Of a stretch of DNA of 64,000 nt, positions 1-64,000 are shown piece after piece. The DNA comes from an uncultured Actinomycetes bacterium. GTDB lineage: Bacteria > Actinomycetota > UBA4738 > JBBDTT01. How positions within the stretch are numbered: position 1 is the first letter of the stretch; each line of letters starts with the position of its first letter. The notes under the pieces were generated by a model, which had not been told where the DNA came from, searched no databases, and worked only from the letters and a program-made list of their open reading frames with translations. Location of the stretch: the NCBI GenBank assembly GCA_963742735.1, contig CAVUMN010000002.1, forward strand, positions 73,255 through 137,254, in the 5' to 3' direction. The position numbers and the translations under genes were made by a program.

Positions 1-844
1 GCCGGTTGAGGTAGCCCTTGCTGGCCAGGGGGACCAGGACGGTCAGTGCCACCGCCACCGAGAGCGTGAGCAGCGCCGCGACGCAGCCGAGGAAGAACAT
101 CGGCCAGGGCTTCTTCAGCCAGTGCTCGTGGGTGGTGTGGTGCTGCTCGGGGTCGAGCTCGGGCAGGACCCGGTCCAGGAGCTTGAACGAGACGAGGATC
201 ACGCCGAGGCCGACCGGGAACAGCAGCCCGAGCGGCAGGTTGTCGGAGGCCAGGTTCACCGCCCAGCCCCAGCCGCCGTCGATCAGGCTCTGGAGCTCGC
301 TCGAGGCCGTCCAGTGGACGCCGTCGAGCAGGCCCAATCGCAGGATCCCGTAGCCGAGCATCATCCCCGGCAGGTACTGCACCGCCGTCATCGACAGCGC
401 CAGCACGCCCATCCCCAGCGAGGTCTTCCGGTCCTTGCTGCGGACGTAGTAGATGAACCCGATCAGCAGGACGATGAAGGACGCCCCCAGGCGCGAGCCC
501 GAGAGCATGGTGAATGTCTGCAGGGGCGTGATCCCGCCCGCGGAGTGGAACGACAGCGCGGTGGCGGCGATCGGGGAGCCGGAGAGGACGATGTACGCGC
601 CGATCCACCCCAGCCCCAGCGTGGAGATCCCGTTGTCGAAGAACCCCGAGTCCCGCAGCAGCGGGGCCAGGGCGCCGGCCCCCTTCTTCATCAGCTGGAT
701 GGCCAGGATGAACAGGAACATCGCCGGCAGGAAGTGGGCCAGCTTCGAGAGCACGACCTTCCAGTGCGGCAGGCCGTTGCGCTTGGGCTGGGGAACGAGG
801 TCGTCGCCGCTGTCGTCGGTGCCCGCAGTGCCTTCGGGGTTCAT
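1..844 (-). CDS. Na+/phosphate (Na/Pi) cotransporter family membrane protein, C-terminal part cut by window edge
   Basis: Not in the ORF track because it runs off the window. My reverse-strand translation from ATG 844..842 gives MNPEGTAGTDDSGDDLVPQPKRNGLPHWKVVLSKLAHFLPAMFLFILAIQLMKKGAGALAPLL...LGLGWIGAYIVLSGSPIAATALSF... It is multi-TM with G/C-rich third positions and looks like a Na/Pi-cotransporter. The start could also be GTG at 862. Confidence 0.6.
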   Translation of the reverse strand, partial: MNPEGTAGTDDSGDDLVPQPKRNGLPHWKVVLSKLAHFLPAMFLFILAIQLMKKGAGALAPLLRDSGFFDNGISTLGLGWIGAYIVLSGSPIAATALSFHSAGGITPLQTFTMLSGSRLGASFIVLLIGFIYYVRSKDRKTSLGMGVLALSMTAVQYLPGMMLGYGILRLGLLDGVHWTASSELQSLIDGGWGWAVNLASDNLPLGLLFPVGLGVILVSFKLLDRVLPELDPEQHHTTHEHWLKKPWPMFFLGCVAALLTLSVAVALTVLVPLASKGYLNR

Positions 845-1004
845 GGGGAGTTCGACGGCCACGGCAGGTTCGGTATCGGAGCTCAGAGGGTGATCCTTCG
901 GGGTCGGGGGGAAGGGTGGGCGGTAGGATATCGGCCCCCCTGGAGGGCGACAACGTCGGCGGGCGGCCGTCGGGCCCCCGGGATCCCAGGACCCGAGGTG
1001 ACGC

Positions 1005-3437
1005 GTGCGGAGATATGACCCGTTCGAGGTCGAGCCCAGGTGGGCCGAGCGATGGGAGGCCGAGGGCCGCTATCGTGCCGCCGGGCCCGACGACCCGCGT
1101 CCGAAGTTCTACGCGCTGGACATGTTCCCGTACCCCTCGGGCGACCTCCACATGGGCCACGCCGAGGCGTTCGCGATCGGCGACGTGGTCGCCCGCTACC
1201 GGGCGCTGCAGGGCCACAACGTGCTGCACCCCATCGGGTGGGACTCGTTCGGCCTGCCCGCCGAGAACGCCGCGATCAAGCGGGGGACCCACCCCCGCGA
1301 GTGGACCTACGCGAACATCGAGCAGCAGGCCGCCTCGTTCAAGGCCTACGGGATCTCCTTCGACTGGACCCGGCGGCTGCACACGAGCGACCCCGAGTAC
1401 TACAAGTGGACGCAGTGGCTGTTCCTGAAGCTGCACTCCATGGGGCTGGCGTACCGGAAGAACGCGCCCGCGAACTGGTGCCCCACCGACCAGACCGTGC
1501 TGGCCAACGAGCAGGTGATCAACGGGCTGTGCGAGCGGTGCGACACGCCGGTCGTTCGCAAGGACCTGACCCAGTGGTTCTTCAGGATCACCGACTACGC
1601 GCAGCGGCTCCTGGACGACATGGCCCAGCTGGAGGACGCCTGGCCCGAGCGGGTCCTGACCATGCAGCGCAACTGGATCGGGCGGTCCCAGGGCGCCGAG
1701 GTGACGTTCGAGATCGCCGAGACCGGCGAGAAGATGCCGGTGTTCACCACCCGCCCGGACACGCTGTGGGGGGTCACGTTCTTCGTCCTGGCCCCGGAGC
1801 ATCCCCGGGTGCTGGAGCTGGCGGCGGCCGGCGGGACGGCCGAGGAGGTCCGTGCGCTGCTCGACCGGCTGCAGGCCACCCCGCTGACGAACCGTGAGCA
1901 GGCCGAGTCCCGGGAGGGCGTGCCACTGGGGGTCCACGCGGTCAACCCGGTGAACGGCGAGAAGGTGCCGGTGTTCGTGGCCCCCTACGTGCTGATGGAG
2001 TACGGGACGGGCGCGGTGATGGGCGTGCCCGGCCACGACCAGCGCGACTTCGAGTTCGCCCGCCGGCACGGCCTGGAGGTGCGGGTGGTCATCGAGCCGA
2101 AGGGGTCCGACGAGATCGACCCCGCGACCATGACCGAGGCGTTCCCGCACGAGGGGGTCATGGTCCGCAGCGGCCCGTTCGACGGGGTGCCCTCGCCGGC
2201 CTCGATCGAGACCGTCATCGACTGGCTGGAGCAGGAGGGCAAGGGCCGGCGCGCGGTGTCGTTCCGGCTGCGGGACTGGCTGATCTCGCGGCAGCGGTAC
2301 TGGGGCGCGCCGATCCCGATCATCCACTGCCCCGAGCACGGCGAGGTCCCCGTCCCCGAGCAGGACCTGCCCGTGAAGCTGCCCCACAACGTGGACTTCT
2401 CGCCGAAGGGCATCTCGCCGCTGGCGACGGCCGAGGAGTTCGTGAACGTCACGTGTCCGGTGTGCGGCGCGGCCGCGAAGCGGGAGACCGACACGATGGA
2501 CACGTTCGTGGACTCCTCCTGGTACTTCCTGCGCTACCTGTCGCCGGGCGCCGAGGACCAGCCGTTCGACCCCGAGCAGGCGGCGCGCTGGATGCCGGTC
2601 GACCAGTACACCGGCGGGGTCGAGCACGCGATCCTGCACCTGCTGTATTCGCGGTTCTTCGCGAAGGCGCTGTTCGACGCCGGGCTGGTGAGCTTCACCG
2701 AGCCGTTCACGCGGCTGCAGAACCAGGGCCAGGTGATCATGGGCGGCGCGGCGATGAGCAAGAGCCGGGGCAACCTGGTCGAGTTCGCCGACGAGCGGGC
2801 GAAGTGGGGCGCGGACGTGGTGCGGCTGTCGATGCTGTTCGCCTCGCCGCCCGAGGACGACGTGGACTGGGCGACCGTCTCGGCCGACGGCGTGCGGTCG
2901 TGGGTGGGCCGGGTGTGGCGGGCCGTGAACGAGGCGGCCGGGCTCGCCGGTGCGATGTCGGACGAGCTGACGAAGTTCATGCACCACGCCACGGCGCGGG
3001 TCACCGAGGACCTGGACCGGTTCAAGTACAACACCGCGATCGCGCGGCTGATGGAGCTGACCACCGAGGTCGGGCGGGCGGCCCGGGCGGGCGAGCCCTC
3101 GAGGGAGGCGGCCGAGCGGCTCTCGCTGATGCTGGCGCCGTTCGCGCCCTTCCTGGCCGAGGAGCTGTGGCGCGAGGTCCTCGGCCACGACGAGAGCGTT
3201 CACGCGGCCCGGTGGCCGGAGTTCGACGCGGAGCTGGCCGCGCCCGAGGTGGTGACGATGGTGGTGCAGGTCGACGGCAAGGTCCGCGACCGCATCGAGG
3301 TCCCTCCCGACATCGCCGAGGAGGCTGCCGTGGCCACCGCCCGCGAGTCCGAGAACGCGATCCGCTACCTGCAGGGCCGCGAGATCGTGAAGGTCATCGC
3401 GCGCCCGCCCCGGCTGGTCAACTTCGTCACCCGCTAG
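1005..3437 (+). CDS. leuS: leucine--tRNA ligase
   Basis: 810-aa ORF with a HIGH-type motif ([15 protein letters not shown]) and KMSKS (AMSKSRGN). GTG start preceded by GAGGTG. Confidence 0.97.
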
Positions 3438-3523
3438 TCCGGGAGCTTCTCCTCTCTCCGTGTCACTGGGTCGCGCTAGCCTGCGCGGCGTTCCTCCCCC
3501 GGGGATCGTTCGGGGGTCGTCGC

Positions 3524-4135
3524 GTGGAGGAACCGCTTCGTGAGCGGCTGGGCGACTGGGTCGCCGCGCTCGGCCGCCGCCAGCTGATCGGGCTCGCCTG
3601 CGTCGCGGTCGTGACCGTGGGCGGGGCCGCGCTGTGGTACGTGCGGTCGCTGCCCCGGGCGGTCGCGGTCACCCCGGCCGTGGCGCCCTCCGCGGTGGCC
3701 CGCGCGTCGCCGACTCCGCCGGCCCTGGTCGTGCACGTGGCCGGATGGGTCCGGCATCCGGGCGTCTACGAGTTCGCCGAGGGCTCCCGGGTGGTCGACG
3801 CCATCGAACGCGCCGGCGGGGCGAAGCAGGGGGCCGACCTGGCGGCGCTGAACCTCGCCGCGCTGCTCAGCGACGGCCAGCAGGTCCTGGTCCCGCGGCG
3901 CGGTCCGCCAGGTTCCACCGCGGGCACGGGCGTCGCTGCGAACGGCCTCATCAACATCAACACGGCCACGGCCGAGCAGCTCGAGGAGCTGCCGGGGATC
4001 GGGCCCGTCCTGGCCCAGAACATCGTCGACTACCGGACCGAGCACGGACCGTTCGCCACGGTGGAGGACCTCATGAACGTGAGCGGGATCGGGGAGGCTC
4101 GCCTGGAGGAGCTCCGGGACAAGGTGACCGTGTGA
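3524..4135 (+). CDS. comEA: ComEA family DNA-binding competence protein (TM anchor + SLBB + helix-hairpin-helix)
   Basis: C-terminal part of ORF 2453..4135: NINTATAEQLEELPGIGPVLAQNIVDYRTEHGPFATVEDLMNVSGIGEARL. In-frame GTG at 3524 precedes the TM segment LIGLACVAVVTVGGAALWY. Start is approximate. Confidence 0.85.
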   Translation: MEEPLRERLGDWVAALGRRQLIGLACVAVVTVGGAALWYVRSLPRAVAVTPAVAPSAVARASPTPPALVVHVAGWVRHPGVYEFAEGSRVVDAIERAGGAKQGADLAALNLAALLSDGQQVLVPRRGPPGSTAGTGVAANGLININTATAEQLEELPGIGPVLAQNIVDYRTEHGPFATVEDLMNVSGIGEARLEELRDKVTV

Positions 4136-6576
4136 GCGGGGCCTGGCTGGCCCCGGTCGCGGCCGGGGCGTTCTGGGCCGGCATCCTTGCGGCGGCCGGG
4201 GCGGGGCTCCGGGGTGGCTGGGCGTGGGCCGCGCTGGTGGCGGGCTGCGCGATGACCTCGGCCGCGGCGCTGCTGGTCGTGTACTCCGGGCCGGACGGGG
4301 AGCCGCTGTTGCGCGGCGCCGGGTTGCTTCCGCCGGTCGAGGCCGAGGGGCATCGGGGACGGGTGCTGGGAGCGGTCCGCGGCGTCCCGGCGCCTCCCGG
4401 ACCGCGCTCGTCGGTGGCGGCGTCCCTGTTGCTGGCGGTGGTCGGGATGTCGCTGCTCGGGGCGGGGTGGTTCTCGGTGCGCGACTCGGCCTCGGGGCGG
4501 TCGGTCCTGGCGGGGATCGGCGGATACGTGCGGGCCGAGGGGGTGATGTCGACCGACCCGCAGATCGGGCCGTTCGGGTGGTCGGCCCGGGCGCGCCTCG
4601 AGCGGGTGGCGTCGGACGCGGGAGCGTGGCGGGTCCACGAGCCCGTGTGGCTGCAGGGTCGCGGGCCGCCGCCGCCCGTCGAGCTGGGGGACCGGGTGCG
4701 GCTCTCCGGCGCGGCCGGCGAGATCCCCACGGGCGACTTCGGTGAGTACTTGCGTACGCAAGGAATCGCCGCGACGCTCCGCGTATCGGAGGTCGAGCGG
4801 ACCGCTCCGCCGGCCAACCCGCTGCTTCGCGCGGCCAACGCGGTCCGCAACGCGCTGCGCCGGGCGGCGCTGGAGCTGTGGCCGGAGCGACGGGCCGGGC
4901 TGTTCCTCGGCCTCGCCCTGGGCGACACGTCTCGCCTGGATCCCGGGCTGGAGGAGGACTTCCGGGCCACCGGCCTCGGACACCTCCTCGCGGTGAGCGG
5001 CTCGAACGTGGCGATGTTCCTCGGCCCCATCCTGATGGTGGCGGGGGCGGCGCGCGCCGGGCGACGGACCCGGTTCGTGGTGGGGATCGGGTCCGTGGCG
5101 TTCTTCGCGCTGCTGACTCGGGCCGAGCCGTCGGTCCTGCGCGCCTCGGTCATGGCCGGGCTGGTCCTGGTCGGGGTCTTCCTCGGTCGGGCCCGGTCGA
5201 CCCCGGCCGTGATGGGGACGGCCATCCTGATCCTGCTGGCGTTCGATCCGCGGCTGGCGTCGGCACTCGGGTTCCAGCTGTCGGTGGCGGCGACGGCGGG
5301 GATGGTCGCGTTCGCCACGCCCATCGCCGACCGGATCCCCGGGCCGAGGGCGGTGGCGATCGCCACAGGGGCGACCCTCGGGGCGCAGGCGGCGGTGACC
5401 CCGCTCCTGTTGTTTCGGTTCCACGTCGTGCCCACCGTGGCGCTGCCGGCGAACGTGCTGGCGTTTCCCGCCGTCGCGCCGGCCATGCTGGTCGGCCTGG
5501 CGGCGGCGGGGCTGTGGCTCGTCTGGCCGCCGGCGGGGGAGGCCCTCGCCTCGGTCGCGAACATGCCGATGGCCTACCTCTCCGGCGTGGCCGACCGGAT
5601 GGCGACGGCGCCGCTGCCCTCGCTGACCTCCGACGGGGGGCTGGACGCGTTCGTCCTCGGGATGGCCGTCCTGGCCTGGCTCGCCTTCAGGGTGCATCGG
5701 GCTCGCCGGCCGCGGACGCGCGACCCGGGCCGGCGGCGGGGGATCGCGGCGGCGGTCGTCATGGCCGTGGCGCTGCCCGCGCTGGTGTGGGGCCGCGCGC
5801 TGCGGGCCGGGCCGCCGGGGTCGCTCGAGGTCGTCTTCTTCGACGTCGGGCAAGGCGACGCGGCCCTGGTCCGCTCGCCCCAGGGCGCCGCGGTGCTGAT
5901 CGACGCAGGCCCCGAACCCGACCAGGTCGCGGCCGAGCTCGCCGCCGAGGGCGTCCACCGGCTCGACGTGGTGATCGCCACTCACGCTCACGCCGACCAC
6001 GTCGCGGGATTCCCCGCGGTGCTTGCCCGGTTCCCCGTGGGGCTGATGCTGGAGCCCGGATGCGGCGGCGAGTCGCCGGCGTACGAGGACCTGGTCCGCG
6101 CCCTGAGGGACGAGGAGATCACGCCGGCGCATCCACGGCCGGGCGACGCCTACCGGGTGGCCGACCTGCGCATCGACGTCCTCGGCCCGCCGGCCTGCTT
6201 CCGGGGGACCGAGTCCGACGAGAACAACGACTCGATCGTCGTTCGGATCTCGGCCGGCCCGGCGACCGTGCTGTTCACCGGCGACGTCGAGGAGCCCGCG
6301 CAGCTGGCGATCCTGGAGGCGGGGGTCGACGTCCGGGCCGCGGTCCTGAAGGTGCCGCACCACGGCGGCGGGACGTCCATGGACGAGTTCCTGCTCGAGG
6401 TGCACGCCGCGCTCGCCGTGGTCAGCGTCGGCGCCGGCAACGACTACGGGCACCCGGTGGAGTCGGTGCTGGTGACCCTTCGCGCCGCGGGCGCCCAGGT
6501 GGTGCGCACCGACCAGGCCGGAGAGGTGGTGGTTCGGTTCGGCCCCGACGGGCCGTACGTAGAATCGCCTCCGTGA
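4132..6576 (+). CDS. comEC: ComEC/Rec2 DNA internalisation channel with C-terminal metallo-beta-lactamase domain
   Basis: In-frame GTG at 4132 overlaps the comEA stop (GTGA). Polytopic membrane core, then VVFFDVGQGDAALV...ATHAHADHVAGF...VPHHGG. Confidence 0.9.
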   Translation: MSGAWLAPVAAGAFWAGILAAAGAGLRGGWAWAALVAGCAMTSAAALLVVYSGPDGEPLLRGAGLLPPVEAEGHRGRVLGAVRGVPAPPGPRSSVAASLLLAVVGMSLLGAGWFSVRDSASGRSVLAGIGGYVRAEGVMSTDPQIGPFGWSARARLERVASDAGAWRVHEPVWLQGRGPPPPVELGDRVRLSGAAGEIPTGDFGEYLRTQGIAATLRVSEVERTAPPANPLLRAANAVRNALRRAALELWPERRAGLFLGLALGDTSRLDPGLEEDFRATGLGHLLAVSGSNVAMFLGPILMVAGAARAGRRTRFVVGIGSVAFFALLTRAEPSVLRASVMAGLVLVGVFLGRARSTPAVMGTAILILLAFDPRLASALGFQLSVAATAGMVAFATPIADRIPGPRAVAIATGATLGAQAAVTPLLLFRFHVVPTVALPANVLAFPAVAPAMLVGLAAAGLWLVWPPAGEALASVANMPMAYLSGVADRMATAPLPSLTSDGGLDAFVLGMAVLAWLAFRVHRARRPRTRDPGRRRGIAAAVVMAVALPALVWGRALRAGPPGSLEVVFFDVGQGDAALVRSPQGAAVLIDAGPEPDQVAAELAAEGVHRLDVVIATHAHADHVAGFPAVLARFPVGLMLEPGCGGESPAYEDLVRALRDEEITPAHPRPGDAYRVADLRIDVLGPPACFRGTESDENNDSIVVRISAGPATVLFTGDVEEPAQLAILEAGVDVRAAVLKVPHHGGGTSMDEFLLEVHAALAVVSVGAGNDYGHPVESVLVTLRAAGAQVVRTDQAGEVVVRFGPDGPYVESPP

Positions 6577-7547
6577 CGGGCGCGCCGATCCGGCTGCTGT
6601 GGGGGGAGGACTCGTTCCTCGTCCGGGAGGCGGCGATCGAGGCCCTCGACGGCATCCAGCCCCGCGAGGTCGACGGCGCCGACTGGTCCGGCGGCGAGAC
6701 GGCCGACCTGGCCACGCCCTCGCTGTTCGGCGAGCCGCGCGCCCTGCTGATCACGAACTGCCAGGACCTGACCGACGAGGGTCTCCGCGAGCTGCGGACG
6801 TACGTGCTCTCGCCCTCGCCCGACGCGACCCTGGTCGTCACCGGCCGGGGGATCAAGGCCGCGCCGCCGATCGCCAAGGACTTCGAGAAGGCCGGGTTCA
6901 AGCCCGAACGCATCGAGCTGGCCCGCAAGGAGCTCTCCGGCTGGCTGGTCAAGCGGGCCCGGGCCCGGGACATCCAGCTCCGCGCGCCGGCGGCGAACAC
7001 CCTGGTCGAGCTGATCGGGGAGAGCCCGGCCGAGCTCGACCGCGCCGTGGACCAGATGGCGGCGGCGTTCCCCGGCCGGCCCATCGAGCCCGCGCTGGTC
7101 GAGCGCCAGTTCCGGGGGCTCGGCGACCACAAGACCTGGGAGGTGTGCGACAAGGCGTTCGGCGGCGACCTGTCGGGCGCGATCCGGGCGCTGCAGGCGA
7201 TGCTCGCCGGTCGGGAGGAGCCGCTGGTGATCCTCGGCGGCATCGCCGCCCGGGTCCGCGACCTCCAGCGCGTCGCCGCGGTCCCCGCCGACGTGCAGCC
7301 GAAGGACGCCGCGCGGATGGCGGGCCTCCGGTTCGAGTGGCAGTTCAAGCGCTACCGCGACACCGCCCGCCGCCAGCCGCCCGGGGCGCTCGCGTCGCTG
7401 CACCTGGCCGTGGCCAACGCCGACCGCGCGTTGAAGAACGGCGCCGGCGGCGACGTGGTCCTGCCGATGCTCCTCGCCCGCATCGCCGGCGAGGTCCCCG
7501 CCGACGCCCCCATCGAGGTCGGCTCGGTCGCCCGCGCCCTTCGCTGA
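6573..7547 (+). CDS. holA: DNA polymerase III subunit delta
   Basis: In-frame GTG at 6573 overlaps the comEC stop. The N-terminus IRLLWGEDSFLVREAAIEAL and the conserved position after comEC are typical of holA. Confidence 0.8.
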   Translation: MTGAPIRLLWGEDSFLVREAAIEALDGIQPREVDGADWSGGETADLATPSLFGEPRALLITNCQDLTDEGLRELRTYVLSPSPDATLVVTGRGIKAAPPIAKDFEKAGFKPERIELARKELSGWLVKRARARDIQLRAPAANTLVELIGESPAELDRAVDQMAAAFPGRPIEPALVERQFRGLGDHKTWEVCDKAFGGDLSGAIRALQAMLAGREEPLVILGGIAARVRDLQRVAAVPADVQPKDAARMAGLRFEWQFKRYRDTARRQPPGALASLHLAVANADRALKNGAGGDVVLPMLLARIAGEVPADAPIEVGSVARALR

Positions 7548-7634
7548 GCCCGCCCGAGCCGGGTGTGAGGCGCGCCACGGTGTGGTCGGAATCCGGCGTC
7601 TAGAATCGCGCTCCCGAAAGGACGAGTACGCCCC

Positions 7635-8519
7635 ATGGCCCCAGCCCCGCCCGTCAGGATCGTCACGGACACCACCGGCTACCTGCCGCAGGAGCTGGTT
7701 ACCGAGCATGGGATCGAGCTCGTCTCTCTCTACTACTCCTTCGACGGCGCCGAGTGGCTGAAGGAGGACGACGTCGTGGACGGCGACTGGGGGCCGTTCT
7801 ACGAACGGCTCACCTCGTCCCCGGGTCTGCCCACCACGCGGCCGCCCGAGGTCGAGGACTTCCGCGCGGTCTACGAGCCGATCCTGGCGACCGGCGCCGG
7901 CATCGTCTCGCTCCACATCTCCTCGGGCCTCTCCGAGACCTGCGCGCACGCCCGCAAGGCCGGCGAGCAGCTCGCCGACGAGGGGCTGGGCGCGGAGCGC
8001 ATCCTGGTCGTGGACGCCGCGTGCACGGGCGGCCAGCAGGGCTTGCTGGCGCTGGCGGCCGCGCGGGCGGCGGAGGGGGGCGCCGACGCCGAGGCGGTGG
8101 CCGACCACGTCCGGCGGGCCCGTCTGGAGGCCCGGAGCTGGTTCACGCTGGACACCCTGGAGTTCCTCAAGCGCGGCGGACGGATCGGCGGCGGCGCGGC
8201 GTGGCTCGGCTCGACCCTGAGGATCAAGCCCATCCTGACCATCCAGTCCGAGGTCCACGCGGTTGAGCGCGTCCGAACCCGCGAGCGCGCCGTCGAGCGC
8301 CTCATCGAGTTCGGCCGCGAGCTGCACGCCGGCGGCGCCGACGGGTACTGCGTACAGCACGCTCGCTGCGAGCCGGAGGCCCGCCACGTCGTCGACCGGC
8401 TTTCGGAGGTCTACGAGCGCCCGCCCGTGTTCGTGGGGGAGATGGGCCCGGTCCTGGGGACCCATGGCGGGCCGGGGTTCCTGGGCGTCGCCGGGTTACC
8501 ATCCGGCTTCCTCGAGTAG
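7635..8519 (+). CDS. DegV family (FakB-like fatty-acid-binding) protein, paralog 1
   Basis: 294-aa ORF: VRIVTDTTGYLP...SLHISSGLSETC...LDTLEFLKRGGRIG...GTHGGPG. TAGAAT hexamer at 7601-7606. Confidence 0.9.
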   Translation: MAPAPPVRIVTDTTGYLPQELVTEHGIELVSLYYSFDGAEWLKEDDVVDGDWGPFYERLTSSPGLPTTRPPEVEDFRAVYEPILATGAGIVSLHISSGLSETCAHARKAGEQLADEGLGAERILVVDAACTGGQQGLLALAAARAAEGGADAEAVADHVRRARLEARSWFTLDTLEFLKRGGRIGGGAAWLGSTLRIKPILTIQSEVHAVERVRTRERAVERLIEFGRELHAGGADGYCVQHARCEPEARHVVDRLSEVYERPPVFVGEMGPVLGTHGGPGFLGVAGLPSGFLE

Positions 8520-8538
8520 CCATGGAGAGCCCCAAGCC

Positions 8539-9417
8539 ATGACGACGCCGGTCACGGTGGTCACCGACACCACGGCCTACCTGCCGCGCGAGACGGTGGA
8601 CAAGCACGGCCTGCGCGTGATCTCCCTCTACTACTCGTTCGGCAACGACGAGTGGATCAAGGAGAGCGACCACGACGGCGGCGACTGGGGATCGTTCTAC
8701 GAGCGCCTGTCGAGCTCCGACACCCTCCCCACCACCCAGCCCCCCACGGTCGAGGACTTCCGTGCGGTCTACGAGCCCCTCCTGGCGGAGGGCGGAAGCG
8801 TGGTCTCGATCCACCTGTCGTCGGTGCTGTCGGAGACGTGCGCCAACGCCCGCAAGGCGGTGGAGGAGCTCACCGAGGCCAGCCGGGGCGGGGACCGAGT
8901 CCGGGTGATCGACTCGGCGAGCACCGCGGTCCAGGAAGGGCTGTTGGCCCTGGCCGCGGCGCATGCCGCCGGGGAGGGCAAGGACGCGGACTCGGTCACG
9001 GAGGTGATCCGGTCCGCGCGGGCCGAGGCCAAGAACTGGTTCGTGCTCGACACCCTGGAGTACCTGAAGCGCGGCGGCCGGATCGGCGGCGCGACGGCGT
9101 GGATGGGGTCGGCGCTGCAGGTGAAGCCGGTCTTGACCCTCGAGTCGGGGATCCGCGCGGTGGAGCGCGTTCGGACGGCCGACAAGGCGTTCGTGCGCCT
9201 GGTCGAGTACGGCCACCAGCTCCACGGCGCCGGGGCCGACGCGTGGGCCGTGCAGCACTCCCGGCGGGAGGACGACGCCCGCAAGCTGATCGACCGCCTC
9301 TCCCACGTGTTCGGCCGCGCGCCCGAGTTCGTCTCCGAGGTAGGCCCGGTCATCGGGACGCACGCCGGTCCGGGCGCGTTCGGCCTCGGTGGCATCCCCT
9401 CCAGGTTCCTCGGCTAG
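8539..9417 (+). CDS. DegV family protein, paralog 2
   Basis: ATG at 8539 (GGAGAG 9 nt upstream), in frame with ORF 8263..9417. MTTPVTVVTDTTAYLP...LDTLEYLKRGGRIG...GTHAGPG. Confidence 0.9.
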   Translation: MTTPVTVVTDTTAYLPRETVDKHGLRVISLYYSFGNDEWIKESDHDGGDWGSFYERLSSSDTLPTTQPPTVEDFRAVYEPLLAEGGSVVSIHLSSVLSETCANARKAVEELTEASRGGDRVRVIDSASTAVQEGLLALAAAHAAGEGKDADSVTEVIRSARAEAKNWFVLDTLEYLKRGGRIGGATAWMGSALQVKPVLTLESGIRAVERVRTADKAFVRLVEYGHQLHGAGADAWAVQHSRREDDARKLIDRLSHVFGRAPEFVSEVGPVIGTHAGPGAFGLGGIPSRFLG

Positions 9418-9565
9418 CTCTCCAGAAAGAGACCAGGGTCACAGTGTGCTCAAGGTCGGTCACTCTTCCCGTTCCGTACGGGCAGGACTAGAATGTGCTT
9501 GGTTCGAAGTAACTAGTCACCCGACACAGGAGCGCCCCGATGATCGAGCCACGCGAGGTCCCATC

Positions 9566-10444
9566 GTGACCTCGCCCGTCACGGTCGTCACCGACAGCAC
9601 GGCCTACCTCCCGCGCGAGCTCATCGCCAAGCACGGGATCGAGCTCATCTCCCTGTACTACAGCTTCGACGGCGTCGAGTGGCTGAAGGAGGGCGACGTC
9701 GAGGGCGAGGACTGGGGCCCGTTCTACGATCGCCTGGTCGCGTCCGAGACGATGCCGACCACCCGGCCCCCGCACGTCGAGGACTTCCGCGCGCTGTACG
9801 AGCCGATCCTGGCCGAGGGGCGAAGCATCGTCTCGATCCATCTGTCCTCCGGGCTGTCCGAGACGTGCGACCACGCGCGCAAGGCCGTGGAGGAGCTCAC
9901 CGAGGAGGGCCTCGGCGGGGAGCGGGTGCACGTGGTCGACTCGGCGAGCGCGTGCCTGCAGCAGGCTCTGCTCGTGCTGGTTGCCGCCCACGCCGCGGCC
10001 GAGGGAGGCGACCCCGACACGGTCTTCGACCAGGTCCGCCGGGCCCGGGTCGAGGCGCGCAACTGGTTCGCCCTCGACACGCTCGAGTTCCTGAAGCGCG
10101 GCGGCCGGGTCGGCGGCGCCGCGGCCTGGCTGGGCTCGACGCTGAAGATCAAGCCCATCCTGACCGTGGAGTCGGAGATCAAGGCCGTCGAACGGGTGCG
10201 AACCTCCGACCGCGCGTTCGAGCGCCTGATCGAGTGCGGGCGCCAGCTCCACGGCGCGGGCGCGGACGCCTACGTCGTCCAGCACGCCCGCGCGGGGAAG
10301 GAGGCGCAGGTCCTGAGCGAGCGGCTGCACGAGGTCTTCGGCAGGCCGCCGGTGATGATGTCTGAGGTCGGGCCGGTCATCGGCACGCACACGGGGCCGG
10401 GACTGCTCGGCGTGGGCGGACTCCCGTCCAGATTCCTGGAGTAG
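9566..10444 (+). CDS. DegV family protein, paralog 3
   Basis: GTG at 9566 (GAGG upstream), in frame with ORF 9389..10444. VTSPVTVVTDSTAYLP...LDTLEFLKRGGRVG...GTHTGPG. Confidence 0.9.
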   Translation: MTSPVTVVTDSTAYLPRELIAKHGIELISLYYSFDGVEWLKEGDVEGEDWGPFYDRLVASETMPTTRPPHVEDFRALYEPILAEGRSIVSIHLSSGLSETCDHARKAVEELTEEGLGGERVHVVDSASACLQQALLVLVAAHAAAEGGDPDTVFDQVRRARVEARNWFALDTLEFLKRGGRVGGAAAWLGSTLKIKPILTVESEIKAVERVRTSDRAFERLIECGRQLHGAGADAYVVQHARAGKEAQVLSERLHEVFGRPPVMMSEVGPVIGTHTGPGLLGVGGLPSRFLE

Positions 10445-10448
10445 GGCG

Positions 10449-13400
10449 ATGAACGAGCTGAGCGCCTCCTCGAGCTCGTCGGTCCCCTGCCCGCGGTGCG
10501 GCCGCGGGAACCGGGACACGGCCAAGTTCTGCAAGGGATGCGGCCTGTCCTTCGCGCCGGAGATCACCTGCGTGAGCTGCGGCAGCAAGCTCGAGGCCGA
10601 CGCCGTCTTCTGCGACGAGTGCGGCACCGCGGTCACGGCCTCCCAGCCGGCGGTGAAGGCCCCGGTCCGCGAGTCGGCTCGACTGCCGGAGACCTTTGGG
10701 GGCGGCCGCTACAAGGTCGTCCGGTTCCTGGGCGAGGGGGGACGCAAGCGGGTCTACCTGGCCGAGGACACCCGGCTGACCCGTGAGGTCGCCGTCAGCG
10801 TCTTCAAGGCCGAGGGGGTGGACGAGACGGCGCTGATTCGCGCCCGGCGCGAGGCCGAGGCGATGGGCAAGCTCGGCGACCATCCCAACATCGTCACGAT
10901 CTACGACTTCGGCGAGGAGGACGGCGGCTTGTTCCTCGTCAGTCAGTACATGTCGGGAGGCGACCTCTCGGGCATGCTCTCCCAGGCCCCGGACCGCCGG
11001 CTGGCGATCGCCGAGGTGGCGCGGATCTCCACGGAGATCGCCCGCGGCCTGGAGCACGCGCACGCGAACGGCGTGATCCACCGCGACCTCAAGCCCCAGA
11101 ACGTGTGGCTGTCCCCGGACGGGACCGCCAAGCTCGGCGACTTCGGCCTGGCCCTCGCCGCCGACCGCTCCCGCCTGACCGTGGACGGGGCGATGGTCGG
11201 GACGGTCGCGTACATGCCGCCCGAGCAGGGTCTGGGCCGGCCGGCCGACGAGCGGTCGGACCTCTACTCCCTGGGCGCGGTGATGTACGAGCTGATCTGT
11301 GGGGTCCCGCCGTTCACCGGCGGGGACGCCGCGGCGATCATCTCCCAGCACGTCAGCACCGTTCCCGTCGGCCCCAGCTGGCACCGCTCCGACCTGCCCA
11401 CCGCGCTCGAGCGGCTGGTGCTGAAGCTCCTGGCGAAGACCCCTGATGAGCGGTTCCAGTCGGCCACCGAGACCCGCGAGGCACTCCAGGCCATCGAGTC
11501 GGCGTCGGGGGTCGCGCCGGCGCCCGCCGAAGGCACGGTCGCCCTCGAGCGTCTGACCGACGGCATCTTCCTTGGCCGGGAGTCCGAGATGAAGGAGCTT
11601 CGGGCGGCGCTCGACGAGTCGATCGCCGGTCGAGGGCACGTAACCCTCATTGCCGGCGACGCCGGGATCGGCAAGACGCGGCTGGCGACGGAGGTCAAGG
11701 CGTACGCCGAGCTCCGGGGCGCCCGGGTGCTCTCCGGCCGCTGTCACGCCGGCGAGGGCGCGCCGCCGTACTGGCCCTGGGTCCAGGTGATCCGCACGTA
11801 CGTCCGCGAGCGCAAGGCCGAGGAGCTCCTGGCCGAGCTCGGCTCCGGCGCCACCGACATCGCCCAGGTCGTCTCCGACGTCCGGGCCTGCCTGCCCGAC
11901 CTCCCCGAGCCGCAGGTCCTGGACCCCGACCAGGCCCGGTTCCGGCTGTTCGACGCCGTCACCACGTTCCTGCGCAACGCCTCGAGCACCGGCCCGCTGG
12001 CGATCTTCATCGAGGACCTGCACCGCGCGGACGAGCCCTCGCGCGAGCTGCTGGACTTCGTATCCCGGGAGCTCGGCGGCGCGCGGATCTTCCTGCTCGG
12101 CACCTATCGCGACACCGAGCTCGGCGAGGACCACGCGCTGAACGAGCTCCACGCCTCACTGTCCCGCGAGCGCAATTACTCGCGCCTGCGCCTCCGGGGC
12201 CTGAACGAGCGCGAGGTCAAGGCGCTCCTGGAGGACGTGTCCCGCCAGACCCTGGAGACCACCCAGGAGCTCGCGCTGGTCGACGCGGTCTTCCGCGAGT
12301 CCGACGGCAACCCGTTCTTCATCGAAGAGATCCTGCGGACGCTGCTCGAGTCGGAGGTCATCTACCTGCGCGAGGGCAAGTGGGTGAGCGACGCGACCCA
12401 CATGAGCGACCTGTCGATCCCGAAGTCCATCCGCGAGCTCGTGGAACAGCGCCTGGCCCGGCTGCCCGAGGAGAGCCGGGAGCTCCTGTCGATCGCGTCG
12501 GTCATCGGCTACGAGTTCGACATGCAGACCCTGGAGACGGTGGCCGGCATCCCCGTGGCCTCGGTGTTCGACCGGGTGCGGGCGGCCGTGGACGCCGCCA
12601 TCGTCTCGCCGGTCCCCGACGAGCCCAACCGGTACCGGTTCGCGTACGGCGCCACGCGCGACGCGCTCTACGAGGAGCTTCCCGAGTCCCGCCGCTTCGA
12701 GCTGCACCGGGCCATCGGCGAGGCCCTCGAGGAGATGTACGACGACCGCATCGAGTCCCACTTGGCCGAGCTGGCCCACCACTTCGCGCTCGCCGCCCCG
12801 CTCGGCCTGGCCGGCAAGGCCGCCGACTACTCGTGGTGGGCCGGCGAGCGAGCCGCCACGCTGGCCGCCCACGAGGAAGCGGTCCTGCACTTCACCCGGA
12901 CCATCCAGCTGTTCGACACCTTGACCGAGGAGGAGCCCACCCGGCGGTGCGAGCTGCTCATCGTCCTCGGCGAGTCGCGGTGGCGGGCCGGGGACGTGCG
13001 GGGGGCGAAGGAGACGTTCCTCAAGGCTGCCGAGGCCGCCGAGAAGCACGCGCTGCGCGACCAGTACGCGCGGGCGGCGCTCGGCTTCGCCGGCGGGCCC
13101 GGCGGGTTCTCCGCCGCCGACAAGCCGGACGACCAGCTGGTCGAGCTGCTGCGCACGGCGCTCCGCGGCCTGTCCGAGCGCGACAGCCTGCTGCGCGTGC
13201 GGCTGCTGGCGCGCCTGTCCCTCGAGATGCGCCTGACCACCGACGCCGTGGAGCCGGACAAGCTCTCCCGCGAGGCGCTGGAGATGGCCGAGCGGCTGGG
13301 CGACGCGCGGATCACGCTGCTGGCGATGTACAGCCGCCAGTGGGCGACGATGGGGCCCGACGGGCTCGAGGACGATCTGACCGCCGGCGAGGAGATCGTC

Positions 13401-14960
13401 CGGCTGGCCCGGGTGGTCGGCGACAAGGAGATGGACTTCCACGGCCATCACCTCCGGATCCACGGGTTCCTCGCCCTGGGCGACATGGTCTCGGTCGACC
13501 GCGAGATCCGCAGCTGCGAGAAGCTGGCCCGCGAGCTGCGCCAGCCGTACTACGAGTGGCACGTGGCGGTGTTCAGGGTGATGCGGGCTCTCATGCAGGG
13601 ACGGTTCGACGAGGCCGGCCGGCTGGCGAGCTCCGCGGCGGCGATCGGTGCGCGAAGCCAGCCGGAGATCGCCACCACCGTGTTCGGCGTGCACGCCCTG
13701 CTCGGGAGCCTCCACACCAACTCGATGGCCGACCTGGTCCCGGGGGGCGAGCTCTTCGCCACGAACTATCCCCACTCGGCGTGGCCCTCGGCCTACGCCT
13801 GGATTCTCACCGAGGTCGGGGAGAACGCCAAGGCCCGCCCGGTGTTCGACGGCGTGGCCCGTGACCGTTTCGCCGGCCTGCGCCGGGACTCGAATTGGCT
13901 GACCGCCATGACGTGCGGCTCCCTGGCGTGTAGCGCCCTCGGCGACGAGGAGGCGGCCGCCGTCATGTACGAGCTGCTCTCGCCCTACGCCGACTACTGC
14001 ACGTCGATCCTGACCGCCGCGGCGTTCGTGGGCTCGATCCATATGTACCTGGGGTTCCTGGCCGAGACCATGCGCCACCTGGACACCGCGATCGACCACT
14101 TCCAGAAGGGCATCGAGGTGAACGAGCGGATCGGCGCGTACCTCCTGGTTCCGCGGACCTACTTCGGTCTGGCGAGGGCCCTGCTCGCCCGGGACGGGGC
14201 CGGCGACCGGGAGCGCGCGTCGCAGGCCATCGAGAAGGGGCTGGATCGAGCCCGCGAGGTGCAGATGCCGGGCGAGGTCGAGCGCCTGCTGGGGCTGAAG
14301 CTCGGCGGGCAGGGGATCACCTCGATCGACACACAGGCGTCGATCTACCTGGTGGCGAAGTCGGTGGAGCAGGCCCGGCCCGACCTCACCCGCGCCGTCG
14401 CGCCGGACGGGACCGTGACGATCATGTTCTCCGACATCGAGGACTCAACGGTTCTCACCGAGCGGCTCGGAGACCGGCAGTGGCTGGAACTCCTGGAGGG
14501 GCACAACCAGATCATCCGCGAGAACTGCGCGAAGCATGACGGCTACACGGTCAAGTCGCAGGGCGACGGCTTCATGCTCGCCTTCGCCAGCGCCCGCAAG
14601 GCCATCCACTGTGCGATCGACGTGCAGCGGGCGATGGCGGAGCACCGCGGTGCGCACCCCGAGGCGCCCCTCAAGGTCCGCATCGGGCTGCACACCGGCG
14701 AAACGCTTCGCTCCGAGGAGGACTTCTTCGGCAAGAACGTTATCCTCGCCGCTCGGATAGCCGCCCAGGCGACCGGGGACCAGATCCTGGTGTCGTGGCT
14801 GCTCCGCGAGCTCGTGTCGAGCACCGGTGAGTTCGGGTTCGGCAACGAACGCGAGCTGGAGCTGAAGGGCCTCTCCGGCAGCTATCGAGTCTTCGAGGTC
14901 CAGTGGGATGGCGCTACCGCGCCGGGAGCCGCACCTGCAGTGAGCTCACCTCGATCCTGA
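10449..14960 (+). CDS. multidomain signalling protein: double zinc ribbon - Ser/Thr protein kinase - STAND/AAA ATPase - TPR-like helical repeats - class III adenylate/guanylate cyclase
   Basis: 1503-aa ORF. Zinc ribbons: CPRCG..FCKGCG and CVSCG..FCDECG. Kinase: HRDLKPQNVW, DFGLA, YMPPEQ. ATPase: Walker A GDAGIGKTRLA and Walker B-like LAIFIEDLHRADEPS. Cyclase: TIMFSDIEDST...KSQGDGFMLAF...RIGLHTGE...GKNVILAARI. Confidence 0.9.
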   Translation: MNELSASSSSSVPCPRCGRGNRDTAKFCKGCGLSFAPEITCVSCGSKLEADAVFCDECGTAVTASQPAVKAPVRESARLPETFGGGRYKVVRFLGEGGRKRVYLAEDTRLTREVAVSVFKAEGVDETALIRARREAEAMGKLGDHPNIVTIYDFGEEDGGLFLVSQYMSGGDLSGMLSQAPDRRLAIAEVARISTEIARGLEHAHANGVIHRDLKPQNVWLSPDGTAKLGDFGLALAADRSRLTVDGAMVGTVAYMPPEQGLGRPADERSDLYSLGAVMYELICGVPPFTGGDAAAIISQHVSTVPVGPSWHRSDLPTALERLVLKLLAKTPDERFQSATETREALQAIESASGVAPAPAEGTVALERLTDGIFLGRESEMKELRAALDESIAGRGHVTLIAGDAGIGKTRLATEVKAYAELRGARVLSGRCHAGEGAPPYWPWVQVIRTYVRERKAEELLAELGSGATDIAQVVSDVRACLPDLPEPQVLDPDQARFRLFDAVTTFLRNASSTGPLAIFIEDLHRADEPSRELLDFVSRELGGARIFLLGTYRDTELGEDHALNELHASLSRERNYSRLRLRGLNEREVKALLEDVSRQTLETTQELALVDAVFRESDGNPFFIEEILRTLLESEVIYLREGKWVSDATHMSDLSIPKSIRELVEQRLARLPEESRELLSIASVIGYEFDMQTLETVAGIPVASVFDRVRAAVDAAIVSPVPDEPNRYRFAYGATRDALYEELPESRRFELHRAIGEALEEMYDDRIESHLAELAHHFALAAPLGLAGKAADYSWWAGERAATLAAHEEAVLHFTRTIQLFDTLTEEEPTRRCELLIVLGESRWRAGDVRGAKETFLKAAEAAEKHALRDQYARAALGFAGGPGGFSAADKPDDQLVELLRTALRGLSERDSLLRVRLLARLSLEMRLTTDAVEPDKLSREALEMAERLGDARITLLAMYSRQWATMGPDGLEDDLTAGEEIVRLARVVGDKEMDFHGHHLRIHGFLALGDMVSVDREIRSCEKLARELRQPYYEWHVAVFRVMRALMQGRFDEAGRLASSAAAIGARSQPEIATTVFGVHALLGSLHTNSMADLVPGGELFATNYPHSAWPSAYAWILTEVGENAKARPVFDGVARDRFAGLRRDSNWLTAMTCGSLACSALGDEEAAAVMYELLSPYADYCTSILTAAAFVGSIHMYLGFLAETMRHLDTAIDHFQKGIEVNERIGAYLLVPRTYFGLARALLARDGAGDRERASQAIEKGLDRAREVQMPGEVERLLGLKLGGQGITSIDTQASIYLVAKSVEQARPDLTRAVAPDGTVTIMFSDIEDSTVLTERLGDRQWLELLEGHNQIIRENCAKHDGYTVKSQGDGFMLAFASARKAIHCAIDVQRAMAEHRGAHPEAPLKVRIGLHTGETLRSEEDFFGKNVILAARIAAQATGDQILVSWLLRELVSSTGEFGFGNERELELKGLSGSYRVFEVQWDGATAPGAAPAVSSPRS

Positions 14961-16722
14961 ACCAGCCGTTCGACGGGCGCGCGTAGGGCGCGTCCGCGCC
15001 GACGAGCTCGAGCACGGCCGAGTTACCTTTCGCGAAGCGCCAGGCTCCGGGGTGCAGCCACCACGCGTTCGGACCATTCGCCGGGCGGTACGTACCCCGC
15101 GCGACCAAACGCTGCGACCCACCTCCCGGGGCGACGTCCCACAGGCGCGCGACGAGCTGGGCGTGCTCGGCCGGGACGCCGGTGACCGTCAGGTCGGCGG
15201 TGAGCCGTGGCGCACCGATCAGCGTCCACGCCGGGGCGCCCTCCTCCTTGATCACGTAGCGCGCGGTGCCGGGGGCGGTCTCGGCCGGCGTCTCGGCACA
15301 GACCGTCCCGGTCGCGGGGTCGATGGCCAGGGCCACGCGGGGGTCGCCGCTCCCCGAGACGACCGTCCGGGACCCGGTCGTCGCGAACACCACCTGCCGG
15401 CGGGCCAGGGCCGCGAACGTCGGGGCGACGTACGGCCCGAGGCTGGGCTCCGTCGCCGGACAGGTGACCACATAGGCCGTCACCCCCAGCCGCGGCGAGC
15501 CCTCGCCCTTCAGGTAGCGGTCGAACCAGCCGTGGATCCGCGCCAGCAGCTCGGCCCGCTCAACCGGCTTCTGCGCCGAGCGCTGGTGGCCGAAGTCGCC
15601 GAAGAAGAGCGACAGCGGCACCTTTGGATACATCCGGCGCATGCGGTTCGCGAAGCGCAGGGCCTCGTCCACCGGGAACAGGTCGTCGGTGAAGCCCGAG
15701 GCGATGAAGAGCGGGGGTGGGGGGCGGCTCGGGTCGATGAAGTACGCGGAGTGGTAGTCGCGTGCCACGCGAACGATGTCCGTCGCGACGGGGTCGGTGT
15801 ACGGCTCGCCCAGGTCGATGCGCGCCACCGACCGCTGGATCTCGGCCTCCGGGTCGGTCCCCGGCAGGGCCAGGAAGCCCATCGGGCGGCCCGGGATGAA
15901 CGGCTCGCCCACCGGCTGGCCGGGACCGATCGCGTTCTGGGCCGCGAGGAGGATCCCGTTCACGAACGATCCCTTCGGCACACCGATCGGGGAGTGGGCG
16001 ACGGCGGCGCCGGTGACGCCGGTCGGTGAGACGCGCCCGTTCGGGGCGGCGGCGGTGACCAGGTCGCTCCACGGGATCACCGGCGCGGCCGCCGCGATCC
16101 GTAGGGGCCGGCCCGCCGGGCTCCGCCACGGGACCAGGCGGCCGTCCGGCAGCATGACCCGGTCCCGCAACGCGGCCAGCATCAGCGTCTGCCCGCCGCC
16201 GTAGGAGTCGGCGGTCACGCCGATCCGGCCCGCGGCGGCCACGCCCTCGTCCACCAGGCGGCCGATCAGGTGCTGCGCGTCCCGCACCTCGTAGCGGACG
16301 TCCGCCAGGTGGAGGTACCCGCCCAGGCAGGCCTCGGGGCTCGCCGCGCGCGACTCGGGCGTGCCGCACGACCCCCACAGCCCGCGCGCGGTGAACGTGA
16401 GGACCGCGTATCCCTCCCGGGCCCACGCGTAGGCGTTGTCGGTGTACGCGGTGGAGGCCGGGTCCAGGTACTCGTGCTTCGAGTTGCCGAAGCCGTTGAG
16501 CTCGACGACCAGGGGAAGGTCGCGGGCGCCCTCGGCGGGCAGCGTCACGGTCGTGTCGAGGGGCACGCCGTCCCACGTCTCGGCCAGCCCCGAGCACAGG
16601 TACACGCCCTCCGCCGGCCCGCAGTCGGTCAGCCCCAGCGGGGGTGCGGACGCGGTGGCGGTGCCGGCCGGCATCCCCAGCACGAGCGAGACGGCCAGCG
16701 CGAGTGGGCGGGCTCGACGCAA
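14914..16722 (-). CDS. secreted CocE/NonD-type alpha/beta hydrolase (Xaa-Pro dipeptidyl-peptidase-like)
   Basis: ORF 14914..17061. Nucleophile elbow GVTADSYGGGQT. A TTG at 16722 gives the signal peptide MRRARPLALAVSLVLGMPAGTATASA. The alternative ATG at 16674 would remove it, so the start is uncertain. Confidence 0.7.
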   Translation of the reverse strand: MRRARPLALAVSLVLGMPAGTATASAPPLGLTDCGPAEGVYLCSGLAETWDGVPLDTTVTLPAEGARDLPLVVELNGFGNSKHEYLDPASTAYTDNAYAWAREGYAVLTFTARGLWGSCGTPESRAASPEACLGGYLHLADVRYEVRDAQHLIGRLVDEGVAAAGRIGVTADSYGGGQTLMLAALRDRVMLPDGRLVPWRSPAGRPLRIAAAAPVIPWSDLVTAAAPNGRVSPTGVTGAAVAHSPIGVPKGSFVNGILLAAQNAIGPGQPVGEPFIPGRPMGFLALPGTDPEAEIQRSVARIDLGEPYTDPVATDIVRVARDYHSAYFIDPSRPPPPLFIASGFTDDLFPVDEALRFANRMRRMYPKVPLSLFFGDFGHQRSAQKPVERAELLARIHGWFDRYLKGEGSPRLGVTAYVVTCPATEPSLGPYVAPTFAALARRQVVFATTGSRTVVSGSGDPRVALAIDPATGTVCAETPAETAPGTARYVIKEEGAPAWTLIGAPRLTADLTVTGVPAEHAQLVARLWDVAPGGGSQRLVARGTYRPANGPNAWWLHPGAWRFAKGNSAVLELVGADAPYARPSNGWFRIEVSSLQVRLPAR

Positions 16723-16858
16723 GGAGAGGATTGTGACGCGTTGGCGGGGGTTGCGGAAATGGGCACCTTGACCGGCGTTCGCCCCAGTGATTGGGTAATC
16801 GTCAGATTTGTCCAACTGAGCTGGACTGCGCTCCGCGGTCCCGAGGGGAGAAGGCACC

Positions 16859-18400
16859 ATGCGTGCTCGGTCGATCGCTCTGCTCAGCATCCTGACCATT
16901 GTCGCAAGCATGTTCGGCATCACCACGGCGACGGCCGGCGGGCCGATCACGATCATGGTCGACGACGACGGCATGGCCGTCCCGGGGAACTGTGGGTCCA
17001 CGACGGTGACCCACGACACCATCCAGGAAGCGGTGGACGCGGCGCTGGCCGGGGACACCATCAGCGTCTGCCCGGGGGACTACCCCGACCCGGTCAACGT
17101 GGACAAGACCCTGGAGATCCTGGGTGCCCAGGCCGGGGTCGACGCCCGCACCCGGCCGGGGACGCTCTCCTTGGAATCCGCCGTGGGGCCGGAAGGTGAG
17201 AGCTTGCTGGGATTCTTCGTCACGGCCCCGAACGTGGTCATCTCCGGGTTCATGTTCATCGGCTGGTCCGACGCCGTCAGGAGCACCTCGGAGGCCGCGA
17301 GCCTCCGGGTCCTCGACAGCATCTTCTCCGAGAACTTCGCCGGTCTCCGGATCCAGTCGAACAACAGCCTGGCCCGTCGGAACCTGTTCGCCGACAACTT
17401 CGTCGGCATCCTGATGTTGGGCGGGACGAAGGCCCTCTTCACGCTGAACGACTTCCTGGGCAACGACGTCGGGATCGACCTCGAGGGGGACACGGACGAC
17501 TTCACCGGTCAGGGAGAGCCGCCTCCCATCAATCCCTTCCCGACGGACGTCCGGATCCTGCGGAACGAATTCCTGGGCCCCGATCTGGGTCCCGGCGAGG
17601 TGGGGACCAACACCATCTCGCAGACCGTGGGGATCGAGGCCTCGAGCACGACCGGCCTGATCATCACGGAGAACACCATCTCCGAGGTCCTGATCGGGAT
17701 ATGGCTCGCCGGAGGCACCGACGCGACGACCGTCGAGCTGAACGACGTGAGCGCATTCGATGTGGACCTCCTCCTCGATGACGGCGGGCAGATCAGCACC
17801 ACCGACGTCTGCTGTGCGCCGAACTCGAACGTGACGGTCAAGTCCAATCGCCTCACGAACAGCGGCTCGGGCATCGCGATCTTCTCCCTGACCGGGTCCA
17901 TGGTCGTGTCCCGCAACACCATCACGGGGAACAACGGCGGGATCTTCAACGACTCCGGCGCCCAGGTGAACGCGGCCGAGAACTGGTGGGGCGCCGCCTC
18001 CGGCCCCTCGGACTGGTCCACGGGGACCGGCGACCCGGTGTCGCCGGACGTTCGGTTCTTCCCGTGGTCCACGAACGCGACGTTCACGGCGTTCTCCAAG
18101 TGCAAGAACACGCCGACGGCCGCGAACCAGACCATCAACGGGACCACCGGCAACGACATCCTGTGCGGCGGCGGCGGTCAGGACACCATCGACGGCAAGG
18201 CGGGTAACGACCTCATCCTGGGCGACGCCGGTAGCGACATCCTGATGGGTGCGCTGGGCGCCGACGCCATTCTGGGCGGCCAGGGAGACGACACCCTCAA
18301 CGGCAACGCCGGGTTCGATCACCTGCAGGGACAGTCCAACTCCGACTCGTGTCTGGTCGGGGTGGACGGAGGACAGACGGCCACCTGCGAAGGACCCTGA
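16859..18400 (+). CDS. secreted parallel beta-helix repeat protein with C-terminal RTX (GGxGxD) calcium-binding repeats, paralog A
   Basis: 513-aa ORF. Signal peptide MRARSIALLSILTIVASMFGITTATAGG. PbH1-like N..x.N..GI repeats, the NAAENWWG motif, and seven nonapeptides GTTGNDILC GGGGQDTID GKAGNDLIL GDAGSDILM ... Confidence 0.85.
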   Translation: MRARSIALLSILTIVASMFGITTATAGGPITIMVDDDGMAVPGNCGSTTVTHDTIQEAVDAALAGDTISVCPGDYPDPVNVDKTLEILGAQAGVDARTRPGTLSLESAVGPEGESLLGFFVTAPNVVISGFMFIGWSDAVRSTSEAASLRVLDSIFSENFAGLRIQSNNSLARRNLFADNFVGILMLGGTKALFTLNDFLGNDVGIDLEGDTDDFTGQGEPPPINPFPTDVRILRNEFLGPDLGPGEVGTNTISQTVGIEASSTTGLIITENTISEVLIGIWLAGGTDATTVELNDVSAFDVDLLLDDGGQISTTDVCCAPNSNVTVKSNRLTNSGSGIAIFSLTGSMVVSRNTITGNNGGIFNDSGAQVNAAENWWGAASGPSDWSTGTGDPVSPDVRFFPWSTNATFTAFSKCKNTPTAANQTINGTTGNDILCGGGGQDTIDGKAGNDLILGDAGSDILMGALGADAILGGQGDDTLNGNAGFDHLQGQSNSDSCLVGVDGGQTATCEGP

Positions 18401-18466
18401 GCAACTGTGGCATTGTTCCGCACACACGAACGGGCGCCGGCTGGGGGCCCAGAAGGAGGAAGAACG

Positions 18467-20038
18467 ATGCGTCGTCGGTCGGTCGCTCTACTCAGCATCC
18501 TGACGCTTGCCGCGGGACTCCTCGGGATCACCGGGGCCCACGCTGGCGGCCCCATCACCCTGGCGGTGGACGACGACGGCATGGCCGTCCCGGGGAACTG
18601 CGACTCGGCGACGGCGACGTTCACCACGATCCAGGCGGCGGTGGACGCCGCCCTGGCGGGGGACACGATCCAGGTGTGCCCGGGGACCTACGAGGAACAG
18701 GTGTACGTGGACAAGACCCTGGAGCTCCTGGGGGCCCAGGCCGGGATCGACGGCCGCACCCGGCCCGGAACGCCGGCCGTGGAGTCCGTCCTGGACTCGG
18801 ACGCGGTCGACCAGACGGGCATCTACGTCGACGCCCCGAACGTGGTCATCAACGGGTTCCTCATCCAGGGCTATGACGCCGGCATCAGCACCAACATCAT
18901 CATCGACCCGGTCCCGGCCTCCGGGCTCCGGGTCCTGAACAACATCCTCTTCCAGAACGGGACCGGTCTCCAGATCGAGTCGGACAACAGCCTCGTCCGC
19001 CGAAACCTCTTCGAAGACAACGTCCTCGGCATCCACATGCTCACCGGGACGAAGGCCACGTTCACGACCAACGAGTTCCTTGGCAACCACGCCGTCGGCA
19101 TCCTGCTCGAGGGCTGCTTCGAGTACTGCGACTCGGGCATCAACGGTTTCGGCCCCCCGACGGACGTGACCATCTCGACGAACGAGATCGTGGGCCCGGA
19201 GATCACGGAGACCGGTGGCGGGGGCGGTGGGGGCCCGACGGTTGGGATCGAGGCCCACAACACGACCGGCGTGCGGATCACCGGGAACAACATCTCGGTG
19301 GTGGATTTCGGAATCTGGCTCGCTGAGGGCAACGACGCGGTGACCGTCGAGACGAACACCGTGGACGACACGGGGATCGCCCTCCTGCTGGGCTTCCTCC
19401 GGAGGGAGGTCAACACGGAGGGGATTGGCGGCGGTCCGAACTCGAACGTCACGGTCAAGTCCAACCGCTTCACCAACAGCGAAACGGGCATCGAGATCGA
19501 CGACTTCTCGCTCTCCGGGAACTTCGTCGTCTCCCGCAACACCATCACGGGGAACGATGACTGGGGGATCGTGAACTTCTCCAGTGCCCAGGTGAACGCG
19601 GCGGAGAACTGGTGGGGCGCCGCCTCGGGGCCGTCGGACTGGTCCACCGGGACCGGTGACTCGGTTTCGCCCAACGTCCGGTTCTTCCCGTGGTCCACGA
19701 ACGCCACGTTCACCACGTTCGCCAAGTGCAAGAACAAGTACACGGCCGGCAACGACACCGTCAACGGGACCACCGGCAACGACATCCTGTGCGGCGGCGG
19801 CGGTCAGGACACCATCGACGGCAAGGCGGGGAACGACCTCATCCTGGGCGACGCCGGCAGCGACATCCTGATGGGTGCGCTGGGCGCCGACGCCATCCTG
19901 GCCGGCCAGGGCGACGACACCCTGAGGGGCAACGCCGGGTTCGACTCCCTGCAGGGCCAGGCCAACTACGACTTCTGCGATGTCGGGGTCGACTCAGGAC
20001 AGATCGCCACCTGCGAGGAAGTGCCCATAGGACCCTGA
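18467..20038 (+). CDS. secreted parallel beta-helix / RTX-repeat protein, paralog B
   Basis: ATG at 18467 with AGGAGGA upstream, in frame with ORF 18407..20038. MRRRSVALLSILTLAAGLLGITGAHAGG. Same architecture as A. Confidence 0.85.
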   Translation: MRRRSVALLSILTLAAGLLGITGAHAGGPITLAVDDDGMAVPGNCDSATATFTTIQAAVDAALAGDTIQVCPGTYEEQVYVDKTLELLGAQAGIDGRTRPGTPAVESVLDSDAVDQTGIYVDAPNVVINGFLIQGYDAGISTNIIIDPVPASGLRVLNNILFQNGTGLQIESDNSLVRRNLFEDNVLGIHMLTGTKATFTTNEFLGNHAVGILLEGCFEYCDSGINGFGPPTDVTISTNEIVGPEITETGGGGGGGPTVGIEAHNTTGVRITGNNISVVDFGIWLAEGNDAVTVETNTVDDTGIALLLGFLRREVNTEGIGGGPNSNVTVKSNRFTNSETGIEIDDFSLSGNFVVSRNTITGNDDWGIVNFSSAQVNAAENWWGAASGPSDWSTGTGDSVSPNVRFFPWSTNATFTTFAKCKNKYTAGNDTVNGTTGNDILCGGGGQDTIDGKAGNDLILGDAGSDILMGALGADAILAGQGDDTLRGNAGFDSLQGQANYDFCDVGVDSGQIATCEEVPIGP

Positions 20039-20143
20039 CGAGCGCGACGGAACCCTTGACCTGATCCGGGAGGCGTGCTTGGCTTCGACTGATTTGTCCA
20101 CTTGAACCGGGCGGCGGTTGGCGGCCCCGAAGGAGGAACCACG

Positions 20144-21691
20144 ATGCGTGGCAGGTCCATCGCTCTGTTCAGCATCCTGACGCTCGTGGCGGGCCTTCTG
20201 GGCCTCACCGCGGCGTACGCCGGCGGCTCCCCGACCACCCGCGTGGTGGACGACGACGGCATGGCGGTCCTGGGGAACTGCGACTCGGCGACGGCGACCT
20301 TCTCCACGATCCAGGCGGCGGTGGACGCGGCGAACACCGCTGACACCATCAAGGTGTGTCCGGGGCTGTACGAGGAAGCGGTGGACGTGGGCAAGACCCT
20401 GGAGATCCTGGGTGCCCAGTCCGGGATCGACGGCCGCACCCGTCCCGGGACGCTCGCCGGGGAATCCGTGGTGAGCCCGCTCAATGAGCCCGGTGCGGGC
20501 TTCTACGTCAACGCCCCGAGCGTGGTCATCAACGGGTTCACCCTCCAGCTGTGGGAAGGGTCGGCCATCGACAGCACGCAGAGCCCTCCGTTCGTGGCCG
20601 CCGGTCTCCGGGTCCTGAACAACATCTTCAGGCAGAACGGAACCGGTCTCCTGATCGGCTCGGACAACAGCCTGGCCCGGCGGAACCTGTTCGAGGACAA
20701 CTTCTTCGGGATCCACATGGTCACCGGGACGAAGGCCACGTTCACGACCAATGAGTTCCTCGGCAACGAGATCGGCATCCTGCTCCAGGGGCAGATCCTT
20801 TGTCAGGGGTACTGCACCGGGGGTGCCCAGGGCTTCCCGACGGACGTCACTATCTCGACCAACGAGATCGTGGGGCCCGAGCAGGCGCCTGCCGGCTCAG
20901 GAGAGCCCACGGGGATCGAGGCCAACAACACGACCGGCCTGCGGATCATCGGCAACACCATCTCCGAGGTCGGTGCGGGCATCTGGTTGGTCGGGGGCAA
21001 CGACGCCACGACCATCGAGACGAACACCGTGACCGACACGGGACGCGCGGTCCTGCTCGGCCTCGGCATCTTCGAGAACGCGATTACCTACATCAACGCC
21101 AACCCGAACTCGAACGTGACCGTCAAGTCGAACGGCCTCACGAACGGCGGAATCGGCGTCCTGCTGGAGGAGTTCTCCCTGGAGGGATCGATGGTCGTCT
21201 CCCGCAACACGATCTCGGGCAACGAGTTCGGGATGTCCAATTTCTCGAGCACCCAGGTGAACGCGGCCGAGAACTGGTGGGGCCACGCCTCCGGCCCGTC
21301 GGAGTGGTCGAACGGGACGGGTGACGGCGTGGGAGTCGAGATCCGGTTCTTCCCGTGGGCGACCAACGCCACGTTCACCGCGTTCGCCAAGTGCAAGAAC
21401 ACGCCGACGGCCGCGAACCAGACCATCAACGGGACCACCGGCAACGACATCCTGTGCGGCGGCGGCGGTCAGGACACCATCGACGGCAAGGCCGGAAACG
21501 ACCTCATCCTGGGCGACGCCGGCAGCGACATCCTGATGGGCGCGCTCGGCGACGACGCCATCCTGGGTGGCCAGGGCGACGACACCCTGAACGGCAACGC
21601 CGGGTTCGACCACCTGCAGGGCCAGGCCAACACCGACACCTGCATCGTCGGGGTGGACGGAGGACTGACCGCCACCTGCGAGGGACCGTAA
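20144..21691 (+). CDS. secreted parallel beta-helix / RTX-repeat protein, paralog C
   Basis: ATG at 20144 with AGGAGGA upstream, in frame with ORF 20102..21691. MRGRSIALFSILTLVAGLLGLTAAYAGG. Same architecture. Confidence 0.85.
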   Translation: MRGRSIALFSILTLVAGLLGLTAAYAGGSPTTRVVDDDGMAVLGNCDSATATFSTIQAAVDAANTADTIKVCPGLYEEAVDVGKTLEILGAQSGIDGRTRPGTLAGESVVSPLNEPGAGFYVNAPSVVINGFTLQLWEGSAIDSTQSPPFVAAGLRVLNNIFRQNGTGLLIGSDNSLARRNLFEDNFFGIHMVTGTKATFTTNEFLGNEIGILLQGQILCQGYCTGGAQGFPTDVTISTNEIVGPEQAPAGSGEPTGIEANNTTGLRIIGNTISEVGAGIWLVGGNDATTIETNTVTDTGRAVLLGLGIFENAITYINANPNSNVTVKSNGLTNGGIGVLLEEFSLEGSMVVSRNTISGNEFGMSNFSSTQVNAAENWWGHASGPSEWSNGTGDGVGVEIRFFPWATNATFTAFAKCKNTPTAANQTINGTTGNDILCGGGGQDTIDGKAGNDLILGDAGSDILMGALGDDAILGGQGDDTLNGNAGFDHLQGQANTDTCIVGVDGGLTATCEGP

Positions 21692-21759
21692 GCGAAGAGG
21701 GCTCCATTCCATCGGCACGTGAACGGGCGGCGGTGGCCGGCCCAGAGGGAGGACGAACG

Positions 21760-23298
21760 ATGCGAGGACGCGCGGCTCTGCTCTGCATCCTGACCCTGGC
21801 CGGAAGCCTCTACGGGATCATCGGGGCCCAGGCCGGTCCCGGGGCGATCACCATCATGGTCGACGACGACGGTATGGCCGCGGTCGGCAACTGCGGCTCG
21901 GCCACGGTCACCCACGACACGATCCAGGAGGCGGTGGACGCCGCGATCTCCGGGGACACCATCAGGGTGTGTCCGGGGACCTACCCGGACCCGGTCCTCG
22001 TGGACAGGACCCTGGAGATCCAGGGCGCCCAGGCCGGGGTCGACGCACGCACCCGGCCCGGAACGCTCTCCGCGGAATCCGTCCTCGACGGGGTGGACGG
22101 CGAATTCGACGGGATCGCCGTCGCCGCCCCGAACGTGGTCATCTCCGGGTTCACGTTCCTCAACTGGGACCGGGCGGTGGGGACGGCGGCGAGCGCGTCG
22201 CCCGCGCTCCGGGTCCTGGACTCCATCTTCACGAACAACTTCACGGGCGTCCACATCGACTCGGACAACAGCCTGGTCCGTCGGAGCCGCTTCCAGGACG
22301 GCACCCTCGGCATCCGGATGGTCGGAGGGACGAAGGCGCTGTTCACGCTGAACGAGTTCGAGGGCAACATCGTCGGCATCCTGATCGAGGGGGGCTTCTG
22401 CGACCTCTGCGCCCAGGGAACGCCCGTGGTGAGTCTGCCTGCGGACATCCGGATTCATCGCAACGACATCCAGGGGGGCGCGGTGATTCCGACCGGACCG
22501 TTGTCTACGACGGGGATCGAGTCCGAGGCCGCGACCGGCCTGACGATCACGGAGAACACCATCTCCGGGCTCGGCCGCGGAATCTGGCTCATCGAGGGCA
22601 ACGACACGGTGACCATCGAGCTGAACGACGTGGACGACTCGACGGTCGCCCTCCTCCTGGGCTTCGGCCCGAAGGAGGTCGAAACCACGGGGATCTGCTG
22701 CTTCGGCCCGAACTCGAACATCTCGGTGAGGTCGAACCGGTTCACCAACGGGGAAACGGGCGTCCAGGTGGAGGAGGAGTCCTTCACGGGGAACTTCGTC
22801 CTCTCCCGCAACACCATCTCCGGGAACCTGGACTGGGGGATCGTGAACTTCTCGGGTGTCCAGGTGAACGCGGCGGAGAACTGGTGGGGCCACGCCTCGG
22901 GGCCCGACGACTGGTCGAACGGAACCGGTGACGACGTGTCGCCCGACGTTCGGTTCTTCCCGTGGTCCACGAACGCCACCTTCACGGCCTTCGCCAAGTG
23001 CAAGAACACGCCTACGGCCGCGAACCAGACCATCAACGGGACCACCGGCAACGACATCCTGTGCGGCGGCGGCGGTCAGGACACCATCAACGGCAAGGCC
23101 GGCAACGACCTCATCCTGGGCGACGCCGGGAGCGACATCCTGACGGGCGCGCTGGGCGACGACGCCATCCTGGGCGGCCAGGGCGACGACACCCTGAACG
23201 GCAACGCCGGGTTCGACTCCCTGCAGGGCCAGGCCAACAACGACTTCTGCGACCTCGGGGTGGACTCGGGACAGTCGGCCACCTGCGAAGGATCTTGA
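21760..23298 (+). CDS. secreted parallel beta-helix / RTX-repeat protein, paralog D
   Basis: ATG at 21760 with GGGAGGA upstream, in frame with ORF 21355..23298. MRGRAALLCILTLAGSLYGIIGAQAG. Same architecture. Confidence 0.85.
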   Translation: MRGRAALLCILTLAGSLYGIIGAQAGPGAITIMVDDDGMAAVGNCGSATVTHDTIQEAVDAAISGDTIRVCPGTYPDPVLVDRTLEIQGAQAGVDARTRPGTLSAESVLDGVDGEFDGIAVAAPNVVISGFTFLNWDRAVGTAASASPALRVLDSIFTNNFTGVHIDSDNSLVRRSRFQDGTLGIRMVGGTKALFTLNEFEGNIVGILIEGGFCDLCAQGTPVVSLPADIRIHRNDIQGGAVIPTGPLSTTGIESEAATGLTITENTISGLGRGIWLIEGNDTVTIELNDVDDSTVALLLGFGPKEVETTGICCFGPNSNISVRSNRFTNGETGVQVEEESFTGNFVLSRNTISGNLDWGIVNFSGVQVNAAENWWGHASGPDDWSNGTGDDVSPDVRFFPWSTNATFTAFAKCKNTPTAANQTINGTTGNDILCGGGGQDTINGKAGNDLILGDAGSDILTGALGDDAILGGQGDDTLNGNAGFDSLQGQANNDFCDLGVDSGQSATCEGS

Positions 23299-23311
23299 TC
23301 AGTTCGCCGGC

Positions 23312-23578
23312 CTAGGAGGCCTGCGAGGTCTGGCGGTTCAGCGCCTTGGCGGCGCGGGACTTGCGGTTGGCGGCGCGGCGCTTGTGGATGACGCCCTTCG
23401 ACGCGGCCTTGTCCAGGGACCGGGTGAGGTCGCGGAGACGCTCCTGACCGGTCGCGGCGTCCTCGGCCTCGCCGACGCGGCGGGCCTTGGTCTTGAGCGC
23501 GCTGCGCACGCCCTTGTTGCGTTCCCGCGCGCGCTCGTTCTGCCGGTTGCGCTTGATCTGTGACTTGATGTTCGCCAT
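23312..23578 (-). CDS. rpsT: 30S ribosomal protein S20
   Basis: 88-aa ORF: [30 protein letters not shown]. Confidence 0.95.
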
Positions 23579-23632
23579 GAGCCGCGGAGTTTAGCAGGCG
23601 AAGGATCGCGCGCCCGCTACGCTTGGGCCGTC

Positions 23633-25440
<1,808 letters not shown>

Positions 25441-25444
<4 letters not shown>

Positions 25445-26541
25445 ACGCCGGCCTGTACGTCCACGTCCCGTTCTGCCTGACCCGCTGCGGGTACTGTGAC
25501 TTCAATGCGTATGCCGGACTGGATCACCTGGCGGGCCGCTACACGCGGGCGTTGCGAGCCGAAGCCGACCTGTGGTCGGACGAGTGGCGAGGGACCGGAA
25601 TCGCCAGCACCTTTGTAGGGGGTGGAACGCCCACCACGCTGGCGGCGCGCGAGTTGGTCAAGCTGCTTGACCATTTCCGTGGAGCGTTCCACATCGCTGG
25701 CGGTGGTGAAGTCACCGTGGAGGCGAACCCGGACACCGTGGATGCGGACTACTTCTCTGCGTTGCTTGCCGGCGACGTCAACCGGATCTCGATGGGGGCG
25801 CAGTCGTTCGACCCGGCGGTCCTGGCGTCGCTGGAGCGCGTGCACGGGCCGGAGTCGGTTCGCGCGGCGGTCGCGGCGGCCCGCGCGGCCGGGGTCGAGA
25901 ACCTCTCGCTCGACCTGATCTACGGGGCCGAGGGCGAGACCGACGCGTCGTGGCGGCGGACGCTGGAGGAGACGATCGCGCTCGAGCCCGAGCACGTGAG
26001 CGCCTACGCGCTGACCGTCGAGCCGAACACGGCCCTGGGCCGGCAGGTCGGGCTCGGGCTCCGGCCCGCCCCGGACCCGGACGTCCAGGCCGATCGGTAC
26101 GAGGTGGCGTGCGAGCTGCTCTCGGCCGCGGGCTACGAGCACTACGAGGTCTCGAACTGGGCGACGCCCGGCCGGCGGTGCGTGCACAACGAGGGGTACT
26201 GGGAGGGCCGTCCGTACCTGGGCCTCGGCGCCGGCGCCCACTCCTACCGCAATGGCGTCCGCTGGTGGAACGTTCGTCCTCCCACCGACTACCTGCTCCG
26301 GGTCGAGGTGGGAGAGCGCCCGGTGGGGGCCCGGGAGCGACTCACCGACGACGAGCGCCGGACCGAACGGTTGTTGCTCGGCCTGCGCATGCGCGAGGGC
26401 GTCCCCGCCGAGTGGGTGGACGCCGCCCGCGCCGACGACTACGTCGCCGAGGGGCTGGCGGAGCGCCGCAACGGACACCTCGCCTTGACCGAGCGCGGCT
26501 GGTTCGTCGCCAACGACCTGGTGCTCGAGCTGGGCCGTTAG
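25441..26541 (+). CDS. hemW: radical SAM heme chaperone HemW (HemN-like, oxygen-independent coproporphyrinogen oxidase family)
   Basis: GTG at 25441 overlaps the lepA stop. [17 protein letters not shown] contains the CxxxCxxC cluster motif. In frame with ORF 24514..26541. Confidence 0.9.
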
Positions 26542-26564
26542 CACTCGACCGGCGAGAGTGCCAA
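26538..26564 (+). promoter_or_regulatory. CIRCE operator (HrcA binding site)
   Basis: TTAGCACTC-gaccggcga-GAGTGCCAA versus the consensus TTAGCACTC-N9-GAGTGCTAA. It overlaps the hemW stop codon and sits directly upstream of TACAAT (26566-26571) and the hrcA GTG (26578). Confidence 0.85.
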
Positions 26565-26577
26565 CTACAATGGGTGC

Positions 26578-27621
26578 GTGAGTCCCTCCGAGGAGCTCGG
26601 GCAGCGCAAGGGGACCGTGCTCCGCGCGGTCGTGACCGAGCACATCCGCACGGGCGAGCCGGTGGGCTCGGGGGCGGTCGTCACCCGGTATCGCCTGCGG
26701 GTGAGCCCGGCGACCATCCGCAACGACATGGCCGCGCTCGAAGACTTCGGCTACCTGGCGCAGCCACACACCTCCGCGGGCCGGATCCCCACCGACAGCG
26801 GCTACCGGTACTACGTGGACACCTCGCCGCGCGCGGCGATGTTGCGCGAGGCCCACAAGCAGGCCATCGCCCGGTTCTTCGGCGACGCCCAGCCCGACCT
26901 GGACGAGGTCGTGCGCGGCACCACCCAGCTCCTCTCGGAGCTGACCCGTCACGCCTCGCTCGCCCTGGCCCCCAGCCTGACCGACAGCGCGATCGTCCGC
27001 CTGGACCTCATGCGGATCGGGTCGGCGCTCGTCCTGCTGGTCATCGTCGACACCGGCCGAGTGGAGAAGCGCGTGCTGGCCGGAGGCTCGGAGCTTTCCG
27101 CGCCGGCGGCGGAGCGCCTGGGCGCCCGGGCCGAGCATGCGGCGGCCGGGCGAACCCTTGCCGAGGCCGCTACCGCGTTGGCCGGCGTGGCCCGCGAGGC
27201 GACCGGCGACGACGCCGAGGTGCTGGGGGACGTGGCCGCGGCCGTCGGTGAGATGGCCGGCGAGGCGCCGTCCGGCGACGTCATCCTGGGCGGCGTGGGC
27301 AACCTGGCCGCCGAGGAGGGCTTCGAGCGCCGCGAGTCGGTGCGCCAGCTCTTCGAAGCCCTGGAGCGCCACGCCGAGGTCACCGACCTGATGCGCACCG
27401 CGAGCGACGCCCCCGACGTCACCGTCTCGATCGGCGGCGAGAACCCGCTGCCGACCATGCACAACGCGAGCCTGGTGATCGCGTCGTACCGCGTGGACGA
27501 TCGTCCCCTGGGCTCGATCGGGGTGGTCGGGCCCACGCGCATGGACTACCTGGAGGCGATCACCGCCGTGCGCGCCGTGGCCCGGCGCCTGTCCGAGGCC
27601 ATCGGCCCCCTCACGAGTTGA
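26578..27621 (+). CDS. hrcA: heat-inducible transcription repressor HrcA
   Basis: 347-aa ORF: RKGTVLRAVVTEHIRTGEPVGSGAVV...ATIRNDMAALEDFGYLAQPHTSAGRIPT. Confidence 0.95.
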   Translation: MSPSEELGQRKGTVLRAVVTEHIRTGEPVGSGAVVTRYRLRVSPATIRNDMAALEDFGYLAQPHTSAGRIPTDSGYRYYVDTSPRAAMLREAHKQAIARFFGDAQPDLDEVVRGTTQLLSELTRHASLALAPSLTDSAIVRLDLMRIGSALVLLVIVDTGRVEKRVLAGGSELSAPAAERLGARAEHAAAGRTLAEAATALAGVAREATGDDAEVLGDVAAAVGEMAGEAPSGDVILGGVGNLAAEEGFERRESVRQLFEALERHAEVTDLMRTASDAPDVTVSIGGENPLPTMHNASLVIASYRVDDRPLGSIGVVGPTRMDYLEAITAVRAVARRLSEAIGPLTS

Positions 27622-28718
27622 GCACGCAGCTCCCCGACCTGTACGGCGTCCTCGGGGTCCCCCACGACGCCACGGCCGAGGACATCAAGCGCGCCTACCG
27701 CCGCCTGGCCCGCGAGCACCACCCGGACGTCAGTGCCAACCCTGAGGCCGAGCAGCGGTTCAAGGAGATCTCGGCCGCGTACGAGACGCTGTCCGACCCC
27801 GCGAAGCGCCGGCAGTACGACCTGTTCGGGTCGGGCCAGCTCGGCTCCGACGCGTTCCCGTTCGGCGGCCTGGGCGACCTGTTCGAGGCGTTCTTCGGCG
27901 GGGGGTTCCCCGGGCGGTCCCAGAGCCCGCGGACGCGGGTCCGCCGCGGCGAGGACCTGTACGCGCGCGTCGCCCTGTCGTTCGAGGAGGCTGCGTTCGG
28001 GGTGGAGCGCGAGCTCTCGCTGGAGAGCCTGGAGACGTGCGCGACCTGTCAGGGCTCGGGCTGCTCTCCGGGGACGTTCCCGTCCCGGTGCACGAGCTGC
28101 GGCGGGACCGGCCAGGTGCAGGACGTCGCGCGGAGCGTCTTCGGCACCGTCGTGACCGCGCACGCGTGCGGGACGTGCGACGGCAGCGGGCAGGAGATCG
28201 GCTCGCCGTGCGCGCAGTGCCGCGGCGAGGGGCGGGTGCGATCGCAGCAGCGGATGACGGTCCAGGTCCCGCCCGGCGTGGCCAGCGGGACCGAGCTACG
28301 GGTGGCCGACGCCGGTGCGGCCGGACGCTCGGGCGGCCCCGCGGGCGACCTGTACGTCGGCGTTGAGGTCGCCGCCCACCCGGTGTTCGAACGCCGTGGG
28401 GCCGACCTCGTCTGCGCGCTTCGCCTCCCGGTGACGCAGGCGCTCCTTGGGACCGACCTGGAGATCGACACGCTGGAGGGACCGGAGACCCTGCGAGTGG
28501 AGCCCGGAACCGAGTCCGGTGCCGTGATCCGGCTGCGGGGCCGGGGCATCCCGCACCTCGGGCGCCGGGGCCGGGGCGACCTGCTCATCCAGGTGGCCGT
28601 GGAGATGCCGGAGAAGCTCTCACGCAAGGAGCGGGAGCTGGTCGAGCGGCTGGCCGAGCTCCGCGGCGAGGATCGCGGGAAACCGGCGAAGGGCCGGCTC
28701 GGCCGGCTCGAGCGCTGA
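27618..28718 (+). CDS. dnaJ: molecular chaperone DnaJ
   Basis: J domain (YGVLGV...AYRRLAREHHPD), G/F region, and four CxxCxGxG zinc-finger motifs. TTG start overlaps the hrcA stop. Confidence 0.95.
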   Translation: MSTQLPDLYGVLGVPHDATAEDIKRAYRRLAREHHPDVSANPEAEQRFKEISAAYETLSDPAKRRQYDLFGSGQLGSDAFPFGGLGDLFEAFFGGGFPGRSQSPRTRVRRGEDLYARVALSFEEAAFGVERELSLESLETCATCQGSGCSPGTFPSRCTSCGGTGQVQDVARSVFGTVVTAHACGTCDGSGQEIGSPCAQCRGEGRVRSQQRMTVQVPPGVASGTELRVADAGAAGRSGGPAGDLYVGVEVAAHPVFERRGADLVCALRLPVTQALLGTDLEIDTLEGPETLRVEPGTESGAVIRLRGRGIPHLGRRGRGDLLIQVAVEMPEKLSRKERELVERLAELRGEDRGKPAKGRLGRLER

Positions 28719-28724
28719 GGCCCG

Positions 28725-29435
28725 ATGCCCAAGGGCCTGCCGTACTTCTACGTCGACGAGCCGGGCGAGCGCGTTCGTCCGTCCGAGGACGACGCCGCCC
28801 ACGCGGTGCGCTCCTTGCGGCTCCGGCCGGGCGACGAGATCACCGTCGCCGACGGCCGCGGATGGGTCGGGCGCGGGACGCTCACTCCCGACGGCGACGT
28901 CCAGATCGTGGAGTCGCGCACCCTCGGGCCGCCGACGCCGCGGGTGCGCGTGGCGATGGCCCCGCCGGCGAGCGACCGGGCGTGGTGGGCGGTCCAGAAG
29001 CTGACCGAGCTCGGAGTCGACGAGATCGCGCTCGTGGAGTCGACGCGATCGACCCGCGCGCTCGGTCGTGACGGGCACGCGCTTCGGCGAGCCGTCGCCG
29101 TCGCCCGCGAGGCCTCGAAGCAATCGCGCCGGACGTTTCTTCCGGAGGTCACCGTCAGCGGTGCTCGCGGCCTGTTTGTCGGCGCGCCCGATCAGGAAAC
29201 CTCGGTGGTCCTGTTCGAGGACGCGACCGAGCCCTTGAGCTCGGTTCTGCCCGAACGTCTGGAAAGGATCTCGGCCTACATCGGCCCCGAGGGCGGGCTG
29301 GCGCCGGAGGACCTGGACGCGGCCCGGGAGCGGGGTGCCGTCCTGGCCTCGCTCGGCGAGCCCAACCTGCGCACCGAGACGGCGGCGATCGCCGCCGCGG
29401 CCATCGTGCTGTCCCGGTACGGCCGGCTCGGGTAG
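28725..29435 (+). CDS. rsmE: 16S rRNA (uracil1498-N3)-methyltransferase RsmE
   Basis: 236-aa ORF: AAHAVRSLRLRPGDEITVADGRG...YIGPEGGLAPEDL...LGEPNLRTETAAIAA. Conserved position after dnaJ. Confidence 0.85.
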   Translation: MPKGLPYFYVDEPGERVRPSEDDAAHAVRSLRLRPGDEITVADGRGWVGRGTLTPDGDVQIVESRTLGPPTPRVRVAMAPPASDRAWWAVQKLTELGVDEIALVESTRSTRALGRDGHALRRAVAVAREASKQSRRTFLPEVTVSGARGLFVGAPDQETSVVLFEDATEPLSSVLPERLERISAYIGPEGGLAPEDLDAARERGAVLASLGEPNLRTETAAIAAAAIVLSRYGRLG

Positions 29436-29451
29436 GGGTAGGCTCGACGCC

Positions 29452-29682
29452 ATGAGGAAGCTGGAGTCGAGGCTCTGGTTGGCGGTCGTCCTGATCCTGC
29501 TCGCGGCGGCCGCCCTCGTGTTGATCCCGTTCAACCTGCGGTGGGCCGGCGTGTACGTGCCGGTCGCGATCCTGTCGGCGGCGGTCGCGGCGTTCCTGGC
29601 GGTCTCCGTCGTCCGGGGGCGTCGCGCGTCGGGATCGTTCGGAGATGTGGGGCGTCGCGTGGACGAGGTCGAGACGCAGTGA
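29452..29682 (+). CDS. small two-TM membrane protein, hypothetical
   Basis: ATG at 29452, in frame with ORF 29335..29682. MRKLESRLWLAVVLILLAAAALVLIPFNLRWAGVYVPVAILSAAVAAFLAVSVV. Its stop overlaps the HIT gene start (TGATG). Confidence 0.5.
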   Translation: MRKLESRLWLAVVLILLAAAALVLIPFNLRWAGVYVPVAILSAAVAAFLAVSVVRGRRASGSFGDVGRRVDEVETQ

Positions 29683-30023
29683 TGGACTGCCTGTTCTGCA
29701 AGATCGTCGCGGGCGACGTGGACGCCGACGTCGTCCACCGCACCGAGAGCGTCGTGGCGTTCCCCGACATCAATCCGCAGGCTCCGACGCACATCCTGAT
29801 CATCCCCGTGGAGCACATCGAGTCCGCGCTCGCGGTGCGCGAGCAGCACGGCGAGCTCCTGGCCGAGCTGTTCTCCGCCGCGCAGCACCTGGCGAGTACC
29901 GAAGGGCTCGACGAGCGCGGCTGGCGACTGGTGACGAACGTCGGCCCCGACGCCGGGCAGACCGTGCACCACCTGCACCTCCACCTGCTCGGGGGCCGGC
30001 AGATGGCGTGGCCCCCGGGGTAG
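29682..30023 (+). CDS. histidine triad (HIT) family nucleotide hydrolase
   Basis: MDCLFCKIVAGDV...AFPDINPQAPTHILIIP...GQTVHHLHLHLLGG (HxHxHxx motif). Confidence 0.9.
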   Translation: MDCLFCKIVAGDVDADVVHRTESVVAFPDINPQAPTHILIIPVEHIESALAVREQHGELLAELFSAAQHLASTEGLDERGWRLVTNVGPDAGQTVHHLHLHLLGGRQMAWPPG

Positions 30024-30043
30024 GAGCCGAAGGGCCCGCTGGT

Positions 30044-31081
30044 ATGATCGGGCACGAAGCCGGGGCCGCGAGCGCGGCGTCGCCTTCACGGAGAAGCACT
30101 CCCTTGGCGGAAGCCACGCAGGTACGAATCATCGTCCCCGGCCACCAACCCATGGTGGCGCTCCTCGGACAACGCGACGAGCTCCTCAAGCTGATCGAGG
30201 GCGCGTTCGAGTCGCGCATCCTGGTTCGCGGAAACGAGATCACCATCGAGGGGGACAAGGCCGAGACCGAGCGGCTGGCCACGCTGTTCGAGGAGCTCCT
30301 GAACCTGGTCTCGGCGGGCCAGGTCCTGACCGCGGAGTCGGTCGGACACACGATCAACCTGATCAAGGACGACGAGGCGACCACGCCGGCGGATGTGCTG
30401 CGCGACGTCGTCCTGTCCGCGCGCGGGAAGTCGATCGCCCCCAAGACGGTGGGACAGAAGCGCTACGTCGACGCCATCCGGCGCGCCACCGTCACCTTCG
30501 CGATCGGGCCGGCCGGAAGCGGCAAGACGTTCCTGGCGGTCGCGGCCGCGGTGAAGGCCCTGAACGGGGGAGACGTCTCGCGGATCATCCTGACCCGGCC
30601 TGCGGTCGAGGCCGGCGAGAAGCTGGGGTTCCTGCCCGGCACGCTCTACGAGAAGATCGACCCGTACCTGAAGCCGTTGTACGACGCGCTCTACGACATG
30701 ATGGCGCCCGAGGCGTTCCAGCGGCTCGTCGAGCGGGGGACGATCGAGGTCGCGCCGCTCGGGTTCATGCGGGGCCGGACCCTGAACGACTCATTCATCA
30801 TCCTGGACGAGGCGCAGAACACGACCCCCGAGCAGATGAAGATGTTCCTGACGCGCCTGGGGTTCGGCTCGAAGGCGGTCGTCAACGGCGACGTCACCCA
30901 GACCGACCTGCCCACCGCCCAGCGATCGGGCCTGTCGGTGGTCGAGGAGATCCTGCAGGGGATCCCCGGTCTCGAGTTCATCCGCCTCGGGGCTCGCGAC
31001 GTGGTCCGGCACAAGATCGTGCAGGACATCGTGGAGGCCTACCGGCGCTACAGCGAGGAACCCTCCGAGCGCCGCGCCTGA
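30044..31081 (+). CDS. phoH: PhoH family ATPase
   Basis: Walker A GPAGSGKTFLAV, and DEAQNTTPEQMKMFLTRLG. The ATG at 30044 is approximate. Confidence 0.9.
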   Translation: MIGHEAGAASAASPSRRSTPLAEATQVRIIVPGHQPMVALLGQRDELLKLIEGAFESRILVRGNEITIEGDKAETERLATLFEELLNLVSAGQVLTAESVGHTINLIKDDEATTPADVLRDVVLSARGKSIAPKTVGQKRYVDAIRRATVTFAIGPAGSGKTFLAVAAAVKALNGGDVSRIILTRPAVEAGEKLGFLPGTLYEKIDPYLKPLYDALYDMMAPEAFQRLVERGTIEVAPLGFMRGRTLNDSFIILDEAQNTTPEQMKMFLTRLGFGSKAVVNGDVTQTDLPTAQRSGLSVVEEILQGIPGLEFIRLGARDVVRHKIVQDIVEAYRRYSEEPSERRA

Positions 31082-31086
31082 TCCCC

Positions 31087-31518
31087 ATGCCCGACGACCT
31101 CCCTCGATTGCTCGTGTCCGATCGGCAGGACCTGCCGGTTGAGCTGGTCCCCCTGCTGCAGGCCGCGCGCGCCGTCCTGGTGGCCGAGGACGCGAAGCAG
31201 GCCGAGCTCTCGATCTCGTTCGTGAGCCGCGAGGAGATGGAAGCCCTGCACGTCCGGTGGATGGGCGAGCCCGGCCCGACCGACGTCCTGTCCTTCCAGA
31301 TCGGCGACAGCGACGACGACGGCATGCGCATCCTGGGCGACGTGGTGATCTGCCCCGACGTCGCGAAGGAGGGCGCCAACGCGTTCGACGACGAGCTGCG
31401 GCTGCTGCTCGTGCACGGCATCCTCCACCTGCTCGGCCATGACCACGAGGAGCTCGCGGACCGCCGCGCCATGTGGGAGAAGCAGGAGGCCCATACCGGC
31501 ATCCGGGTGCAGCTGTGA
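31087..31518 (+). CDS. ybeY: rRNA maturation RNase YbeY
   Basis: 143-aa ORF with the zinc motif HGILHLLGHDH. Confidence 0.92.
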   Translation: MPDDLPRLLVSDRQDLPVELVPLLQAARAVLVAEDAKQAELSISFVSREEMEALHVRWMGEPGPTDVLSFQIGDSDDDGMRILGDVVICPDVAKEGANAFDDELRLLLVHGILHLLGHDHEELADRRAMWEKQEAHTGIRVQL

Positions 31519-32777
31519 CCTGGATGCTCGTCGTGGTCGGGTTCCTGGTCGTGTTCGGCTCGCTGCTGGCGATCGCCGAGGCGGCCATCAGCCGGATGAC
31601 GCGGGTCCGCGCGATGGCCCTGAAGGAGGACGGCCGGCGCAACGCGGCGCTCCTGGAACGCATCGAGAACGACCCGCCCACGTACCTGAACTCGATCTAC
31701 CTCGCCGTGATGTTCGCGCAGAACGGTTCGGCCATCCTCATGGCGATCTACGCCGAGCGACGGTTCGACTCCCTGGGCATCACCCTCACCTCGATCGGGT
31801 TCACGCTCCTGTATTTCGTCTTCGTCGAGGCGATGTCGAAGACGTACGGCATCCTGCACAGCGACCGCGCCGCCCTGCTCCTGGCGCCGTTCGTCTACGG
31901 CCTGGCCCGTCTGTTCGCGTGGCCGACGAAGGCGCTGATCGGGCTGGCCAACGTCCTGCTGCCGGGCAAGGGGCTCAAGGCCGGGCCGTTCGTCTCCGAG
32001 GAGGACATCCGCTCGATGGCCGAGGTCGGCCGCGAGGAGGGCGCCATCGAGGCCGAGGAGACCGAGCTGATCCACTCGATCTTCGAGTTCGGCGACACGA
32101 TCGTGCGCGAGGTGATGGTCCCCCGGCCCGACATCGTGGCGATCGAGGTCAAGAAGAGCCTGCGCGCCGTGCAGGACCTGGTCCTGAAGCACGGCTTCTC
32201 CCGCCTGCCGGTCTACCGCGAGCAGCTCGACGACGTCGTCGGCGTGATCTACGCGAAGGACGTGCTGAAGACCCTGCACCAGCGCAAGTCGGACGTGAAG
32301 ATCGACGACATCGCCCGCAAGCCGCACTTCGTTCCCGAGTCGAAGAAGGTCGCCGAGCTCCTGCGAGAGATGCAGCGCGACAAGTTCCACATCGCGATCG
32401 TCACCGACGAGTACGGCTCGGTGGTGGGGCTGATCACCCTGGAGGACCTCCTGGAGGAGCTGGTGGGCGAGATCGCGGACGAGTACGACCGCGAGGAGCC
32501 CCAGATCGAGCCGGTGGACGACCACACGTTCCGCGTGAACGCGCGGCTGGCGATCGACGAGGCGAACGAGATCCTCGACGCCTCGTTTCCCGACACCGAG
32601 TGGGACACGGTGGGCGGGCTGATGCAGGGGCTGCTCGGTCAGATCCCGCGCCAGGGCCAGGAGGTCACCTTCGAGAACTTCCGGTTCGTGGCCGAGCGGG
32701 TCAAGGGCCGGCGGATCGGGCGGATCCTCATCGAGCGACTCCCGGAGGCGGACGAGGATGGACAGCGCCCCGCCTGA
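31515..32777 (+). CDS. CNNM/CorC-HlyC family protein (DUF21 TM domain + CBS pair + CorC_HlyC)
   Basis: GTG at 31515 overlaps the ybeY stop. N-terminal TM helices, then a CBS region (VREVMVPRPDIVAI...) and the C-terminal domain. Confidence 0.9.
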   Translation: MTWMLVVVGFLVVFGSLLAIAEAAISRMTRVRAMALKEDGRRNAALLERIENDPPTYLNSIYLAVMFAQNGSAILMAIYAERRFDSLGITLTSIGFTLLYFVFVEAMSKTYGILHSDRAALLLAPFVYGLARLFAWPTKALIGLANVLLPGKGLKAGPFVSEEDIRSMAEVGREEGAIEAEETELIHSIFEFGDTIVREVMVPRPDIVAIEVKKSLRAVQDLVLKHGFSRLPVYREQLDDVVGVIYAKDVLKTLHQRKSDVKIDDIARKPHFVPESKKVAELLREMQRDKFHIAIVTDEYGSVVGLITLEDLLEELVGEIADEYDREEPQIEPVDDHTFRVNARLAIDEANEILDASFPDTEWDTVGGLMQGLLGQIPRQGQEVTFENFRFVAERVKGRRIGRILIERLPEADEDGQRPA

Positions 32778-33180
32778 CCTGCGCGCGCGCCTGGACGAGC
32801 TCCTGGCCGCCGCCCGCGAGGCCCGCGACGGCGCCTACGCCCCGTACAGCAACTACACGGTCGGCGCCGCGCTGCTGGCCGGCGATCGGATCGTGACGGG
32901 CGCGAACGTCGAGAACGCCTCGTACTCGGTGGCGATCTGCGCCGAGCGGGTGGCGGCGGGCCACGCGGTGGCCCACGGGCTGCGCGACCTGCAGGCCGTG
33001 GCGGTGGTCGGGCCCGGCGAGGACCCGATCACGCCGTGCGGCGTCTGCCGGCAGTTCCTGAACGAGTTCAACCCGAACCTGATCGTGGTCTCCGAGGGGT
33101 CCTCCGGCGAGCGCTTCGCCGAGCCGCTGTCCGCACTGCTGCCCGAGGCGTTCGGCCCGGCCAACCTCGAGGACACGTGA
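32758..33180 (+). CDS. cdd: cytidine deaminase
   Basis: 140-aa ORF with zinc ligands CAERVA and PCGVCRQFL. Confidence 0.9.
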   Translation: MDSAPPDLRARLDELLAAAREARDGAYAPYSNYTVGAALLAGDRIVTGANVENASYSVAICAERVAAGHAVAHGLRDLQAVAVVGPGEDPITPCGVCRQFLNEFNPNLIVVSEGSSGERFAEPLSALLPEAFGPANLEDT

Positions 33181-34064
33181 CGTTCCGCAGCGGCATCGCC
33201 GGCGTGGTCGGCCGGCCGAACGTCGGGAAGTCGACCCTCGTCAACGCCCTGGTGGGGGCAAAGGTAGCGATCGTCTCCGACGTCCCCCAGACCACCCGCA
33301 CCCGGATCCGCGGAGTGCTCTCGACCGAGGACTCCCAGATCGTGTTCACCGACACGCCGGGGTTTCACAAGCCACGCAGCCGGCTGGGGGACCGCCTCAA
33401 CAAGCTGGTGGGGGAGTCGCTCGCGGACGTCGACGTGTGCGTGATGGTCGTCGACGGCCACGCCGGCATCGGGAAGGGAGACGGGTTCGTCTACCGCCGC
33501 CAGGTGGCGCCGCTGGGGATGCCCAAGGTCTGCGTGCTCAACAAGATCGACCGGATCTCGCACCAGCGGGTGGTCAGTCAGCTGTCCCGAGCCCAGGCCC
33601 TGGGCGACTTCGACGAGATCATCCCGGTGTCGGCGAAGGCGGGGACCGGGCTGGACGAGCTGCGTGGGCTGATCGTGGCGCGGCTTCCGGAGGGCCCGCC
33701 GCTGTTCCCCGTCGGCGAGGTGACCGACCAGACCCTGGAGCACCGAATGGCCGAGGTCATCCGCGAGAAGGCGATCCTGGCCACGCGCGAGGAGATCCCG
33801 CACTCGATCGCGGTGGTCATCGACGAGGTCGAGCCGCCCGAGCACGACGACGTGACGCGCATCCATTCGACGGTGCTCGTCCAGCGCGAGTCGCAGAAGG
33901 GCATCGTCATCGGCAGGGGCGGCGAGATGCTCAAGGGCATCGGCACCCACGCACGCGAGGAGCTCGAGGTCCTCCTGGGCACCCGCGTCTACCTGGAGCT
34001 GCGGGTCAAGGTCCAGAAGGAATGGCAGCGCGACGACAACGCGCTGACCCGCCTCGGGTTCTGA
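33177..34064 (+). CDS. era: GTPase Era
   Basis: GTG at 33177 overlaps the cdd stop. G1 motif GRPNVGKSTLVNAL, DTPG, NKID, and a C-terminal KH domain. Confidence 0.95.
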   Translation: MTFRSGIAGVVGRPNVGKSTLVNALVGAKVAIVSDVPQTTRTRIRGVLSTEDSQIVFTDTPGFHKPRSRLGDRLNKLVGESLADVDVCVMVVDGHAGIGKGDGFVYRRQVAPLGMPKVCVLNKIDRISHQRVVSQLSRAQALGDFDEIIPVSAKAGTGLDELRGLIVARLPEGPPLFPVGEVTDQTLEHRMAEVIREKAILATREEIPHSIAVVIDEVEPPEHDDVTRIHSTVLVQRESQKGIVIGRGGEMLKGIGTHAREELEVLLGTRVYLELRVKVQKEWQRDDNALTRLGF

Positions 34065-34071
34065 GCCGTCG

Positions 34072-34461
34072 CTACTGCGCGGTCAGTGTCCCCGTCATCT
34101 CCGGGTGGTACTTGCAGACCATCTCGTACTCGCCCGGAGCCACGGCGTTGCCCTCGCCGTTGAACGGCTCGCCAGGGGAGACGTCGACGTCGACCTGGGT
34201 GCCGGGGAGCTGGAAGTTATGCAGGGCGGTGCCGGTGTTCTCGACGCTGATCGGCTGTGACGCGAGGACGATCAGACACTCGGGCTCGAAGAAGTTGTCC
34301 CCCATCTCGATCTGGATCAGGTCCTGGTCGGTCTGATCGACGCAGGGCTCCTGGGTCTCGGTGGGCTCGTCGGTTCCGTTCGTGCCGGGAGTATCAGAGC
34401 CGCCGCAGGCGGCGGCGGTGAGCATCAGCAGGGCGAACAGCATGTAGAGGGTCTTGCGCAT
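34072..34461 (-). CDS. cupredoxin-like copper-binding lipoprotein
   Basis: ATG at 34461 with AGGAGG upstream. Lipobox LLMLTAAAC. GDNFFEPEC motif, and candidate type-1 Cu ligands H (ALHNF) and C..H..M (VCKYHPEM). Confidence 0.7.
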   Translation of the reverse strand: MRKTLYMLFALLMLTAAACGGSDTPGTNGTDEPTETQEPCVDQTDQDLIQIEMGDNFFEPECLIVLASQPISVENTGTALHNFQLPGTQVDVDVSPGEPFNGEGNAVAPGEYEMVCKYHPEMTGTLTAQ

Positions 34462-34487
34462 ATGTGGCCTCCTGGATGCGTGGGCGA

Positions 34488-34925
34488 TCAGACGACGGTG
34501 AGGGTCCCCGACATGCCGCCGCCGGCGGCGGAGCCGTGGAACCGGCAGTAGAAGGTGTACTCGCCGGGATCGAGCGGAGAGGGTCCCGACAGGGTCCGGG
34601 CCTGTCCCGGGTCGAGCTCGGCGTCGATGGGCGAGTTCGCGATCGTGAACGTGTGCGTCGCCGAGCCGTCGTTGCTCAGCAGGATGTCCGAGGACGCGTC
34701 GGCGGTGAAGCACTCGGGCTCGAAGAAGTTGTCGCCGATGCTCAGGCTGGCGTCCTGGCCGGAGAAGTCGGTGCAGTCGTCGGTGGGCTCGTCCGTGGGC
34801 TCATCGGTCGGCTCGTCCGTGGCGGTGGTGGGGCTCCCCTCGATGGCCGGGTTGTCGTCGCCGCCGCACGCCACGGCGAACAGGGCCAGCACGACCAGCA
34901 GGAGGATCGACACGGATCTGCGCAT
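34488..34925 (-). CDS. cupredoxin-like copper-binding lipoprotein (paralog)
   Basis: ATG at 34925 with GGAGGT upstream. Lipobox LALFAVAC. TDEPTDEPTDEPTDD linker, GDNFFEPEC, H (ATHTF), and YCRFHGSAAGGGM. Confidence 0.7.
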   Translation of the reverse strand: MRRSVSILLLVVLALFAVACGGDDNPAIEGSPTTATDEPTDEPTDEPTDDCTDFSGQDASLSIGDNFFEPECFTADASSDILLSNDGSATHTFTIANSPIDAELDPGQARTLSGPSPLDPGEYTFYCRFHGSAAGGGMSGTLTVV

Positions 34926-35005
34926 GGGAGGTACCTCCTCGATCGGAATGGGGTCAACCCAGCGTAGCATTGGAGGTCCCCCCTCGATGGCGAAGGGAGA
35001 CGTTC

Positions 35006-35968
35006 GTGGCCAAGGCCCCCGTCCGGGCAACCGGCGAAGTCCCGCAGACGAGCGGCCCTCAGGCCGTGTTTGCCGGCGGACGCCTGTCCCGGGTGACGCC
35101 CGTCGACGCGGTGGGGCTCGAGGAGCGAGCCGCCGGGCTGGCCACGCGCTCGATCAAGCGCGAGTCCAAGCTGTGGGCGCTCGACCTGGCCATCCGGTCG
35201 ATGGACCTCACCACGCTGGAGGGCTCGGACACCGCCGGCAAGATCGTGCAGATGAGCGCGAAGGCCGTGCGTCCCGACCCGACGGACCCGTCGATCCCCA
35301 GCGTCGCCGCCGTGTGCGTCTACCCCGAGCTGGTCCCGGTGGCCGCCGCGCACCTGCGGGGGACCGGCGTAAAGGTCGCCAGCGTGGCCGGCGCGTTCCC
35401 CAGTGGGCACGGACCGCTGCAGGCGCGCCTGGAGGAGATCCGGTGGGCGGTGGCCAACGGCGCCGACGAGATCGACATCGTCCTGAACCGCGGCGCGTTC
35501 CTGGCTGGCGACTACCGCAAGGCGTTCGACGAGTGCGTCGCGGAGATCGATGCGTCCCGGCCCGCCCACGTGAAGGTGATCCTGGAGGTGGGCGAGCTCG
35601 GCTCCTACGATCAGGTCCGGCGGGCCTCCGTCCTGGCCATGGCCGCCGGCGCCGACTTCATCAAGACCTCGACCGGCAAGATCCAGAAGGGGGCCAGCCT
35701 GCCCGCGGCGCTGTGCATGATGGAGGCCGTCCGCGAGTTCGCCCAGGAGGCCGGCCGCCGCGTCGGCGTGAAGGTCGCCGGCGGCGTCCGCTCCTCGAAG
35801 AACGCCATCCAGTACCTGGTCCTGCTGCACGAGACCCTGGGCGAGGACTGGATGACGCCGGACCTGTTCCGCATCGGCGCCTCCACCCTGCTCAACGACG
35901 TGCTGATGCAGATCCACAAGGAGCGCACCGGCGCGTACCAGAGCCCCGACTACTTCACGATCGACTGA
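35006..35968 (+). CDS. deoC: deoxyribose-phosphate aldolase (long actinobacterial type)
   Basis: Schiff-base lysine context ADFIKTSTGK. A GTG at 35006 follows GGGAGA; ATG 34970 and GTG 35093 are alternative starts. Confidence 0.85.
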   Translation: MAKAPVRATGEVPQTSGPQAVFAGGRLSRVTPVDAVGLEERAAGLATRSIKRESKLWALDLAIRSMDLTTLEGSDTAGKIVQMSAKAVRPDPTDPSIPSVAAVCVYPELVPVAAAHLRGTGVKVASVAGAFPSGHGPLQARLEEIRWAVANGADEIDIVLNRGAFLAGDYRKAFDECVAEIDASRPAHVKVILEVGELGSYDQVRRASVLAMAAGADFIKTSTGKIQKGASLPAALCMMEAVREFAQEAGRRVGVKVAGGVRSSKNAIQYLVLLHETLGEDWMTPDLFRIGASTLLNDVLMQIHKERTGAYQSPDYFTID

Positions 35969-35972
35969 CGCG

Positions 35973-37493
35973 ATGGCCGACGACTCGAAGGACCTCCAGC
36001 CCCGGGCGGGGACGCCGGCCACACGGCCGCCGGCGTGGGAGTACGCCGACGCGCCGGAGTCCCGCGACCTGGTCCGCATCGAGCCGCGCTACGGCCTGTT
36101 CATCGGCGGCGAGTTCGTCGAGCCCCGCTCCGGCCGGGTGTTCAGCACGATCGACCCCGCCACCGAGGAGGCCCTGTCCGAGGTGGCGGAGGCCGGGCCC
36201 GAGGACGTCGAGCTCGCGGTGACCGCGGCCCGCGAGGCCCAGGAGAACGTGTGGGGCGAGATGCCCGGACGCGAGCGGGCGAAGTACCTCTACCGCATCG
36301 CCCGCGAGATCCAGGAGCGAGCCCGCGAGTTCGCCGTCCTGGAGTCGATCGACGGCGGCAAGCCGATCAAGGAGTCGCGCGACGTGGACGTCCCGCTCGC
36401 CGCGGCGCACTTCTTCTACTACGCGGGGTGGGCCGACAAGCTCGGCTACGCGTTCCCGGGCCGGCGGCCGAAGCCCCTCGGCGTGGCCGGCCAGATCATC
36501 CCGTGGAACTTCCCGCTGTTGATGGCGGCGTGGAAGCTCGCGCCGGCGCTGGCCACGGGCAACACCGTCGTGCTGAAGCCGGCGGAGACCACGCCGCTGA
36601 CGGCGTTGCTGCTGGCACAGGTGCTGCGCGACGTGGAGCTGCCGCCCGGCGTGGTGAACATCGTCACCGGCAACGGCGAGACCGGCGGGTACCTGGTCCG
36701 GCACCCGGGCGTGGACAAGCTCGCGTTCACCGGCTCGACCGAGGTCGGCAAGGCCATCCGCAAGGCCACGGCCGGGACGCGCAAGCGGCTCACCCTGGAG
36801 CTCGGCGGCAAGGCCGCCAACATCGTGTTCGAGGACGCGCCGCTGGACCAGGCCGTCGAGGGGATCGTCAACGGGATCTACTTCAACCAGGGCCACGTGT
36901 GCTGCGCGGGCTCGCGGCTGCTCGTCCAGGAGTCGGCGTTCGACGCGGTGCTCGAGAAGCTGAAGGCGCGGCTGGGGACGCTGCGGGTCGGCAACCCCCT
37001 CGACAAGAACACCGACCTCGGTGCGATCAACTCGAAGGCGCAGCTCCGGCGGATCGAGGAGCTCGTGGCCTCGGGCGTCGAGGAGGGTGCCGAGATCTAC
37101 CAGCCCCCGTGCGAGCTCCCCGAGCGCGGGTTCTGGTTCGCGCCGACGCTGTTCACCGGCGTCAGCCAGTCGCACCGCATCGCCCGCGAGGAGATCTTCG
37201 GCCCGGTGCTGTCGATCCTCACGTTCCGCACGCCCGACGAGGCCGTCGAGAAGGCGAACAACACGCCGTACGGCCTGTCGGCGGGGGTGTGGACCGAGAA
37301 GGGCTCGCGCATCCTGTGGATGGCGGAGCGCCTGCGCGCCGGGGTGGTGTGGGCCAACACCTACAACCGGTTCGACCCGGCCTCGCCGTTCGGCGGGTAC
37401 AAGGAGTCCGGGTTCGGCCGCGAGGGCGGCCTGCACGGGCTGTCCCCGTACCTGGAGCTCGAGCCCATGGCCACGAACGGCGGCGGCGCGTGA
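35973..37493 (+). CDS. NAD(P)-dependent aldehyde dehydrogenase
   Basis: 506-aa ORF: FPLLMAAWKLAPALATGNTVVLKPAE, catalytic ELGGKAA and NQGHVCCAGSR. Confidence 0.9.
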   Translation: MADDSKDLQPRAGTPATRPPAWEYADAPESRDLVRIEPRYGLFIGGEFVEPRSGRVFSTIDPATEEALSEVAEAGPEDVELAVTAAREAQENVWGEMPGRERAKYLYRIAREIQERAREFAVLESIDGGKPIKESRDVDVPLAAAHFFYYAGWADKLGYAFPGRRPKPLGVAGQIIPWNFPLLMAAWKLAPALATGNTVVLKPAETTPLTALLLAQVLRDVELPPGVVNIVTGNGETGGYLVRHPGVDKLAFTGSTEVGKAIRKATAGTRKRLTLELGGKAANIVFEDAPLDQAVEGIVNGIYFNQGHVCCAGSRLLVQESAFDAVLEKLKARLGTLRVGNPLDKNTDLGAINSKAQLRRIEELVASGVEEGAEIYQPPCELPERGFWFAPTLFTGVSQSHRIAREEIFGPVLSILTFRTPDEAVEKANNTPYGLSAGVWTEKGSRILWMAERLRAGVVWANTYNRFDPASPFGGYKESGFGREGGLHGLSPYLELEPMATNGGGA

Positions 37494-38350
37494 GCGACGA
37501 CCGGCTGCCCGTCCGCAAGACCTACAAGCTCTACGTGGGCGGCGAGTTCCCGCGCAGCGAGTCGGGGCGCTCGTACCCGGTCAACGACCACGACGGGAAT
37601 TTGCTGGCGTGGGCGGCGCGGGCCTCGCGCAAGGATCTCCGCGAGGCCGCGCGGGCGGCGCGAGCGGCGTTCGGTGGATGGGCGGCGAAGACCGCCTACA
37701 ACCGCGGCCAGGTCCTGTACCGGGTGGCGGAGCTCATGGAGGGCCGCCGGGCGCAGTTCGAGGACGAGGCCGGCCGAAGCGGCTCGGACGACCCGGCCCG
37801 CGAGGTGGCGATCGCCATCGACCGGTGGGTCTGGTACGCGGGGTGGGCGGACAAGGTCCACCACGTGATGGGCACCGTGAACCCGGTGGCCGGCCCGTAC
37901 TTCAACTTCACGTTCCCCGAGCCGACCGGCGTGGTGGGCATCGTCGCGCCGGAGGGCCCGCCGCTGCTGGGCCTGGTGTCGCGGCTCGCCCCGGCGATCG
38001 TCAGCGGCAACGCGACGGTCCTGCTGGCCAGCGAGGAGGCGCCGCTGCCCGCGGTCACGCTGTCCGAGGTCCTGGCGACGAGCGACGTCCCCGGCGGCGT
38101 GGTCAACGTGCTGACCGGGTTGAAGACCGAGCTGATCCCGTGGCTCGCCGGGCACATGGACGTGAACGCCCTCGACCTGACCGGCGTCCCCGAGCACCTG
38201 CGGATGGAGGTCGAGCAGCTCTCCGCGGAGAACGTGAAGCGGCTGGTGAGCGCGGACGGCGCCGACCCGTTCGACGACGCCGCCCAGTCGCCCTACGCCG
38301 TCACCGATCTCATGGAGATGAAGACGGTCTGGCACCCCATGGGCGCCTGA
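37490..38350 (+). CDS. aldehyde-dehydrogenase-like protein lacking the catalytic domain (no cysteine)
   Basis: GTG at 37490 overlaps the upstream ALDH stop (GTGA). It has the ALDH N-terminal/NAD-binding signature (KTYKLYVGGEFP..., GVVNVLTG) and an ALDH-like C-terminal tail (MKTVWHPMG). It has no ELGGK or Cys motif and is only 286 aa. Confidence 0.7.
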   Translation: MSDDRLPVRKTYKLYVGGEFPRSESGRSYPVNDHDGNLLAWAARASRKDLREAARAARAAFGGWAAKTAYNRGQVLYRVAELMEGRRAQFEDEAGRSGSDDPAREVAIAIDRWVWYAGWADKVHHVMGTVNPVAGPYFNFTFPEPTGVVGIVAPEGPPLLGLVSRLAPAIVSGNATVLLASEEAPLPAVTLSEVLATSDVPGGVVNVLTGLKTELIPWLAGHMDVNALDLTGVPEHLRMEVEQLSAENVKRLVSADGADPFDDAAQSPYAVTDLMEMKTVWHPMGA

Positions 38351-38360
38351 TCCGGAGGCT

Positions 38361-38385
38361 TACATCACCATCATCGAGTGATGTA
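38361..38385 (+). promoter_or_regulatory. perfect inverted repeat, probable VapB (RHH) operator
   Basis: TACATCAC-catcatcga-GTGATGTA (8-bp arms, 9-bp spacer), overlapping the first candidate start codons of the antitoxin gene. Confidence 0.5.
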
Positions 38386-38614
38386 TCCTCCACCCATGGC
38401 CATGAAGCGGCTGCAGATCTCGATCGAGCCCGAGCTCGACGACGCGCTCGCGGTCGAGTCCGTACGGACCGGGCGGTCGAAGGCCGACCTGATCCGGTCC
38501 TACGTGCGCGAGAAGCTCTCGCGGAAACGGGGCGGACGCGACCCGATCGACGACCTGGTCGGCGCGTTCGACTACGAACCGGCGGATATCGACACCGTCG
38601 TGTACGAAGAGTGA
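38378..38614 (+). CDS. vapB: ribbon-helix-helix (CopG/VapB-type) antitoxin
   Basis: MKRLQISIEPELDDALAVESVRTGRSKADLIRSYVREKL is a typical RHH N-terminus. The real start is probably ATG 38396 or 38402. Confidence 0.7.
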   Translation: MMYPPPMAMKRLQISIEPELDDALAVESVRTGRSKADLIRSYVREKLSRKRGGRDPIDDLVGAFDYEPADIDTVVYEE

Positions 38615-39012
38615 GGTTCGTCGATTCCTCCTTCTGGATCGGGCTAAGCAGTCCGAGGGACCACCGGCACGTCGACGCAGTCGCCATCTGGCGCTCGGGC
38701 CCAGGCCCGCTCGTAACGTCGAACCACGTCCTGGGAGAGTCGTGGACGTTCCTGCGCAGGCGCGCCGGTCATCGCGCGGCAGGTCTGCTGCTTGACCGAG
38801 TGTCGAGCTCGCCACAGGTCGAGGTTCAATTCGTCGATGAGGGAACCGAGGACGTCGCCTGGCGGTGGCTTCGCCGCCATGACGAGCGTCCGTACTCCTT
38901 CGTGGACGCGACGAGCTTTGCGGTCATGCGTCGCCTACGGATACGAGAAGCGCTGGCGTTCGACGGCGACTTCTCCGCGGCCGGGTTCATCGAGGTCCGG
39001 CCGGTGGGCTGA
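38611..39012 (+). CDS. vapC: PIN-domain ribonuclease toxin VapC
   Basis: GTG at 38611 overlaps the antitoxin stop (GTGA). Acidic PIN residues are in VRFVDSSFWI, SFVDATSFAVM and AFDGDF. Confidence 0.8.
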   Translation: MRFVDSSFWIGLSSPRDHRHVDAVAIWRSGPGPLVTSNHVLGESWTFLRRRAGHRAAGLLLDRVSSSPQVEVQFVDEGTEDVAWRWLRRHDERPYSFVDATSFAVMRRLRIREALAFDGDFSAAGFIEVRPVG

Positions 39013-39017
39013 CCGTT

Positions 39018-40655
39018 CTACGACAGGGGCAAGCCGTATCGGCGGGCCGAGGCCTTGATCAGCGGCGCGTAACCCGTCTGTCTGAGGGCCTTCGCCGCCG
39101 TGATCAGGGCGGCGACGCCGTCGCCGAAGTCCGCGTTCGTCGACATGAACTCGTGCGAGGTGAGGACGAGCTTCAGGACGCGGTCGGTGCGGAGGGCGGC
39201 GAGCTGCGCGGGACTGCGCTTCTTGCAGACCTTCGTCTTCTCGTTCGGGGTGCAGCCGAGGGACGTCCGCAGCCTCCACAGGAAGGCCGACCAGATCTCG
39301 CCGTCGTCGTGGACCTCCGGTGGATCGACCATGTCCTCCGGATAGTGCTTGGGTTCGTTCGTGAGCCGCAGGCAGACCGGGCCCGCGGCGGGATCCGCGT
39401 ACGAGGTCGCGTCCCACTCGCCCACGCACTCGTCCTGGAAGCCCTTGCTGATCGAGCGGGCGTAGTACGCGGCGGCCAGGAAGTCGCCCCAGCCCTCGCC
39501 CATCGAGCCGCCCTCGTGGTGCTGACCCCATCCTGGGACCTGGGCGTCGTGCACGGCGTGCCCGTACTCGTGGACGATGATCTCGGCGTCCTCGCCGTCG
39601 TCGACGCCGCCCGAGCCGAACAGCATCAGGTCATTCCCCGGCTGGTAGAAGCTGTTGTCGAAGCCGGGGACGATGACCGCGATCACCTGCTGCGGCTCGG
39701 CGTTCACCCCGGCCTCGCCGCGGAACCCGAGTGACTGGAAGTACCGCTGGATGCGGTCCAGGTGCGCATAGGCCATGGTCGCCTCGAATCGCGGGTCGCC
39801 GCGCGTGAACGAGAAGGCCGGGCCGAGGAGCAGGGGAAGCGGCGCCTGGACGTCCACGTACGGCCCCACGAGCCGGGCGAACGGAAGCTGTCCCTCGTCG
39901 AGGTCCCGGAGGGGGAGGCCGACGAGCTCGGCCGTCAGCTCGGCGCTGTCCAGGTCGGTGTCCACGCCTCCCTCGTCGAAACCCGGCTGCCGCATCGCCG
40001 GGTTCCGAGCAGAGACGGTGGGGCTCGGGTCGAACACCGTCGCCGAGCCGTCCGCGAACCGCCGCCCGTCGCGGATCTCGATCGGGCGCCCGGTCGCGGC
40101 GTCCACGACCGCGGTGCCGGCGATCGCGGGCCGCAGGGACAGCGCGGTGACGTGCCACGCGTCGACCAGGCGGCCGGCGTGGATCGTGAGCATCCGCGCC
40201 ACGGCGGGCGGGGAGTAGGGGGTCGCGATACCGAGCGCGGCCAGGCCGAGCTCCCCGGCGGCCGCGGCGGAGATCGGATGGAGCGCAGGCCCTCCGGGAA
40301 GGCTCGACGGGCGGGCCTCGATCTGCCAGACCCGTCCGCGGACCATGTGGACGGCGGTTGAGGTCGTCTCGACGGGCACCCCACCGCGGAACTCGCGTCC
40401 CCGGACATGCACGCCGACGATGGAGCGGCGGACCGACTCGAAGCGGAAGGCGGAGCCATCCAGGCCGAGCTCGGCCGAGTGAGCCGCCAGGGCTCGCCGG
40501 GCCACCGTCAGGGGCGCGCCGGCGCCGGGGCCCAGGTCGCCGCGGAGGATCCCGCCGGCATGGGCAGAAGCGGGTGTGGCCGAGCCTGCCCCGGCCGGGA
40601 GCAGGCCGGCGGTCATCACGACGACGAGCAGCGCGGCGATGCGCATCCGGCCCAT
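39018..40655 (-). CDS. secreted M36 (fungalysin-type) zinc metalloprotease with FTP/PepSY-like propeptide
   Basis: Signal peptide MGRMRIAALLVVVMTAGLLPAGAGSATPASA. HEYGHAVHD ... GSMGEGWGDF matches the M36 HExxH...EGWSD signature. Confidence 0.8.
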   Translation of the reverse strand: MGRMRIAALLVVVMTAGLLPAGAGSATPASAHAGGILRGDLGPGAGAPLTVARRALAAHSAELGLDGSAFRFESVRRSIVGVHVRGREFRGGVPVETTSTAVHMVRGRVWQIEARPSSLPGGPALHPISAAAAGELGLAALGIATPYSPPAVARMLTIHAGRLVDAWHVTALSLRPAIAGTAVVDAATGRPIEIRDGRRFADGSATVFDPSPTVSARNPAMRQPGFDEGGVDTDLDSAELTAELVGLPLRDLDEGQLPFARLVGPYVDVQAPLPLLLGPAFSFTRGDPRFEATMAYAHLDRIQRYFQSLGFRGEAGVNAEPQQVIAVIVPGFDNSFYQPGNDLMLFGSGGVDDGEDAEIIVHEYGHAVHDAQVPGWGQHHEGGSMGEGWGDFLAAAYYARSISKGFQDECVGEWDATSYADPAAGPVCLRLTNEPKHYPEDMVDPPEVHDDGEIWSAFLWRLRTSLGCTPNEKTKVCKKRSPAQLAALRTDRVLKLVLTSHEFMSTNADFGDGVAALITAAKALRQTGYAPLIKASARRYGLPLS

Positions 40656-40762
40656 GACCGATTTGTTCGACCCCGCCGGGCACCGTACCTGCGTGGGGAG
40701 TTCCACGGCTTCTTCACATCTGCGCGGCCGAGCGCGTCCGGGCCGGTAGTACGATGCCGACG

Positions 40763-41518
40763 ATGCCGCTCTACAAGGAACAGGGCGTCGTCCTTCGTGC
40801 CACGAAGCTCGCCGAGGCGGACAAGATCGTCTCGATCCTCACGCAGGGTTCGGGGAAGGTGCGCGCCGTCGCGAAGGGCGTCCGGCGCACCCAGAGCAAG
40901 TTCGGGGCGCGGCTCGAGCCGTTCACCCACGTGTCGCTGCTGCTGTACCAGGGCCGCTCGCTCGACACGATCACCCAGGCGGAGATCCTCTCGCCGTTCG
41001 TGGCCATCCGCGAGGACTTCACGCGGTTCTCCGCTGGGGAGGCCATGCTCGAGGCCGTCGACCGCGTCTCCGAGGAGCACGAGAAGAACGTCCCGCTGTT
41101 CCTCCTCCTGCTGAACGGCCTGCGCGCGCTCGACACCCGCCCGCCCGACCCGGCCGCCGTGGCGGAGTCGTTCATCCTCAAGCTGCTCTCGCTGTCCGGG
41201 TTCCACCCGAGCCTGTCCGCATGCGCGGAGTGCGGGTCGCCGGACGTCGTGGCGTTCAGCTCGTCACAGGGCGGGGCGGTGTGCGCCGACCACGCCGAGC
41301 GCGACGCGATGCCGGTCGGGCGCGAGGTCCTGGTTTGGCTCGACGCCCTGGCCGAGGCCGAGCTGGCCCAGGCCGGTCAGGGCGGCGCCCCCGACCTGCT
41401 GCGCCGCGAGGCCTGGCAGCTCCTCTCCGGCTACACCGAGTACCACCTGGAGCGCCGGATGCGCTCGCTGCCGCTGCTGTCCCGAACCGCGCCCCCGGCC
41501 ACCCTCCCGCTCGCATGA
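40763..41518 (+). CDS. recO: DNA repair protein RecO
   Basis: MPLYKEQGVVLRATKLAEADKIVSILTQGSGKVRAVAKG, plus a C-terminal zinc motif CAECGS...CADH. ATG 40763 lies 7 nt after TACGAT (40750-40755). ATG 40754 is the alternative start. Confidence 0.9.
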   Translation: MPLYKEQGVVLRATKLAEADKIVSILTQGSGKVRAVAKGVRRTQSKFGARLEPFTHVSLLLYQGRSLDTITQAEILSPFVAIREDFTRFSAGEAMLEAVDRVSEEHEKNVPLFLLLLNGLRALDTRPPDPAAVAESFILKLLSLSGFHPSLSACAECGSPDVVAFSSSQGGAVCADHAERDAMPVGREVLVWLDALAEAELAQAGQGGAPDLLRREAWQLLSGYTEYHLERRMRSLPLLSRTAPPATLPLA

Positions 41519-42255
41519 GCTATCGCTCCGACCTCGACCTGTCGAAGATCCCCCGGCATGTCGCCATCGTCATGGACGGCAACGGGCGGTGGGCCAAGCA
41601 GCGCGGCCTTCCCCGGACCGAGGGCCACGGCGCGGGCGAGCAGGCCCTGTGGGACACGGTCATGGGCGCGCTCGACGTCGGCGTGAAGTGGCTGACCGTG
41701 TACGCCTTCTCCACGGAGAACTGGCGCCGCCCGAAGGCCGAGGTGCAGTACCTGATGAACTTCAACCGGGGGCTGCTCCAGCGCCGGCGCGACGAGCTGA
41801 ACGAGCTGGGCACGCGGGTCCGCTTCGCCGGCCGGCGCGACTGGAAGGTCCCGCGCTCGGTCCTGCGGGAGATGGACCGCTCGCAGGAGCTGACCAAGGA
41901 CAACCGGCGGATGACCCTCACCATCGCGTTCAACTACGGCGGGCGGACCGAGGTCATCGACGCGGTGAAGCAGATCCTGGAGGAGGCGAAGCGGGGCAAG
42001 CTCCGCGGCGAGCGGCTCACCCCGGACTCGATCACCAAGCGGCTGTACCACCCGGACATGCCCGACCCCGACCTGCTGATCCGCACCGGCGGCGAGATGC
42101 GCATCTCGAACTTCCTGCTGTGGGAGGCCGCCTACGCCGAGCTCTGGTTCACGCCGGTGTTCTGGCCGGACTTCAACCGCGAGAACCTGTTCGAGGCCAT
42201 CCGCGACTACCAGAAGCGCGACCGCCGCTTCGGCAAGATCGAAGACGCCGAGTAG
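41515..42255 (+). CDS. uppS: isoprenyl transferase / undecaprenyl-diphosphate synthase
   Basis: ATG at 41515 overlaps the recO stop. HVAIVMDGNGRWA...LTVYAFSTENWRRP...RTGGEMRISNFLLWEAAYAE. Confidence 0.93.
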   Translation: MSYRSDLDLSKIPRHVAIVMDGNGRWAKQRGLPRTEGHGAGEQALWDTVMGALDVGVKWLTVYAFSTENWRRPKAEVQYLMNFNRGLLQRRRDELNELGTRVRFAGRRDWKVPRSVLREMDRSQELTKDNRRMTLTIAFNYGGRTEVIDAVKQILEEAKRGKLRGERLTPDSITKRLYHPDMPDPDLLIRTGGEMRISNFLLWEAAYAELWFTPVFWPDFNRENLFEAIRDYQKRDRRFGKIEDAE

Positions 42256-42286
42256 CAACGCCTCCGCCGGACTCACGATCGCCCTC

Positions 42287-42616
42287 GTGGTTGTTCTCGT
42301 CCTGATCGGGGCGTTCTGCTTCTCCGTGGCCACATTGATCTCGCTTTCCACCTCGAGGCCGGTGCAGATCCGCGCCGCACACGAGTACGGGGGATGCGGA
42401 GTCCTTCCGGCGCACTCAGATGAACGCGAGAGGTGCGCGGCGGACTACGCCCGGACGAACCCTGCGCCGTTTCCTTTGAGGTGGATGCTCCTGGCCGGCC
42501 TTTGCGGTATCGCGGCGACCGCGCTCCTCTGGTCAGCGTCTCGCCGGGCAGAATCACGTGGAGCTCGTGATTCCGGATCCGCCGTTCGCCCTCGTGTCTC
42601 GCGCGTCCGCCGGTGA
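42287..42616 (+). CDS. hypothetical small membrane protein
   Basis: 109-aa ORF: TM (VVLVLIGAFCFSVATLISL), a Cys-containing loop, TM (WMLLAGLCGIAATALLW), and a basic tail. Its A/T-ending codons are atypical for this window. Confidence 0.4.
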   Translation: MVVLVLIGAFCFSVATLISLSTSRPVQIRAAHEYGGCGVLPAHSDERERCAADYARTNPAPFPLRWMLLAGLCGIAATALLWSASRRAESRGARDSGSAVRPRVSRVRR

Positions 42617-42984
42617 GGTCTCAGGAGACGCCCCGTTCGACTGCAGTCGCGTTCGTGGTGATCCTGATCCTCCTGCTCGGCTCGCTCTTTACGAGTCTCA
42701 CCCTGCTCCCGGGCACCGTTCTGCTTGAGAGCGACCTTGGGGCGCCGCGGTGGAGTGATTGTTGGCAGGTCGTCGGTGACGCGCGAATGGAGTGTCTCGG
42801 TCCGGCATTCTGGCGAGAGAAGCTGGCGGACACATCGCCCTCGTTCGCCATCACGCTCATCGCGTCCGTGGGAGCGCTCGTGCTGTCCGCTCGGTTTCGC
42901 CTTACGGGCGGGATCGCAGTCTCCGTCGGGGTGTTCGGTGCTGCCGTCTTGGTAAGCGTCGCCGGGGCACTGCGCGTGTCCTGA
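42613..42984 (+). CDS. hypothetical small membrane protein (same architecture as upstream gene)
   Basis: GTG at 42613 overlaps the upstream stop (GTGA). TM (AVAFVVILILLLGSLFTSLTLL), a loop with 2 Cys, then two C-terminal TM segments. Confidence 0.45.
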   Translation: MRSQETPRSTAVAFVVILILLLGSLFTSLTLLPGTVLLESDLGAPRWSDCWQVVGDARMECLGPAFWREKLADTSPSFAITLIASVGALVLSARFRLTGGIAVSVGVFGAAVLVSVAGALRVS

Positions 42985-43034
42985 CCACACGGACCTGGCC
43001 GATCGACTCTCGTGGGCGCCGGTAGGCTTCGCGG

Positions 43035-43628
43035 ATGACTCCATCGATTCAGATCCCGGACACGTCGATCGCCGTCGCGTCGCGTGAGCTGGCGCGGGAG
43101 GTGTCGAGCCCCGCGCTGTACCACCACTGCGAGCGGACGTACGCGTTCGGGTCGGTGCTCGGCGAGCGGGAGGGCTTCGAGTTCGACCCGGAGCTGCTGT
43201 ACGTCGCCAGCATCCTGCACGACCTCGGGCTGACCGAGCGCTTCGACGGGCCGGACGAGTTCGAGGTCCAGGGGGCGAACGCGGCGCACGCGTTCCTGAC
43301 CGAGCAGGGATGGGATCCGGCGAAGGCCGACCTGGTCCGCGAGGCGATCACGTTCCACACCCGCCCCGCGAACGAGGACCACGAGCGCAAGGAGGTCCCC
43401 CTGCTCACGATCGGGGCCGGGGTCGACGTCCTGGGCCTGGGGATCGAGGACGTGCCGTCCGAGTGGCTGCATCGCATCGTGGAGGAGTGGCCGCGGGAAG
43501 GGCTCAAGGCCGAGCTGGTCGAGCGGTTCGGCGACCAGGCCCGCCGCAAGCCGGGGTCGTGGATCGGCATGCTCGTCGAGAACCTCGAGTGGCTCGAGCG
43601 GATCCAGGCGGCCCCGTTCGACGAGTGA
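43035..43628 (+). CDS. HD-domain metal-dependent phosphohydrolase
   Basis: 197-aa ORF: YHHCERTYAFGSVLG...LLYVASILHDLGLTERF (the H...HD signature). Confidence 0.8.
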   Translation: MTPSIQIPDTSIAVASRELAREVSSPALYHHCERTYAFGSVLGEREGFEFDPELLYVASILHDLGLTERFDGPDEFEVQGANAAHAFLTEQGWDPAKADLVREAITFHTRPANEDHERKEVPLLTIGAGVDVLGLGIEDVPSEWLHRIVEEWPREGLKAELVERFGDQARRKPGSWIGMLVENLEWLERIQAAPFDE

Positions 43629-44560
43629 GCCGGGGTAGCATCCCGCCCGTGAGCGCCCCTGCCGCCGCCGACACCGACGCCGTCACGCTCGACGAGGCCG
43701 ACCTGCCTGAGGTCTTCCGCTCGGGCAACCGGGTCTCGATGAGCGGGCAGAACCGGTACATCCGGTCCACCGCCGCCCAGCTCATCCTGCTGGTCGTCGC
43801 GGCCGTCGCCGGGGCGATCCAGGTCGCGGGCGACGCCCCCGACGCCGCGGTGATCGTGGCCGCGGCCGCCTTCCTTGGAGCCGCGCTGCTGAAGGTCCAG
43901 GTCATCGCCACGCACCCCGAGCAGGACTGGTACGAGGGGCGGGCCGTCGCCGAGTCCACGAAGACCCTCGCCTGGCGCTACGCCGTGGGGGGCGAGCCGT
44001 TCCCCGTCCGCAAGGGCCCCGAGCGGAAGATGAAGGAGCTGTTCCTGGCGCGGCTGCGCGACATCGGGCAGTCCATCGACCTCCCGCTCGTCTCCGGCAC
44101 GCAGCGCGTCGAACAGATCACCGACGGCATGGAGCGCCTGCGATCCCAGCCCCTCGCCGCGCGCCGGGCGGCCTACGAGCAGGGGCGCCTGCGGGACCAG
44201 CTCGCGTGGTACTCGAGCAAGGCCGTGTGGAACCAGACGCGGGCCCGGCTGTGGAACGGCGGGATGCTCGGGCTGATGGTTGCGGGCGGGGTGATCGCGC
44301 TGGTGAGCCTGAGCTCGGGTATCAACCTGAGCCTGGTGGACGCGATCGCCACCCCGGTGGGGGGCATCGGCGCGTGGATCGCGACGAAGCAGCACCAGAC
44401 CCTGGCCAGCGCTTACTCGGTGACCGCCCGGGAGCTCGCCGACATCCTGGACCTGGCCGAGATGCCGAAGAGCGAGGCCGAGTGGGCGGCCTTCGTCTCC
44501 CACGCGGAGGAGGCCGTCTCCAGGGAACACACGCTGTGGCGGGCCTCACGGGGCAAGTGA
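43625..44560 (+). CDS. DUF4231 / SLATT-family membrane protein (two 2-TM units)
   Basis: GTG at 43625 overlaps the HD gene stop (GTGA); GTG 43649 is the alternative. First TM pair AAQLILLVVAAVAGAIQVAG / AAVIVAAAAFLGAALLKVQVI. WYEGRAVAESTKTLAWRYAVGG. Second TM pair after AWYSSKAVWNQTRARLW. C-terminal AVSREHTLWRASR. Confidence 0.7.
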   Translation: MSRGSIPPVSAPAAADTDAVTLDEADLPEVFRSGNRVSMSGQNRYIRSTAAQLILLVVAAVAGAIQVAGDAPDAAVIVAAAAFLGAALLKVQVIATHPEQDWYEGRAVAESTKTLAWRYAVGGEPFPVRKGPERKMKELFLARLRDIGQSIDLPLVSGTQRVEQITDGMERLRSQPLAARRAAYEQGRLRDQLAWYSSKAVWNQTRARLWNGGMLGLMVAGGVIALVSLSSGINLSLVDAIATPVGGIGAWIATKQHQTLASAYSVTARELADILDLAEMPKSEAEWAAFVSHAEEAVSREHTLWRASRGK

Positions 44561-44615
44561 AGATTCCCCCCTTCCTCAACGCGCGGCCGGGGATGTACCC
44601 TGCGCCGAGTGCCCC

Positions 44616-46181
44616 ATGAGTGAGACCCCCGAGGACCGCGAGCACGCCGACCTCCCGCCCGTGCGGGTGCTGATCAGCTACCGCCGGGACGACACCGCGG
44701 GTCACGCCGGACGCCTGTACGACTCGCTCAGCGAGCGCTTCGGCCGGGAGCAGATCTTCATCGACATCGCGGCCATCGAGCCGGGTGTGGACTTCAGCGA
44801 GACGATCGCCCGCGAGGTCGGCTCCTGCGACGTCCTGCTCGCCGTCATCGGCCGCCAGTGGCTGACCGTCACCGACGCCAAGGGCCGGCGCCGGCTGGAC
44901 AACCCCGACGACTACCACCGGCTGGAGATCCAGGCCGCCCTGGAGCGCAACATCCGGGTCATCCCGTGCCTGGTCCAGAACGCGCAGATGCCGGCCCTCG
45001 ACGACCTCCCCGAGGCGATTCAGCGGCTCGCGCTGCGCAACGCGCTGGAGCTCTCCGACGAGCGGTGGAGCTACGACGTCGGACGCCTCGACGCGGCCAT
45101 CTCGAGCGTCGCCCGCGCGAAGGCCCTGCGCCCGAAGGAGGAAGACGAGGCGCCGAAGGAGCCCGAGCCCGAGGAGCCCGAAGCGCCGCCGACCATCGAG
45201 GAGCTTCAGGCAAACGCGGTACCGGAGGAGATCCCCCCGGTCGAGGAACCGGCAGGCGAGGCCGAGCCACTCCCGACCCCCGCGGTCCCGATGGAGCCGG
45301 ACGCGTTCGTCCACGTCGAACCGCCCGACCTGCCGGGGACGCCACCGCCACCACCCACCCCGATGCCCGAACCAACGCCCGAGCCCGAACCCGAACCAAC
45401 GGAGCCCGCCCCCGAGCCCGAGCCCGAGCCCGAGCCGGCACCGGCGGCGTTCGTTCCGCCGCCGCCGGTCGAGCCCGCGGCGATGGTGACCGCGCCGATC
45501 ACGCCCGCGCCGCCCACGGAGTCCTTCCCCCCGGTCGCCCCACCCCCGCCCCCGCCCGGGCCCTCCGAGCCGAAGCGATCCAGGCGAGGGTTGTTGATCG
45601 GGATCGTCATCGCGGCCGTCATCCTCGGGGGCGGCGCCACGGCCTTCGTCCTCACCCGAGACGACACCCCGGAGCGCACCATCCCAACCGTCGACCCGAC
45701 CTCCCCGACCCCGACCATCACCGTCACCACCACGACGACCCCGGCGCCCGCCGACCCGCACGCCGAGCTCATCGCCCGCGTCCCGGCGTCGTTCAGCGCC
45801 ACCTGCGCGGACGACGACGCGAACTACCTTCCGGACCTGGCCCTGGGCGGGATCCGGTGCACCGCTTCCGGGATCGAGGTCTGGTACTACCTGTTCTCGA
45901 CCGGCGCGGACGTGGACGACTGGTACTCGCGGCGGATCGCGGACACCGGGATCACCCAGGGCATGGGCGGCGACTGCGCGTCCGACGACACCGCCGAGGA
46001 CCAGCTGCAGGTGGGCGGCGTCGACGTCGAGGGCCGGCTGTTCTGCCTGACGAACGACCGCGGCCGGTGGATCGAGTGGAAGCGCACCGACTATCGGATC
46101 TACGCGTACGTGCTTCGCGCCGACGGGAACCGCTCCTCGCTGTACGAGTTCTGGACCGGCGCGGGACCGAACGCCCTCTAG
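44616..46181 (+). CDS. TIR-domain protein: N-terminal TIR, Pro/Glu-rich linker, single TM helix, C-terminal 4-Cys extracytoplasmic domain
   Basis: 521-aa ORF. TIR_2-like VRVLISYRRDDTAGHAGRLYDSL...IFIDIAAIEPGVDFSETI...CDVLLAVIGRQW...DYHRLEIQAALERNIRVIPCLV. TM GLLIGIVIAAVILGGGATAFVL at about 45588-45656. Confidence 0.85.
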   Translation: MSETPEDREHADLPPVRVLISYRRDDTAGHAGRLYDSLSERFGREQIFIDIAAIEPGVDFSETIAREVGSCDVLLAVIGRQWLTVTDAKGRRRLDNPDDYHRLEIQAALERNIRVIPCLVQNAQMPALDDLPEAIQRLALRNALELSDERWSYDVGRLDAAISSVARAKALRPKEEDEAPKEPEPEEPEAPPTIEELQANAVPEEIPPVEEPAGEAEPLPTPAVPMEPDAFVHVEPPDLPGTPPPPPTPMPEPTPEPEPEPTEPAPEPEPEPEPAPAAFVPPPPVEPAAMVTAPITPAPPTESFPPVAPPPPPPGPSEPKRSRRGLLIGIVIAAVILGGGATAFVLTRDDTPERTIPTVDPTSPTPTITVTTTTTPAPADPHAELIARVPASFSATCADDDANYLPDLALGGIRCTASGIEVWYYLFSTGADVDDWYSRRIADTGITQGMGGDCASDDTAEDQLQVGGVDVEGRLFCLTNDRGRWIEWKRTDYRIYAYVLRADGNRSSLYEFWTGAGPNAL

Positions 46182-46198
46182 GGCATAGGCTCGACCCC

Positions 46199-47305
46199 GT
46201 GGACGAGGGCTTCCTCACCATCGGGATCGAGGAGGAGTTCCAGATCGTCGACGCGGAGACCCGCGAGCTCCGCGCCCACATCGACGCGGTCATGGAGGTC
46301 GCCGGCCCCACCCTCGGCGACGAGGTCAAGCCCGAGATGATGCAGTCCGTCGTCGAGGTCGGGACCAAGGTCTGCGCCGACGTGGCCGAGGCCCGGCGCG
46401 AGATCGTGCGCCTGCGCGCCACCGTCGCCGGGATCCTGGAGGCCTCCGGCCTGCGCCTGGTCTCCGCCGGTACCCACCCGTTCAGCCGGTGGCAGGAGCA
46501 GCTGATCACCAACAAGGAGCGCTACAAGCTCATGGAGGAGGAGATGCAGGACGTCGTCCGCGAGCTCCTCATCTTCGGACTCCACGTCCACGTGGGCATC
46601 CCCGATCCGGAGCTGCGGATCGAGCTCATGAACGAGGCCCGCTACTTCCTGCCCCACCTGCTGGCGCTGTCGTCCTCGAGCCCGTTCTGGATGGGCCGGG
46701 AGACCGGCGTGAAGTCCTACCGGACCGTCCTGTGGTCGAGGTTCCCGCGCACCAGCATCCCCCCGGACTTCGACTCGTGGAGCGAGTACCAGGGCTTCAT
46801 CGACCTGCTGGTGAAGACGAACTCGATCGAGGACGGCACGAAGATCTGGTGGGACATCCGCCCCCACGTCATCTACCCGACCCTCGAGTTCCGGATCTGC
46901 GACGCGGCCACCCGGGTGGACGAGACGATCTGTCTGGCCGCGCTCATCCAGGCGACGGTGGCCAAGCTCCTGAAGCTCCGCCGGCAGAACCTGGGGTTCC
47001 GCAAGTACCCGCCGCGTCTGGTGCGAGAGAACAAGTGGCGGGCCCTGCGCGGCGGCCTGGAGGGCAACCTGATCGACTTCGGCAAGCAGACAGAGGTGCC
47101 GATGCGCGACCTGGCCCTGGAGTACCTGGACTTCGTCGACGACGTGGTCGACGAGCTCGGCTCGCGGGCCGAGGTCGACTACGTCCACACCATCATCGAG
47201 GGCGGCACGAGCGCCGACCGCCAGCAGGCCACGTGGCGGGAGACCGGGGACCTGAAGGCCGTGGTCGACCGCCTTGCCGAGGAAACCCTCGAGGGGGTCC
47301 GTTGA
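46199..47305 (+). CDS. carboxylate-amine ligase, YbdK / glutamate-cysteine ligase family 2
   Basis: GTG at 46199, in frame with ORF 44858..47305. LTIGIEEEFQIVD...THPFSRWQEQ...ALSSSSPFW...YPTLEFRICDA. Confidence 0.85.
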   Translation: MDEGFLTIGIEEEFQIVDAETRELRAHIDAVMEVAGPTLGDEVKPEMMQSVVEVGTKVCADVAEARREIVRLRATVAGILEASGLRLVSAGTHPFSRWQEQLITNKERYKLMEEEMQDVVRELLIFGLHVHVGIPDPELRIELMNEARYFLPHLLALSSSSPFWMGRETGVKSYRTVLWSRFPRTSIPPDFDSWSEYQGFIDLLVKTNSIEDGTKIWWDIRPHVIYPTLEFRICDAATRVDETICLAALIQATVAKLLKLRRQNLGFRKYPPRLVRENKWRALRGGLEGNLIDFGKQTEVPMRDLALEYLDFVDDVVDELGSRAEVDYVHTIIEGGTSADRQQATWRETGDLKAVVDRLAEETLEGVR

Positions 47306-47319
47306 CGTACACCGGGGTG

Positions 47320-47832
47320 ATGCGCTCGCTCCGGGTCGCCCTCGCCGCCCTGCTCGTCGTCGGCCTGCTGGCCATGCCGGCGGAGGCGGCCAAGAAGAAG
47401 AAGCCCAAGCCCGACCGGACGCCGCCCCGCTCGGTCATCCACGACGAGAACAACGCCGTGAAGATCGGGATGGACGCCGACCAGGACGCGCCGGCGCAGC
47501 CGCCGGCGGAGCTCGAGCCCTACACGAAGGTCACCGGCATCACCACCGACGCCAAGGGCGGGCTGATCGACTACGTGGTCATCCGCTTTCACCGCGAGGA
47601 CCCGGTGGGGGGCACCCTCGGCGAGATCGAGACCGCCACCTGTGAGCCGCCCCGGCGGACGTGCCACTGGGAGGCCCGCGTCCCCTGGCTCGACGACGAC
47701 CTGATCATGGCCGACCCCGTCCTGGGTCTCACCCACGGGATCCCGGCGATCTGGACCGTGACCGTGAAGGCCTACGACGAGGCCGGCAACGTCGAGACGA
47801 ACGGGCCGGAGATCCAGATCGTCGTGATCTGA
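47320..47832 (+). CDS. secreted hypothetical protein (possible Ig-like fold)
   Basis: MRSLRVALAALLVVGLLAMPAEAAKKKKPKPDRTPP... has a clear signal peptide. In frame with ORF 46489..47832. G/C-rich third positions. Confidence 0.55.
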   Translation: MRSLRVALAALLVVGLLAMPAEAAKKKKPKPDRTPPRSVIHDENNAVKIGMDADQDAPAQPPAELEPYTKVTGITTDAKGGLIDYVVIRFHREDPVGGTLGEIETATCEPPRRTCHWEARVPWLDDDLIMADPVLGLTHGIPAIWTVTVKAYDEAGNVETNGPEIQIVVI

Positions 47833-47857
47833 ACCGCCGGCCGGTTCCCCGTCTGGG

Positions 47858-49465
47858 TCAGCTGCTGGCGGTCTGGACGTCGTTCACCAGGCGAAGCGTG
47901 TGCATCAGGACCGCGTCGCCGAAGCACGCGTCGAGCCCGTAGGCGTCCTCGTACTCCGACAGGACGAGCTCGTCCTGTCCCACTCCGTCCGTCACCTCAC
48001 TGGGGACGCTGCCGACGAACCCGACGCCCTGGCGCCCGACGTGGTCGGTCTCGAAGGACTGCATGATGTAGCCGAGGCCGTCGTTCACCTGGGCCAGCGG
48101 GAAGGCGATGAACGGCGTCTCCTCCTCGATGGTGTTCGACAGGTTGGAGAACGTCTCGCCGGGGGCGCCGGTGAAGATCAGGTTCCCGACTCGGGCTGCG
48201 GACACCGCGGTGCTCACCCCGAGCGGAGACGCCGAGCGGCACCAGCGGAGCTCGCTCTTGCCGGCCCCCACGAGGCCGAGCGGGGTGAACGGCCGATCGA
48301 AGAACCCGACCGCGCCCAGCGTGCCGAGCGGGATGTTCGTGATGGGCTGGGTCCAGAACGTCTGCCTGACCACCACGTCGGTGCCGGTCACGGCCTGGCC
48401 GCCGCCGGGCTGCGGGATCAGGTTGGCCAGCCCGTTGCCGACCCCCTGAGTTCCGCCCGAGTTGCTCATGTTGCCCAGGCCGGTCTGGAAGAAGAGGCCG
48501 ACCCCGCCGAACCGATCCTCCACGCGCTTCTCGAAGACGGCGGGGAAGTCGGCGTGCGCGGTGCCGCCGTTGTTCCCCACCGACGTCGGGTGGGCGGCGT
48601 AGGCGCCGAGGGTCCCGATGGTCGCCCCGGTGGCGCTGTTGGTGAACCGCGCCCACGAGAACGTGTTCTCCTCCGCGGACCAGTACAGGTCGCGGCGCTC
48701 GCCGTTGAACTGCCGGGCGAGCACGTCGCCGGCCTCCACCGAGGCGGGGACGCGGTTGGCGATGGCGTTGCCCACGGAGGTGCGGATCGCGTCCGCCACC
48801 TGCTCCATGTACCAGCTGGGCACGCCGCCCCATCCGCCGATGAAGTCCGGGGCGGCGTGGCTGTGCGTCGAGGCGAGCATGAACCCGGCCGGGTTGAAGC
48901 CGTGTTCCGCCCCGAGCTCCTCGGCCAGGTCGAAGGCGCCGCAGCCGTCGCAGAGCTTGCCGTACTTGCCGAAGTAGGAGGTGCCGTCCAGGATCGACAG
49001 GACGAACGAGTCCCGGCCGTCGGAGATGAACAGCGTGCGGACCCACAGGCCGTACTGCTGGTCCCAGGCCGTGATGGGGTTCATCGGGCCGATGCCGAAC
49101 CCGCCCTGGTACAGGCAGCTCGGGTTCTCCGGCCAGGTCAGCCGGAGGTCGCCCAGGTGGCCGAACGCCTCGGGGGCGTCGTCACCCATGGTGGCGCAGC
49201 CCTCCTTCGCCCAGGTCCCGCCGTAGGCGGCGGGCTTCGGCTCGATCGACACCTTCGCGGCGCCGACGACGAACTGGCCGGGGACGAGCGCCGCGGCCGC
49301 GGACTCCGAGCCGGCCTCGCCGGCCAGGAGGGGGGCCTCGATCCCGAGATTGTCGGCCGTCCCGGAGACCGGGGCCAGCCCGACTCCTGCCCACGCCACC
49401 GAGACGGTGAGCACGCCGGTGAGGAGCGAGACGAACAGGGTTCGTACGGGACGTCGAGCGGGCAT
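47858..49465 (-). CDS. neutral/alkaline ceramidase-like hydrolase, secreted or membrane-anchored (paralog 1)
   Basis: ATG at 49465 with GGAGGA upstream. Anchor RTLFVSLLTGVLTVSVAWAG. VGAAKVSIEP...LWVRTLFISDGRDSFVLSILD...LASTHSHAAPD resembles the ceramidase N-terminal domain. Confidence 0.65.
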   Translation of the reverse strand: MPARRPVRTLFVSLLTGVLTVSVAWAGVGLAPVSGTADNLGIEAPLLAGEAGSESAAAALVPGQFVVGAAKVSIEPKPAAYGGTWAKEGCATMGDDAPEAFGHLGDLRLTWPENPSCLYQGGFGIGPMNPITAWDQQYGLWVRTLFISDGRDSFVLSILDGTSYFGKYGKLCDGCGAFDLAEELGAEHGFNPAGFMLASTHSHAAPDFIGGWGGVPSWYMEQVADAIRTSVGNAIANRVPASVEAGDVLARQFNGERRDLYWSAEENTFSWARFTNSATGATIGTLGAYAAHPTSVGNNGGTAHADFPAVFEKRVEDRFGGVGLFFQTGLGNMSNSGGTQGVGNGLANLIPQPGGGQAVTGTDVVVRQTFWTQPITNIPLGTLGAVGFFDRPFTPLGLVGAGKSELRWCRSASPLGVSTAVSAARVGNLIFTGAPGETFSNLSNTIEEETPFIAFPLAQVNDGLGYIMQSFETDHVGRQGVGFVGSVPSEVTDGVGQDELVLSEYEDAYGLDACFGDAVLMHTLRLVNDVQTASS

Positions 49466-49568
49466 TCGATTTCCTCCGGGAGTGGGAGCGCTGCGGGCGA
49501 GTACTGCCAGACTCATTCCAGGGAGGGGCCTCGATTCCTGCCCGGCGCGCCGAAGCCGCCGGCTCGAG

Positions 49569-51113
49569 CTAGAGGGACCCCATGAGGGTCAAGGTCTTCT
49601 CCAGGACCGCGTCGCCGAAGCACGCGTCCAGGCTGAACGCGTCCTCGTACTCCGCGACGGGGTCCCCGGCGAAGCCGGTGCCCTGGCGCCCGAGGTGGTC
49701 GGTCTCGAAGGACTGAATGATGTAGCCGAGCCCGTCGTTGACCTGGGCCAGCGGGAACGCGACGAAGGGCGCCTTCTCCTCGATGGTGTTGGTCAGGTTC
49801 GAGAACGTCTCGCCGGGGGCGCCGGTGAACCACAGGTCCCCGACTTTCGCCCCCGAGACGGAGGTGTTCACCCCGAGGGGTGAGACGGAGCGACACCGGC
49901 GCACGTCGTTCTCGCCCTCGTCGACCAGCGAGCCCGCCGAGAACGAGCGGTCGAAGAACCCGGCCGTGCCGAGGGTCCCCAGCGGGATGTTCGTGATCGG
50001 CTGGTCCCAGAACACCTGCCCGACCTTCACGTCGGTCCCGGTCACCCGCTCGCCCTGCCCCTTGCCGGGGACCAGGGCGGCCAGGCCGTTGCCCATCTCC
50101 TCGGTGCTCCCGCGCGGGCTCATGTTGCCGAGCCCGGTCTGGAAGAACATGCCGATGCCGCCGAAGCGCTGCTCGACCTTCCGGTCGAACACCCCGGGGA
50201 AGTCGGCGTTGGCGACGCCCATGCTCTCGTCCGCGGTGACCGGGTGTGCCGCGAACGCGCCCAGCGTCGCGATGGTCTTGCTCGTGCCGGCGCGGTAGAA
50301 GCGGACCCAGGACATCGTGGGGTCCTCGGACGACCGGTAGAAGTCGCGGCGCTCGCCGCTGAAGTCGCGGGCGAGCACCTCGCCCGCCTCGACGCTCGCG
50401 GGCTTCCGCTGGGCGTACGCCCCGCCGACTGCGCCGCGGATCGCGTCGGCCACCTGCTCCATGTACCAGCCGGGGACGCCGCCCCACCCGCCGATGAAGT
50501 CGGGCGCCGTGTGACTGTGGGTCGAGGCGAGCATGAACCCGGCCGGATCGAAGTGGTACTTCGCGCCGAGCTCCTGGGCCAGGTCGATGGCGCCGCAGCC
50601 GTCGCACAGGTTGTTGAAGTGACCGAAGTACGAGGTCCCGTCGAGGATCGCCAGGACCAGCGCGTCCTTGCCGTCGGAGATGTAGAGCGCCCGAACCCAC
50701 AAGCCGTACTTCGTGTCCCACGAGGTGATGGGGTTCATCGGCCCGATCCCGTAGCCGCCGCTGTACAGGCAGCCCGGGTCCTCGGGCCAGGGCAGCCGGA
50801 TGTCGCCCAGGTGACCGAACGTCGCGGCGCCCGCGTCCTCCTCCAGCGTCGCGCAGCCCTCCTTCTGCCAGGTCGCGCCGTACTTGGCGGGCTTCGGCTC
50901 GATGGAGACCTTCGCGGCGCCGACCGTGAACTGGCGCCCGCGGGGGAGCGCCGCGGACGTCTCGCCCCCGCCCTTCGAAGGCGCGGCCGCGTCGAGCACC
51001 GGGTCGAGGAGGCCCTTCACGGGGGCCAGGCCGATCCCGGCCCAGGCGGCGCCCACGGTCAGCGCACCCGTGAGGGCCGCGACGATCAGGGTGCGAACGG
51101 TGCGTCCAGTCAT
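49569..51113 (-). CDS. neutral/alkaline ceramidase-like hydrolase (paralog 2)
   Basis: ATG at 51113 with GGAGGA upstream. It shows the same motifs (VGAAKVSIEP, LWVRALYISDGKDALVLAILD, LASTHSHTAPD). Confidence 0.65.
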   Translation of the reverse strand: MTGRTVRTLIVAALTGALTVGAAWAGIGLAPVKGLLDPVLDAAAPSKGGGETSAALPRGRQFTVGAAKVSIEPKPAKYGATWQKEGCATLEEDAGAATFGHLGDIRLPWPEDPGCLYSGGYGIGPMNPITSWDTKYGLWVRALYISDGKDALVLAILDGTSYFGHFNNLCDGCGAIDLAQELGAKYHFDPAGFMLASTHSHTAPDFIGGWGGVPGWYMEQVADAIRGAVGGAYAQRKPASVEAGEVLARDFSGERRDFYRSSEDPTMSWVRFYRAGTSKTIATLGAFAAHPVTADESMGVANADFPGVFDRKVEQRFGGIGMFFQTGLGNMSPRGSTEEMGNGLAALVPGKGQGERVTGTDVKVGQVFWDQPITNIPLGTLGTAGFFDRSFSAGSLVDEGENDVRRCRSVSPLGVNTSVSGAKVGDLWFTGAPGETFSNLTNTIEEKAPFVAFPLAQVNDGLGYIIQSFETDHLGRQGTGFAGDPVAEYEDAFSLDACFGDAVLEKTLTLMGSL

Positions 51114-51210
51114 CGAGTCCTCCACGCGTCGCCGTTGGCAGGAGGCAGGGCGCCGCACCGCCATACCTGACAGATTTCCCCGGATTCGCTCGGATTCCTG
51201 CTCGGCGGAG

Positions 51211-51606
51211 CTACACCGGGGGGCGGGGCGGCAGCGTGCGAGGGATGTCCTGGGCCAGCTCGACCACGTGGCCGTCGGGGTCGAGCACGTGCACGGTCCG
51301 GTGCCCCCATGGGCGGTCGACGGGCCCGTGGACCTCCAGGCCGGCAGCGCGGAGGCGATCCGCCTCGGCCTCCGCGTCCTCCACCGAGAACACCACCTCG
51401 GCGGTGGGGCCGGGCTCGCCCGGCGGGCGGCGGATCAGCCCGGGGACCCGGGCCCGCTCGAACAGGGCGAACCGCGGCGCGTCCGTCGAGAACTCCGCGT
51501 AACCGTGCTCGGTGAACTTCAGCTCGAGCCCGAGGGCGTCGCGGTAGAAGGCCACGCTCGCGCCGAGGTCCGCGACGAACAGGATGACGTGGCTCAGGCG
51601 ACGCAC
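51211..51606 (-). CDS. VOC/glyoxalase family protein
   Basis: GTG at 51606, in frame with ORF 51211..51831. LSHVILFVADLGASVAFYRDALGLEL...HVLDPDGHVVEL. Confidence 0.8.
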   Translation of the reverse strand: MRRLSHVILFVADLGASVAFYRDALGLELKFTEHGYAEFSTDAPRFALFERARVPGLIRRPPGEPGPTAEVVFSVEDAEAEADRLRAAGLEVHGPVDRPWGHRTVHVLDPDGHVVELAQDIPRTLPPRPPV

Positions 51607-51630
51607 GGCCGAACACTCTACGATCGAGGC

Positions 51631-51906
51631 GTGAAGGGCGATCGGGTCGAGATCGTCGTGGACGCCGGGGACGGCGCCCGGACCTTCGAGATCGAGGCGA
51701 CGAAGGCGGGCCGGCGCGTGGAGGTCTCCACCGCACGCGGCGTGGTCGAGGTGGCCGAGCTCACCCGGACCGGCCAACCCGTGCGCACCGGCCGGTTCAT
51801 GGCCAGCCGGGTGATCGCGCTGGTGGAGCACCCCGCCGAGGACGAACGCCCTAAGGCCTCCGGGCCTCGCGCGCGCGACCAGGCCTCCTTGCTCTCGCCC
51901 GGCTGA
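51631..51906 (+). CDS. hypothetical small protein (91 aa), probably leaderless
   Basis: The GTG at 51631 lies 6 nt after TACGAT (51619-51624). VKGDRVEIVVDAGDGARTFEIEATKAGRRVEVSTARGVVEVAEL... has strong G/C at codon position 3. No family recognised. Confidence 0.4.
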   Translation: MKGDRVEIVVDAGDGARTFEIEATKAGRRVEVSTARGVVEVAELTRTGQPVRTGRFMASRVIALVEHPAEDERPKASGPRARDQASLLSPG

Positions 51907-51944
51907 GCAGGATTCGCCCGCCAGGGCATGGAATCACCTTTCCC

Positions 51945-54305
51945 ATGCGCCCGGCCCGCGTCTGCGCCCTGCTGCTCGCCCTCGGCCTGCTCGCGCCCAC
52001 CTCGGCGCACGCGGCCGAGCCCCTCATCCCCGTCGACCTGCCCGTCGGCGGCCACGAGCTGAACAAGGGCACCGGCAAGGTCGTACCCGCCACCCCCATC
52101 GCACCCGTCGCGAAGACCATCGACGGGGCCATCGGCGACTGGGTCGGCCTGCCCTCACGGTACGCCGGCACCAGCGTGTACTCGGGCGGCGAGTACGTGT
52201 ACCAGGACCACCTCTTCGACGCGTTCGGCGCCGACGCCGGCGAGGACGTGGAGCTCAACGCGACCCTCGACCCCCTGGCCGCGGCGGTCCCCGAGACCTA
52301 CCGCACCGAGGGCATCTTCCGGTACCTGGCCGGTGAGCTCGGCCTGCCCCCGCCCTTCGAGGCGACGGTCAACTACGGCAACCTGGGGCCGCTGTTCGGC
52401 GCGGACCTCGAGGAGCTCCACGTCTCCCTCGACGCGGACAACGTCTACCTTCTGGCCCGCACGACCAAGCTCGCCACCGCGAACGAGACGGGCCTGCTCC
52501 TGCTGGTCGACCTCGGGGGCGGCTCGATCGACCGGGCGGTGCCGTTCAACACCGGCCTGCGCACCACCAGGGCGGACCTGGCCGTGCTGGTCGCCGGGAC
52601 CAGCGGCTGGGTGGCCGACCTGGGGACCGGCGCCGTGACACCGCTGGGCGCCGGGTCCGTCGCCACCGACCCCACGGCGTTCAACAACGCCATCGAGGCC
52701 CGCATCCCGCGGGCGGCCCTGCACCTGGGGGCGACCGCCGGTACCCTGCGCATCGCGGCGGGGACCGGTCCGTTCGACGCCGCGAAGAACGCCTTCGCCG
52801 ACACCGGCCTTCCGTCGAACCTGGCCAACGTCGCGTTCCGCGCCGCCGAGCCGGTCCGCGAGTGGTTCGAGAAGCAGCAGGCCTTCAGCCTGTACGCGAA
52901 GACGATCGACCCGTTCTTCGCCAACGTCGACATCGCGCGGGTCCTGCGCGGGGCCACCGAGCGCTTCGTGCCCGGTCCGGGCTACCACGAGCGCGTGTTC
53001 ATCTCCAAGGCCCAGGCCAGCGAGGGGTCCCGCGACGGCATCTGGCAGCCGTACGGGCTGTTCCTGCCGAAGGCCTTCGCCGAGGGCAAGACGCTCCCGC
53101 TGCAGTTCTGGCTCCACTGGCGGGGAGGGACGGCGCACAGCGCGGGGACGGCCACCCCCGACATCTTCCGCCAGCTGGGCGAGAAGCAGAACACGATCGT
53201 CGTCGCTCCGCGGGGACGGGGGACGTCGTCGTGGTACGTGGGCGCCGGGCACGTGGACGTCCTCGAGGTCTACGAGCAGGTCACCAGCTCGTTCGCGATC
53301 GACCTCAACCGCGTGTACCTGGCCGGTCACTCGATGGGCGGGTGGGGGTCCTACCTGTTCGCCATCACGCACCCGGACCTGTTCGCCGCCGCGCTGCCCG
53401 CCTCGCCGCCCCAGACACAGGGCCTGTGGACCGGACTCGACTTCGAGGGCTGCGACGGCTACACGGCCGGCGACTACAACCTCTGCTACAGCCCGACGGA
53501 CGACGGCCGGGCCCGCGACCAGGCCGTGGTGAAGATGATCGGCAACCTGCGGAACCTGCCCGTGGCGGTGTTCCAGGGGATGGCCGACGAGCTCGTCTGG
53601 TACCCGGGGGTGGCCCGCACCAGCCTGACCCTCACGCAGATCGGCTACCGCAACCGCCTGTACTCGTTCCCGACCCAGGAGCACTACGGCCCGCCGGTGT
53701 GGGACCAGTGGAAGGACGCCGCGACCTATCTGCACTCGTTCGTGCGCAACCCGAACCCGCCCCGTGTGACCTTCCGTCGCGACATGCTCTTCGAGCGTGC
53801 CGTCGAGGAGATCCGCACCCAGGGCGCCAAGCTCTCCTTCGACTTCGACCGCGCCTACTGGATGTCCGAGCTGATCCCCGCGAACAACGTGAGCGCCGCG
53901 GCCACGTTCGACGGCCGCTCGCTGGCGATCCCCCAGGCGCCCTACCTGGAGGTCCCCGAGGTGGGCGGGCCGGCGGCCATCGGCAACACCGGCCCGTACT
54001 TGATGACCGGCCTGCGGTGGCTCGACGACCCGACCGCGACGGCGCCGGCGACGGTCAACGGGTTCCAGGCCACACTGTCCGGCGCCAAGGCCGTGCGTCT
54101 GGACCTGGGGCGGATGGCGATCGATTCCTCCAGGACCGTCACCGGCACGGTCACCACCGACCGGTCGATGCAGCTGCGGCTGTTCGGGACGTGGACCACC
54201 GCCCCGGTCGTGAAGCGGAACGGCGTGGGGGTCGCGCGAACCCTGGCCTCGGGCGTCCTGTCCATCACCTTGCCCGCGGGGACGTCCACGCTCACCATCG
54301 GCTAG
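51945..54305 (+). CDS. secreted alpha/beta hydrolase (esterase / prolyl-oligopeptidase-like) with large N- and C-terminal extra domains
   Basis: 786-aa ORF with signal peptide MRPARVCALLLALGLLAPTSAHA and nucleophile elbow VYLAGHSMGGWGSY. Confidence 0.75.
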   Translation: MRPARVCALLLALGLLAPTSAHAAEPLIPVDLPVGGHELNKGTGKVVPATPIAPVAKTIDGAIGDWVGLPSRYAGTSVYSGGEYVYQDHLFDAFGADAGEDVELNATLDPLAAAVPETYRTEGIFRYLAGELGLPPPFEATVNYGNLGPLFGADLEELHVSLDADNVYLLARTTKLATANETGLLLLVDLGGGSIDRAVPFNTGLRTTRADLAVLVAGTSGWVADLGTGAVTPLGAGSVATDPTAFNNAIEARIPRAALHLGATAGTLRIAAGTGPFDAAKNAFADTGLPSNLANVAFRAAEPVREWFEKQQAFSLYAKTIDPFFANVDIARVLRGATERFVPGPGYHERVFISKAQASEGSRDGIWQPYGLFLPKAFAEGKTLPLQFWLHWRGGTAHSAGTATPDIFRQLGEKQNTIVVAPRGRGTSSWYVGAGHVDVLEVYEQVTSSFAIDLNRVYLAGHSMGGWGSYLFAITHPDLFAAALPASPPQTQGLWTGLDFEGCDGYTAGDYNLCYSPTDDGRARDQAVVKMIGNLRNLPVAVFQGMADELVWYPGVARTSLTLTQIGYRNRLYSFPTQEHYGPPVWDQWKDAATYLHSFVRNPNPPRVTFRRDMLFERAVEEIRTQGAKLSFDFDRAYWMSELIPANNVSAAATFDGRSLAIPQAPYLEVPEVGGPAAIGNTGPYLMTGLRWLDDPTATAPATVNGFQATLSGAKAVRLDLGRMAIDSSRTVTGTVTTDRSMQLRLFGTWTTAPVVKRNGVGVARTLASGVLSITLPAGTSTLTIG

Positions 54306-54351
54306 GCCGGGGCGAGGGCGGTTCCGCCCGCCGGGATATCATCGCCGCGAC

Positions 54352-54819
54352 GTGGAGACCGTTCGCTACTTCGCGTACGGGTCGAACATCGAGCCCGGCT
54401 TCATCCACGAACGATGTCCGTCCGCGACGAACCCCGTCGTCGGCCGACTGGACGGCTTCCGCCTGGAGTTCAACGTCTACTCCGACGTGTGGGGCGGGGG
54501 CGCGGCGAACCTGGAGCTCGACCCCGACACGCACGTGTGGGGCGTGGTGTGGGAGGTGGACCGCGACGACCTCCCGAAGCTCGACACGTTCCAGGGCCAC
54601 CCCACGTACTACCGGCACGAGAGCGTCGTGGTGGTGTCCGGCGAGGAGCTGATGCCGTGCACGACCTTCCGGGTGGCGCACCTGCAGGGGTTCGTCCGGC
54701 CCACCGACGACTACCTGGAGCGGGTCCGCTCGGGGATGGCCCAGCTCGGGCTGCCCGAGGAGGCCCTGGAGGTCCTGGAGCGGGCCGCGCGCCCGCCCAC
54801 GCCCCGGATCTCGACCTAG
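54352..54819 (+). CDS. gamma-glutamylcyclotransferase (AIG2/GGCT-like) family protein
   Basis: 155-aa ORF: VRYFAYGSNIEPGFIHERC...VWGVVWEVDRDDLPKLDTFQGHP. Confidence 0.8.
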   Translation: METVRYFAYGSNIEPGFIHERCPSATNPVVGRLDGFRLEFNVYSDVWGGGAANLELDPDTHVWGVVWEVDRDDLPKLDTFQGHPTYYRHESVVVVSGEELMPCTTFRVAHLQGFVRPTDDYLERVRSGMAQLGLPEEALEVLERAARPPTPRIST

Positions 54820-54857
54820 CCGGCCCGGGGGATCCCGCCCGTCCCGGAACCGAGCCG

Positions 54858-54887
54858 TTGACGCCATGCCGCCGGAAGGCGTATCGT
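54858..54887 (+). promoter_or_regulatory. candidate promoter of the metal ABC transporter operon
   Basis: TTGACG (54858-54863), an 18-bp spacer, then TATCGT (54882-54887). The ATG at 54896 is 8 nt downstream, which suggests a leaderless mRNA. Confidence 0.45.
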
Positions 54888-54895
54888 GGGGCCTG

Positions 54896-54912
54896 ATGAG
54901 AACGATTCTCAT
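54896..54912 (+). promoter_or_regulatory. Zur/Fur-type operator palindrome
   Basis: ATGAGAA-CGA-TTCTCAT is a perfect 7-3-7 palindrome. It has the same geometry as actinobacterial Zur boxes (TGAAAA-TGA-TTTTCA type) and overlaps the transporter start codon. Confidence 0.55.
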
Positions 54913-55771
54913 TCTTGCTCTTGCACCGCTCCTCGTGCTGGGAGCCTGTACGCGCGATCCCCGGGACGACAGCGGCGGGCGGCTCCAGGTGGTGGCCAGC
55001 TTCTATCCGCTCGCCGAGGCGGCACGGCAGGTCGGCGGCGAGTTCGTCGAGGTGCGCGACCTGACTCCGCCGGGCGTCGAGCCACACGACCTGGAGCTCA
55101 CCACCGACCAAGTTGATGCATTGCTGGATGCCGACCTCGTCCTCACGATCGAGGGACTCCAACCTGCCGTCGACGACGCACTGGAAGAGGCCGAGGTGCA
55201 TGCTCTCCGGTTCGTTCCGTCCGGCGCGGATTCCCTTCCGTCAGGCGAGGATCCCCACTTCTGGCTCGACCCGTACGAGTGGTCGACGGTTGGCCATGGA
55301 ATTGCCCCAGAGCTCGCCGAGCTCGACCCCGATCACGCCCGGGACTTTGATCGCGAGGCGCACCTCTACCGGCGCGATCTCGAGGCCCTCGACCAGGAGT
55401 ACATGAAGGTTCTCGCAGACTGTGATCGCGACCTACTGGTGACCGCCCACGACGCGTTCGGTCGCCTGGCCGCCCGCTACGGCCTCCGCGTGGAGTCGAT
55501 CGCCGGGATCTCTCCGGAAGCCGAGCCGAGCCCGGCTCGCCTGGACGAGCTGACCGAGCTGGTCGAGCGAGAAGGCGTGACGACCATCCTCACCGAGGAG
55601 CTCGTGTCGCCCGAGGTGGCCGAGACCCTCGCCCGCGAGACCGGCGTCAAGACGGCCGTGCTGAACCCCATCGAGTCCCTCACCGACGAGCAGCGCGCGG
55701 CCGGGGAGGACTACCTGTCGCTGATGGAGACCAACCTGGACGCGCTGTCGGAGGCCCTCGGATGCCGCTGA
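54896..55771 (+). CDS. metal (probably zinc) ABC transporter substrate-binding lipoprotein, ZnuA/TroA family
   Basis: MRTILILALAPLLVLGAC lipobox. VVASFYPLAEAARQVGG...PPGVEPHDLELT...DPHFWLDP. Confidence 0.85.
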   Translation: MRTILILALAPLLVLGACTRDPRDDSGGRLQVVASFYPLAEAARQVGGEFVEVRDLTPPGVEPHDLELTTDQVDALLDADLVLTIEGLQPAVDDALEEAEVHALRFVPSGADSLPSGEDPHFWLDPYEWSTVGHGIAPELAELDPDHARDFDREAHLYRRDLEALDQEYMKVLADCDRDLLVTAHDAFGRLAARYGLRVESIAGISPEAEPSPARLDELTELVEREGVTTILTEELVSPEVAETLARETGVKTAVLNPIESLTDEQRAAGEDYLSLMETNLDALSEALGCR

Positions 55772-56517
55772 CCGGCCCCCTCCTCGAGGCGCGCGGGGTC
55801 ACGTTCGGCTACGGGCCGGAGCCGGTCCTCGAGGCCGTCGACGTCGCCGTCCACCCCGGCGAGTACGTCGCGCTCGTCGGGCCGAACGGCTCGGGGAAGT
55901 CGACGCTGCTCAAGCTCCTCCTCGGCCTGCTCCAGCCGCAGGCGGGCACGGTCCATCTCTTCGGCGAGCCGCCGGAGCGCTTCCGCGACCGCCGGCGCCT
56001 GGGCTACGTCCCTCAGCGTCCCGTCCTGGCCCGCGAGCTCCCGGCCACCGTGGCCGAGGTGGTCGCCACCGGCCGCCTCTCCGCCCGCGGCTGGCTCGGC
56101 CGGTTCGGGCCGGCCGACCGGGAAGCCGTCGACGGAGCCTTGCTGGCCGTCGCGCTCGCCGACGAGCGGAACCGGCTGGTCGGCTCGCTCTCCGGGGGAG
56201 AGCAGCAGCGCGCGTTCATCGCCCGCGCCCTGGCCAGCGGCCCGGACCTCCTGGTCCTCGACGAGCCCATCGCCGGTGTCGACGCGGCCTCGCAGCGCCG
56301 GTTCCGCGACACCCTTCGCTCGCTGGTGCGCGACCGGGGCACCGCGGTCCTGCTCGTCTCCCACGAGCTGGGCGCGGTGGGGGAGGACCTCGACCGCGTG
56401 GTCGTCCTCAAGCGGAGCGTCATCTTCGACGGCTCGCCCCAGGAGCTCGTCGAGTCGGGCGTGCACCTCGGCGTCCACCGCGAGGACCTTCCGCTCTGGC
56501 TGGAGGGCCTGCGGTGA
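55762..56517 (+). CDS. metal ABC transporter ATP-binding protein
   Basis: GPNGSGKSTLLK, LSGGEQQR, LLVLDEP. Confidence 0.9.
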   Translation: MPLTGPLLEARGVTFGYGPEPVLEAVDVAVHPGEYVALVGPNGSGKSTLLKLLLGLLQPQAGTVHLFGEPPERFRDRRRLGYVPQRPVLARELPATVAEVVATGRLSARGWLGRFGPADREAVDGALLAVALADERNRLVGSLSGGEQQRAFIARALASGPDLLVLDEPIAGVDAASQRRFRDTLRSLVRDRGTAVLLVSHELGAVGEDLDRVVVLKRSVIFDGSPQELVESGVHLGVHREDLPLWLEGLR

Positions 56518-57392
56518 TCGGCCTCGTCTATCCCTTCGAGCGCGAGTACATGCAGCTCGCCCTGGCTGCGGGCCTGGTGGTCGGAGTCAGCGCGCCACTC
56601 ATCGGGGCGTTCCTGGTCCAGAAGCGCATGTCGCTCATCGGCGACGGACTGGGCCACGTGGCGTTCGCGGGGGTGGCCGGCGGACTGCTCCTCGACGTCT
56701 GGCCGGTGTGGACCGCCCTGCTGTTCACCGTCGTCGCCGCGCTCGCCATCGAACGCCTTCGCGCCCGGGGGACCGCGAGCGGCGACCTGGCCCTGGCCCT
56801 GTTCTTCTACGGCGGGATCGCGGCCGGGGTCGTCCTGGCCGGCCGGGCCGGCGCACTGGACGCGAACCTCCTGCGCTACCTCTTCGGCCAGCTCATCACC
56901 GTGACCGGCGCCGACGTCCTCGCCGTCGCCGTGCTCGGCGGCGTGATCGTGGCCACGATCGCCGTCGTGGGCCGGGCGCTGTTCGCCACCGTCATCGACG
57001 AGGACTGGGCCCGCGTCGCCGGCCTGCCGGTCGGCGCCCTGAACGCCCTCCTGGCCGTCCTCACCGCGATCACCGTGGTCGCGGCCATGCGGGTGGTGGG
57101 GGTGCTCCTGGTCGCCGCGTTGCTCGTGCTGCCCGTGGCCAGCGGCCAGATCCTGGCCCGCTCGTTCCGGGGGGTGTTGGGATGGTCGACGCTGGTCGGT
57201 GCGGGCTCGGTCGTCGCCGGTCTGGTTGCCGCGCGACTGTGGTCGCTCGCCCCCGGCGGGACGATCGTCCTGGTGGCCGCGGGGGTCTTCGCCGTCGCCG
57301 CCGGCATCGTCCGCTTCCGCCGCGGCCGTCTGCCCGAGGTCGTCCACAGCGTCTCGGGCCACGGCGAGCCCCACGAGCATCCCCACAACTGA
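56514..57392 (+). CDS. metal ABC transporter permease (ZnuB/TroC family)
   Basis: 292-aa polytopic ORF overlapping the ATPase stop, with a His-rich C-terminal tail SGHGEPHEHPHN. Confidence 0.9.
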   Translation: MIGLVYPFEREYMQLALAAGLVVGVSAPLIGAFLVQKRMSLIGDGLGHVAFAGVAGGLLLDVWPVWTALLFTVVAALAIERLRARGTASGDLALALFFYGGIAAGVVLAGRAGALDANLLRYLFGQLITVTGADVLAVAVLGGVIVATIAVVGRALFATVIDEDWARVAGLPVGALNALLAVLTAITVVAAMRVVGVLLVAALLVLPVASGQILARSFRGVLGWSTLVGAGSVVAGLVAARLWSLAPGGTIVLVAAGVFAVAAGIVRFRRGRLPEVVHSVSGHGEPHEHPHN

Positions 57393-57395
57393 GCG

Positions 57396-57830
57396 ATGCG
57401 TGACGACCTGCATCTCACGGCCGCGACCCGCCTGAAGGCGACGCAGCAGCGCTATACGGAGGGACGGCGGGCCCTCGTTGACATCCTGGCCGCCGCGGCC
57501 CGGCCGGTCCCCGTCGACGACATCCTGGAGCAGGACCGCTCGTTGCCCCAGTCGAGCGTCTACCGCAACCTCGCCGTCCTGGAGCAGGCCCGAGTGGTCC
57601 GCCGCGTCCACGGCTCGGACGAGTTCGCCCGATACGAGCTGGCCGAGGACCTCTCCGAGCACCACCACCACCTGGTGTGCTCGAACTGCGGCAAGGTCGA
57701 GGACTTCGAGGCCCCCCCCGGCCTCGAACGGACGGTCCGCAGGGCGATGGACGCCGCCGAGCTGAGCGAGGGCTTCTCCGCCCACGGCCACCGCCTGGAC
57801 CTCGTCGGCCTCTGCCGCGACTGCGCGTGA
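57396..57830 (+). CDS. zur: Fur family transcriptional regulator, probably Zur
   Basis: 144-aa ORF with a winged helix, HHHHLVCSNCGKVEDF and C-terminal CRDC. It is the last gene of the metal-uptake operon and lies next to glyS, as in other Actinobacteria. The metal specificity is inferred. Confidence 0.7.
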   Translation: MRDDLHLTAATRLKATQQRYTEGRRALVDILAAAARPVPVDDILEQDRSLPQSSVYRNLAVLEQARVVRRVHGSDEFARYELAEDLSEHHHHLVCSNCGKVEDFEAPPGLERTVRRAMDAAELSEGFSAHGHRLDLVGLCRDCA

Positions 57831-57931
57831 GCGCGGCTGGTACGTTGTAGGGGCGACGCCTCCGGCAGCCGGTCGGGGGACGGAGGGGACCACGGCAGCC
57901 GGTCGCGGTTCCAGGAAGGGGTGAAATCGAT

Positions 57932-59260
57932 ATGGCCGACACCATGGAGGCCATCACCGCCCTCGCCAAACGGCGGGGGCTCATCTTTCCATCGAGCGAG
58001 ATCTACGGCGGGCTGCGCTCGTCGTGGGACTACGGCCCCCTCGGGGTCGAGCTCAAGCGCAACGTCAAGAACGCGTGGTGGCGGGCGATGGTCCAGGACC
58101 GTGCCGACATCGTCGGCCTCGACGCCGCGATCATCATGAAGCCCGACGTGTGGGTGGCCAGCGGCCACGTCGACTCGTTCTCCGATCCGCTCGTCGAGTG
58201 CGGCACCTGTCACAAGCGGTGGCGCCAGGATCACCTCACCCCCAACGAGGCGGGCGAGCTCGTCTGCCCCGACGACGGCGGCAAGCTGTCCGACCCCCGC
58301 CACTTCAACCTGATGTTCAAGACGTTCCTGGGCCCGGTCGACGACGAGGCGCACATCGCCTACCTGCGCCCAGAGACCGCGCAGGGGATCTTCGTCGACT
58401 TCGTCACCGTCCAGGCCGCGAGCCGCAAGAAGGTCCCGTTCGGGATCGCCCAGATCGGCAAGAGCTTCCGCAACGAGATCACCCCGGGGAACTTCGTCTA
58501 CCGCACCCGCGAGTTCGAGCAGATGGAGATGGAGTTCTTCGTCGAGCCCGGCACCGACGAGACCTGGCACGAGTACTGGATCGAGCAGCGCATGGCCTGG
58601 TACACGAACCTCGGCATCGACCCGACCCACCTCCGCGTCCGCGAGCACGAGCAGGACGAGCTCAGTCACTACTCCAAGCGAACCGTCGACATCGAGTACG
58701 CGTTCCCGTTCACCGACTGGGGCGAGCTCGAGGGGATCGCCAACCGCACGGACTTCGACCTGAAGGCTCACGAGAAGGCCTCCGGCGAGGACCTCACCTA
58801 CTACGACCAGGAGAACGACCGTCGGTACCACCCCTACGTCATCGAGCCGGCGGCCGGCGCCGACCGCGCCACCCTCGCGTTCATGCTGGATGCCTACACG
58901 GTCGAGGACACCACCACCGCGAGCGGCAAGACCGAGAAGCGAACGGTCATGCGGTTGCACAGGGACCTCGCGCCGATGAAGGTCGCGGTGCTTCCGCTCA
59001 GCCGACACGAGGACCTCGTCCCCGAGGCCAAGCAGGTGTTCGACCTGGTGAAGCGGCACTGGATGGCCGACTACGACGACTCAGGCTCGATCGGGCGCCG
59101 GTATCGCCGGCAGGACGAGGTGGGGACGCCCTACGCGGTGACCATCGACTTCGACACGGCAACCGACCGCGCGGTCACCGTTCGCGACCGCGACACCATG
59201 GCCCAGGACCGGGTCGCGGTCGACCAGCTGACCGGCTACCTGAAGGAGCGGTTGGACTGA
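57932..59260 (+). CDS. glyQS: glycine--tRNA ligase (alpha2 type)
   Basis: 442-aa ORF: [55 protein letters not shown]. Confidence 0.95.
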
Positions 59261-59307
59261 GCAGGCGACAGCCGGCCGCGCCGCTGGCCCTGCTCCTGCT
59301 CGCGACG

Positions 59308-60576
59308 GTGATCGGGCAGGGGATCGCCGTCGGCTCACGCCTGGCGAGCGAGCGCGAGCGGAGCGTCGTGCCCCACGTCACCCCGCTCGGCGAGGGCGTC
59401 ACCTCAGACGAGGCTCGCGCCGCCCTCTGTCAGCGCGAGGCCCCCTCGCCCGAACCGGCCACCACCGGCCCGCCGCTGCCCGAGCCCCTGCGTCCGGTCG
59501 CCGCCGCCGTCGAGGACATCCGCACGCTCAAGTTCAAGCGCTCCGTGAACCCCGAGGCCGTCACCCGCGAGGAGATGGCGCGCCGCGCCGCGGAGCTCAA
59601 CGCGGCCGCCTTTCCCGAGGACCGGATGGCCCGGCGAACCCTGGCATGGCGCACGATGGGCGTGATCCCTCCCGACGCCGACCTGGTCGAGCAGCTGCGC
59701 ACGTTCGCGCAGAACACGATCATCGGCTACTACGACACGCTGTCGAAGGAGCTCGTCTACGTCGGCACCGGTGACCCGAACCCTTACGAGCGGGTCATCC
59801 TGGCCCACGAGCTCACCCACGCCCTGGACGACCAGCACTTCCAGCTCGCGCGCCTGGACGCCATCGACGCGCGGTGCGAGGACGACGCCCTGATCGCCGG
59901 TGTCGCCATCGCGGAGGGCAGCGCACGGCTGACCGAGCTCATCTACATCTCCCGGGAGCTCACCCCGAACGAGTACGCGGAGTACCAGCAGGAGTCGCTG
60001 TCCGGCGGCTCGGCCCCGGTCGGCGTGAGCCCGTTCCTGATCAACCTGCTGCTGTTCCCGTACCCCTACGGCCAGACGTTCGCCCAGGGGATCGTGGCCA
60101 CCGAGGGCTTCGGCGGGCTCAACGGGGCGATGCGAACGCTCCCCGCGAGCACCGAGCAGATCCTGCACCCGAACCGGTTCCCCGAGGACGCGCCCCGCGA
60201 CGTCGACGTCCCCGACCTGGCCCCGGCGCTCGGGGAGGGATGGGCCGACCTTGACGTCTACGACGTCGGCGAGGCCTGGCTGCGCCTGGCCCTGACCCTG
60301 AAGCTCACCACCGTCGAGGCGGCGAGCGCGGCCGCCGGGTGGGACGGCGGCGAGTACCGGGCGTGGGCGAGCGGCGACCGGACCGCGGTCGCGCTCCAGA
60401 CCCTGTGGGACGACGAACGCGAGGCGGGGGAGTTCGCGCAGTCCATGCGCGCCTGGCTCGGCCGGACGGCGAGCGGCGCGGTCACCCGGGTCCACCGCGA
60501 CGGCGCGAGGGTGACGGTGCTGTGGGCCCCCGACGAGGACGCGTTGAACGCGATGTCCAACGGCGTCCGCGCCTAG
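59308..60576 (+). CDS. putative extracytoplasmic zinc metalloprotease (HExxH)
   Basis: In frame with ORF 58024..60576. VILAHELTHALDDQHF. The first canonical start is GTG 59308, but a signal/anchor-like segment (PLALLLLATV) lies upstream of it, so the start is unresolved. Confidence 0.6.
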   Translation: MIGQGIAVGSRLASERERSVVPHVTPLGEGVTSDEARAALCQREAPSPEPATTGPPLPEPLRPVAAAVEDIRTLKFKRSVNPEAVTREEMARRAAELNAAAFPEDRMARRTLAWRTMGVIPPDADLVEQLRTFAQNTIIGYYDTLSKELVYVGTGDPNPYERVILAHELTHALDDQHFQLARLDAIDARCEDDALIAGVAIAEGSARLTELIYISRELTPNEYAEYQQESLSGGSAPVGVSPFLINLLLFPYPYGQTFAQGIVATEGFGGLNGAMRTLPASTEQILHPNRFPEDAPRDVDVPDLAPALGEGWADLDVYDVGEAWLRLALTLKLTTVEAASAAAGWDGGEYRAWASGDRTAVALQTLWDDEREAGEFAQSMRAWLGRTASGAVTRVHRDGARVTVLWAPDEDALNAMSNGVRA

Positions 60577-61221
60577 CTACGCGGCGACGACCTCGGCCTC
60601 GGCGGGCAGCAGCGCGGCGATGGCCTCGCCCAGCCGGCGGGTCAGGTGCTGAGCGCTCTCGCCCTTGCGAGGCTTGAGGGGCTTGCCGTAGACGACCTCC
60701 AGGGGCACCCGTCGCTGCAGGAGCTTTCGGTGGGTCCGCGTCCAGATCCGTTGGGTGCCCCACACCGAGACGGGGATGAGCGGTGCGCCGGACTCCAGGG
60801 CCATGCGGGCGGCGCCGGTCTTCAGGCCGTCGATCCTGAACTCGATGTTCATCCGGCCCTCGGGATGCAGCCCGACCACATCGCCCTCCCGCAGCGCCTC
60901 GATCGCGAAGCGGAACGCCTGGGCCGGGTCGTCGTCGCGGTCGACGGGGATGTGGCGCATGGCCCGCATCATCGGGCCCGAGATCCTGTGGCGGAACGCC
61001 TGGGCATGCGAGATGAACCTGACCAGCCGGTGGCGGGGGATCGCCGCGTAGCCGATGAACACGAAGTCCAGGAAGCCGACGTGGTTGGCCGCCAGGATGG
61101 CGGGGCCGGTCAGGGGCAGGTTCTCCTCGCCGCGGACGGTGATCTTCCAGCGCAACAGGCGCATCAAGCTGACCGCGAACCAGACGACGAAGTTGTAGAA
61201 GCGATTCTTCTGCGGACGCAC
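60577..61221 (-). CDS. plsC: 1-acyl-sn-glycerol-3-phosphate acyltransferase family protein
   Basis: GTG at 61221, in frame with ORF 60577..61530. Acyltransferase motifs NHVGFLD and HPEGR. Confidence 0.8.
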   Translation of the reverse strand: MRPQKNRFYNFVVWFAVSLMRLLRWKITVRGEENLPLTGPAILAANHVGFLDFVFIGYAAIPRHRLVRFISHAQAFRHRISGPMMRAMRHIPVDRDDDPAQAFRFAIEALREGDVVGLHPEGRMNIEFRIDGLKTGAARMALESGAPLIPVSVWGTQRIWTRTHRKLLQRRVPLEVVYGKPLKPRKGESAQHLTRRLGEAIAALLPAEAEVVAA

Positions 61222-61274
61222 GAGCGCAATGGTAGCGATAACGGCCTCGTCCGCGAAGCCGTTGACACAAGGGG

Positions 61275-61685
61275 CTACTGCGTGACGGCGCTGATCTCGA
61301 TCAGGTGGCCGTCGGGATCGCGGGTGAACGCGCGGGTCTCGCGGCCGGACGTGACCGGCGGCGTCAGGAACTCGGCCCCGCGCGACCGCAGCGCCTCGTA
61401 CGCGGCCCGGCAGTCCGGGACCCGGATCGTCCAGGCGTGGTCGACCCGGTCGGGATCGTGAGGCACGTCGAACGTCACGGTCGGCTTGTCGGGTGTGGGG
61501 CCGCCGCCGGTCACGAGCAGGACCCAGCACCCCAGGAACCGCAGGACCACCGAGGTGCCGCCGTACTCGTACTCGACGGTCGCACCCAGGACGTCGCGAT
61601 ACCAGTCGCGGGAACGGGCGGCGTCGGAGACCACCAGGATCTGGGTGAGCTCCATCCCCTCGGCGGGGAACTCCGGAAACGACAT
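61275..61685 (-). CDS. VOC/glyoxalase family protein
   Basis: 136-aa ORF: MELTQILVVSDAARSRDWYRDVLGATVE...FTRDPDGHLIEI. Confidence 0.8.
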   Translation of the reverse strand: MSFPEFPAEGMELTQILVVSDAARSRDWYRDVLGATVEYEYGGTSVVLRFLGCWVLLVTGGGPTPDKPTVTFDVPHDPDRVDHAWTIRVPDCRAAYEALRSRGAEFLTPPVTSGRETRAFTRDPDGHLIEISAVTQ

Positions 61686-61711
61686 GTGGGCAGCCTATTG
61701 GCTGCCCACAT
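61684..61711 (-). terminator. strong stem-loop after cspA (12-bp perfect stem, 4-nt loop)
   Basis: The plus strand reads ATGTGGGCAGCC-TATT-GGCTGCCCACAT. On the minus-strand RNA it lies 28 nt after the cspA stop, and its 3' arm contains the ATG of the downstream VOC gene. There is no clear U-tract. Confidence 0.5.
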
Positions 61712-61739
61712 GCGTTGGGTTGCTACTTGAGCGGGATGC

Positions 61740-61952
61740 TCAGGCGGCGCTGGAAGGACGGACGTTGTTCGCCTGCGGGCCCTTCTGGCCCTGGCTGACG
61801 TCGTACTCGACCTTCTGGTTCTCCTCGAGGTTGCGGTACCCCTCGCCCGAGATCGCGCTGAAGTGCACGAAAACGTCGGCGGTTCCGTCGTCGGGGGTGA
61901 TGAAACCGAAGCCCTTCTCTGCGCTGAACCACTTCACGGTGCCAGTTGCCAT
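61740..61952 (-). CDS. cspA: cold-shock protein (CspA family)
   Basis: [34 protein letters not shown] carries the RNP1 and RNP2 motifs. AGGAGA RBS. Confidence 0.95.
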
Positions 61953-61978
61953 GTGCTGTTCTCCTATCTGACTGCTGA

Positions 61979-62080
61979 CTACTTCGCTTGCTTGCCCTTC
62001 TTCGCCTTGCGCTTTTCCTTCAGGCTCTTCTGGGCGGTCTTCTTACTACTTTTGGTTCCTCCCTTGTCCTTGTTGGCCAT
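61979..62080 (-). CDS. 33-aa lysine-rich small protein, hypothetical
   Basis: ATG at 62080 preceded by [42 protein letters not shown]. It lies 26 nt upstream of cspA on the same strand. Confidence 0.4.
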
Positions 62081-62102
62081 GAGGACTCCTCTCCTCGAGT
62101 GG

Positions 62103-62294
62103 CTAGGCCTTGCCGCCGGTGCGCCGGGCGGCCGCCGGGTTCGGGCCCCAACCGCGGTGGATCCCACACTCGTCGCTCGCGTTGTAGCGCGACAGCTGTG
62201 TGTCGCACACCGAACAGGTCCGACCTTGCCCGTAGGACTTCATGGGACGGTCGTTGCTGCCGGCCAGAGCGCCGATGCTGTGGGTTCGTTTCAT
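62103..62294 (-). CDS. 63-aa small protein with CxxC...CxxH zinc-ribbon-like motif, hypothetical
   Basis: ATG at 62294 preceded by GGGGAGGAG. MKRTHSIGALAGSNDRPMKSYGQGRTCSVCDTQLSRYNASDECGIHRGW... Third positions are G/C-rich. This is the 3' end of the otherwise spurious ORF 62103..63632. Confidence 0.5.
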   Translation of the reverse strand: MKRTHSIGALAGSNDRPMKSYGQGRTCSVCDTQLSRYNASDECGIHRGWGPNPAAARRTGGKA

Positions 62295-62417
62295 GCGATC
62301 GGGTCTCCTCCCCAAGCACCCGGGGTTCGGGAGCCGTAGGAAGAGCCTACCGCGTTTTGGCCCTCCCTCGCCCCGAGCGACGAACCCGCGCCGGATCGGC
62401 CCTAGACTCGACGCGCC

Positions 62418-64000
62418 GTGGTGCGCTGTCCGGTTTGCAATCAGGAGAACCCCGAGCATGCCAAGTTCTGCCTGAACTGCGCCGCCCCGCTCGGCGCCGC
62501 GGCGATCCCCGAGGCCGAGGAGCGCAAGGTCGTCTCGGTCCTGTTCGCCGACCTCGCGGGGTTCACGGCGCGCTCGGAACAATCCGACCCCGAGGACGTC
62601 CGCGCGATCCTGCGTCCGTATCACGCCGCGCTGCGCAAGGAGATCGAGCGCTACGGCGGGACCGTCGAGAAGTTCATCGGCGACGCCGTCGTCGGGGTGT
62701 TCGGCGCGCCGGTTGCGCACGAGGACGACGCCGAGCGCGCGGTCCGCGCCGCGCTGCGCATCCAGGATGCCATCGGGGAGATGAACGCCGCCGAGCCGGG
62801 CCTCGACCTCACCGTCCGCTCGGCGGTCAACACCGGCGAGGCCGTCGTCACCCTCGCCGCCCGGACCGAGCTCGGCGAGGCCATGGTCGCCGGCGACGTC
62901 ATCAACACCGCGTCGCGCCTCCAGGGCGTGTGTCCCGAGGGCGGGGTGGTCGTGGGGGAGATGACCCACCGAACGACCTCCGGGCTGTTCGACTACCGGC
63001 AGCTCGACTCCGTCCGGGTGAAGGGCAAGCGCGAGCCCGTCGCCGTCTGGCAGGCAGTCGCCCCGCTGAGCCGGTTCGGCGTCGACGTCCGACAGCATGC
63101 GGACACGCCGCTCGTCGGCCGGGACGACGAGCTCGACCTGCTCCGGCGAAGCCTCACCCGGACCCTCCGCGAGTCCAGCGTCCAGCTCGTCACCGTGATC
63201 GGCGAGCCCGGCGTCGGCAAGACCCGCTTGGTGTCGGAGGTCTTCGCCCACGTCGACGAGCTCACCGACATCGTCGCGTGGCGGCAGGGCCGGTGTCTGC
63301 CCTACGGCGAAGGCGTGACGTACTGGGCGCTGGGGGAGATCGTGAAGGCGCAGGCCGGGATCCTCGAGTCCGACACGCCCGACGAGGCCGCCGCGAAGCT
63401 CGAAGTCGCCGTGAACGGCGTGATCGAGGAAGAGGCCGACCGCGGCTGGGTCCGCGCCCGCCTCGCCCCGCTCACCGGGCTGGCCGTGGAGCAGGCCGAC
63501 CAGGTCGAGAAGGGCGAGTCGTTCGCGGCCTGGCGCCGCTTCATCGAGGGCATCGCGGCCCGCGACCCGCTCGTCCTCGTCTTCGAGGACCTCCACTGGG
63601 CCGACCCCCCGCTCCTGGAGTTCATCGACCACCTCGTCGACTACGCCATCGGCGTGCCGATGCTCGTCCTGTGCACGGCCCGTCCGGAGCTGTTCGAGTC
63701 GAACCCCGATTGGGCCGGAGGCAAACGCAACTCCACGACGATCGCGCTCACGCCGCTCTCCGAGGACGAGACCGGCCGCCTGGTCTCGGCCCTCCTGCAG
63801 GACGTGACCCTCCCGCCGGACGTCCAGACGGCCCTGCTCGAACGCGCCGGCGGCAACCCCCTCTACGCCGAGGAGTTCGTCCGGATGCTCACCGACGCCG
63901 GCCTCCTCGAACGGACGAACGGCGAGGTGAAGCTCGTCACCGATCGTGACATCCCGGTGCCCGACACCGTCCAGGCGCTCATCGCCGCGCGCCTCGACAC
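62418..64000 (+). CDS. zinc ribbon - class III adenylate/guanylate cyclase - STAND/AAA ATPase protein, C-terminal part cut by window edge
   Basis: Not in the ORF track because it runs off the window. My translation from GTG 62418 gives VVRCPVCNQENPEHAKFCLNCAAPL...VVSVLFADLAGFTARSE...EKFIGDAVVGVFGAP...SAVNTGEAVV...GDVINTASRLQ...VIGEPGVGKTRLVSE...LVLVFEDLHWADPPLLEF. Confidence 0.85.
   Translation, partial: MVRCPVCNQENPEHAKFCLNCAAPLGAAAIPEAEERKVVSVLFADLAGFTARSEQSDPEDVRAILRPYHAALRKEIERYGGTVEKFIGDAVVGVFGAPVAHEDDAERAVRAALRIQDAIGEMNAAEPGLDLTVRSAVNTGEAVVTLAARTELGEAMVAGDVINTASRLQGVCPEGGVVVGEMTHRTTSGLFDYRQLDSVRVKGKREPVAVWQAVAPLSRFGVDVRQHADTPLVGRDDELDLLRRSLTRTLRESSVQLVTVIGEPGVGKTRLVSEVFAHVDELTDIVAWRQGRCLPYGEGVTYWALGEIVKAQAGILESDTPDEAAAKLEVAVNGVIEEEADRGWVRARLAPLTGLAVEQADQVEKGESFAAWRRFIEGIAARDPLVLVFEDLHWADPPLLEFIDHLVDYAIGVPMLVLCTARPELFESNPDWAGGKRNSTTIALTPLSEDETGRLVSALLQDVTLPPDVQTALLERAGGNPLYAEEFVRMLTDAGLLERTNGEVKLVTDRDIPVPDTVQALIAARLD

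Follow-up and report, generated by a model that had tools for sequence, protein, structure and literature searches.

A tandem array of four predicted secreted beta-helix/RTX genes in an uncultured actinomycete: partner switching along the genes and a homogenised 3' module

In Neisseria pilE/pilS, Borrelia vlsE and Anaplasma msp2, one expression site is combined with many silent partial cassettes, and the events are recent and frequent. The mannuronan C-5-epimerases/lyases AlgE1-7 of Azotobacter vinelandii consist of a right-handed beta-helix followed by an RTX beta-roll and carry the catalytic motif YG(F/I)DPH(D/E). Seven AlgE-family members are present in A. vinelandii and three in A. chroococcum, and the catalytic residues are Tyr149, Asp152, His154 and Asp178 (PMC7385640). 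NosD, a periplasmic protein of nitrous-oxide reductase maturation, is an exported beta-helix protein with PbH1 repeats. In the PE_PGRS and PE-PPE families of Mycobacterium tuberculosis, recombination between copies produces mosaic alleles and homogenised tracts, according to the parts of the literature drawn on here (PMC1762029, PMC13061034, PMC12046097).

The locus described here encodes four paralogous proteins, A to D, with the same order of a right-handed beta-helix and an RTX beta-roll as AlgE1-7 and, as in NosD, an exported helix with PbH1 repeats. It was analysed in a stretch of 64 kb, henceforth referred to as the window, taken from a single metagenome contig of 224,693 bp; the results describe one assembled sequence and not a population. 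The locus is presented as a statistically supported example of the exchange of segments, and of homogenisation confined to one module, within a tandem family of secreted beta-helix/RTX proteins from an uncultured member of the Actinomycetota.

Array layout and protein architecture

The four paralogs lie head-to-tail on the + strand at a spacing of 1608-1680 nt, and their pairwise nucleotide identity is 73-78%. The genes and the sequences between them are as follows.

16766..16858, + strand: upstream leader of A, with CCTTGACC at 16766-16773 and GATTTGTCCA at 16805-16814, then a ribosome-binding site
16859..18400, + strand: gene A, 513 aa, with Pfam matches and an AF2 model
18401..18466, + strand: A-B spacer, 66 nt, ribosome-binding site GGAGGA, 68% identical to the C-D spacer
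18467..20038, + strand: gene B, 523 aa, with the strongest recombinant signal; C-like until ~19306-19395, then D-/A-like
20039..20143, + strand: B-C spacer, 105 nt, where the upstream element recurs (CCTTGACC at 20054-20061, GATTTGTCCA at 20091-20100), with a ribosome-binding site
20144..21691, + strand: gene C, 515 aa; B-like until ~20974-21063, A-like beyond
21692..21759, + strand: C-D spacer, 68 nt, ribosome-binding site GGAGGA
21760..23298, + strand: gene D, 512 aa; 5' part A-like, B-like from ~22575

The true starts, as judged from the sequence, are likely 16859 (A), 18467 (B), 20144 (C) and 21760 (D), each with a GGAGG-type ribosome-binding site. The longer open reading frames of 543, 529 and 647 aa in the original track are upstream extensions of the real genes, and the 647-aa frame of gene D extends upstream into C. 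All four genes are intact, and each has its own ribosome-binding site. A search of the 64-kb window for extra family copies, fragments and silent or truncated cassettes found none beyond A-D, and no simple-sequence repeats were found at the locus besides the 27-nt RTX periodicity, a period reported by TRF in the RTX region of C and D.

The leaders of A and C are 66% identical over 105 nt, and the CCTTGACC/GATTTGTCCA element occurs in the window only before these two genes. The leader of A may hold a promoter or other regulatory sequence for an A-B unit. A sigma-70 promoter scan gave no promoter-like sites, terminator-like sites were at background level, and an Rfam search returned zero matches. 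Approximately 40 nt preceding each ATG are conserved across A-D, in agreement with the conserved short leaders reported in the preliminary description. Among the neighbouring genes, a peptidase, a kinase-cyclase, DegV and S20 were recognised by Pfam scanning, and LepA and HrcA were assigned from tblastn matches. The array has a GC content of 66.8% (versus 70.8%) and a GC3 of 92-93%, compared with 88-97% in the neighbouring genes. Acquisition by horizontal transfer was rejected, the lower GC content being due to amino-acid composition and the GC3 matching that of the neighbours.

The gene A protein contains a Sec signal peptide (residues 1-27), an N-cap (28-105), a right-handed beta-helix of ~10 turns (106-365), a linker running from NAAENWWG to KCKN (366-420), an RTX beta-roll (421 to ~490) and a Cys-containing tail. 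In its AF2 model (pLDDT 84, pTM 0.85), stacked three-strand turns at residues ~106-365 indicate a beta-helix fold, and a regular 9-residue strand spacing is seen at residues 425-508. All four proteins matched PF13229 Beta_helix (48-90 bits, cut-off 25.9) and PF00353 HemolysinCabind (47-56 bits, cut-off 23); PF05048 NosD was also matched, and Foldseek returned lyases, epimerases and tailspikes with a beta-helix. At all four N-termini, a positively charged n-region is followed by a hydrophobic core and an AxA in front of GG, and the proteins are predicted to be exported via Sec. Disulfide bonds probably form within three conserved Cys pairs, and Ca2+ is probably bound by the beta-roll. The helix most likely offers a surface that binds or modifies glycans, with its divergence among the four copies most likely giving four specificities. 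Assignment as an RTX toxin or type I secretion substrate was rejected, given the N-terminal signal peptide and an NF033943 RTX_toxin score of 45 bits (cut-off 1000); no ABC exporter, membrane fusion protein or outer-membrane genes were found among the immediate neighbours scanned.

Partner switching along the genes

Informative sites dividing the four copies two against two were distributed unevenly along the alignment. At nt 1-948, the groupings AB|CD, AC|BD and AD|BC were supported by 15, 21 and 64 sites, respectively, and after nt 948 by 18, 28 and 7 sites. The switch gave a max-chi2 of 36 (permutation p<=1e-4), and a PHI-like statistic gave z=-6. B is paired with C, and A more weakly with D, over the first ~900-950 nt; beyond that, the pairs are B-D, A-C and A-B. 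In a 3SEQ-like triplet test, B was C-like at nt 39-956 and A-/D-like beyond (p<=5e-5, 24 tests). Only B-D was globally significant (p=0.02) in a GENECONV-like longest-run test. The main breakpoint zone, at alignment nt ~867-970, falls in each gene as follows.

17692..17792, + strand: main breakpoint zone in A
19306-19409, + strand: main breakpoint zone in B
20974-21077, + strand: main breakpoint zone in C
22575-22678, + strand: main breakpoint zone in D

The partner switches quoted in the preliminary description are all visible in the alignment: A with D and B with C at the N-terminus, identity of A, C and D with a different B in the KCKN region, and A with C and B with D in the tail. Its reading of the genes as mosaics formed by recombination among direct repeats was supported by the breakpoint, triplet and segment-tree tests, and congruent segment trees without breakpoints and with uniform divergence, the pattern it had named as contrary to that reading, were not found. 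The alignment demonstrates that A-D have no single tree along their full length.

The same pattern could be produced without any recombination if region-specific rate shifts or parallel functional constraint acted on old paralogs related by a near star-like tree; for example, one helix function might be common to A and D and a second to B and C. The topological signal is mostly nonsynonymous, which fits this explanation, as do silent sites roughly half-way to saturation at a GC3 of 92% and the strictly synonymous informative sites (n=23), which were uninformative and displayed no partner switch. Third codon positions by themselves did not pass the max-chi2 permutation test (p=0.20), but they repeated the switch when the breakpoint was set from positions 1 and 2 (Fisher p=0.015). 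At nt 949-1230, AD|BC was found at 3 of 38 sites (binomial 2.5e-4 versus one third); a grouping rarer than one third cannot be explained by saturation on a single tree. The spacers and leaders, moreover, group like the 3' parts of the genes (A with C, B with D). A homolog from another metagenome (P0005), the one close outside sequence and compared as protein, also changed partners in segment trees, from B at residues 106-240 (100% bootstrap) to C at residues 241-410 (80-86%). Recombination is accordingly preferred, and an origin without it is considered quite improbable.

A false mosaic could also have arisen during metagenome assembly if paralogs or strains were misjoined across shared exact tracts. 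The source is a single metagenome contig, and the RTX repeats, with exact matches of 56-106 nt, could let a short-read assembler permute units made up of a tail, a spacer and the next 5' part. Such misjoins would permute or delete units and not make an internal switch, and the main breakpoint (nt ~870-970) lies where exact matches do not exceed 32 nt. The four intact open reading frames, their regular spacing and the chimeric relative from an independent sample also argue for real recombinants, and an assembly artefact is regarded as very unlikely.

Homogenisation of the RTX module

The end of the linker and the RTX region, at alignment nt 1261-1470, form a tract that is much less diverged than the remainder of the genes.

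18071..18280, + strand: homogenised linker-end/RTX tract in A
19697-19906, + strand: homogenised linker-end/RTX tract in B
21362-21571, + strand: homogenised linker-end/RTX tract in C
22969-23178, + strand: homogenised linker-end/RTX tract in D

The 106-nt tract previously noted as identical between A (18096-18201) and C (21387-21492) is real, base for base, and is not extendable; every other pair of copies has an exact match of 56-75 nt in this region. In the GENECONV-like test, the A=C tract gave a pairwise p of 0.02 and a global p of 0.24, a weak test owing to the few variable sites where all four copies are almost identical. The ratio of paralog to outgroup amino-acid divergence was 0.16 (0.07-0.28) in the RTX module, roughly a fifth of the 0.77 (0.69-0.84) obtained for the helix; the bootstrap intervals do not overlap. 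pS was 0.11-0.13 in the RTX module versus 0.3-0.4 elsewhere. Codon identity at identical residues in the RTX module was 0.91 among the paralogs (expected 0.62) but already 0.82 against the distant relative P0006, which makes this silent-site test less convincing; the paralog/outgroup ratio was relied on instead. From these comparisons of sequences, the RTX module was shown to coalesce much more recently than the helix. At the protein level, the single outside sequence P0005 differs from A-D by 4-11% in the RTX module, and A-D differ from one another by 1-11%; with P0005 as close to A-D as they are mutually, there is no sign of homogenisation after the lineages split.

Of the two homogenised ends proposed in the preliminary description, the 3' RTX end was supported by this ratio and the 5' end was not, the N-cap having a ratio of 0.78, equal to the helix. 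The description of the N-terminus as nearly identical was likewise overstated, as amino-acid identity is 64% in the signal peptide and 72% in the N-cap. Exchange in the helix cores had been called ongoing; the helix tracts of related copies are now only 75-91% identical, which dates the events as old, and outside the RTX region no exact match is longer than 32 nt.

Calculation of dN/dS along the alignment, a check proposed earlier, gave NG86 values of ~0.5-1.1 in the helix, near 1 in parts of it, and ~0.1 in the RTX module. The helix bodies thus appear to diverge fast at the protein level. Positive selection in the helix is not claimed, given a GC3 of 92% and partly saturated silent sites.

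Copy number, proposed history and comparison with known systems

The family is rare and forms two clusters at 50% identity. The 4,990-bp contig of P0005 (JGI sample 3300041965) carries at least four tandem genes, and P0006 and all ~31-36%-identical relatives are single-copy. The suggested variation in copy number is supported between lineages (one versus at least four). A search of genome and metagenome contigs using an alignment of A-D gave, among the matches listed, partial relatives of up to ~50% identity and no arrays, and no homolog of the family was found in the LepA neighbourhoods of 80 actinobacterial loci. Among the species-representative genomes, the best-matching LepA was only 76% identical. 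The LepA relatives are metagenome-assembled genomes, and metagenome samples of JGI, ENA and Logan supplied the other family members; the organism carrying the array appears to be an environmental, free-living actinobacterium.

The preliminary description likened the array to an active contingency or surface-variation locus, in which frequent, selected conversion would shuffle exposed helix turns between conserved ends acting as anchors. Mosaic genes, a fast-evolving helix whose dN/dS approaches 1 in parts, a strongly conserved 3' module sharing exact matches of 56-106 nt and copy number that varies between lineages are all compatible with this proposal. The exchanged helix tracts are nevertheless the product of old events, share no exact match above 32 nt and are not flanked by a homogenised 5' end. 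Silent cassettes, pseudogene donors and extra copies are absent from the 64 kb, phase-variable repeats are absent from the locus, each of the four genes is intact and has a ribosome-binding site to itself, and the apparent free-living host also speaks against it. The proposal was not supported and is judged improbable; nothing points to a programmed surface-variation system. Very little probability is given to the related idea that the RTX module, and less so the N-cap, are built-in recombination anchors of a self-shuffling cassette array that generates new helix binding surfaces and makes copy number vary within populations. If true, this would mean that a free-living monoderm, an uncultured actinobacterium from soil or freshwater, diversifies its surface through an anchor-driven array built on a Sec-exported RTX module.

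The history considered likely, with good confidence, is lineage-specific tandem amplification followed by homologous recombination between misaligned copies. The array would probably have originated from two two-gene units, A-B and C-D, as suggested by the long upstream element present only before A and C and by the A-C and B-D pairing of spacers and tails. RecA-type unequal crossing-over, together with non-reciprocal gene conversion, may then have swapped the 5' ~0.9 kb between neighbours, and the same processes may repeatedly have homogenised the 3' RTX module. Only the RTX module would now retain exact matches (56-106 nt) long enough for efficient recombination; with long exact matches confined to it, present-day events would mainly add or delete 1.6-kb units and swap tails. 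In this history, a rare family grew from one to at least four copies while its helix diversified and its Ca2+-binding module stayed near-identical, with RTX repeats coupled to a Sec signal peptide. The mechanism is not new: unequal crossing-over and gene conversion among tandem paralogs are textbook processes, and this array is an ordinary outcome of them.

The AlgE-type alginate epimerases appear to be the nearest structural analogues of the A-D proteins. The best Foldseek matches were the alginate epimerase/lyase 8ja4/8jaz and the A-modules of AlgE6 and AlgE4, at TM-scores of only 0.33-0.45. Profile matches to the AlgE A-module 2pyg and to R-modules were weak, and the A-module match (E=4.7e-5) was lost with a helix-only profile, which gave only repeat-level NosD matches in the PDB and did not recover AlgE. 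Neither the DPH tripeptide nor [YF]G[FI]DPH is present in any of the four A-D proteins, and the loop corresponding to the AlgE catalytic site is among their most variable parts. AlgE and A-D are both encoded by clustered paralogous genes whose copy number varies between relatives, but AlgE is exported by a dedicated ABC exporter and the A-D proteins carry an N-terminal Sec signal peptide, as well as a single short RTX module and extra conserved Cys pairs.

NosD provided the best PDB sequence match of the helix (7o0y, E ~1e-7). NosD has no RTX module, unlike A-D, and identification of A-D as NosD was rejected, with TIGR04247 scores of 53-56 bits against a cut-off of 300 and neighbours unrelated to nos genes.

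In the parts of the PE_PGRS/PE-PPE literature drawn on here, these genes are, like A-D, secreted or surface paralog families of high-GC Actinomycetota. They belong to a different protein family, however, and A-D differ in their old helix events and in that no link to host immunity is suggested; the A-D evidence lies between paralogs and lineages and not within a population. With pilE/pilS, vlsE and msp2, A-D share segmental, non-reciprocal transfer that yields mosaic surface-protein genes, and they are distinguished from them by four complete, separately translatable genes and by the old age of the events.

Array layout and protein architecture

Four genes on the plus strand, encoding the secreted beta-helix/RTX paralogs A to D, occupy 16859-23298 of the window at a spacing of 1608-1680 nt:

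Gene A: 16859-18400, plus strand, 513 aa
Gene B: 18467-20038, plus strand, 523 aa
Gene C: 20144-21691, plus strand, 515 aa
Gene D: 21760-23298, plus strand, 512 aa

These starts were chosen as the likely ones, each being preceded by a GGAGG-type ribosome-binding site; the track ORFs of 543, 529 and 647 aa extend array genes in the upstream direction. Pfam matches to Beta_helix/NosD and HemolysinCabind exceeded gathering scores in A, B, C and D, and no additional copies or fragments were found in the 64-kb window. Antisense and out-of-frame ORFs of up to 541 aa are numerous on both strands across the array, as expected by chance at 67-71% GC. Family matching in this interval covered the plus-frame genes only, and these overlapping ORFs are thus without a family match.

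Protein regions follow the AlphaFold2 prediction for A (mean pLDDT 84, pTM 0.85).

Table. Regions (A residues), amino acid identity among A-D, and ratio of paralog divergence to divergence from the outgroup P0006, a more distant homolog (95% bootstrap in parentheses)
Signal peptide: 1-27; identity 64%
N-cap: 28-105; identity 72%; ratio 0.78
Right-handed beta-helix, about ten turns: 106-365; identity 53%; ratio 0.77 (0.69-0.84)
Conserved linker NAAENWWG...FFPW...KCKN: 366-420; identity 82%; ratio 0.44
RTX beta-roll: 421 to ~490; identity 94%; ratio 0.16 (0.07-0.28)
Short Cys-containing tail: after the RTX beta-roll; identity 76%; ratio 0.57

Three low-confidence loops of the modelled helix correspond to the indel-rich variable regions. 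Cys pairs 45/71, 415/436 and 498/510 are kept in all four proteins, consistent with an exported, disulfide-bonded protein. Additional cysteines of the helix loops are distributed as a mosaic: a CxxC or CxxxC loop is present in B (C217/C221), C (C220/C224) and D (C214/C217), and a vicinal CC in A (318/319) and again in D (313/314).

The array is flanked by a minus-strand S15/S9-type peptidase gene on one side and rpsT-lepA on the other. The organism belongs to an uncultured Actinomycetota lineage; its best LepA match (76%) is to MAGs. Further away lie a second tandem paralog pair, two adjacent plus-strand DegV-family genes (8263-10444; 384 and 351 aa as ORFs), and a 1503-aa multidomain signalling protein (10449-14960) with a double zinc ribbon, Ser/Thr kinase, AAA_16 ATPase, MalT-like TPR and C-terminal adenylate/guanylate cyclase. 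ORF 6444-8465 on the minus strand has no Pfam match, and its homolog in the two closest MAGs (loci L036 and L037; LepA 75-76%) lies ~400 nt upstream of lepA. The corresponding interval in the window spans ~15 kb and holds the DegV pair, kinase-cyclase, peptidase and array, and the ~8466-23311 block therefore looks lineage-specific.

Partner switching among the paralogs

Overall pairwise nucleotide identity among A-D is near-uniform (73-78%), and the closest partner shifts along the gene, as the preliminary description had proposed. Scoring of 153 alignment sites with a 2-2 split gave AB|CD, AC|BD and AD|BC counts of 15/21/64 over alignment nt 1-948 and 18/28/7 thereafter. The maximum chi-square of 36 has a permutation p<=1e-4; for a PHI-like statistic, the observed value fell 6 s.d. 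under the permutation mean. In a 3SEQ-like triplet test, B was C-like at nt 39-956 and then A- or D-like (p<=5e-5, 24 tests), with weaker reciprocal signals for C and D. Third codon positions repeated the switch (AD|BC 18/34 before versus 5/26 after; Fisher p=0.015) at a breakpoint set beforehand from codon positions 1+2 (nt 931-970). On one tree, saturation or variation in rate could level the three patterns but not drive the true split below one third, and AD|BC accounts for only 3/38 sites in nt 949-1230 (binomial 2.5e-4).

HMM segmentation recovered AD|BC up to ~948, AC|BD over 951-1167, AB|CD over 1183-1451 and AC|BD in the tail. To a first approximation, each gene joins one of two 5' types (A/D or B/C) to one of two 3' types (A/C or B/D), and all four pairings occur.

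A chimeric relative was also present in an independent sample. P0005, a homolog from another metagenome, belongs to a head-to-tail array of at least four genes on a 4,990-bp JGI contig. Along the alignment it matches B with 85-90% identity at positions ~41-240 and C with 83-90% at ~241-340, and is nearest to A at ~341-380. Segment trees rooted on P0006 placed it with B over residues 106-240 (100% bootstrap) and with C over residues 241-410 (80-86%); exchange of segments among paralogs therefore postdates the split of the two lineages. Together with the incongruent sites and the triplet test, this supports recombination among the paralogs. P0005 likewise speaks against the mosaic being an assembly artefact. 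The main breakpoint sits where common exact words are <=32 nt, every ORF is intact and spacing is even. Mis-joins would be expected across the RTX repeats only, yielding permuted or deleted units; assignment of tails to bodies does rely on correct assembly over a 56-106-nt repeat.

Age and extent of exchange

Exchange had been described as ongoing, which the data do not support: related helix tracts are today 75-91% identical, and beyond the RTX region no exact match exceeds 32 nt. We infer that the helix exchanges date from a time when the copies were more alike. RTX modules share exact tracts of 56-106 nt between every pair, and homologous recombination today would start mainly there, producing gain or loss of whole 1.6-kb units and tail swaps rather than shuffling of helix turns.

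A ~60-70-nt upstream element (CCTTGACC ... GTGNTTGG ... GATTTGTCCA) precedes A and C only, and the spacers before B and D (66-68 nt) are mutually alignable. This suggests that the array arose from two two-gene units, A-B and C-D, in agreement with the tail pairing A/C and B/D; the 5' kinship of B and C would then imply later exchange between neighbouring genes. The element may act as a promoter; a promoter consensus scan there found nothing.

Homogenisation of both ends held only for the 3' RTX module. Its low divergence ratio and, to a lesser degree, those of its flanks point to coalescence far more recent than that of the gene bodies, a pattern typical of homogenisation through gene conversion. 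No such pattern marks the 5' end, and a "nearly identical" N-terminal module was an overstatement given the identities of the signal peptide and N-cap. Silent-site support is modest: pS is 0.11-0.13 in RTX versus 0.3-0.4 elsewhere, but RTX codon identity at identical residues is 0.91 among paralogs and already 0.82 against distant P0006. The Gly/Asp-rich repeats draw on very few codons. P0005 is no further from A-D in RTX than A-D lie from one another, which gives no sign that homogenisation continued beyond that lineage split. The 106-nt exact tract shared by A and C is real but alone insignificant, lying in a stretch that hardly varies among the four copies.

The proposal of a contingency locus was not supported. 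Simple-sequence repeats are absent save the 27-nt RTX periodicity, the 64-kb window holds no silent cassettes or extra copies, the four intact genes each have their own ribosome-binding site, and the helix events are old. NG86 dN/dS is ~0.5-1.1 in the helix and ~0.1 in RTX; given a GC3 of 92% and partial saturation at silent sites, the helix values cannot tell relaxed from diversifying selection.

Relatives and comparison with known systems

A search of 5.8 billion proteins returned P0005 (63%) and P0006 (47%) as the only close outside relatives, after which identity drops to 31-36% for the next ones. The close family is tiny. The module made of N-cap and helix occurs widely (4,035 matches at E<=1e-3), many matches being iterated in 2,000-4,500-aa proteins. 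P0006 and every more distant relative inspected are single-copy, which makes the amplification lineage-specific, with copy number differing between lineages. A 526-aa gene upstream of P0005 (JGI sample 3300041965) has faint NosD and weak RTX matches and is absent among the 120 homologs of A listed, and the P0005 array may be a mixture of more divergent subfamilies.

The single-copy homologs P0008, P0011 and P0007 (~33-36% identity) share a conserved neighbourhood (L116 5890-10080, L118 5171-10985 and L119 1901-6264), with a phosphodiesterase-family gene and APS kinase upstream. A low-molecular-weight phosphatase lies downstream in L116 and L118, with an additional sulfotransferase in L118. These neighbours hint that the wider family may take part in sulfated-glycan or envelope chemistry.

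Invariant helix residues across 16 family members are a Gly and Asn ladder only, and no conserved catalytic centre was evident among them. A-D, unlike AlgE, lack any DPH tripeptide, and the AlgE catalytic motif, which includes DPH, is therefore absent from them. P0006 (L014 10001-11557) carries AFDPHQ at residues ~150-156, and P0007 and P0008 carry RFDP, in a helix loop that is hypervariable and without the motif in A-D; these resemble the AlgE catalytic DPH motif and lie about as far from the N-terminus.

The best PDB structure matches (TM-scores 0.3-0.45) were 8ja4/8jaz, the AlgE6 and AlgE4 A-modules, polysaccharide lyases and phage tailspikes; by sequence, the helix matched NosD (7o0y) and, marginally only, AlgE4. 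A-D also depart from the AlgE family in scoring far under the cut-offs of both the NosD and RTX-toxin families and in having Sec signal peptides in place of features of type I secretion. Judging from the fold, their role may be glycan-binding or glycan-modifying. The array is a further example of a locus type already known. The alginate epimerase/lyase 8ja4/8jaz likewise combines a beta-helix with RTX repeats, and no known analogue comes closer than the AlgE family, both in architecture and in forming a paralog cluster in which gene number differs between species (PMC7385640).

Follow-up and report, generated by a model that had tools for sequence, protein, structure and literature searches.

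A candidate type VII Thoeris-like gene pair with a receptor-like TIR protein in an uncultured Actinomycetes bacterium

Three adjacent genes in the DNA of an uncultured Actinomycetes bacterium, all on the plus strand, encode an HD-domain protein, a SLATT protein and a TIR protein (positions 43035−46181 of a 64,000-nucleotide stretch that was analyzed as a whole and is called the window here). The locus raises the question of which of these genes act together, and in what kind of system. An initial annotation had read the trio as a single conflict or signaling module, and the ORFs and domains on which that reading was built were confirmed in our analysis. We propose, with a probability of about 0.65, that the SLATT and TIR genes make up a type VII Thoeris-like module of two genes, in which the TIR protein generates the signal and the SLATT protein serves as an effector of the ThsH type. 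The HD gene is an unrelated neighbor and not part of the system.

Type VII Thoeris was described in a preprint of December 2025: its TIR protein, ThsB, synthesizes canonical cADPR, and this signal switches on ThsH, a SLATT effector (Yirmiya et al., bioRxiv 10.64898/2025.12.03.692087). For ThsH, pockets of positive charge between protomers have been described. Phage defense, cADPR production and cADPR-triggered toxicity were shown for three such systems, and type VII Thoeris was also reported in Actinomycetota (bioRxiv 10.64898/2025.12.03.692087). The initial statement that no pair of a DUF4231-type SLATT protein and a TIR protein had been tested is outdated by these three validated systems. 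Their TIR proteins, from Proteobacteria and Bacillus, are short, soluble and ThsB-like, and the main text of the preprint makes no mention of membrane-anchored or receptor-like TIRs (bioRxiv 10.64898/2025.12.03.692087).

Genomic setting and the HD gene

The features of the locus are listed in Table 1. As described initially, the TIR ORF begins 55 nt after the SLATT stop codon on the shared strand, and a GTG at 43625−43627 overlaps the HD stop codon TGA at 43626−43628. The overlap itself is real, but where the SLATT gene starts is ambiguous: another in-frame GTG, at 43649, would leave a gap of 20 nt in place of the GTGA overlap. In L127, a syntenic relative, the SLATT start lies 25 nt past the HD stop. 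Because of these two observations, translational coupling between the HD and SLATT genes is not established.

Table 1 Coordinates of the genes, domains and other features of the locus, as positions in the window
Feature	Position	Strand	Description
HD-domain gene	43035−43628	+	197 aa; Pfam HD, E 1e-8; neighbor, not a conserved component
ThsH-like SLATT gene, putative effector	43625−44560	+	311 aa from GTG 43625; Pfam SLATT_3 + SLATT_1 + DUF4231; NCBIfam SLATT_3/SLATT_1
SLATT_3 domain	43706−44167	+	residues 28−181, E 6e-42; first TM hairpin and WYEGRAVAESTKTLAWRY motif
SLATT_1 domain	44174−44539	+	residues 184−305, E 1e-31; second TM hairpin and C-terminal SREHTLW motif
Receptor-like TIR protein gene, putative ThsB equivalent	44616−46181	+	521 aa; TIR_2; orthologues in L127−L130
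Cytoplasmic TIR_2 domain (predicted location)	44667−45041	+	residues 18−142 by Pfam, E 3e-11; fold reaches ~residue 165
E104 codon, predicted catalytic glutamate	44925−44927	+	invariant; aligned with the SARM1 Glu
Proline/glutamate-rich low-complexity linker	45111−45581	+	~residues 166−322; GC skew to −0.25
Single transmembrane helix	45588−45653	+	~residues 325−346; Kyte-Doolittle peak 2.42
Extracytoplasmic four-cysteine alpha/beta domain (predicted location)	45738−46178	+	residues 375−521; without a Pfam family

The trio had been placed in a block between uppS and the zur operon. The uppS side of this placement holds (uppS ends at 42255), while the other side is marked by a gene for the zinc-uptake protein ZnuA at 54866, with glyS after it at 57932. 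Flanking genes in the window further include recO, GCS2 and genes for uncharacterized secreted proteins, and every gene from recO onward runs in the same direction. A neighboring islet of lower GC content, also seen initially, spans ~42250−43000 and consists of two small membrane ORFs with GC3 values of 0.72 and 0.77. The HD, SLATT and TIR genes have GC3 values of 0.93−0.96, like those of their neighbors recO and uppS, and on this basis we rejected a recent horizontal acquisition of the trio. The setting of the pair appears to be one of housekeeping genes and not a defense island, and its codon usage is fully native. Defense-type neighbors are limited to one toxin-antitoxin pair, RHH-PIN, found 4 kb upstream. 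The criterion by which type VII was discovered asks for a TIR cluster with a defense score >0.4 and applies to clusters, not to single loci (bioRxiv 10.64898/2025.12.03.692087). PADLOC gave only a weak match to ThsB for the trio; the SLATT protein and everything else in the trio remained without a match in this database, which is older than the description of type VII.

The initial annotation had assigned the HD protein to the system as a third component that degrades the TIR-made nucleotide, for immunity or to reset the signal. The shared strand, the tight spacing, the possible GTGA overlap and the same HD-SLATT-TIR order in L127, where the HD protein is 76% identical, are consistent with such a three-gene system. 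However, the shared strand says little, because every gene from recO on has that orientation, and L127, a close relative, is the only one of 139 other loci in which an HD gene lies beside the SLATT-TIR pair. Even there, only 1 nt separates the HD gene from a cyclophilin gene. No HD gene is present at the syntenic loci L128 and L129, at L126 or L130, or at any of the 80 ThsH-family loci from GTDB genomes. One scan of genome collections and two of metagenome collections for HD relatives returned either none or one distant match without a SLATT or TIR gene nearby. The nearest solved relative of the HD protein is the yeast cyanamide hydratase Ddi2/3 (E 1.9e-5), and the protein scores 46.6 bits against the cyanamide hydratase family TIGR03401, below the cut-off of 109.85. 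By sequence, the HD protein thus appears cyanamide-hydratase-like, as a distant Ddi2/3 relative only, and does not seem to belong to a nucleotide phosphodiesterase family. Taken with the neighborhood data, this makes a three-gene system highly improbable.

The SLATT protein and its pairing with TIR genes

The SLATT/DUF4231 assignment made at the outset is borne out by both family collections. The Pfam models SLATT_1, SLATT_3 and DUF4231 score 143.9, 109.7 and 62.8 bits against curated cut-offs of 26.3, 26.3 and 24.7 (E 5e-17 for DUF4231), and the NCBIfam SLATT models reach 160.5 and 105.7 bits against cut-offs of 45 and 41. The protein has four predicted TM helices, arranged as two hairpins, together with cytoplasmic helical domains. 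The hydrophobic pairs described initially correspond to these two hairpins, although the term flanking fits them only loosely: the first (~residues 45−96) lies N-terminal to WYEGRAV and the second (~residues 209−250) lies C-terminal to AWYSSKAV. Across 29 homologues there is no variation at the SLATT_3 motif residues W102, R106, E110, S111, K113, T114, W117, R118 and Y119. An AF2 model of the protein (pLDDT 87.8) is all helical and gave no meaningful match in Foldseek.

The closest link to a characterized system comes from the comparison with Pseudohongiella. At locus L081, the TIR domain is 100% identical to the validated Pseudohongiella TIR, and the adjacent ThsH carries SLATT_3, SLATT_1 and DUF4231. 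The window SLATT protein aligns with this ThsH over its full length (33% identity over 293 residues, BLASTP E 2e-36), the family profile matches it with an hhalign probability of 100% (E 1e-45), and the cytoplasmic SLATT motifs are strictly conserved between the two proteins.

The pairing of SLATT and TIR genes is retained among relatives. A SLATT gene followed by a TIR orthologue of the same architecture was found in L127, L128, L129 and L130, and the module is kept at one site in relatives whose SLATT proteins are 48−73% identical. More specifically, the syntenic relatives carry the SLATT gene and then one or two TIR genes; several thsB genes per system are typical of Thoeris. At L128, a paralogous TIR2 with a different outer domain occupies the same locus. 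At L126, the TIR gene is present at the equivalent site and the SLATT gene is absent, so the TIR protein can be retained without SLATT. Relatives of the TIR_2 subfamily were likewise found without a SLATT gene.

Beyond these relatives, we sampled 80 ThsH-family loci, each from a different species, in GTDB genomes. A search of these genomes with the single window SLATT sequence gave no match, whereas an alignment-based search succeeded. The closest GTDB homologue is 51% identical and has a gene for a TIR_2 protein 14 nt downstream. A TIR lies within 3.5 kb in at least 29 of the 80 loci by direct phmmer, and within 400 nt in 37 by an iterated profile; these counts come from seed-based searches of six-frame ORFs, narrow TIR HMMs missing divergent TIRs such as that of L001. 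Neither recO nor uppS is near any of the 80 loci, and the SLATT-TIR pairing therefore survives a changed genomic context. The commonest architecture beside ThsH-like genes in this sample is a TIR domain followed by a TM helix and a large C-terminal region (17 of 37 adjacent TIRs). The outer domains differ within this TM-anchored branch and include the four-cysteine domain, GDPD and beta-propellers.

Architecture of the TIR protein

The N-terminal domain of the TIR protein scores 44.3 bits against TIR_2 (PF13676), above the curated cut-off of 28, in agreement with the first assignment. A PDB search with the single TIR sequence returned only noise, while a profile of the TIR_2 subfamily found the SARM1 TIR as its best PDB match (E 1.8e-8). 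The proposed position of the catalytic glutamate also stands: E104 is invariant across 40 relatives and pairs, in the profile alignment, with the Glu of the SARM1 segment DWVHKEIVTAL, which by our own residue count we take to be the catalytic E642. An ARM/SAM auto-inhibitory region like that of SARM1 is absent from the window TIR protein.

The kinship with SARM1, an NAD+-depleting executioner, together with the retention of the TIR gene without SLATT at L126, is what would be expected if the TIR protein itself were the effector and, as a membrane-tethered NADase, killed by depleting NAD+, with SLATT acting independently or upstream. ThsH-family proteins, however, respond to the TIR product in the validated systems, and the strict conservation of the cytoplasmic SLATT motifs with Pseudohongiella ThsH also speaks against this arrangement, which we regard as improbable.

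The C-terminal two-thirds of the protein, made up of the linker, the TM helix and a sensor-type outer domain, are its unusual part and were overlooked in the initial annotation. The linker is shorter in the orthologues than in the window protein, while an equivalent TM helix is present in every TIR orthologue compared. A KRSRR stretch N-terminal to the helix predicts that the TIR domain is inside and the C-terminus outside.

The outer domain has no Pfam match, and a word-indexed protein search with it returned nothing; an exhaustive HMMER search recovered a family of 287 representative clusters at E≤1e-3. Of its four cysteines, three show no variation and the fourth is close to invariant (≥90%). 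Among 75 sampled family members, the partner domain is Pkinase in 26 and TIR_2 in 6. The family resides mostly on receptor Ser/Thr kinases and is also found on PASTA, BTAD and FHA proteins. The domain was modeled with high pLDDT (94.3, AF2), and Foldseek gave no PDB match at E≤1e-3, with a best TM-score of 0.45 to alpha/beta proteins of the TM1622, TiME, Apa and PsbP type. A PknH-like sensor identity was considered for the domain and is absent from the Foldseek PDB results. Between orthologues, the outer domain is 47% identical and the TIR domain 79%.

Proposed mechanism, related systems and implications

In the proposed two-gene module, the TIR protein would be anchored in the membrane, its TIR domain facing the cytoplasm and its four-cysteine domain lying outside. 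An event sensed by the outer domain, or transmitted through it and the helix, may bring TIR domains together. The SARM1-like TIR would then use E104 to cleave NAD+ and cyclize ADP-ribose, most likely to canonical cADPR, as judged from the validated type VII systems. Binding of this nucleotide to the SLATT_3+SLATT_1 protein would take place at its conserved cytoplasmic part. The protein might then oligomerize and breach the membrane, so that an infected or damaged cell stops growing. The initial idea of an NAD-derived signal made by TIR and read by SLATT thus probably holds, by analogy with the published type VII mechanism and with the full-length ThsH homology; the role given to HD in it does not. 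The domain identities, the catalytic Glu, the full-length ThsH homology, the adjacency kept in differing genomic contexts and the predicted membrane topology come from the data presented here; the nature of the signal, what sets it off, the opening of a pore and a role against phages are inferred.

With type VII Thoeris the window pair has in common two neighboring genes, one for a TIR protein that keeps the catalytic Glu and one for a membrane protein of SLATT_3+SLATT_1/DUF4231 type. In contrast, the Pseudohongiella ThsB is a soluble protein of 144 aa of the ThsB_TIR type, whereas the TIR_2 domain in the window is SARM1-like and part of a single-pass membrane protein of 521 aa with an outer domain, and the genomic setting appears to be one of housekeeping genes rather than a defense island. 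Read as type VII Thoeris, the window system is a variant with a receptor-like in place of a short soluble TIR protein; we call it a variant because its 521-aa TM TIR departs from the tested examples, not from the stated definition.

Other systems resemble the module in part. In type II Thoeris (TIR with the Macro-TM protein ThsA) and in further Thoeris types that have membrane effectors, a TIR-made ADPR derivative also activates a membrane-spanning effector, but the type II effector has a Macro domain and its signal is His-ADPR, while the window has SLATT without Macro and cADPR is the expected signal. The SLATT effectors of CBASS and Pycsar are, as in the window, predicted nucleotide-gated, membrane-disrupting proteins with two TM hairpins, predictions that reportedly go back to Burroughs et al. 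in 2015. Their partner is a CD-NTase or cyclase instead of a TIR, and the tandem SLATT_3+SLATT_1 architecture shared by ThsH and the window protein sets the two apart from them. In receptor Hanks-type Ser/Thr kinases of Actinomycetota, as in the window protein, a single TM helix leads to a C-terminal outer domain of the four-cysteine family; their cytoplasmic output is a kinase rather than a TIR.

The pair might also be taken for a cell-envelope surveillance pathway, or a regulated cell-death or dormancy pathway, instead of phage defense. The distribution of the outer-domain family, mainly on receptor kinases, would suit such a pathway, as would the stable syntenic site by recO-uppS with its native codon usage and the scarcity of adjacent defense genes. 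Yet all experimentally tested ThsH+TIR pairs are phage defense systems, and both the faster divergence of the outer domain relative to the TIR domain and the TIR2 of L128 with its different outer domain point to conflict-type diversification. We therefore consider an envelope pathway unlikely. On Hanks-type kinases the outer domain presumably reads a cell-wall or extracellular cue; in such a pathway it would do likewise here, while the TIR would yield an NAD-derived signal or deplete NAD+ and SLATT would alter membrane permeability. The housekeeping flanks, the native codon usage and the stable site count against the type VII Thoeris-like module to the extent that they fit a resident physiological function equally well.

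A further, tentative possibility is that the module is a bacterial counterpart of Toll-like-receptor signaling, in which the outer domain detects an envelope event and cADPR made by the TIR opens a ThsH pore. Candidate events would be the adsorption or injection of a phage, damage to the wall, or a cue of non-viral origin. Toll-like receptors, like the window TIR protein, have a sensor domain on the outside, a single TM helix and a cytoplasmic TIR, and according to a report of 2026, TIRs of animal TLR4 make cADPR and trigger ThsH. In the window protein, however, the order is reversed, with an N-terminal TIR and a type II membrane topology, and a small four-cysteine alpha/beta domain takes the place of the outer LRRs. 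The resemblance is architectural, and common descent of the whole proteins is not claimed.

Removing the HD gene from the system spares experimental effort. Separately, an uncharacterized four-cysteine outer domain found on many actinobacterial receptor kinases is given a partner and a likely role. To our knowledge, the known Thoeris TIRs are soluble and are considered to recognize infection from within the cell. When the TIR instead spans the membrane, bears an outer sensor and is paired with a member of a cADPR-responsive effector family, this points to a different, cell-surface trigger for the same pathway. The TM-anchored TIR subtype could provide a simple bacterial model of how ligand binding outside the cell leads to TIR catalysis inside. 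If the Toll-like-receptor reading is true, a whole actinobacterial branch of Thoeris would sense events outside the cytoplasm rather than phage proteins inside it.

The SLATT−TIR pair and its family

The DNA of the window is actinobacterial and high in GC (about 70%), and the ORFs and Pfam domains agree with the three co-directional HD, SLATT and TIR genes described in the initial annotation. The SLATT product carries SLATT_3 (residues 28−181), SLATT_1 (184−305) and DUF4231, with scores far exceeding the Pfam and NCBIfam cut-offs. The SLATT stop and the TIR start lie 55 nt apart. The GTGA overlap reported between the HD stop and the SLATT GTG is present in the sequence; translational coupling is not established by it, because the SLATT gene could just as plausibly begin at a second in-frame GTG (43649) and 25 nt separate the two genes in the closest relative (L127).

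Features of the window and of related loci (L126−L129, relatives of the window locus; L139, a further fetched locus)
Feature	Position	Strand	Details
RHH and PIN ORFs	38378−39012	+	78 aa, then overlapping 133 aa
Membrane ORFs	42287−42984	+	overlapping, 109 and 123 aa
HD−SLATT−TIR genes	43035−46181	+	three co-directional ORFs
HD gene	43035−43628	+	197 aa; Pfam HD, E 1e-8
SLATT gene	43625−44560	+	311 aa, read from GTG 43625
TIR gene	44616−46181	+	521 aa; TIR_2 (Pfam), residues 18−142
TIR linker	45111−45581	+	Pro/Glu/Thr-rich, low complexity
Outer domain	45738−46178	+	four conserved Cys; reached through Ser/Thr/Pro-rich stretch; 135 residues
Tandem paralogues	47858−49516, 49569−51164	−	552 and 531 aa
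L127			recO, uppS, cyclophilin, HD, SLATT, TIR, TIR, GCS2
L128/L129			recO, uppS, SLATT, TIR, TIR
L126			recO, uppS, TIR only
L126 TIR gene	8001−9224		TIR-TM-four-cysteine
L139 region	4001−7803		TIR_2-TM-repeat

Operons of TIR and SLATT genes were named type VII Thoeris in December 2025, with ThsH as the effector (Yirmiya et al., bioRxiv 10.64898/2025.12.03.692087). Three such systems, from Pseudohongiella nitratireducens, an Alteromonadales scaffold and Bacillus licheniformis, defend against phages. The TIRs of these systems produce canonical cADPR only when the cell is infected, and added cADPR, not 2'cADPR or 3'cADPR, halts the growth of system-bearing cells (10.64898/2025.12.03.692087). 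The earlier statement that no DUF4231-type SLATT and TIR pair had been tested is therefore outdated, and the pair in itself is not new.

Since that paper gives TIR sequences and no effector sequences (10.64898/2025.12.03.692087), we used the Pseudohongiella TIR domain to search GTDB genomes and obtained a 100% identical match at locus L081, from strain SCS-49 (the experimentally tested strain is SCS-111). Its ThsH gene overlaps the end of the TIR gene, and the 294-aa product has the same SLATT_3, SLATT_1 and DUF4231 architecture as the window protein. The two proteins are 33% identical over 293 residues (E 2e-36), and hhalign matched L081 ThsH to a profile of 29 window-SLATT homologues with 100% probability (E 1e-45). 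Both carry the family-invariant motifs WY.GRA.AES.KT..WR and SREHT.W, as well as an invariant R/Q/Y block before the second hairpin. Because architecture, end-to-end alignment, profile match and motifs agree, we assign the window SLATT protein to the ThsH family on sequence grounds.

With each GTDB species represented by one genome, an alignment-based scan yielded at least 570 ThsH-family genes, 80 of which were kept. Among their same-strand neighbours on either side, TIR_2 or ThsB_TIR were the commonest families in Pfam scans. In a direct phmmer search of six-frame ORFs with ten diverse TIR seeds, 29 of the 80 loci had a TIR no more than 3.5 kb away; after one profile iteration the count was 51, with 37 within 400 nt, although these iterated counts may contain some false positives. 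Neither recO nor uppS lay near the ThsH-family gene at any of the 80 loci, so the pairing survives altered genomic context. Beside the closest GTDB homologue of the window SLATT (51% identical), a TIR_2 protein of 1058 aa begins 14 nt downstream. Within the lineage of the window, the module occupies a fixed site after recO−uppS. L126 retains only the TIR gene there, lacking both SLATT and HD, which shows that a receptor-like TIR can be kept by itself. Further relatives of the TIR_2 subfamily were likewise found without SLATT, which makes the link frequent, not obligatory.

The HD gene and other features of the window

The HD gene had been proposed as a third component. Among 139 other loci fetched, tblastn found a relative only in L127 (76% identity); L128, L129 and L130, all with SLATT−TIR, lack it, as does L126, and three scans of genome and metagenome collections found no close relatives. 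Its best family match, below cut-off, is the cyanamide-hydratase HD subfamily, and among proteins of known structure yeast Ddi2/3 cyanamide hydratase comes closest (E 1.9e-5). The shared strand weighs little, because all genes from recO onward are co-directional. Co-conservation at one locus and a cyanamide-hydratase-like family argue against membership: the gene is a neighbour of the SLATT−TIR pair and not part of it.

Upstream, the RHH antitoxin-like and PIN-domain ORFs, flanked by an aldehyde-dehydrogenase-like gene and an M36 metalloprotease gene, look like a VapBC-type toxin−antitoxin pair. The two small membrane ORFs, which form the previously noted lower-GC islet, have GC3 values of 0.72 and 0.77 against 0.93−0.98 in every neighbour and no Pfam match; L127 has a cyclophilin gene at their position. 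Either they were acquired recently or they are not genuine genes. Downstream, the tandem paralogues start with signal-peptide-like N-termini and belong to no Pfam family. A single L127 gene matches both (62−65% identity), so the duplication in the window is lineage-specific.

A receptor-type TIR protein with a four-cysteine outer domain

The best PDB match of a TIR profile from 40 relatives is the SARM1 TIR (E 1.8e-8). The glutamate previously placed at the NADase catalytic position, E104, is invariant in these relatives and pairs in the profile alignment with the Glu of SARM1 'DWVHKEIVTAL', the catalytic E642 by our own residue count. A proline/glutamate-rich linker of about 160 residues follows the TIR domain; it contains PEPEPEP runs, has about double the length seen in the orthologues, and shows strongly negative GC skew (to −0.25) with positive AT skew. 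Beyond it, one strong hydrophobic helix (about residues 325−346) has KRSRR on its N-terminal side, which predicts that the TIR lies inside and the C-terminus outside. With a TIR domain, a single helix and an outer domain in one protein, the predicted layout is that of a receptor: an outer sensor-type domain, one helix and a cytoplasmic TIR.

Three of the outer-domain cysteines are invariant and the fourth nearly so. The domain has no Pfam family, and an exhaustive HMMER search gathered 287 representative clusters. Among 75 sampled members, its partners were protein kinase (26), PD40 repeats (11), TIR_2 (6) and PASTA (4), with BTAD or FHA on further members. Most often it forms the C-terminal end of Hanks-type Ser/Thr kinases, in some cases as tandem copies. 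AF2 gave a confident alpha/beta model (pLDDT 94.3), which had no PDB match at E≤1e-3 (best TM-score 0.45). In the L126, L127 and L128 orthologues, the outer domain is 42−47% identical to that of the window and the TIR domain 64−79%. Against L127, identity is 79% for the TIR domain, 76% for HD, 73% for SLATT and 47% for the outer domain, making the latter the fastest-evolving part of the module.

The receptor layout is common beside ThsH-like genes. At the 37 loci where a TIR adjoins such a gene, 17 TIRs continue past the TIR domain with a TM helix and a large C-terminal region; 14 are short proteins of ThsB-like type, and the long, soluble type accounts for 8. C-terminal domains vary: the window lineage has the four-cysteine domain and the second TIR of L128 another one, WD40 occurs beside the closest GTDB SLATT homologue, and glycerophosphodiester phosphodiesterase (GDPD) is present in a group of Propionibacteriaceae-like MAGs that convergently encode a second SLATT_1 protein. 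At six such loci (L028, L033, L040, L042, L053 and L071; about 7000−10900 in each), a ThsH-like gene is followed by a TIR_2-TM-GDPD protein and then by the convergent SLATT_1 protein of about 345 aa; these could represent a two-effector version of the module. At L139, the TIR_2-TM-repeat ORF, whose TIR domain is 56% identical to that of the window, overlaps the start of an LSDAT(SLOG)-DUF4231-SLATT_1 fusion gene, so that here too a receptor-type TIR is paired with a SLATT-type effector.

Proposed mechanism and role

We read the SLATT−TIR pair as a type VII Thoeris-like module, in which a TIR-made cyclic nucleotide acts on a ThsH-like membrane effector, with a probability of about 0.65. The TIR would make an NAD-derived cyclic nucleotide, most likely cADPR, which the SLATT protein would bind on its conserved cytoplasmic face before oligomerising and disrupting the membrane. 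By analogy with receptor clustering, activation would probably come through the outer domain or the membrane context. A resident physiological role is favoured by the stable site, housekeeping in character, by native codon usage and by the retention of the TIR gene in L126; however, every tested family member is a defence system, and the TIR paralogues at the locus and an outer domain evolving faster than the TIR domain likewise speak for conflict.

The new element of the Thoeris-like module is its input, via the receptor-type TIR, a variant without description in the literature searched; the main text of the type VII preprint makes no mention of membrane-anchored or receptor-like TIRs (10.64898/2025.12.03.692087). 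As the core system is already characterised, what raises interest is the receptor architecture, together with an orphan sensor domain. According to a 2026 preprint, the TIR domains of animal TLR4 produce cADPR and switch on ThsH, and bacteria may therefore hold a simple pathway from ectodomain, TM helix and TIR to cADPR.

Follow-up and report, generated by a model that had tools for sequence, protein, structure and literature searches.

A predicted single-pass TIR protein encoded beside a SLATT gene: a candidate surface-triggered signalling pair

What does a TIR domain do when it is carried by a protein whose other end is predicted to lie outside the cell, and to what would such a protein pass its signal? 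This question is raised by a gene at 44616..46181 (+) of the window, by which we mean the whole 64,000-nucleotide stretch of DNA that was analysed. We examined the layout of its 521-aa product, the relatives of its two folded domains and the genes beside it. Our main reading, to which we assign a probability of roughly 0.5 as a whole, is that the product is a single-pass membrane protein with its TIR domain in the cytoplasm and a sensor domain of the disulfide type on the outer side, and that together with an adjacent SLATT gene it would form a type VII Thoeris-like signalling pair, possibly triggered from the cell surface.

Layout and predicted topology of the TIR protein

The reading frame at 44616..46181 (+) was open, and its translation was exactly the 521 aa quoted in the preliminary description. 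The GC3 of 93% (window GC, 71%) is what a genuine gene of a GC-rich genome would show, and the whole architecture was common to five homologs. The preliminary description had divided the product into a TIR domain, a linker, a basic patch with a transmembrane (TM) helix, a stalk and a domain with four cysteines (4-Cys domain), and this layout was borne out by the open reading frame, Pfam, composition and AlphaFold2 (AF2).

The TIR domain (aa about 15-170; 44658..45125, +), predicted to be cytoplasmic, leads into a Pro/Glu-rich acidic linker (aa about 171-319; 45126..45572, +) with 38% Pro, 20% Glu, 4 K+R and 33 D+E over aa 169-319, whose DNA carries 6/12-nt tandem repeats at 45357-45436. The spacing from TIR to TM helix was ~154 aa compared to a clade median of 38.5, showing that the linker is much longer than in homologs. 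The next segment comprised the basic patch KRSRRG and a single TM helix (aa 320-346; 45573..45653, +); aa 326-346 formed the sole hydrophobic segment above threshold (Kyte-Doolittle 19-mer maximum, 2.42), preceded by KRSRRG and followed by TRDD. A Thr/Pro-rich stalk (aa about 347-384; 45654..45767, +) followed, with 12 Thr and 8 Pro among the 34 residues of aa 351-384, and this region was Ser/Thr/Pro-rich in all five full-architecture homologs. AF2 pLDDT was mostly below 50 from the linker through the stalk (aa 175-378), in keeping with the predicted disorder of the linker. The remaining 137 residues make up a 4-Cys alpha/beta domain (aa 385-521; 45768..46178, +), predicted to be extracytoplasmic.

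The charges flanking the TM helix were then compared among 76 single-TM members of the TIR clade. The TIR-side flank carried 4.2 K+R compared to 1.4 on the C-terminal side, and the N-terminal flank was the richer in K+R in 68 of the 76 proteins (Wilcoxon p 4e-13). An N-terminal signal peptide was absent from the 521-aa protein. Together, the positive-inside bias and the missing signal peptide place the TIR domain inside and the C-terminus outside, and the receptor-like N-in/C-out topology proposed in the preliminary description is supported by these sequence signals. Of the 120 TIR homologs nearest to the protein, 95 had a hydrophobic segment after the TIR domain, so in sequence space the TIR-TM layout is nothing unusual. 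In the limited set of literature searched, bacterial proteins of the TIR-TM-ectodomain type were nowhere explicitly described, which is an absence of evidence.

Relatives of the TIR domain and of the predicted ectodomain

Pfam TIR_2 (PF13676) matched aa 18-142 with 44.3 bits, above the cut-off of 28, and the alignment to the SARM1 profile reached ~aa 165. When the TIR sequence alone was searched against the PDB, no match was significant; a 16-sequence TIR profile was needed for the match to SARM1. In the search of PDB sequences, the clade profile matched the SARM1 TIR over the whole domain (E 2e-13), and SARM1 was the best hit, with the other solved TIRs at 1.8e-6 or weaker; this likeness had escaped the preliminary description. 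Foldseek with the TIR model placed SARM1 TIR at every one of ranks 1-16, and isolated SARM1 TIR-domain entries gave target-normalised TM-scores of 0.65-0.71. The TIRs of Toll-like receptors (TLRs) fell far below SARM1 by both profile and fold.

E104, within the motif DDYHRLE, is presumed to be the catalytic Glu; it aligned with the Glu of SARM1 DWVHKE (E642, a number taken from chain offsets in the profile alignment) and was invariant in three alignments of TIR homologs. SYRR, the BB-loop Gly (EPG in the clade vs EAG in SARM1) and an aromatic residue before the Glu were likewise common to the clade and SARM1, and compared to SARM1 the clade has ~8 additional residues (GRRRLDNP region), inserted after the BB-loop region and before the catalytic helix. 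The TIR domain is therefore presumed to be of the SARM1-like enzyme type and is predicted to cleave NAD. Among the bacterial TIRs compared, those of this mostly TM-anchored and poorly described clade stand nearest to the SARM1 TIR. Scaffold roles are known for many TIR domains, and a TIR that acted here purely in assembly, recruiting other factors as in TLR and MyD88, would need no enzyme activity; we consider this very improbable, as the whole clade keeps the catalytic Glu and other SARM1 active-site features without variation, and sequence and structure searches alike matched best to the enzymatic SARM1, not to TLR or IL-1R TIRs.

The C-terminal domain modelled alone gave an AF2 pLDDT of 87.7 and a pTM of 0.85. 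Its four cysteines (Cys 397, 415, 454 and 477) were invariant in the five full-architecture homologs and at least 90% conserved among 150 members of the domain family, and 191 of 193 copies contained exactly four Cys. Disulfide pairing is not derivable from co-loss, as copies that lack a Cys are almost absent. A word-index homolog search with this domain alone found none, a false negative of the method, as an exhaustive profile search returned 909 representative homolog clusters. The alternative that the region is disordered and has no conserved homologs thus gave way to a confidently modelled domain with a large family. No Pfam or NCBIfam model matched it (Pfam up to E 1; 104 family members also checked). 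The features that define the family were all present, namely a length of ~135 aa, the four conserved Cys with G473, W488 and W513, and a TM helix, signal peptide or lipobox ahead of the domain; relatives behind lipoboxes and signal peptides are lipoproteins and secreted proteins.

The preliminary description had guessed at a kinship with the sensor domains of actinobacterial Ser/Thr kinases, and this guess proved correct: 27 of 104 family members were Pkinase proteins with the domain after a TM helix, and it occurred in 1-3 copies on kinases of Egibacteraceae, Parafrankia and Thermoleophilia. Its other partner domains were FHA, CHAT, STAND (nSTAND1), cyclase and TIR. A profile search of PDB sequences gave no significant match, and Foldseek against the PDB gave only weak likenesses, with no TM-score above 0.44, to TM1622, TiME, Apa, DcrB, PsbP and Dip2269, which suggests a fold of the extracytoplasmic alpha/beta-sandwich type; Foldseek against viral structures returned nothing significant. 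PknH_C was considered as the identity of the ectodomain and rejected, with no Pfam match to it in the query or in 104 family members and no PknH entry among the best 50 listed Foldseek PDB matches. These results indicate that the predicted ectodomain belongs to a large family without a Pfam model that is common to actinobacterial receptor kinases and signalling or cell-death proteins. This unnamed family (~900 representative clusters) links the receptor kinases of Actinomycetota with their FHA, CHAT, STAND, cyclase and TIR proteins.

The adjacent SLATT gene and the proposed mechanism

The best clue to mechanism is the adjacent SLATT gene, which the preliminary description had missed. This gene (43649..44560, +) lies 55 nt upstream of the TIR gene on the same strand, with no terminator-like site in the 55-nt gap. 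It has a GTG start and encodes a 303-aa protein matching SLATT_3 (1e-41, 143 bits) and SLATT_1 (2e-31, 109 bits) in Pfam, with NCBIfam in agreement, and its 2+2 hydrophobic helices, predicted to be TM helices, are those expected of the SLATT family. No PADLOC model matched the SLATT protein. We presume it to be the effector; in a passage of PMC7159879 that cites Burroughs et al. 2015, SLATT is described as a predicted pore-forming effector answering a nucleotide signal.

To assess the association from both sides, we compared ortholog loci, reference genomes and a broad sample of the TIR clade. SLATT orthologs, 74% (L002) and 49% (L003) identical, occupied the same position, the SLATT-then-TIR order was found in L002 and L003-L005, and the arrangement was kept in three of four ortholog contexts. 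In reference genomes, a TIR_2 gene directly adjoined 13 of 17 SLATT relatives, and the stop and start codons of the two genes often overlapped; the TIR genes beside Streptomyces SLATT genes were missed by the clade-specific TIR HMM and detected by Pfam and a broader HMM. The non-TIR parts of these SLATT-adjacent TIR proteins varied, being WD40, fn3, or a TM helix with the 4-Cys domain. In the broad clade sample, 21 loci had adequate flanks, and a SLATT gene was present in just one of them. The coupling is thus asymmetric, strong from the SLATT side and rare from the side of the broad TIR clade.

Several loci bear on how the two proteins might work together. In L002 and L003, two tandem TIR-TM-ectodomain genes stand behind a single SLATT gene. 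In L027, a SLOG(LSDAT)-DUF4231-SLATT_1 gene comes directly after the TIR-TM-ectodomain gene, its start overlapping the stop of the latter, and this partner implies a diffusible TIR product that it reads. At the ortholog locus L001 the TIR gene is present and the SLATT gene absent, and the TIR protein of L028 has two copies of the 4-Cys domain and no SLATT neighbour, suggesting that the TIR protein can work without SLATT.

In the mechanism that we propose, an envelope cue would change the oligomeric state of the ectodomain, whereupon the cytoplasmic TIR domains would assemble into their active form. The active TIR would cleave NAD+ and release an ADPR-type signal, most likely canonical cADPR if SARM1 and type VII Thoeris are a guide. 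This signal would open or polymerise the SLATT protein in the membrane, NAD+ would be depleted as well, and growth would stop or the cell would die. The biological role would probably lie in anti-phage defence or another conflict.

The TIR-TM-ectodomain protein might instead be a suicide receptor that depletes NAD+ alone, with SLATT dispensable, independent or auxiliary. Most members of the TIR clade lack a SLATT neighbour, L001 and L028 have the TIR alone, and other members belong to arrays of TIR genes or have CHAT or contractile-injection-system genes as neighbours; moreover, the TIR resembles that of SARM1, which works by consuming NAD+. However, the direct adjacency of TIR genes to most SLATT relatives, with overlapping codons, the association kept in most ortholog contexts and the diffusible product implied by the SLOG-SLATT partner of L027 all argue for a coupled pair, and we regard action of the TIR protein alone as unlikely, if a serious competitor.

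The surroundings of the pair were also examined. The locus is flanked by the core genes recO, uppS and GCS2, and no GC or compositional anomaly, tRNA or mobile-element genes were found there. The cassette between these conserved flanks varied among relatives, with or without SLATT, with one TIR gene or two, and with or without HD. An HD-domain protein (43035..43628, +; Pfam HD, TIGR03401, cyanamide-hydratase-like) is encoded 20 nt upstream of the SLATT gene and is a possible accessory; its gene was seen only here and in L002 (76% identity), and it was rejected as a general third component on that ground. A defence island or mobile element found no support in composition or gene content, yet cassette content varies among relatives; the locus, lying between core genes, does not look like a typical defence island.

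This setting bears on a further reading, in which the protein would serve housekeeping envelope signalling as a cell-wall, developmental or stress receptor, much like PASTA-type and other receptor kinases, with NAD-derived ADPR or cADPR as second messenger, for example in dormancy or SLATT-controlled permeability. The conserved site beside recO-uppS, the native composition and the apparently vertical inheritance would suit such a role, as would the occurrence of the ectodomain mainly on Ser/Thr kinases and FHA proteins, which belong to classical actinobacterial signal transduction, and the PASTA or solute-binding ectodomains of sister TIR clade members. However, the same ectodomain also occurs joined to the conflict or cell-death effectors CHAT, nSTAND1 and TIR, the cassette is variable between conserved flanks as in variable defence hotspots, and every experimentally studied TIR+SLATT pair is anti-phage (10.64898/2025.12.03.692087). 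We hold a housekeeping role to be improbable.

To our knowledge, the characterised bacterial TIR immune systems all detect infection inside the cell. If the coupled SLATT-TIR reading is correct, bacterial TIR/cADPR signalling would be open to control from the cell surface, by a receptor logic known until now from animal TLRs. The SLATT(3+1)-TIR cassette, with swappable sensors (WD40, fn3, or TM plus ectodomain), would also offer natural chimeras for dissecting how TIR domains are triggered. We tentatively suggest that there may be a large family of transmembrane TIR receptors in actinobacteria and soil bacteria, in which swappable outside sensors (the 4-Cys domain, PASTA, solute-binding, PD40, cupredoxin-like and other types) would switch on a cytoplasmic SARM1-type NADase, with its product, probably cADPR, gating a SLATT pore in this lineage; that this would amount to an outside-in Thoeris, responding at phage adsorption or envelope damage; and that such receptors could be the prokaryotic stock behind the SARM1 TIR; this joint proposal is speculative and somewhat less probable than our main reading.

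Comparison with known systems

The nearest known system is type VII Thoeris, which consists of TIR+SLATT operons validated as anti-phage, with canonical cADPR as the signal (10.64898/2025.12.03.692087); its gene order is effector then TIR, and it is found in Actinomycetota (10.64898/2025.12.03.692087). The locus analysed here has the same two-gene cassette, SLATT then TIR on one strand, with a SLATT protein that has no separate sensor domain; by adjacency and strand, the TIR gene appears to be in an operon with the gene for a SLATT-domain effector, as in type VII. The SLATT protein and ThsH both carry the SLATT annotation. The tandem TIR genes behind one SLATT gene in L002 and L003 resemble multi-sensor Thoeris loci. 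The TIR proteins differ: validated type VII ThsB proteins appear soluble and belong to other TIR clusters, whereas the protein here is SARM1-like and predicted to be membrane-tethered with a large ectodomain. The clade HMM scored three published type VII TIR sequences below 11 bits compared to 48 bits for SARM1; beyond the fold, no sequence relationship to these three emerged, and the protein falls outside the ThsB clusters of the validated systems. Type VII TIRs fall into several different clusters (10.64898/2025.12.03.692087), so membership of those ThsB clusters may not be a strict requirement.

Systems that pair a TIR with SLOG-SLATT (the class of Burroughs et al. 2015) follow the same logic of a TIR generator and a SLATT pore, and the SLATT part of the L027 partner has the module order of the SLATT protein here. 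Those systems carry a SLOG sensor, in contrast to the SLATT protein here. 'SLOG and 4TM' candidates gave no defence in tests (10.64898/2025.12.03.692087).

Actinobacterial receptor Ser/Thr kinases, such as the PASTA kinases, share the order of cytoplasmic output, linker, one TM helix and ectodomain. Their output is a kinase rather than a TIR, and the ectodomain here is neither PASTA nor PknH_C. No solved structure matched better than SARM1, by sequence profile or by fold; the SARM1 TIR is C-terminal and regulated by cytoplasmic ARM and SAM, whereas the TIR here is N-terminal and linked through the TM helix to a domain predicted to lie outside.

The preliminary description had likened the protein to a Toll-like receptor. 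Toll-like and IL-1 receptors are likewise single-pass, with a sensor outside and a cytoplasmic TIR, and to this extent the resemblance stands. The polarity is opposite, however, as the protein here is type II-like with an N-terminal TIR and lacks the signal peptide, the LRR ectodomain and the C-terminal scaffold-type TIR of a Toll-like receptor; neither an LRR nor an Ig ectodomain is present. Toll-like and IL-1 receptors recruit adaptors, whereas the output here is presumably enzymatic, from a TIR of the SARM1-like enzyme type. The protein would thus share the receptor layout with the Toll-like receptors and its predicted enzyme type with SARM1.

Domain layout and membrane topology

The forward-strand ORF at 44616–46181 is a real gene, with a GC3 of 93% against 71% GC for the window, and its translation matches the quoted protein. 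Each segment claimed in the preliminary description was recovered in this 521-aa ORF: a TIR domain (aa 18–142; Pfam TIR_2, 44.3 bits, cut-off 28), a Pro/Glu linker (aa 169–319; 38% Pro, 20% Glu) encoded by DNA with short 6/12-nt tandem repeats (45357–45436), a single TM helix (aa 326–346; Kyte-Doolittle 2.42) with KRSRRG before and TRDD after it, a stalk directly after the helix that is Thr/Pro-rich in composition, and a 137-aa C-terminal domain (C-domain) with cysteines at 397, 415, 454 and 477. In the full-length AlphaFold2 model, the TIR (18–171) and the C-domain (380–515) were folded, and pLDDT was < 60 for nearly all of aa 175–378. The suggested structure prediction of the C-domain alone gave a confident fold (pLDDT 87.7, pTM 0.85).

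A full-length search returned 296 matches, with the whole architecture only in five homologs (P0002–P0006), all of which kept the four cysteines in the alignment. The TIR falls in a large clade with 50–65% identity within the TIR and interchangeable C-terminal parts, including PASTA, FGE-sulfatase, solute-binding, PD40/WD40, cupredoxin-like, TPR, cyclase and NB-ARC domains. The TIR-to-TM linker was unusually long in the window protein (~154 aa vs a clade median of 38.5 aa). Among the 120 best matches, the TIR was N-terminal in 117. We then assessed topology in 76 matches with exactly one hydrophobic segment after the TIR and at least 60 residues past it. Lys plus Arg near the TM segment came to 4.2 in the TIR-side flank vs 1.4 in the far flank, and 68 of the 76 proteins had more in the N-flank than in the C-flank (Wilcoxon p 4e-13). 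By the positive-inside rule, this bias places the TIR in the cytoplasm and the C-terminus outside, with which the absence of a signal peptide agrees; a domain that uses NAD would also have to reach the NAD+ of the cytoplasm. The proposed likeness to a Toll-like receptor was thus supported as regards the outside domain and inside TIR; the layout itself is common in the clade rather than exceptional, at least one hydrophobic segment following the TIR in 95 of the 120 best matches.

The C-domain family

The C-domain had no match among Pfam and NCBIfam models or PDB sequences. An exhaustive profile search yielded 909 representative clusters at E ≤1e-3, including 249 at E ≤1e-10; each protein carried between one and three copies in tandem. 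The four cysteines, G473, W488 and W513 were at least 90% conserved, and 191 of 193 near-complete copies had exactly four cysteines. Named members came from Egibacteraceae, Thermoleophilia and Parafrankia. Across 104 members, no Pfam family covered the C-domain itself; its Pfam partners were Pkinase (27), PD40 (6), FHA (5), TIR_2 (5), PASTA (3) and trypsin+PDZ (2), with single cases of nSTAND1, CHAT, guanylate cyclase and fn3. The suspected kinship with kinase sensor domains was thus borne out. In the kinases the domain always followed the TM helix, and many short members began with a lipobox or signal peptide, which independently supports an extracytoplasmic location. The best fold matches were weak (TM-score ≤0.44: TM1622, TiME, Apa, DcrB, PsbP, Dip2269), and a fold search against viral proteins gave nothing significant. 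The C-domain appears to be an undescribed ectodomain family.

A SARM1-like TIR and its SLATT partner

A profile built from 16 clade TIR sequences matched the whole human SARM1 TIR domain at E 2e-13. The next-best class reached E 1.8e-6; matches to the TIRs of TLRs and to the bacterial Tcp/AbTir TIRs were marginal. E104 was invariant in the clade and aligned with the Glu of SARM1 'DWVHKE', which by chain offsets is E642, reportedly identified by Essuman in 2017 as the SARM1 catalytic residue. Also common to both were the SYRR motif, the BB-loop Gly and an aromatic residue before the Glu. In Foldseek, the full-length model retrieved SARM1 at all of ranks 1–16, with target-normalised TM-scores of 0.65–0.71 against isolated SARM1 TIR-domain entries. 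Together, the profile match, E104/E642 and Foldseek ranks suggest that the window TIR is very probably an NAD+ glycohydrolase/cyclase; a purely scaffolding TIR, set beside this invariant Glu, is highly improbable.

Upstream on the same strand, with a 55-nt gap and no terminator-like site seen between the genes, lies a gene with a GTG start (43649–44560, +) for a 303-aa protein with SLATT_3 and SLATT_1 family matches and 2+2 TM helices. Scanning reference genomes with a SLATT alignment gave 17 loci, mostly from Streptomyces; 13 of the 17 had a directly adjacent same-strand TIR_2 gene (downstream in 10, upstream in 3), often with the SLATT stop codon overlapping the TIR start codon. The non-TIR part of these TIR proteins was WD40 (~1000 aa) or fn3. 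As a conserved cassette, a SLATT_3+SLATT_1 gene directly preceded a gene for a ~1000-aa TIR_2-WD40 protein in L006, L008, L011, L014, L015, L018, L019 and L022 (Streptomyces/Actinomycetota), and a large TIR gene lay upstream of SLATT in L009, L010 and L016. With WD40 as its cytoplasmic sensor, this cassette is apparently related to type VII Thoeris and widespread among actinobacteria. In Streptomyces sp. Pv4-95 (NZ_CP127172.1; L017:7455-11762), a single reading frame runs without a break through SLATT and TIR-WD40. Where the SLATT protein would otherwise end in 'SREHTLWRASH*', the sequence is 'SREHTPVARFPHV...', pointing to a frameshift into the TIR frame that overlaps it and thus to a SLATT-TIR-WD40 fusion, which may be natural or may stem from a sequencing error.

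Seen from the TIR side, a SLATT gene was rare: of 80 metagenomic loci from the broad TIR clade, 21 had adequate flanks, and just 1 of these carried one. Window-type SLATT proteins are thus nearly always with a TIR and TIR-TM proteins usually without SLATT, a pattern that would follow from a TIR acting as generator with SLATT among several optional readers. An autonomous NAD-depleting receptor with a dispensable SLATT, weighed against the close SLATT-TIR linkage, is a rather unlikely reading. At L027:6001-9803, the stop codon of a gene for a 655-aa TIR-TM-ectodomain protein overlapped the start codon of the next gene, whose product is a 612-aa LSDAT_prok(SLOG)-DUF4231-SLATT_1 protein. This most telling neighbour links the TM-anchored clade to a SLOG-sensor SLATT effector. 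L023/L024:4726-10058 carried three consecutive TIR genes (413 aa; 455-aa TIR-TM-PASTA; 876-aa TIR-TPR), preceded by the gene of a giant 1870-aa hydrolase-CHAT-TPR protein. At L025/L026:1-7062, a gene for a TIR-TM protein whose ectodomain is cupredoxin-like lay next to, and divergent from, a contractile-injection-system cluster (sheath, tube, gp19, VgrG-like), with CHAT-TPR and S8 peptidase genes nearby. A RES-domain gene adjoined one clade member.

The locus, proposed mechanism and known systems

Related loci occupy one conserved site, behind recO-uppS, and differ in the genes that they hold there: HD-SLATT-TIR-TIR2-GCS2 in L002, SLATT-TIR-TIR2 in L003–L005 and TIR only in L001. The second TIRs of L002 and L003 were both TIR-TM-ectodomain proteins; the 4-Cys domain recurred in one of them, and the other had a different ectodomain. 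The latter, behind SLATT at L003:6259-7644, had ~220 aa without a Pfam match that may be another uncharacterised sensor domain. In the window, an HD-domain, cyanamide-hydratase-like gene (43035–43628, +; partial TIGR03401 match) precedes the SLATT gene by 20 nt; L002 has a 76% identical copy in the same position, and every other SLATT or TIR locus examined lacked it. It could be an accessory peculiar to this lineage, for instance a phosphohydrolase that degrades the signal, or have nothing to do with its neighbours. The interval from uppS to the HD gene holds two small ORFs (42287–42616 and 42613–42984, +; 109 and 123 aa) with a 4-nt overlap. Both encode hydrophobic segments and matched no family; in L002 a gene for a peptidyl-prolyl isomerase takes their place. 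Tandem paralogs of ~530–550 aa (47858–49516 and 49569–51164, −) have signal-anchor-like N-termini, long near-identical stretches and no Pfam match.

From the architecture, topology signals, catalytic-residue conservation, domain family and gene linkage observed computationally, we infer the trigger, TIR activity, product, SLATT gating and biological role. An envelope cue would act on the ectodomain, and the cytoplasmic SARM1-like TIR domains would come together in a form that cleaves or cyclises NAD+. What they make, probably cADPR, would gate the SLATT pore, NAD+ loss would add to the effect, and the cell would arrest or die. We give this best explanation a probability of about 0.5. The receptor-like interpretation was supported as a whole, with a SARM1-like catalytic TIR and a SLATT partner resembling type VII Thoeris as additions. 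The components individually are members of known families; surface-triggered TIR signalling and an undescribed ectodomain family are attractive, testable ideas.

TIR+SLATT operons were validated as 'type VII Thoeris' in a December 2025 preprint (10.64898/2025.12.03.692087): found in Actinomycetota, with the effector gene before the TIR gene, their TIRs make canonical cADPR on infection, and external cADPR is toxic to cells with the system. According to an earlier paper (PMC7159879), SLATT had been predicted to be a pore answering a nucleotide signal, and other conflict systems include sensor domains that lie outside the cell and are linked through a TM segment. No bacterial TIR-TM-ectodomain protein was described within the literature searched. 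The window SLATT-TIR pair fits type VII Thoeris by gene content; however, its TIR has no sequence relationship to any of the three type VII TIRs published and is membrane-anchored with an ectodomain, and the locus does not look like a typical defence island. That the protein is instead a housekeeping receptor for signals of the envelope or of development, using an NAD-derived messenger, seems distinctly unlikely. With TLRs, the protein shares the layout only, as its polarity is inverted and its TIR is of the enzymatic SARM1 type.
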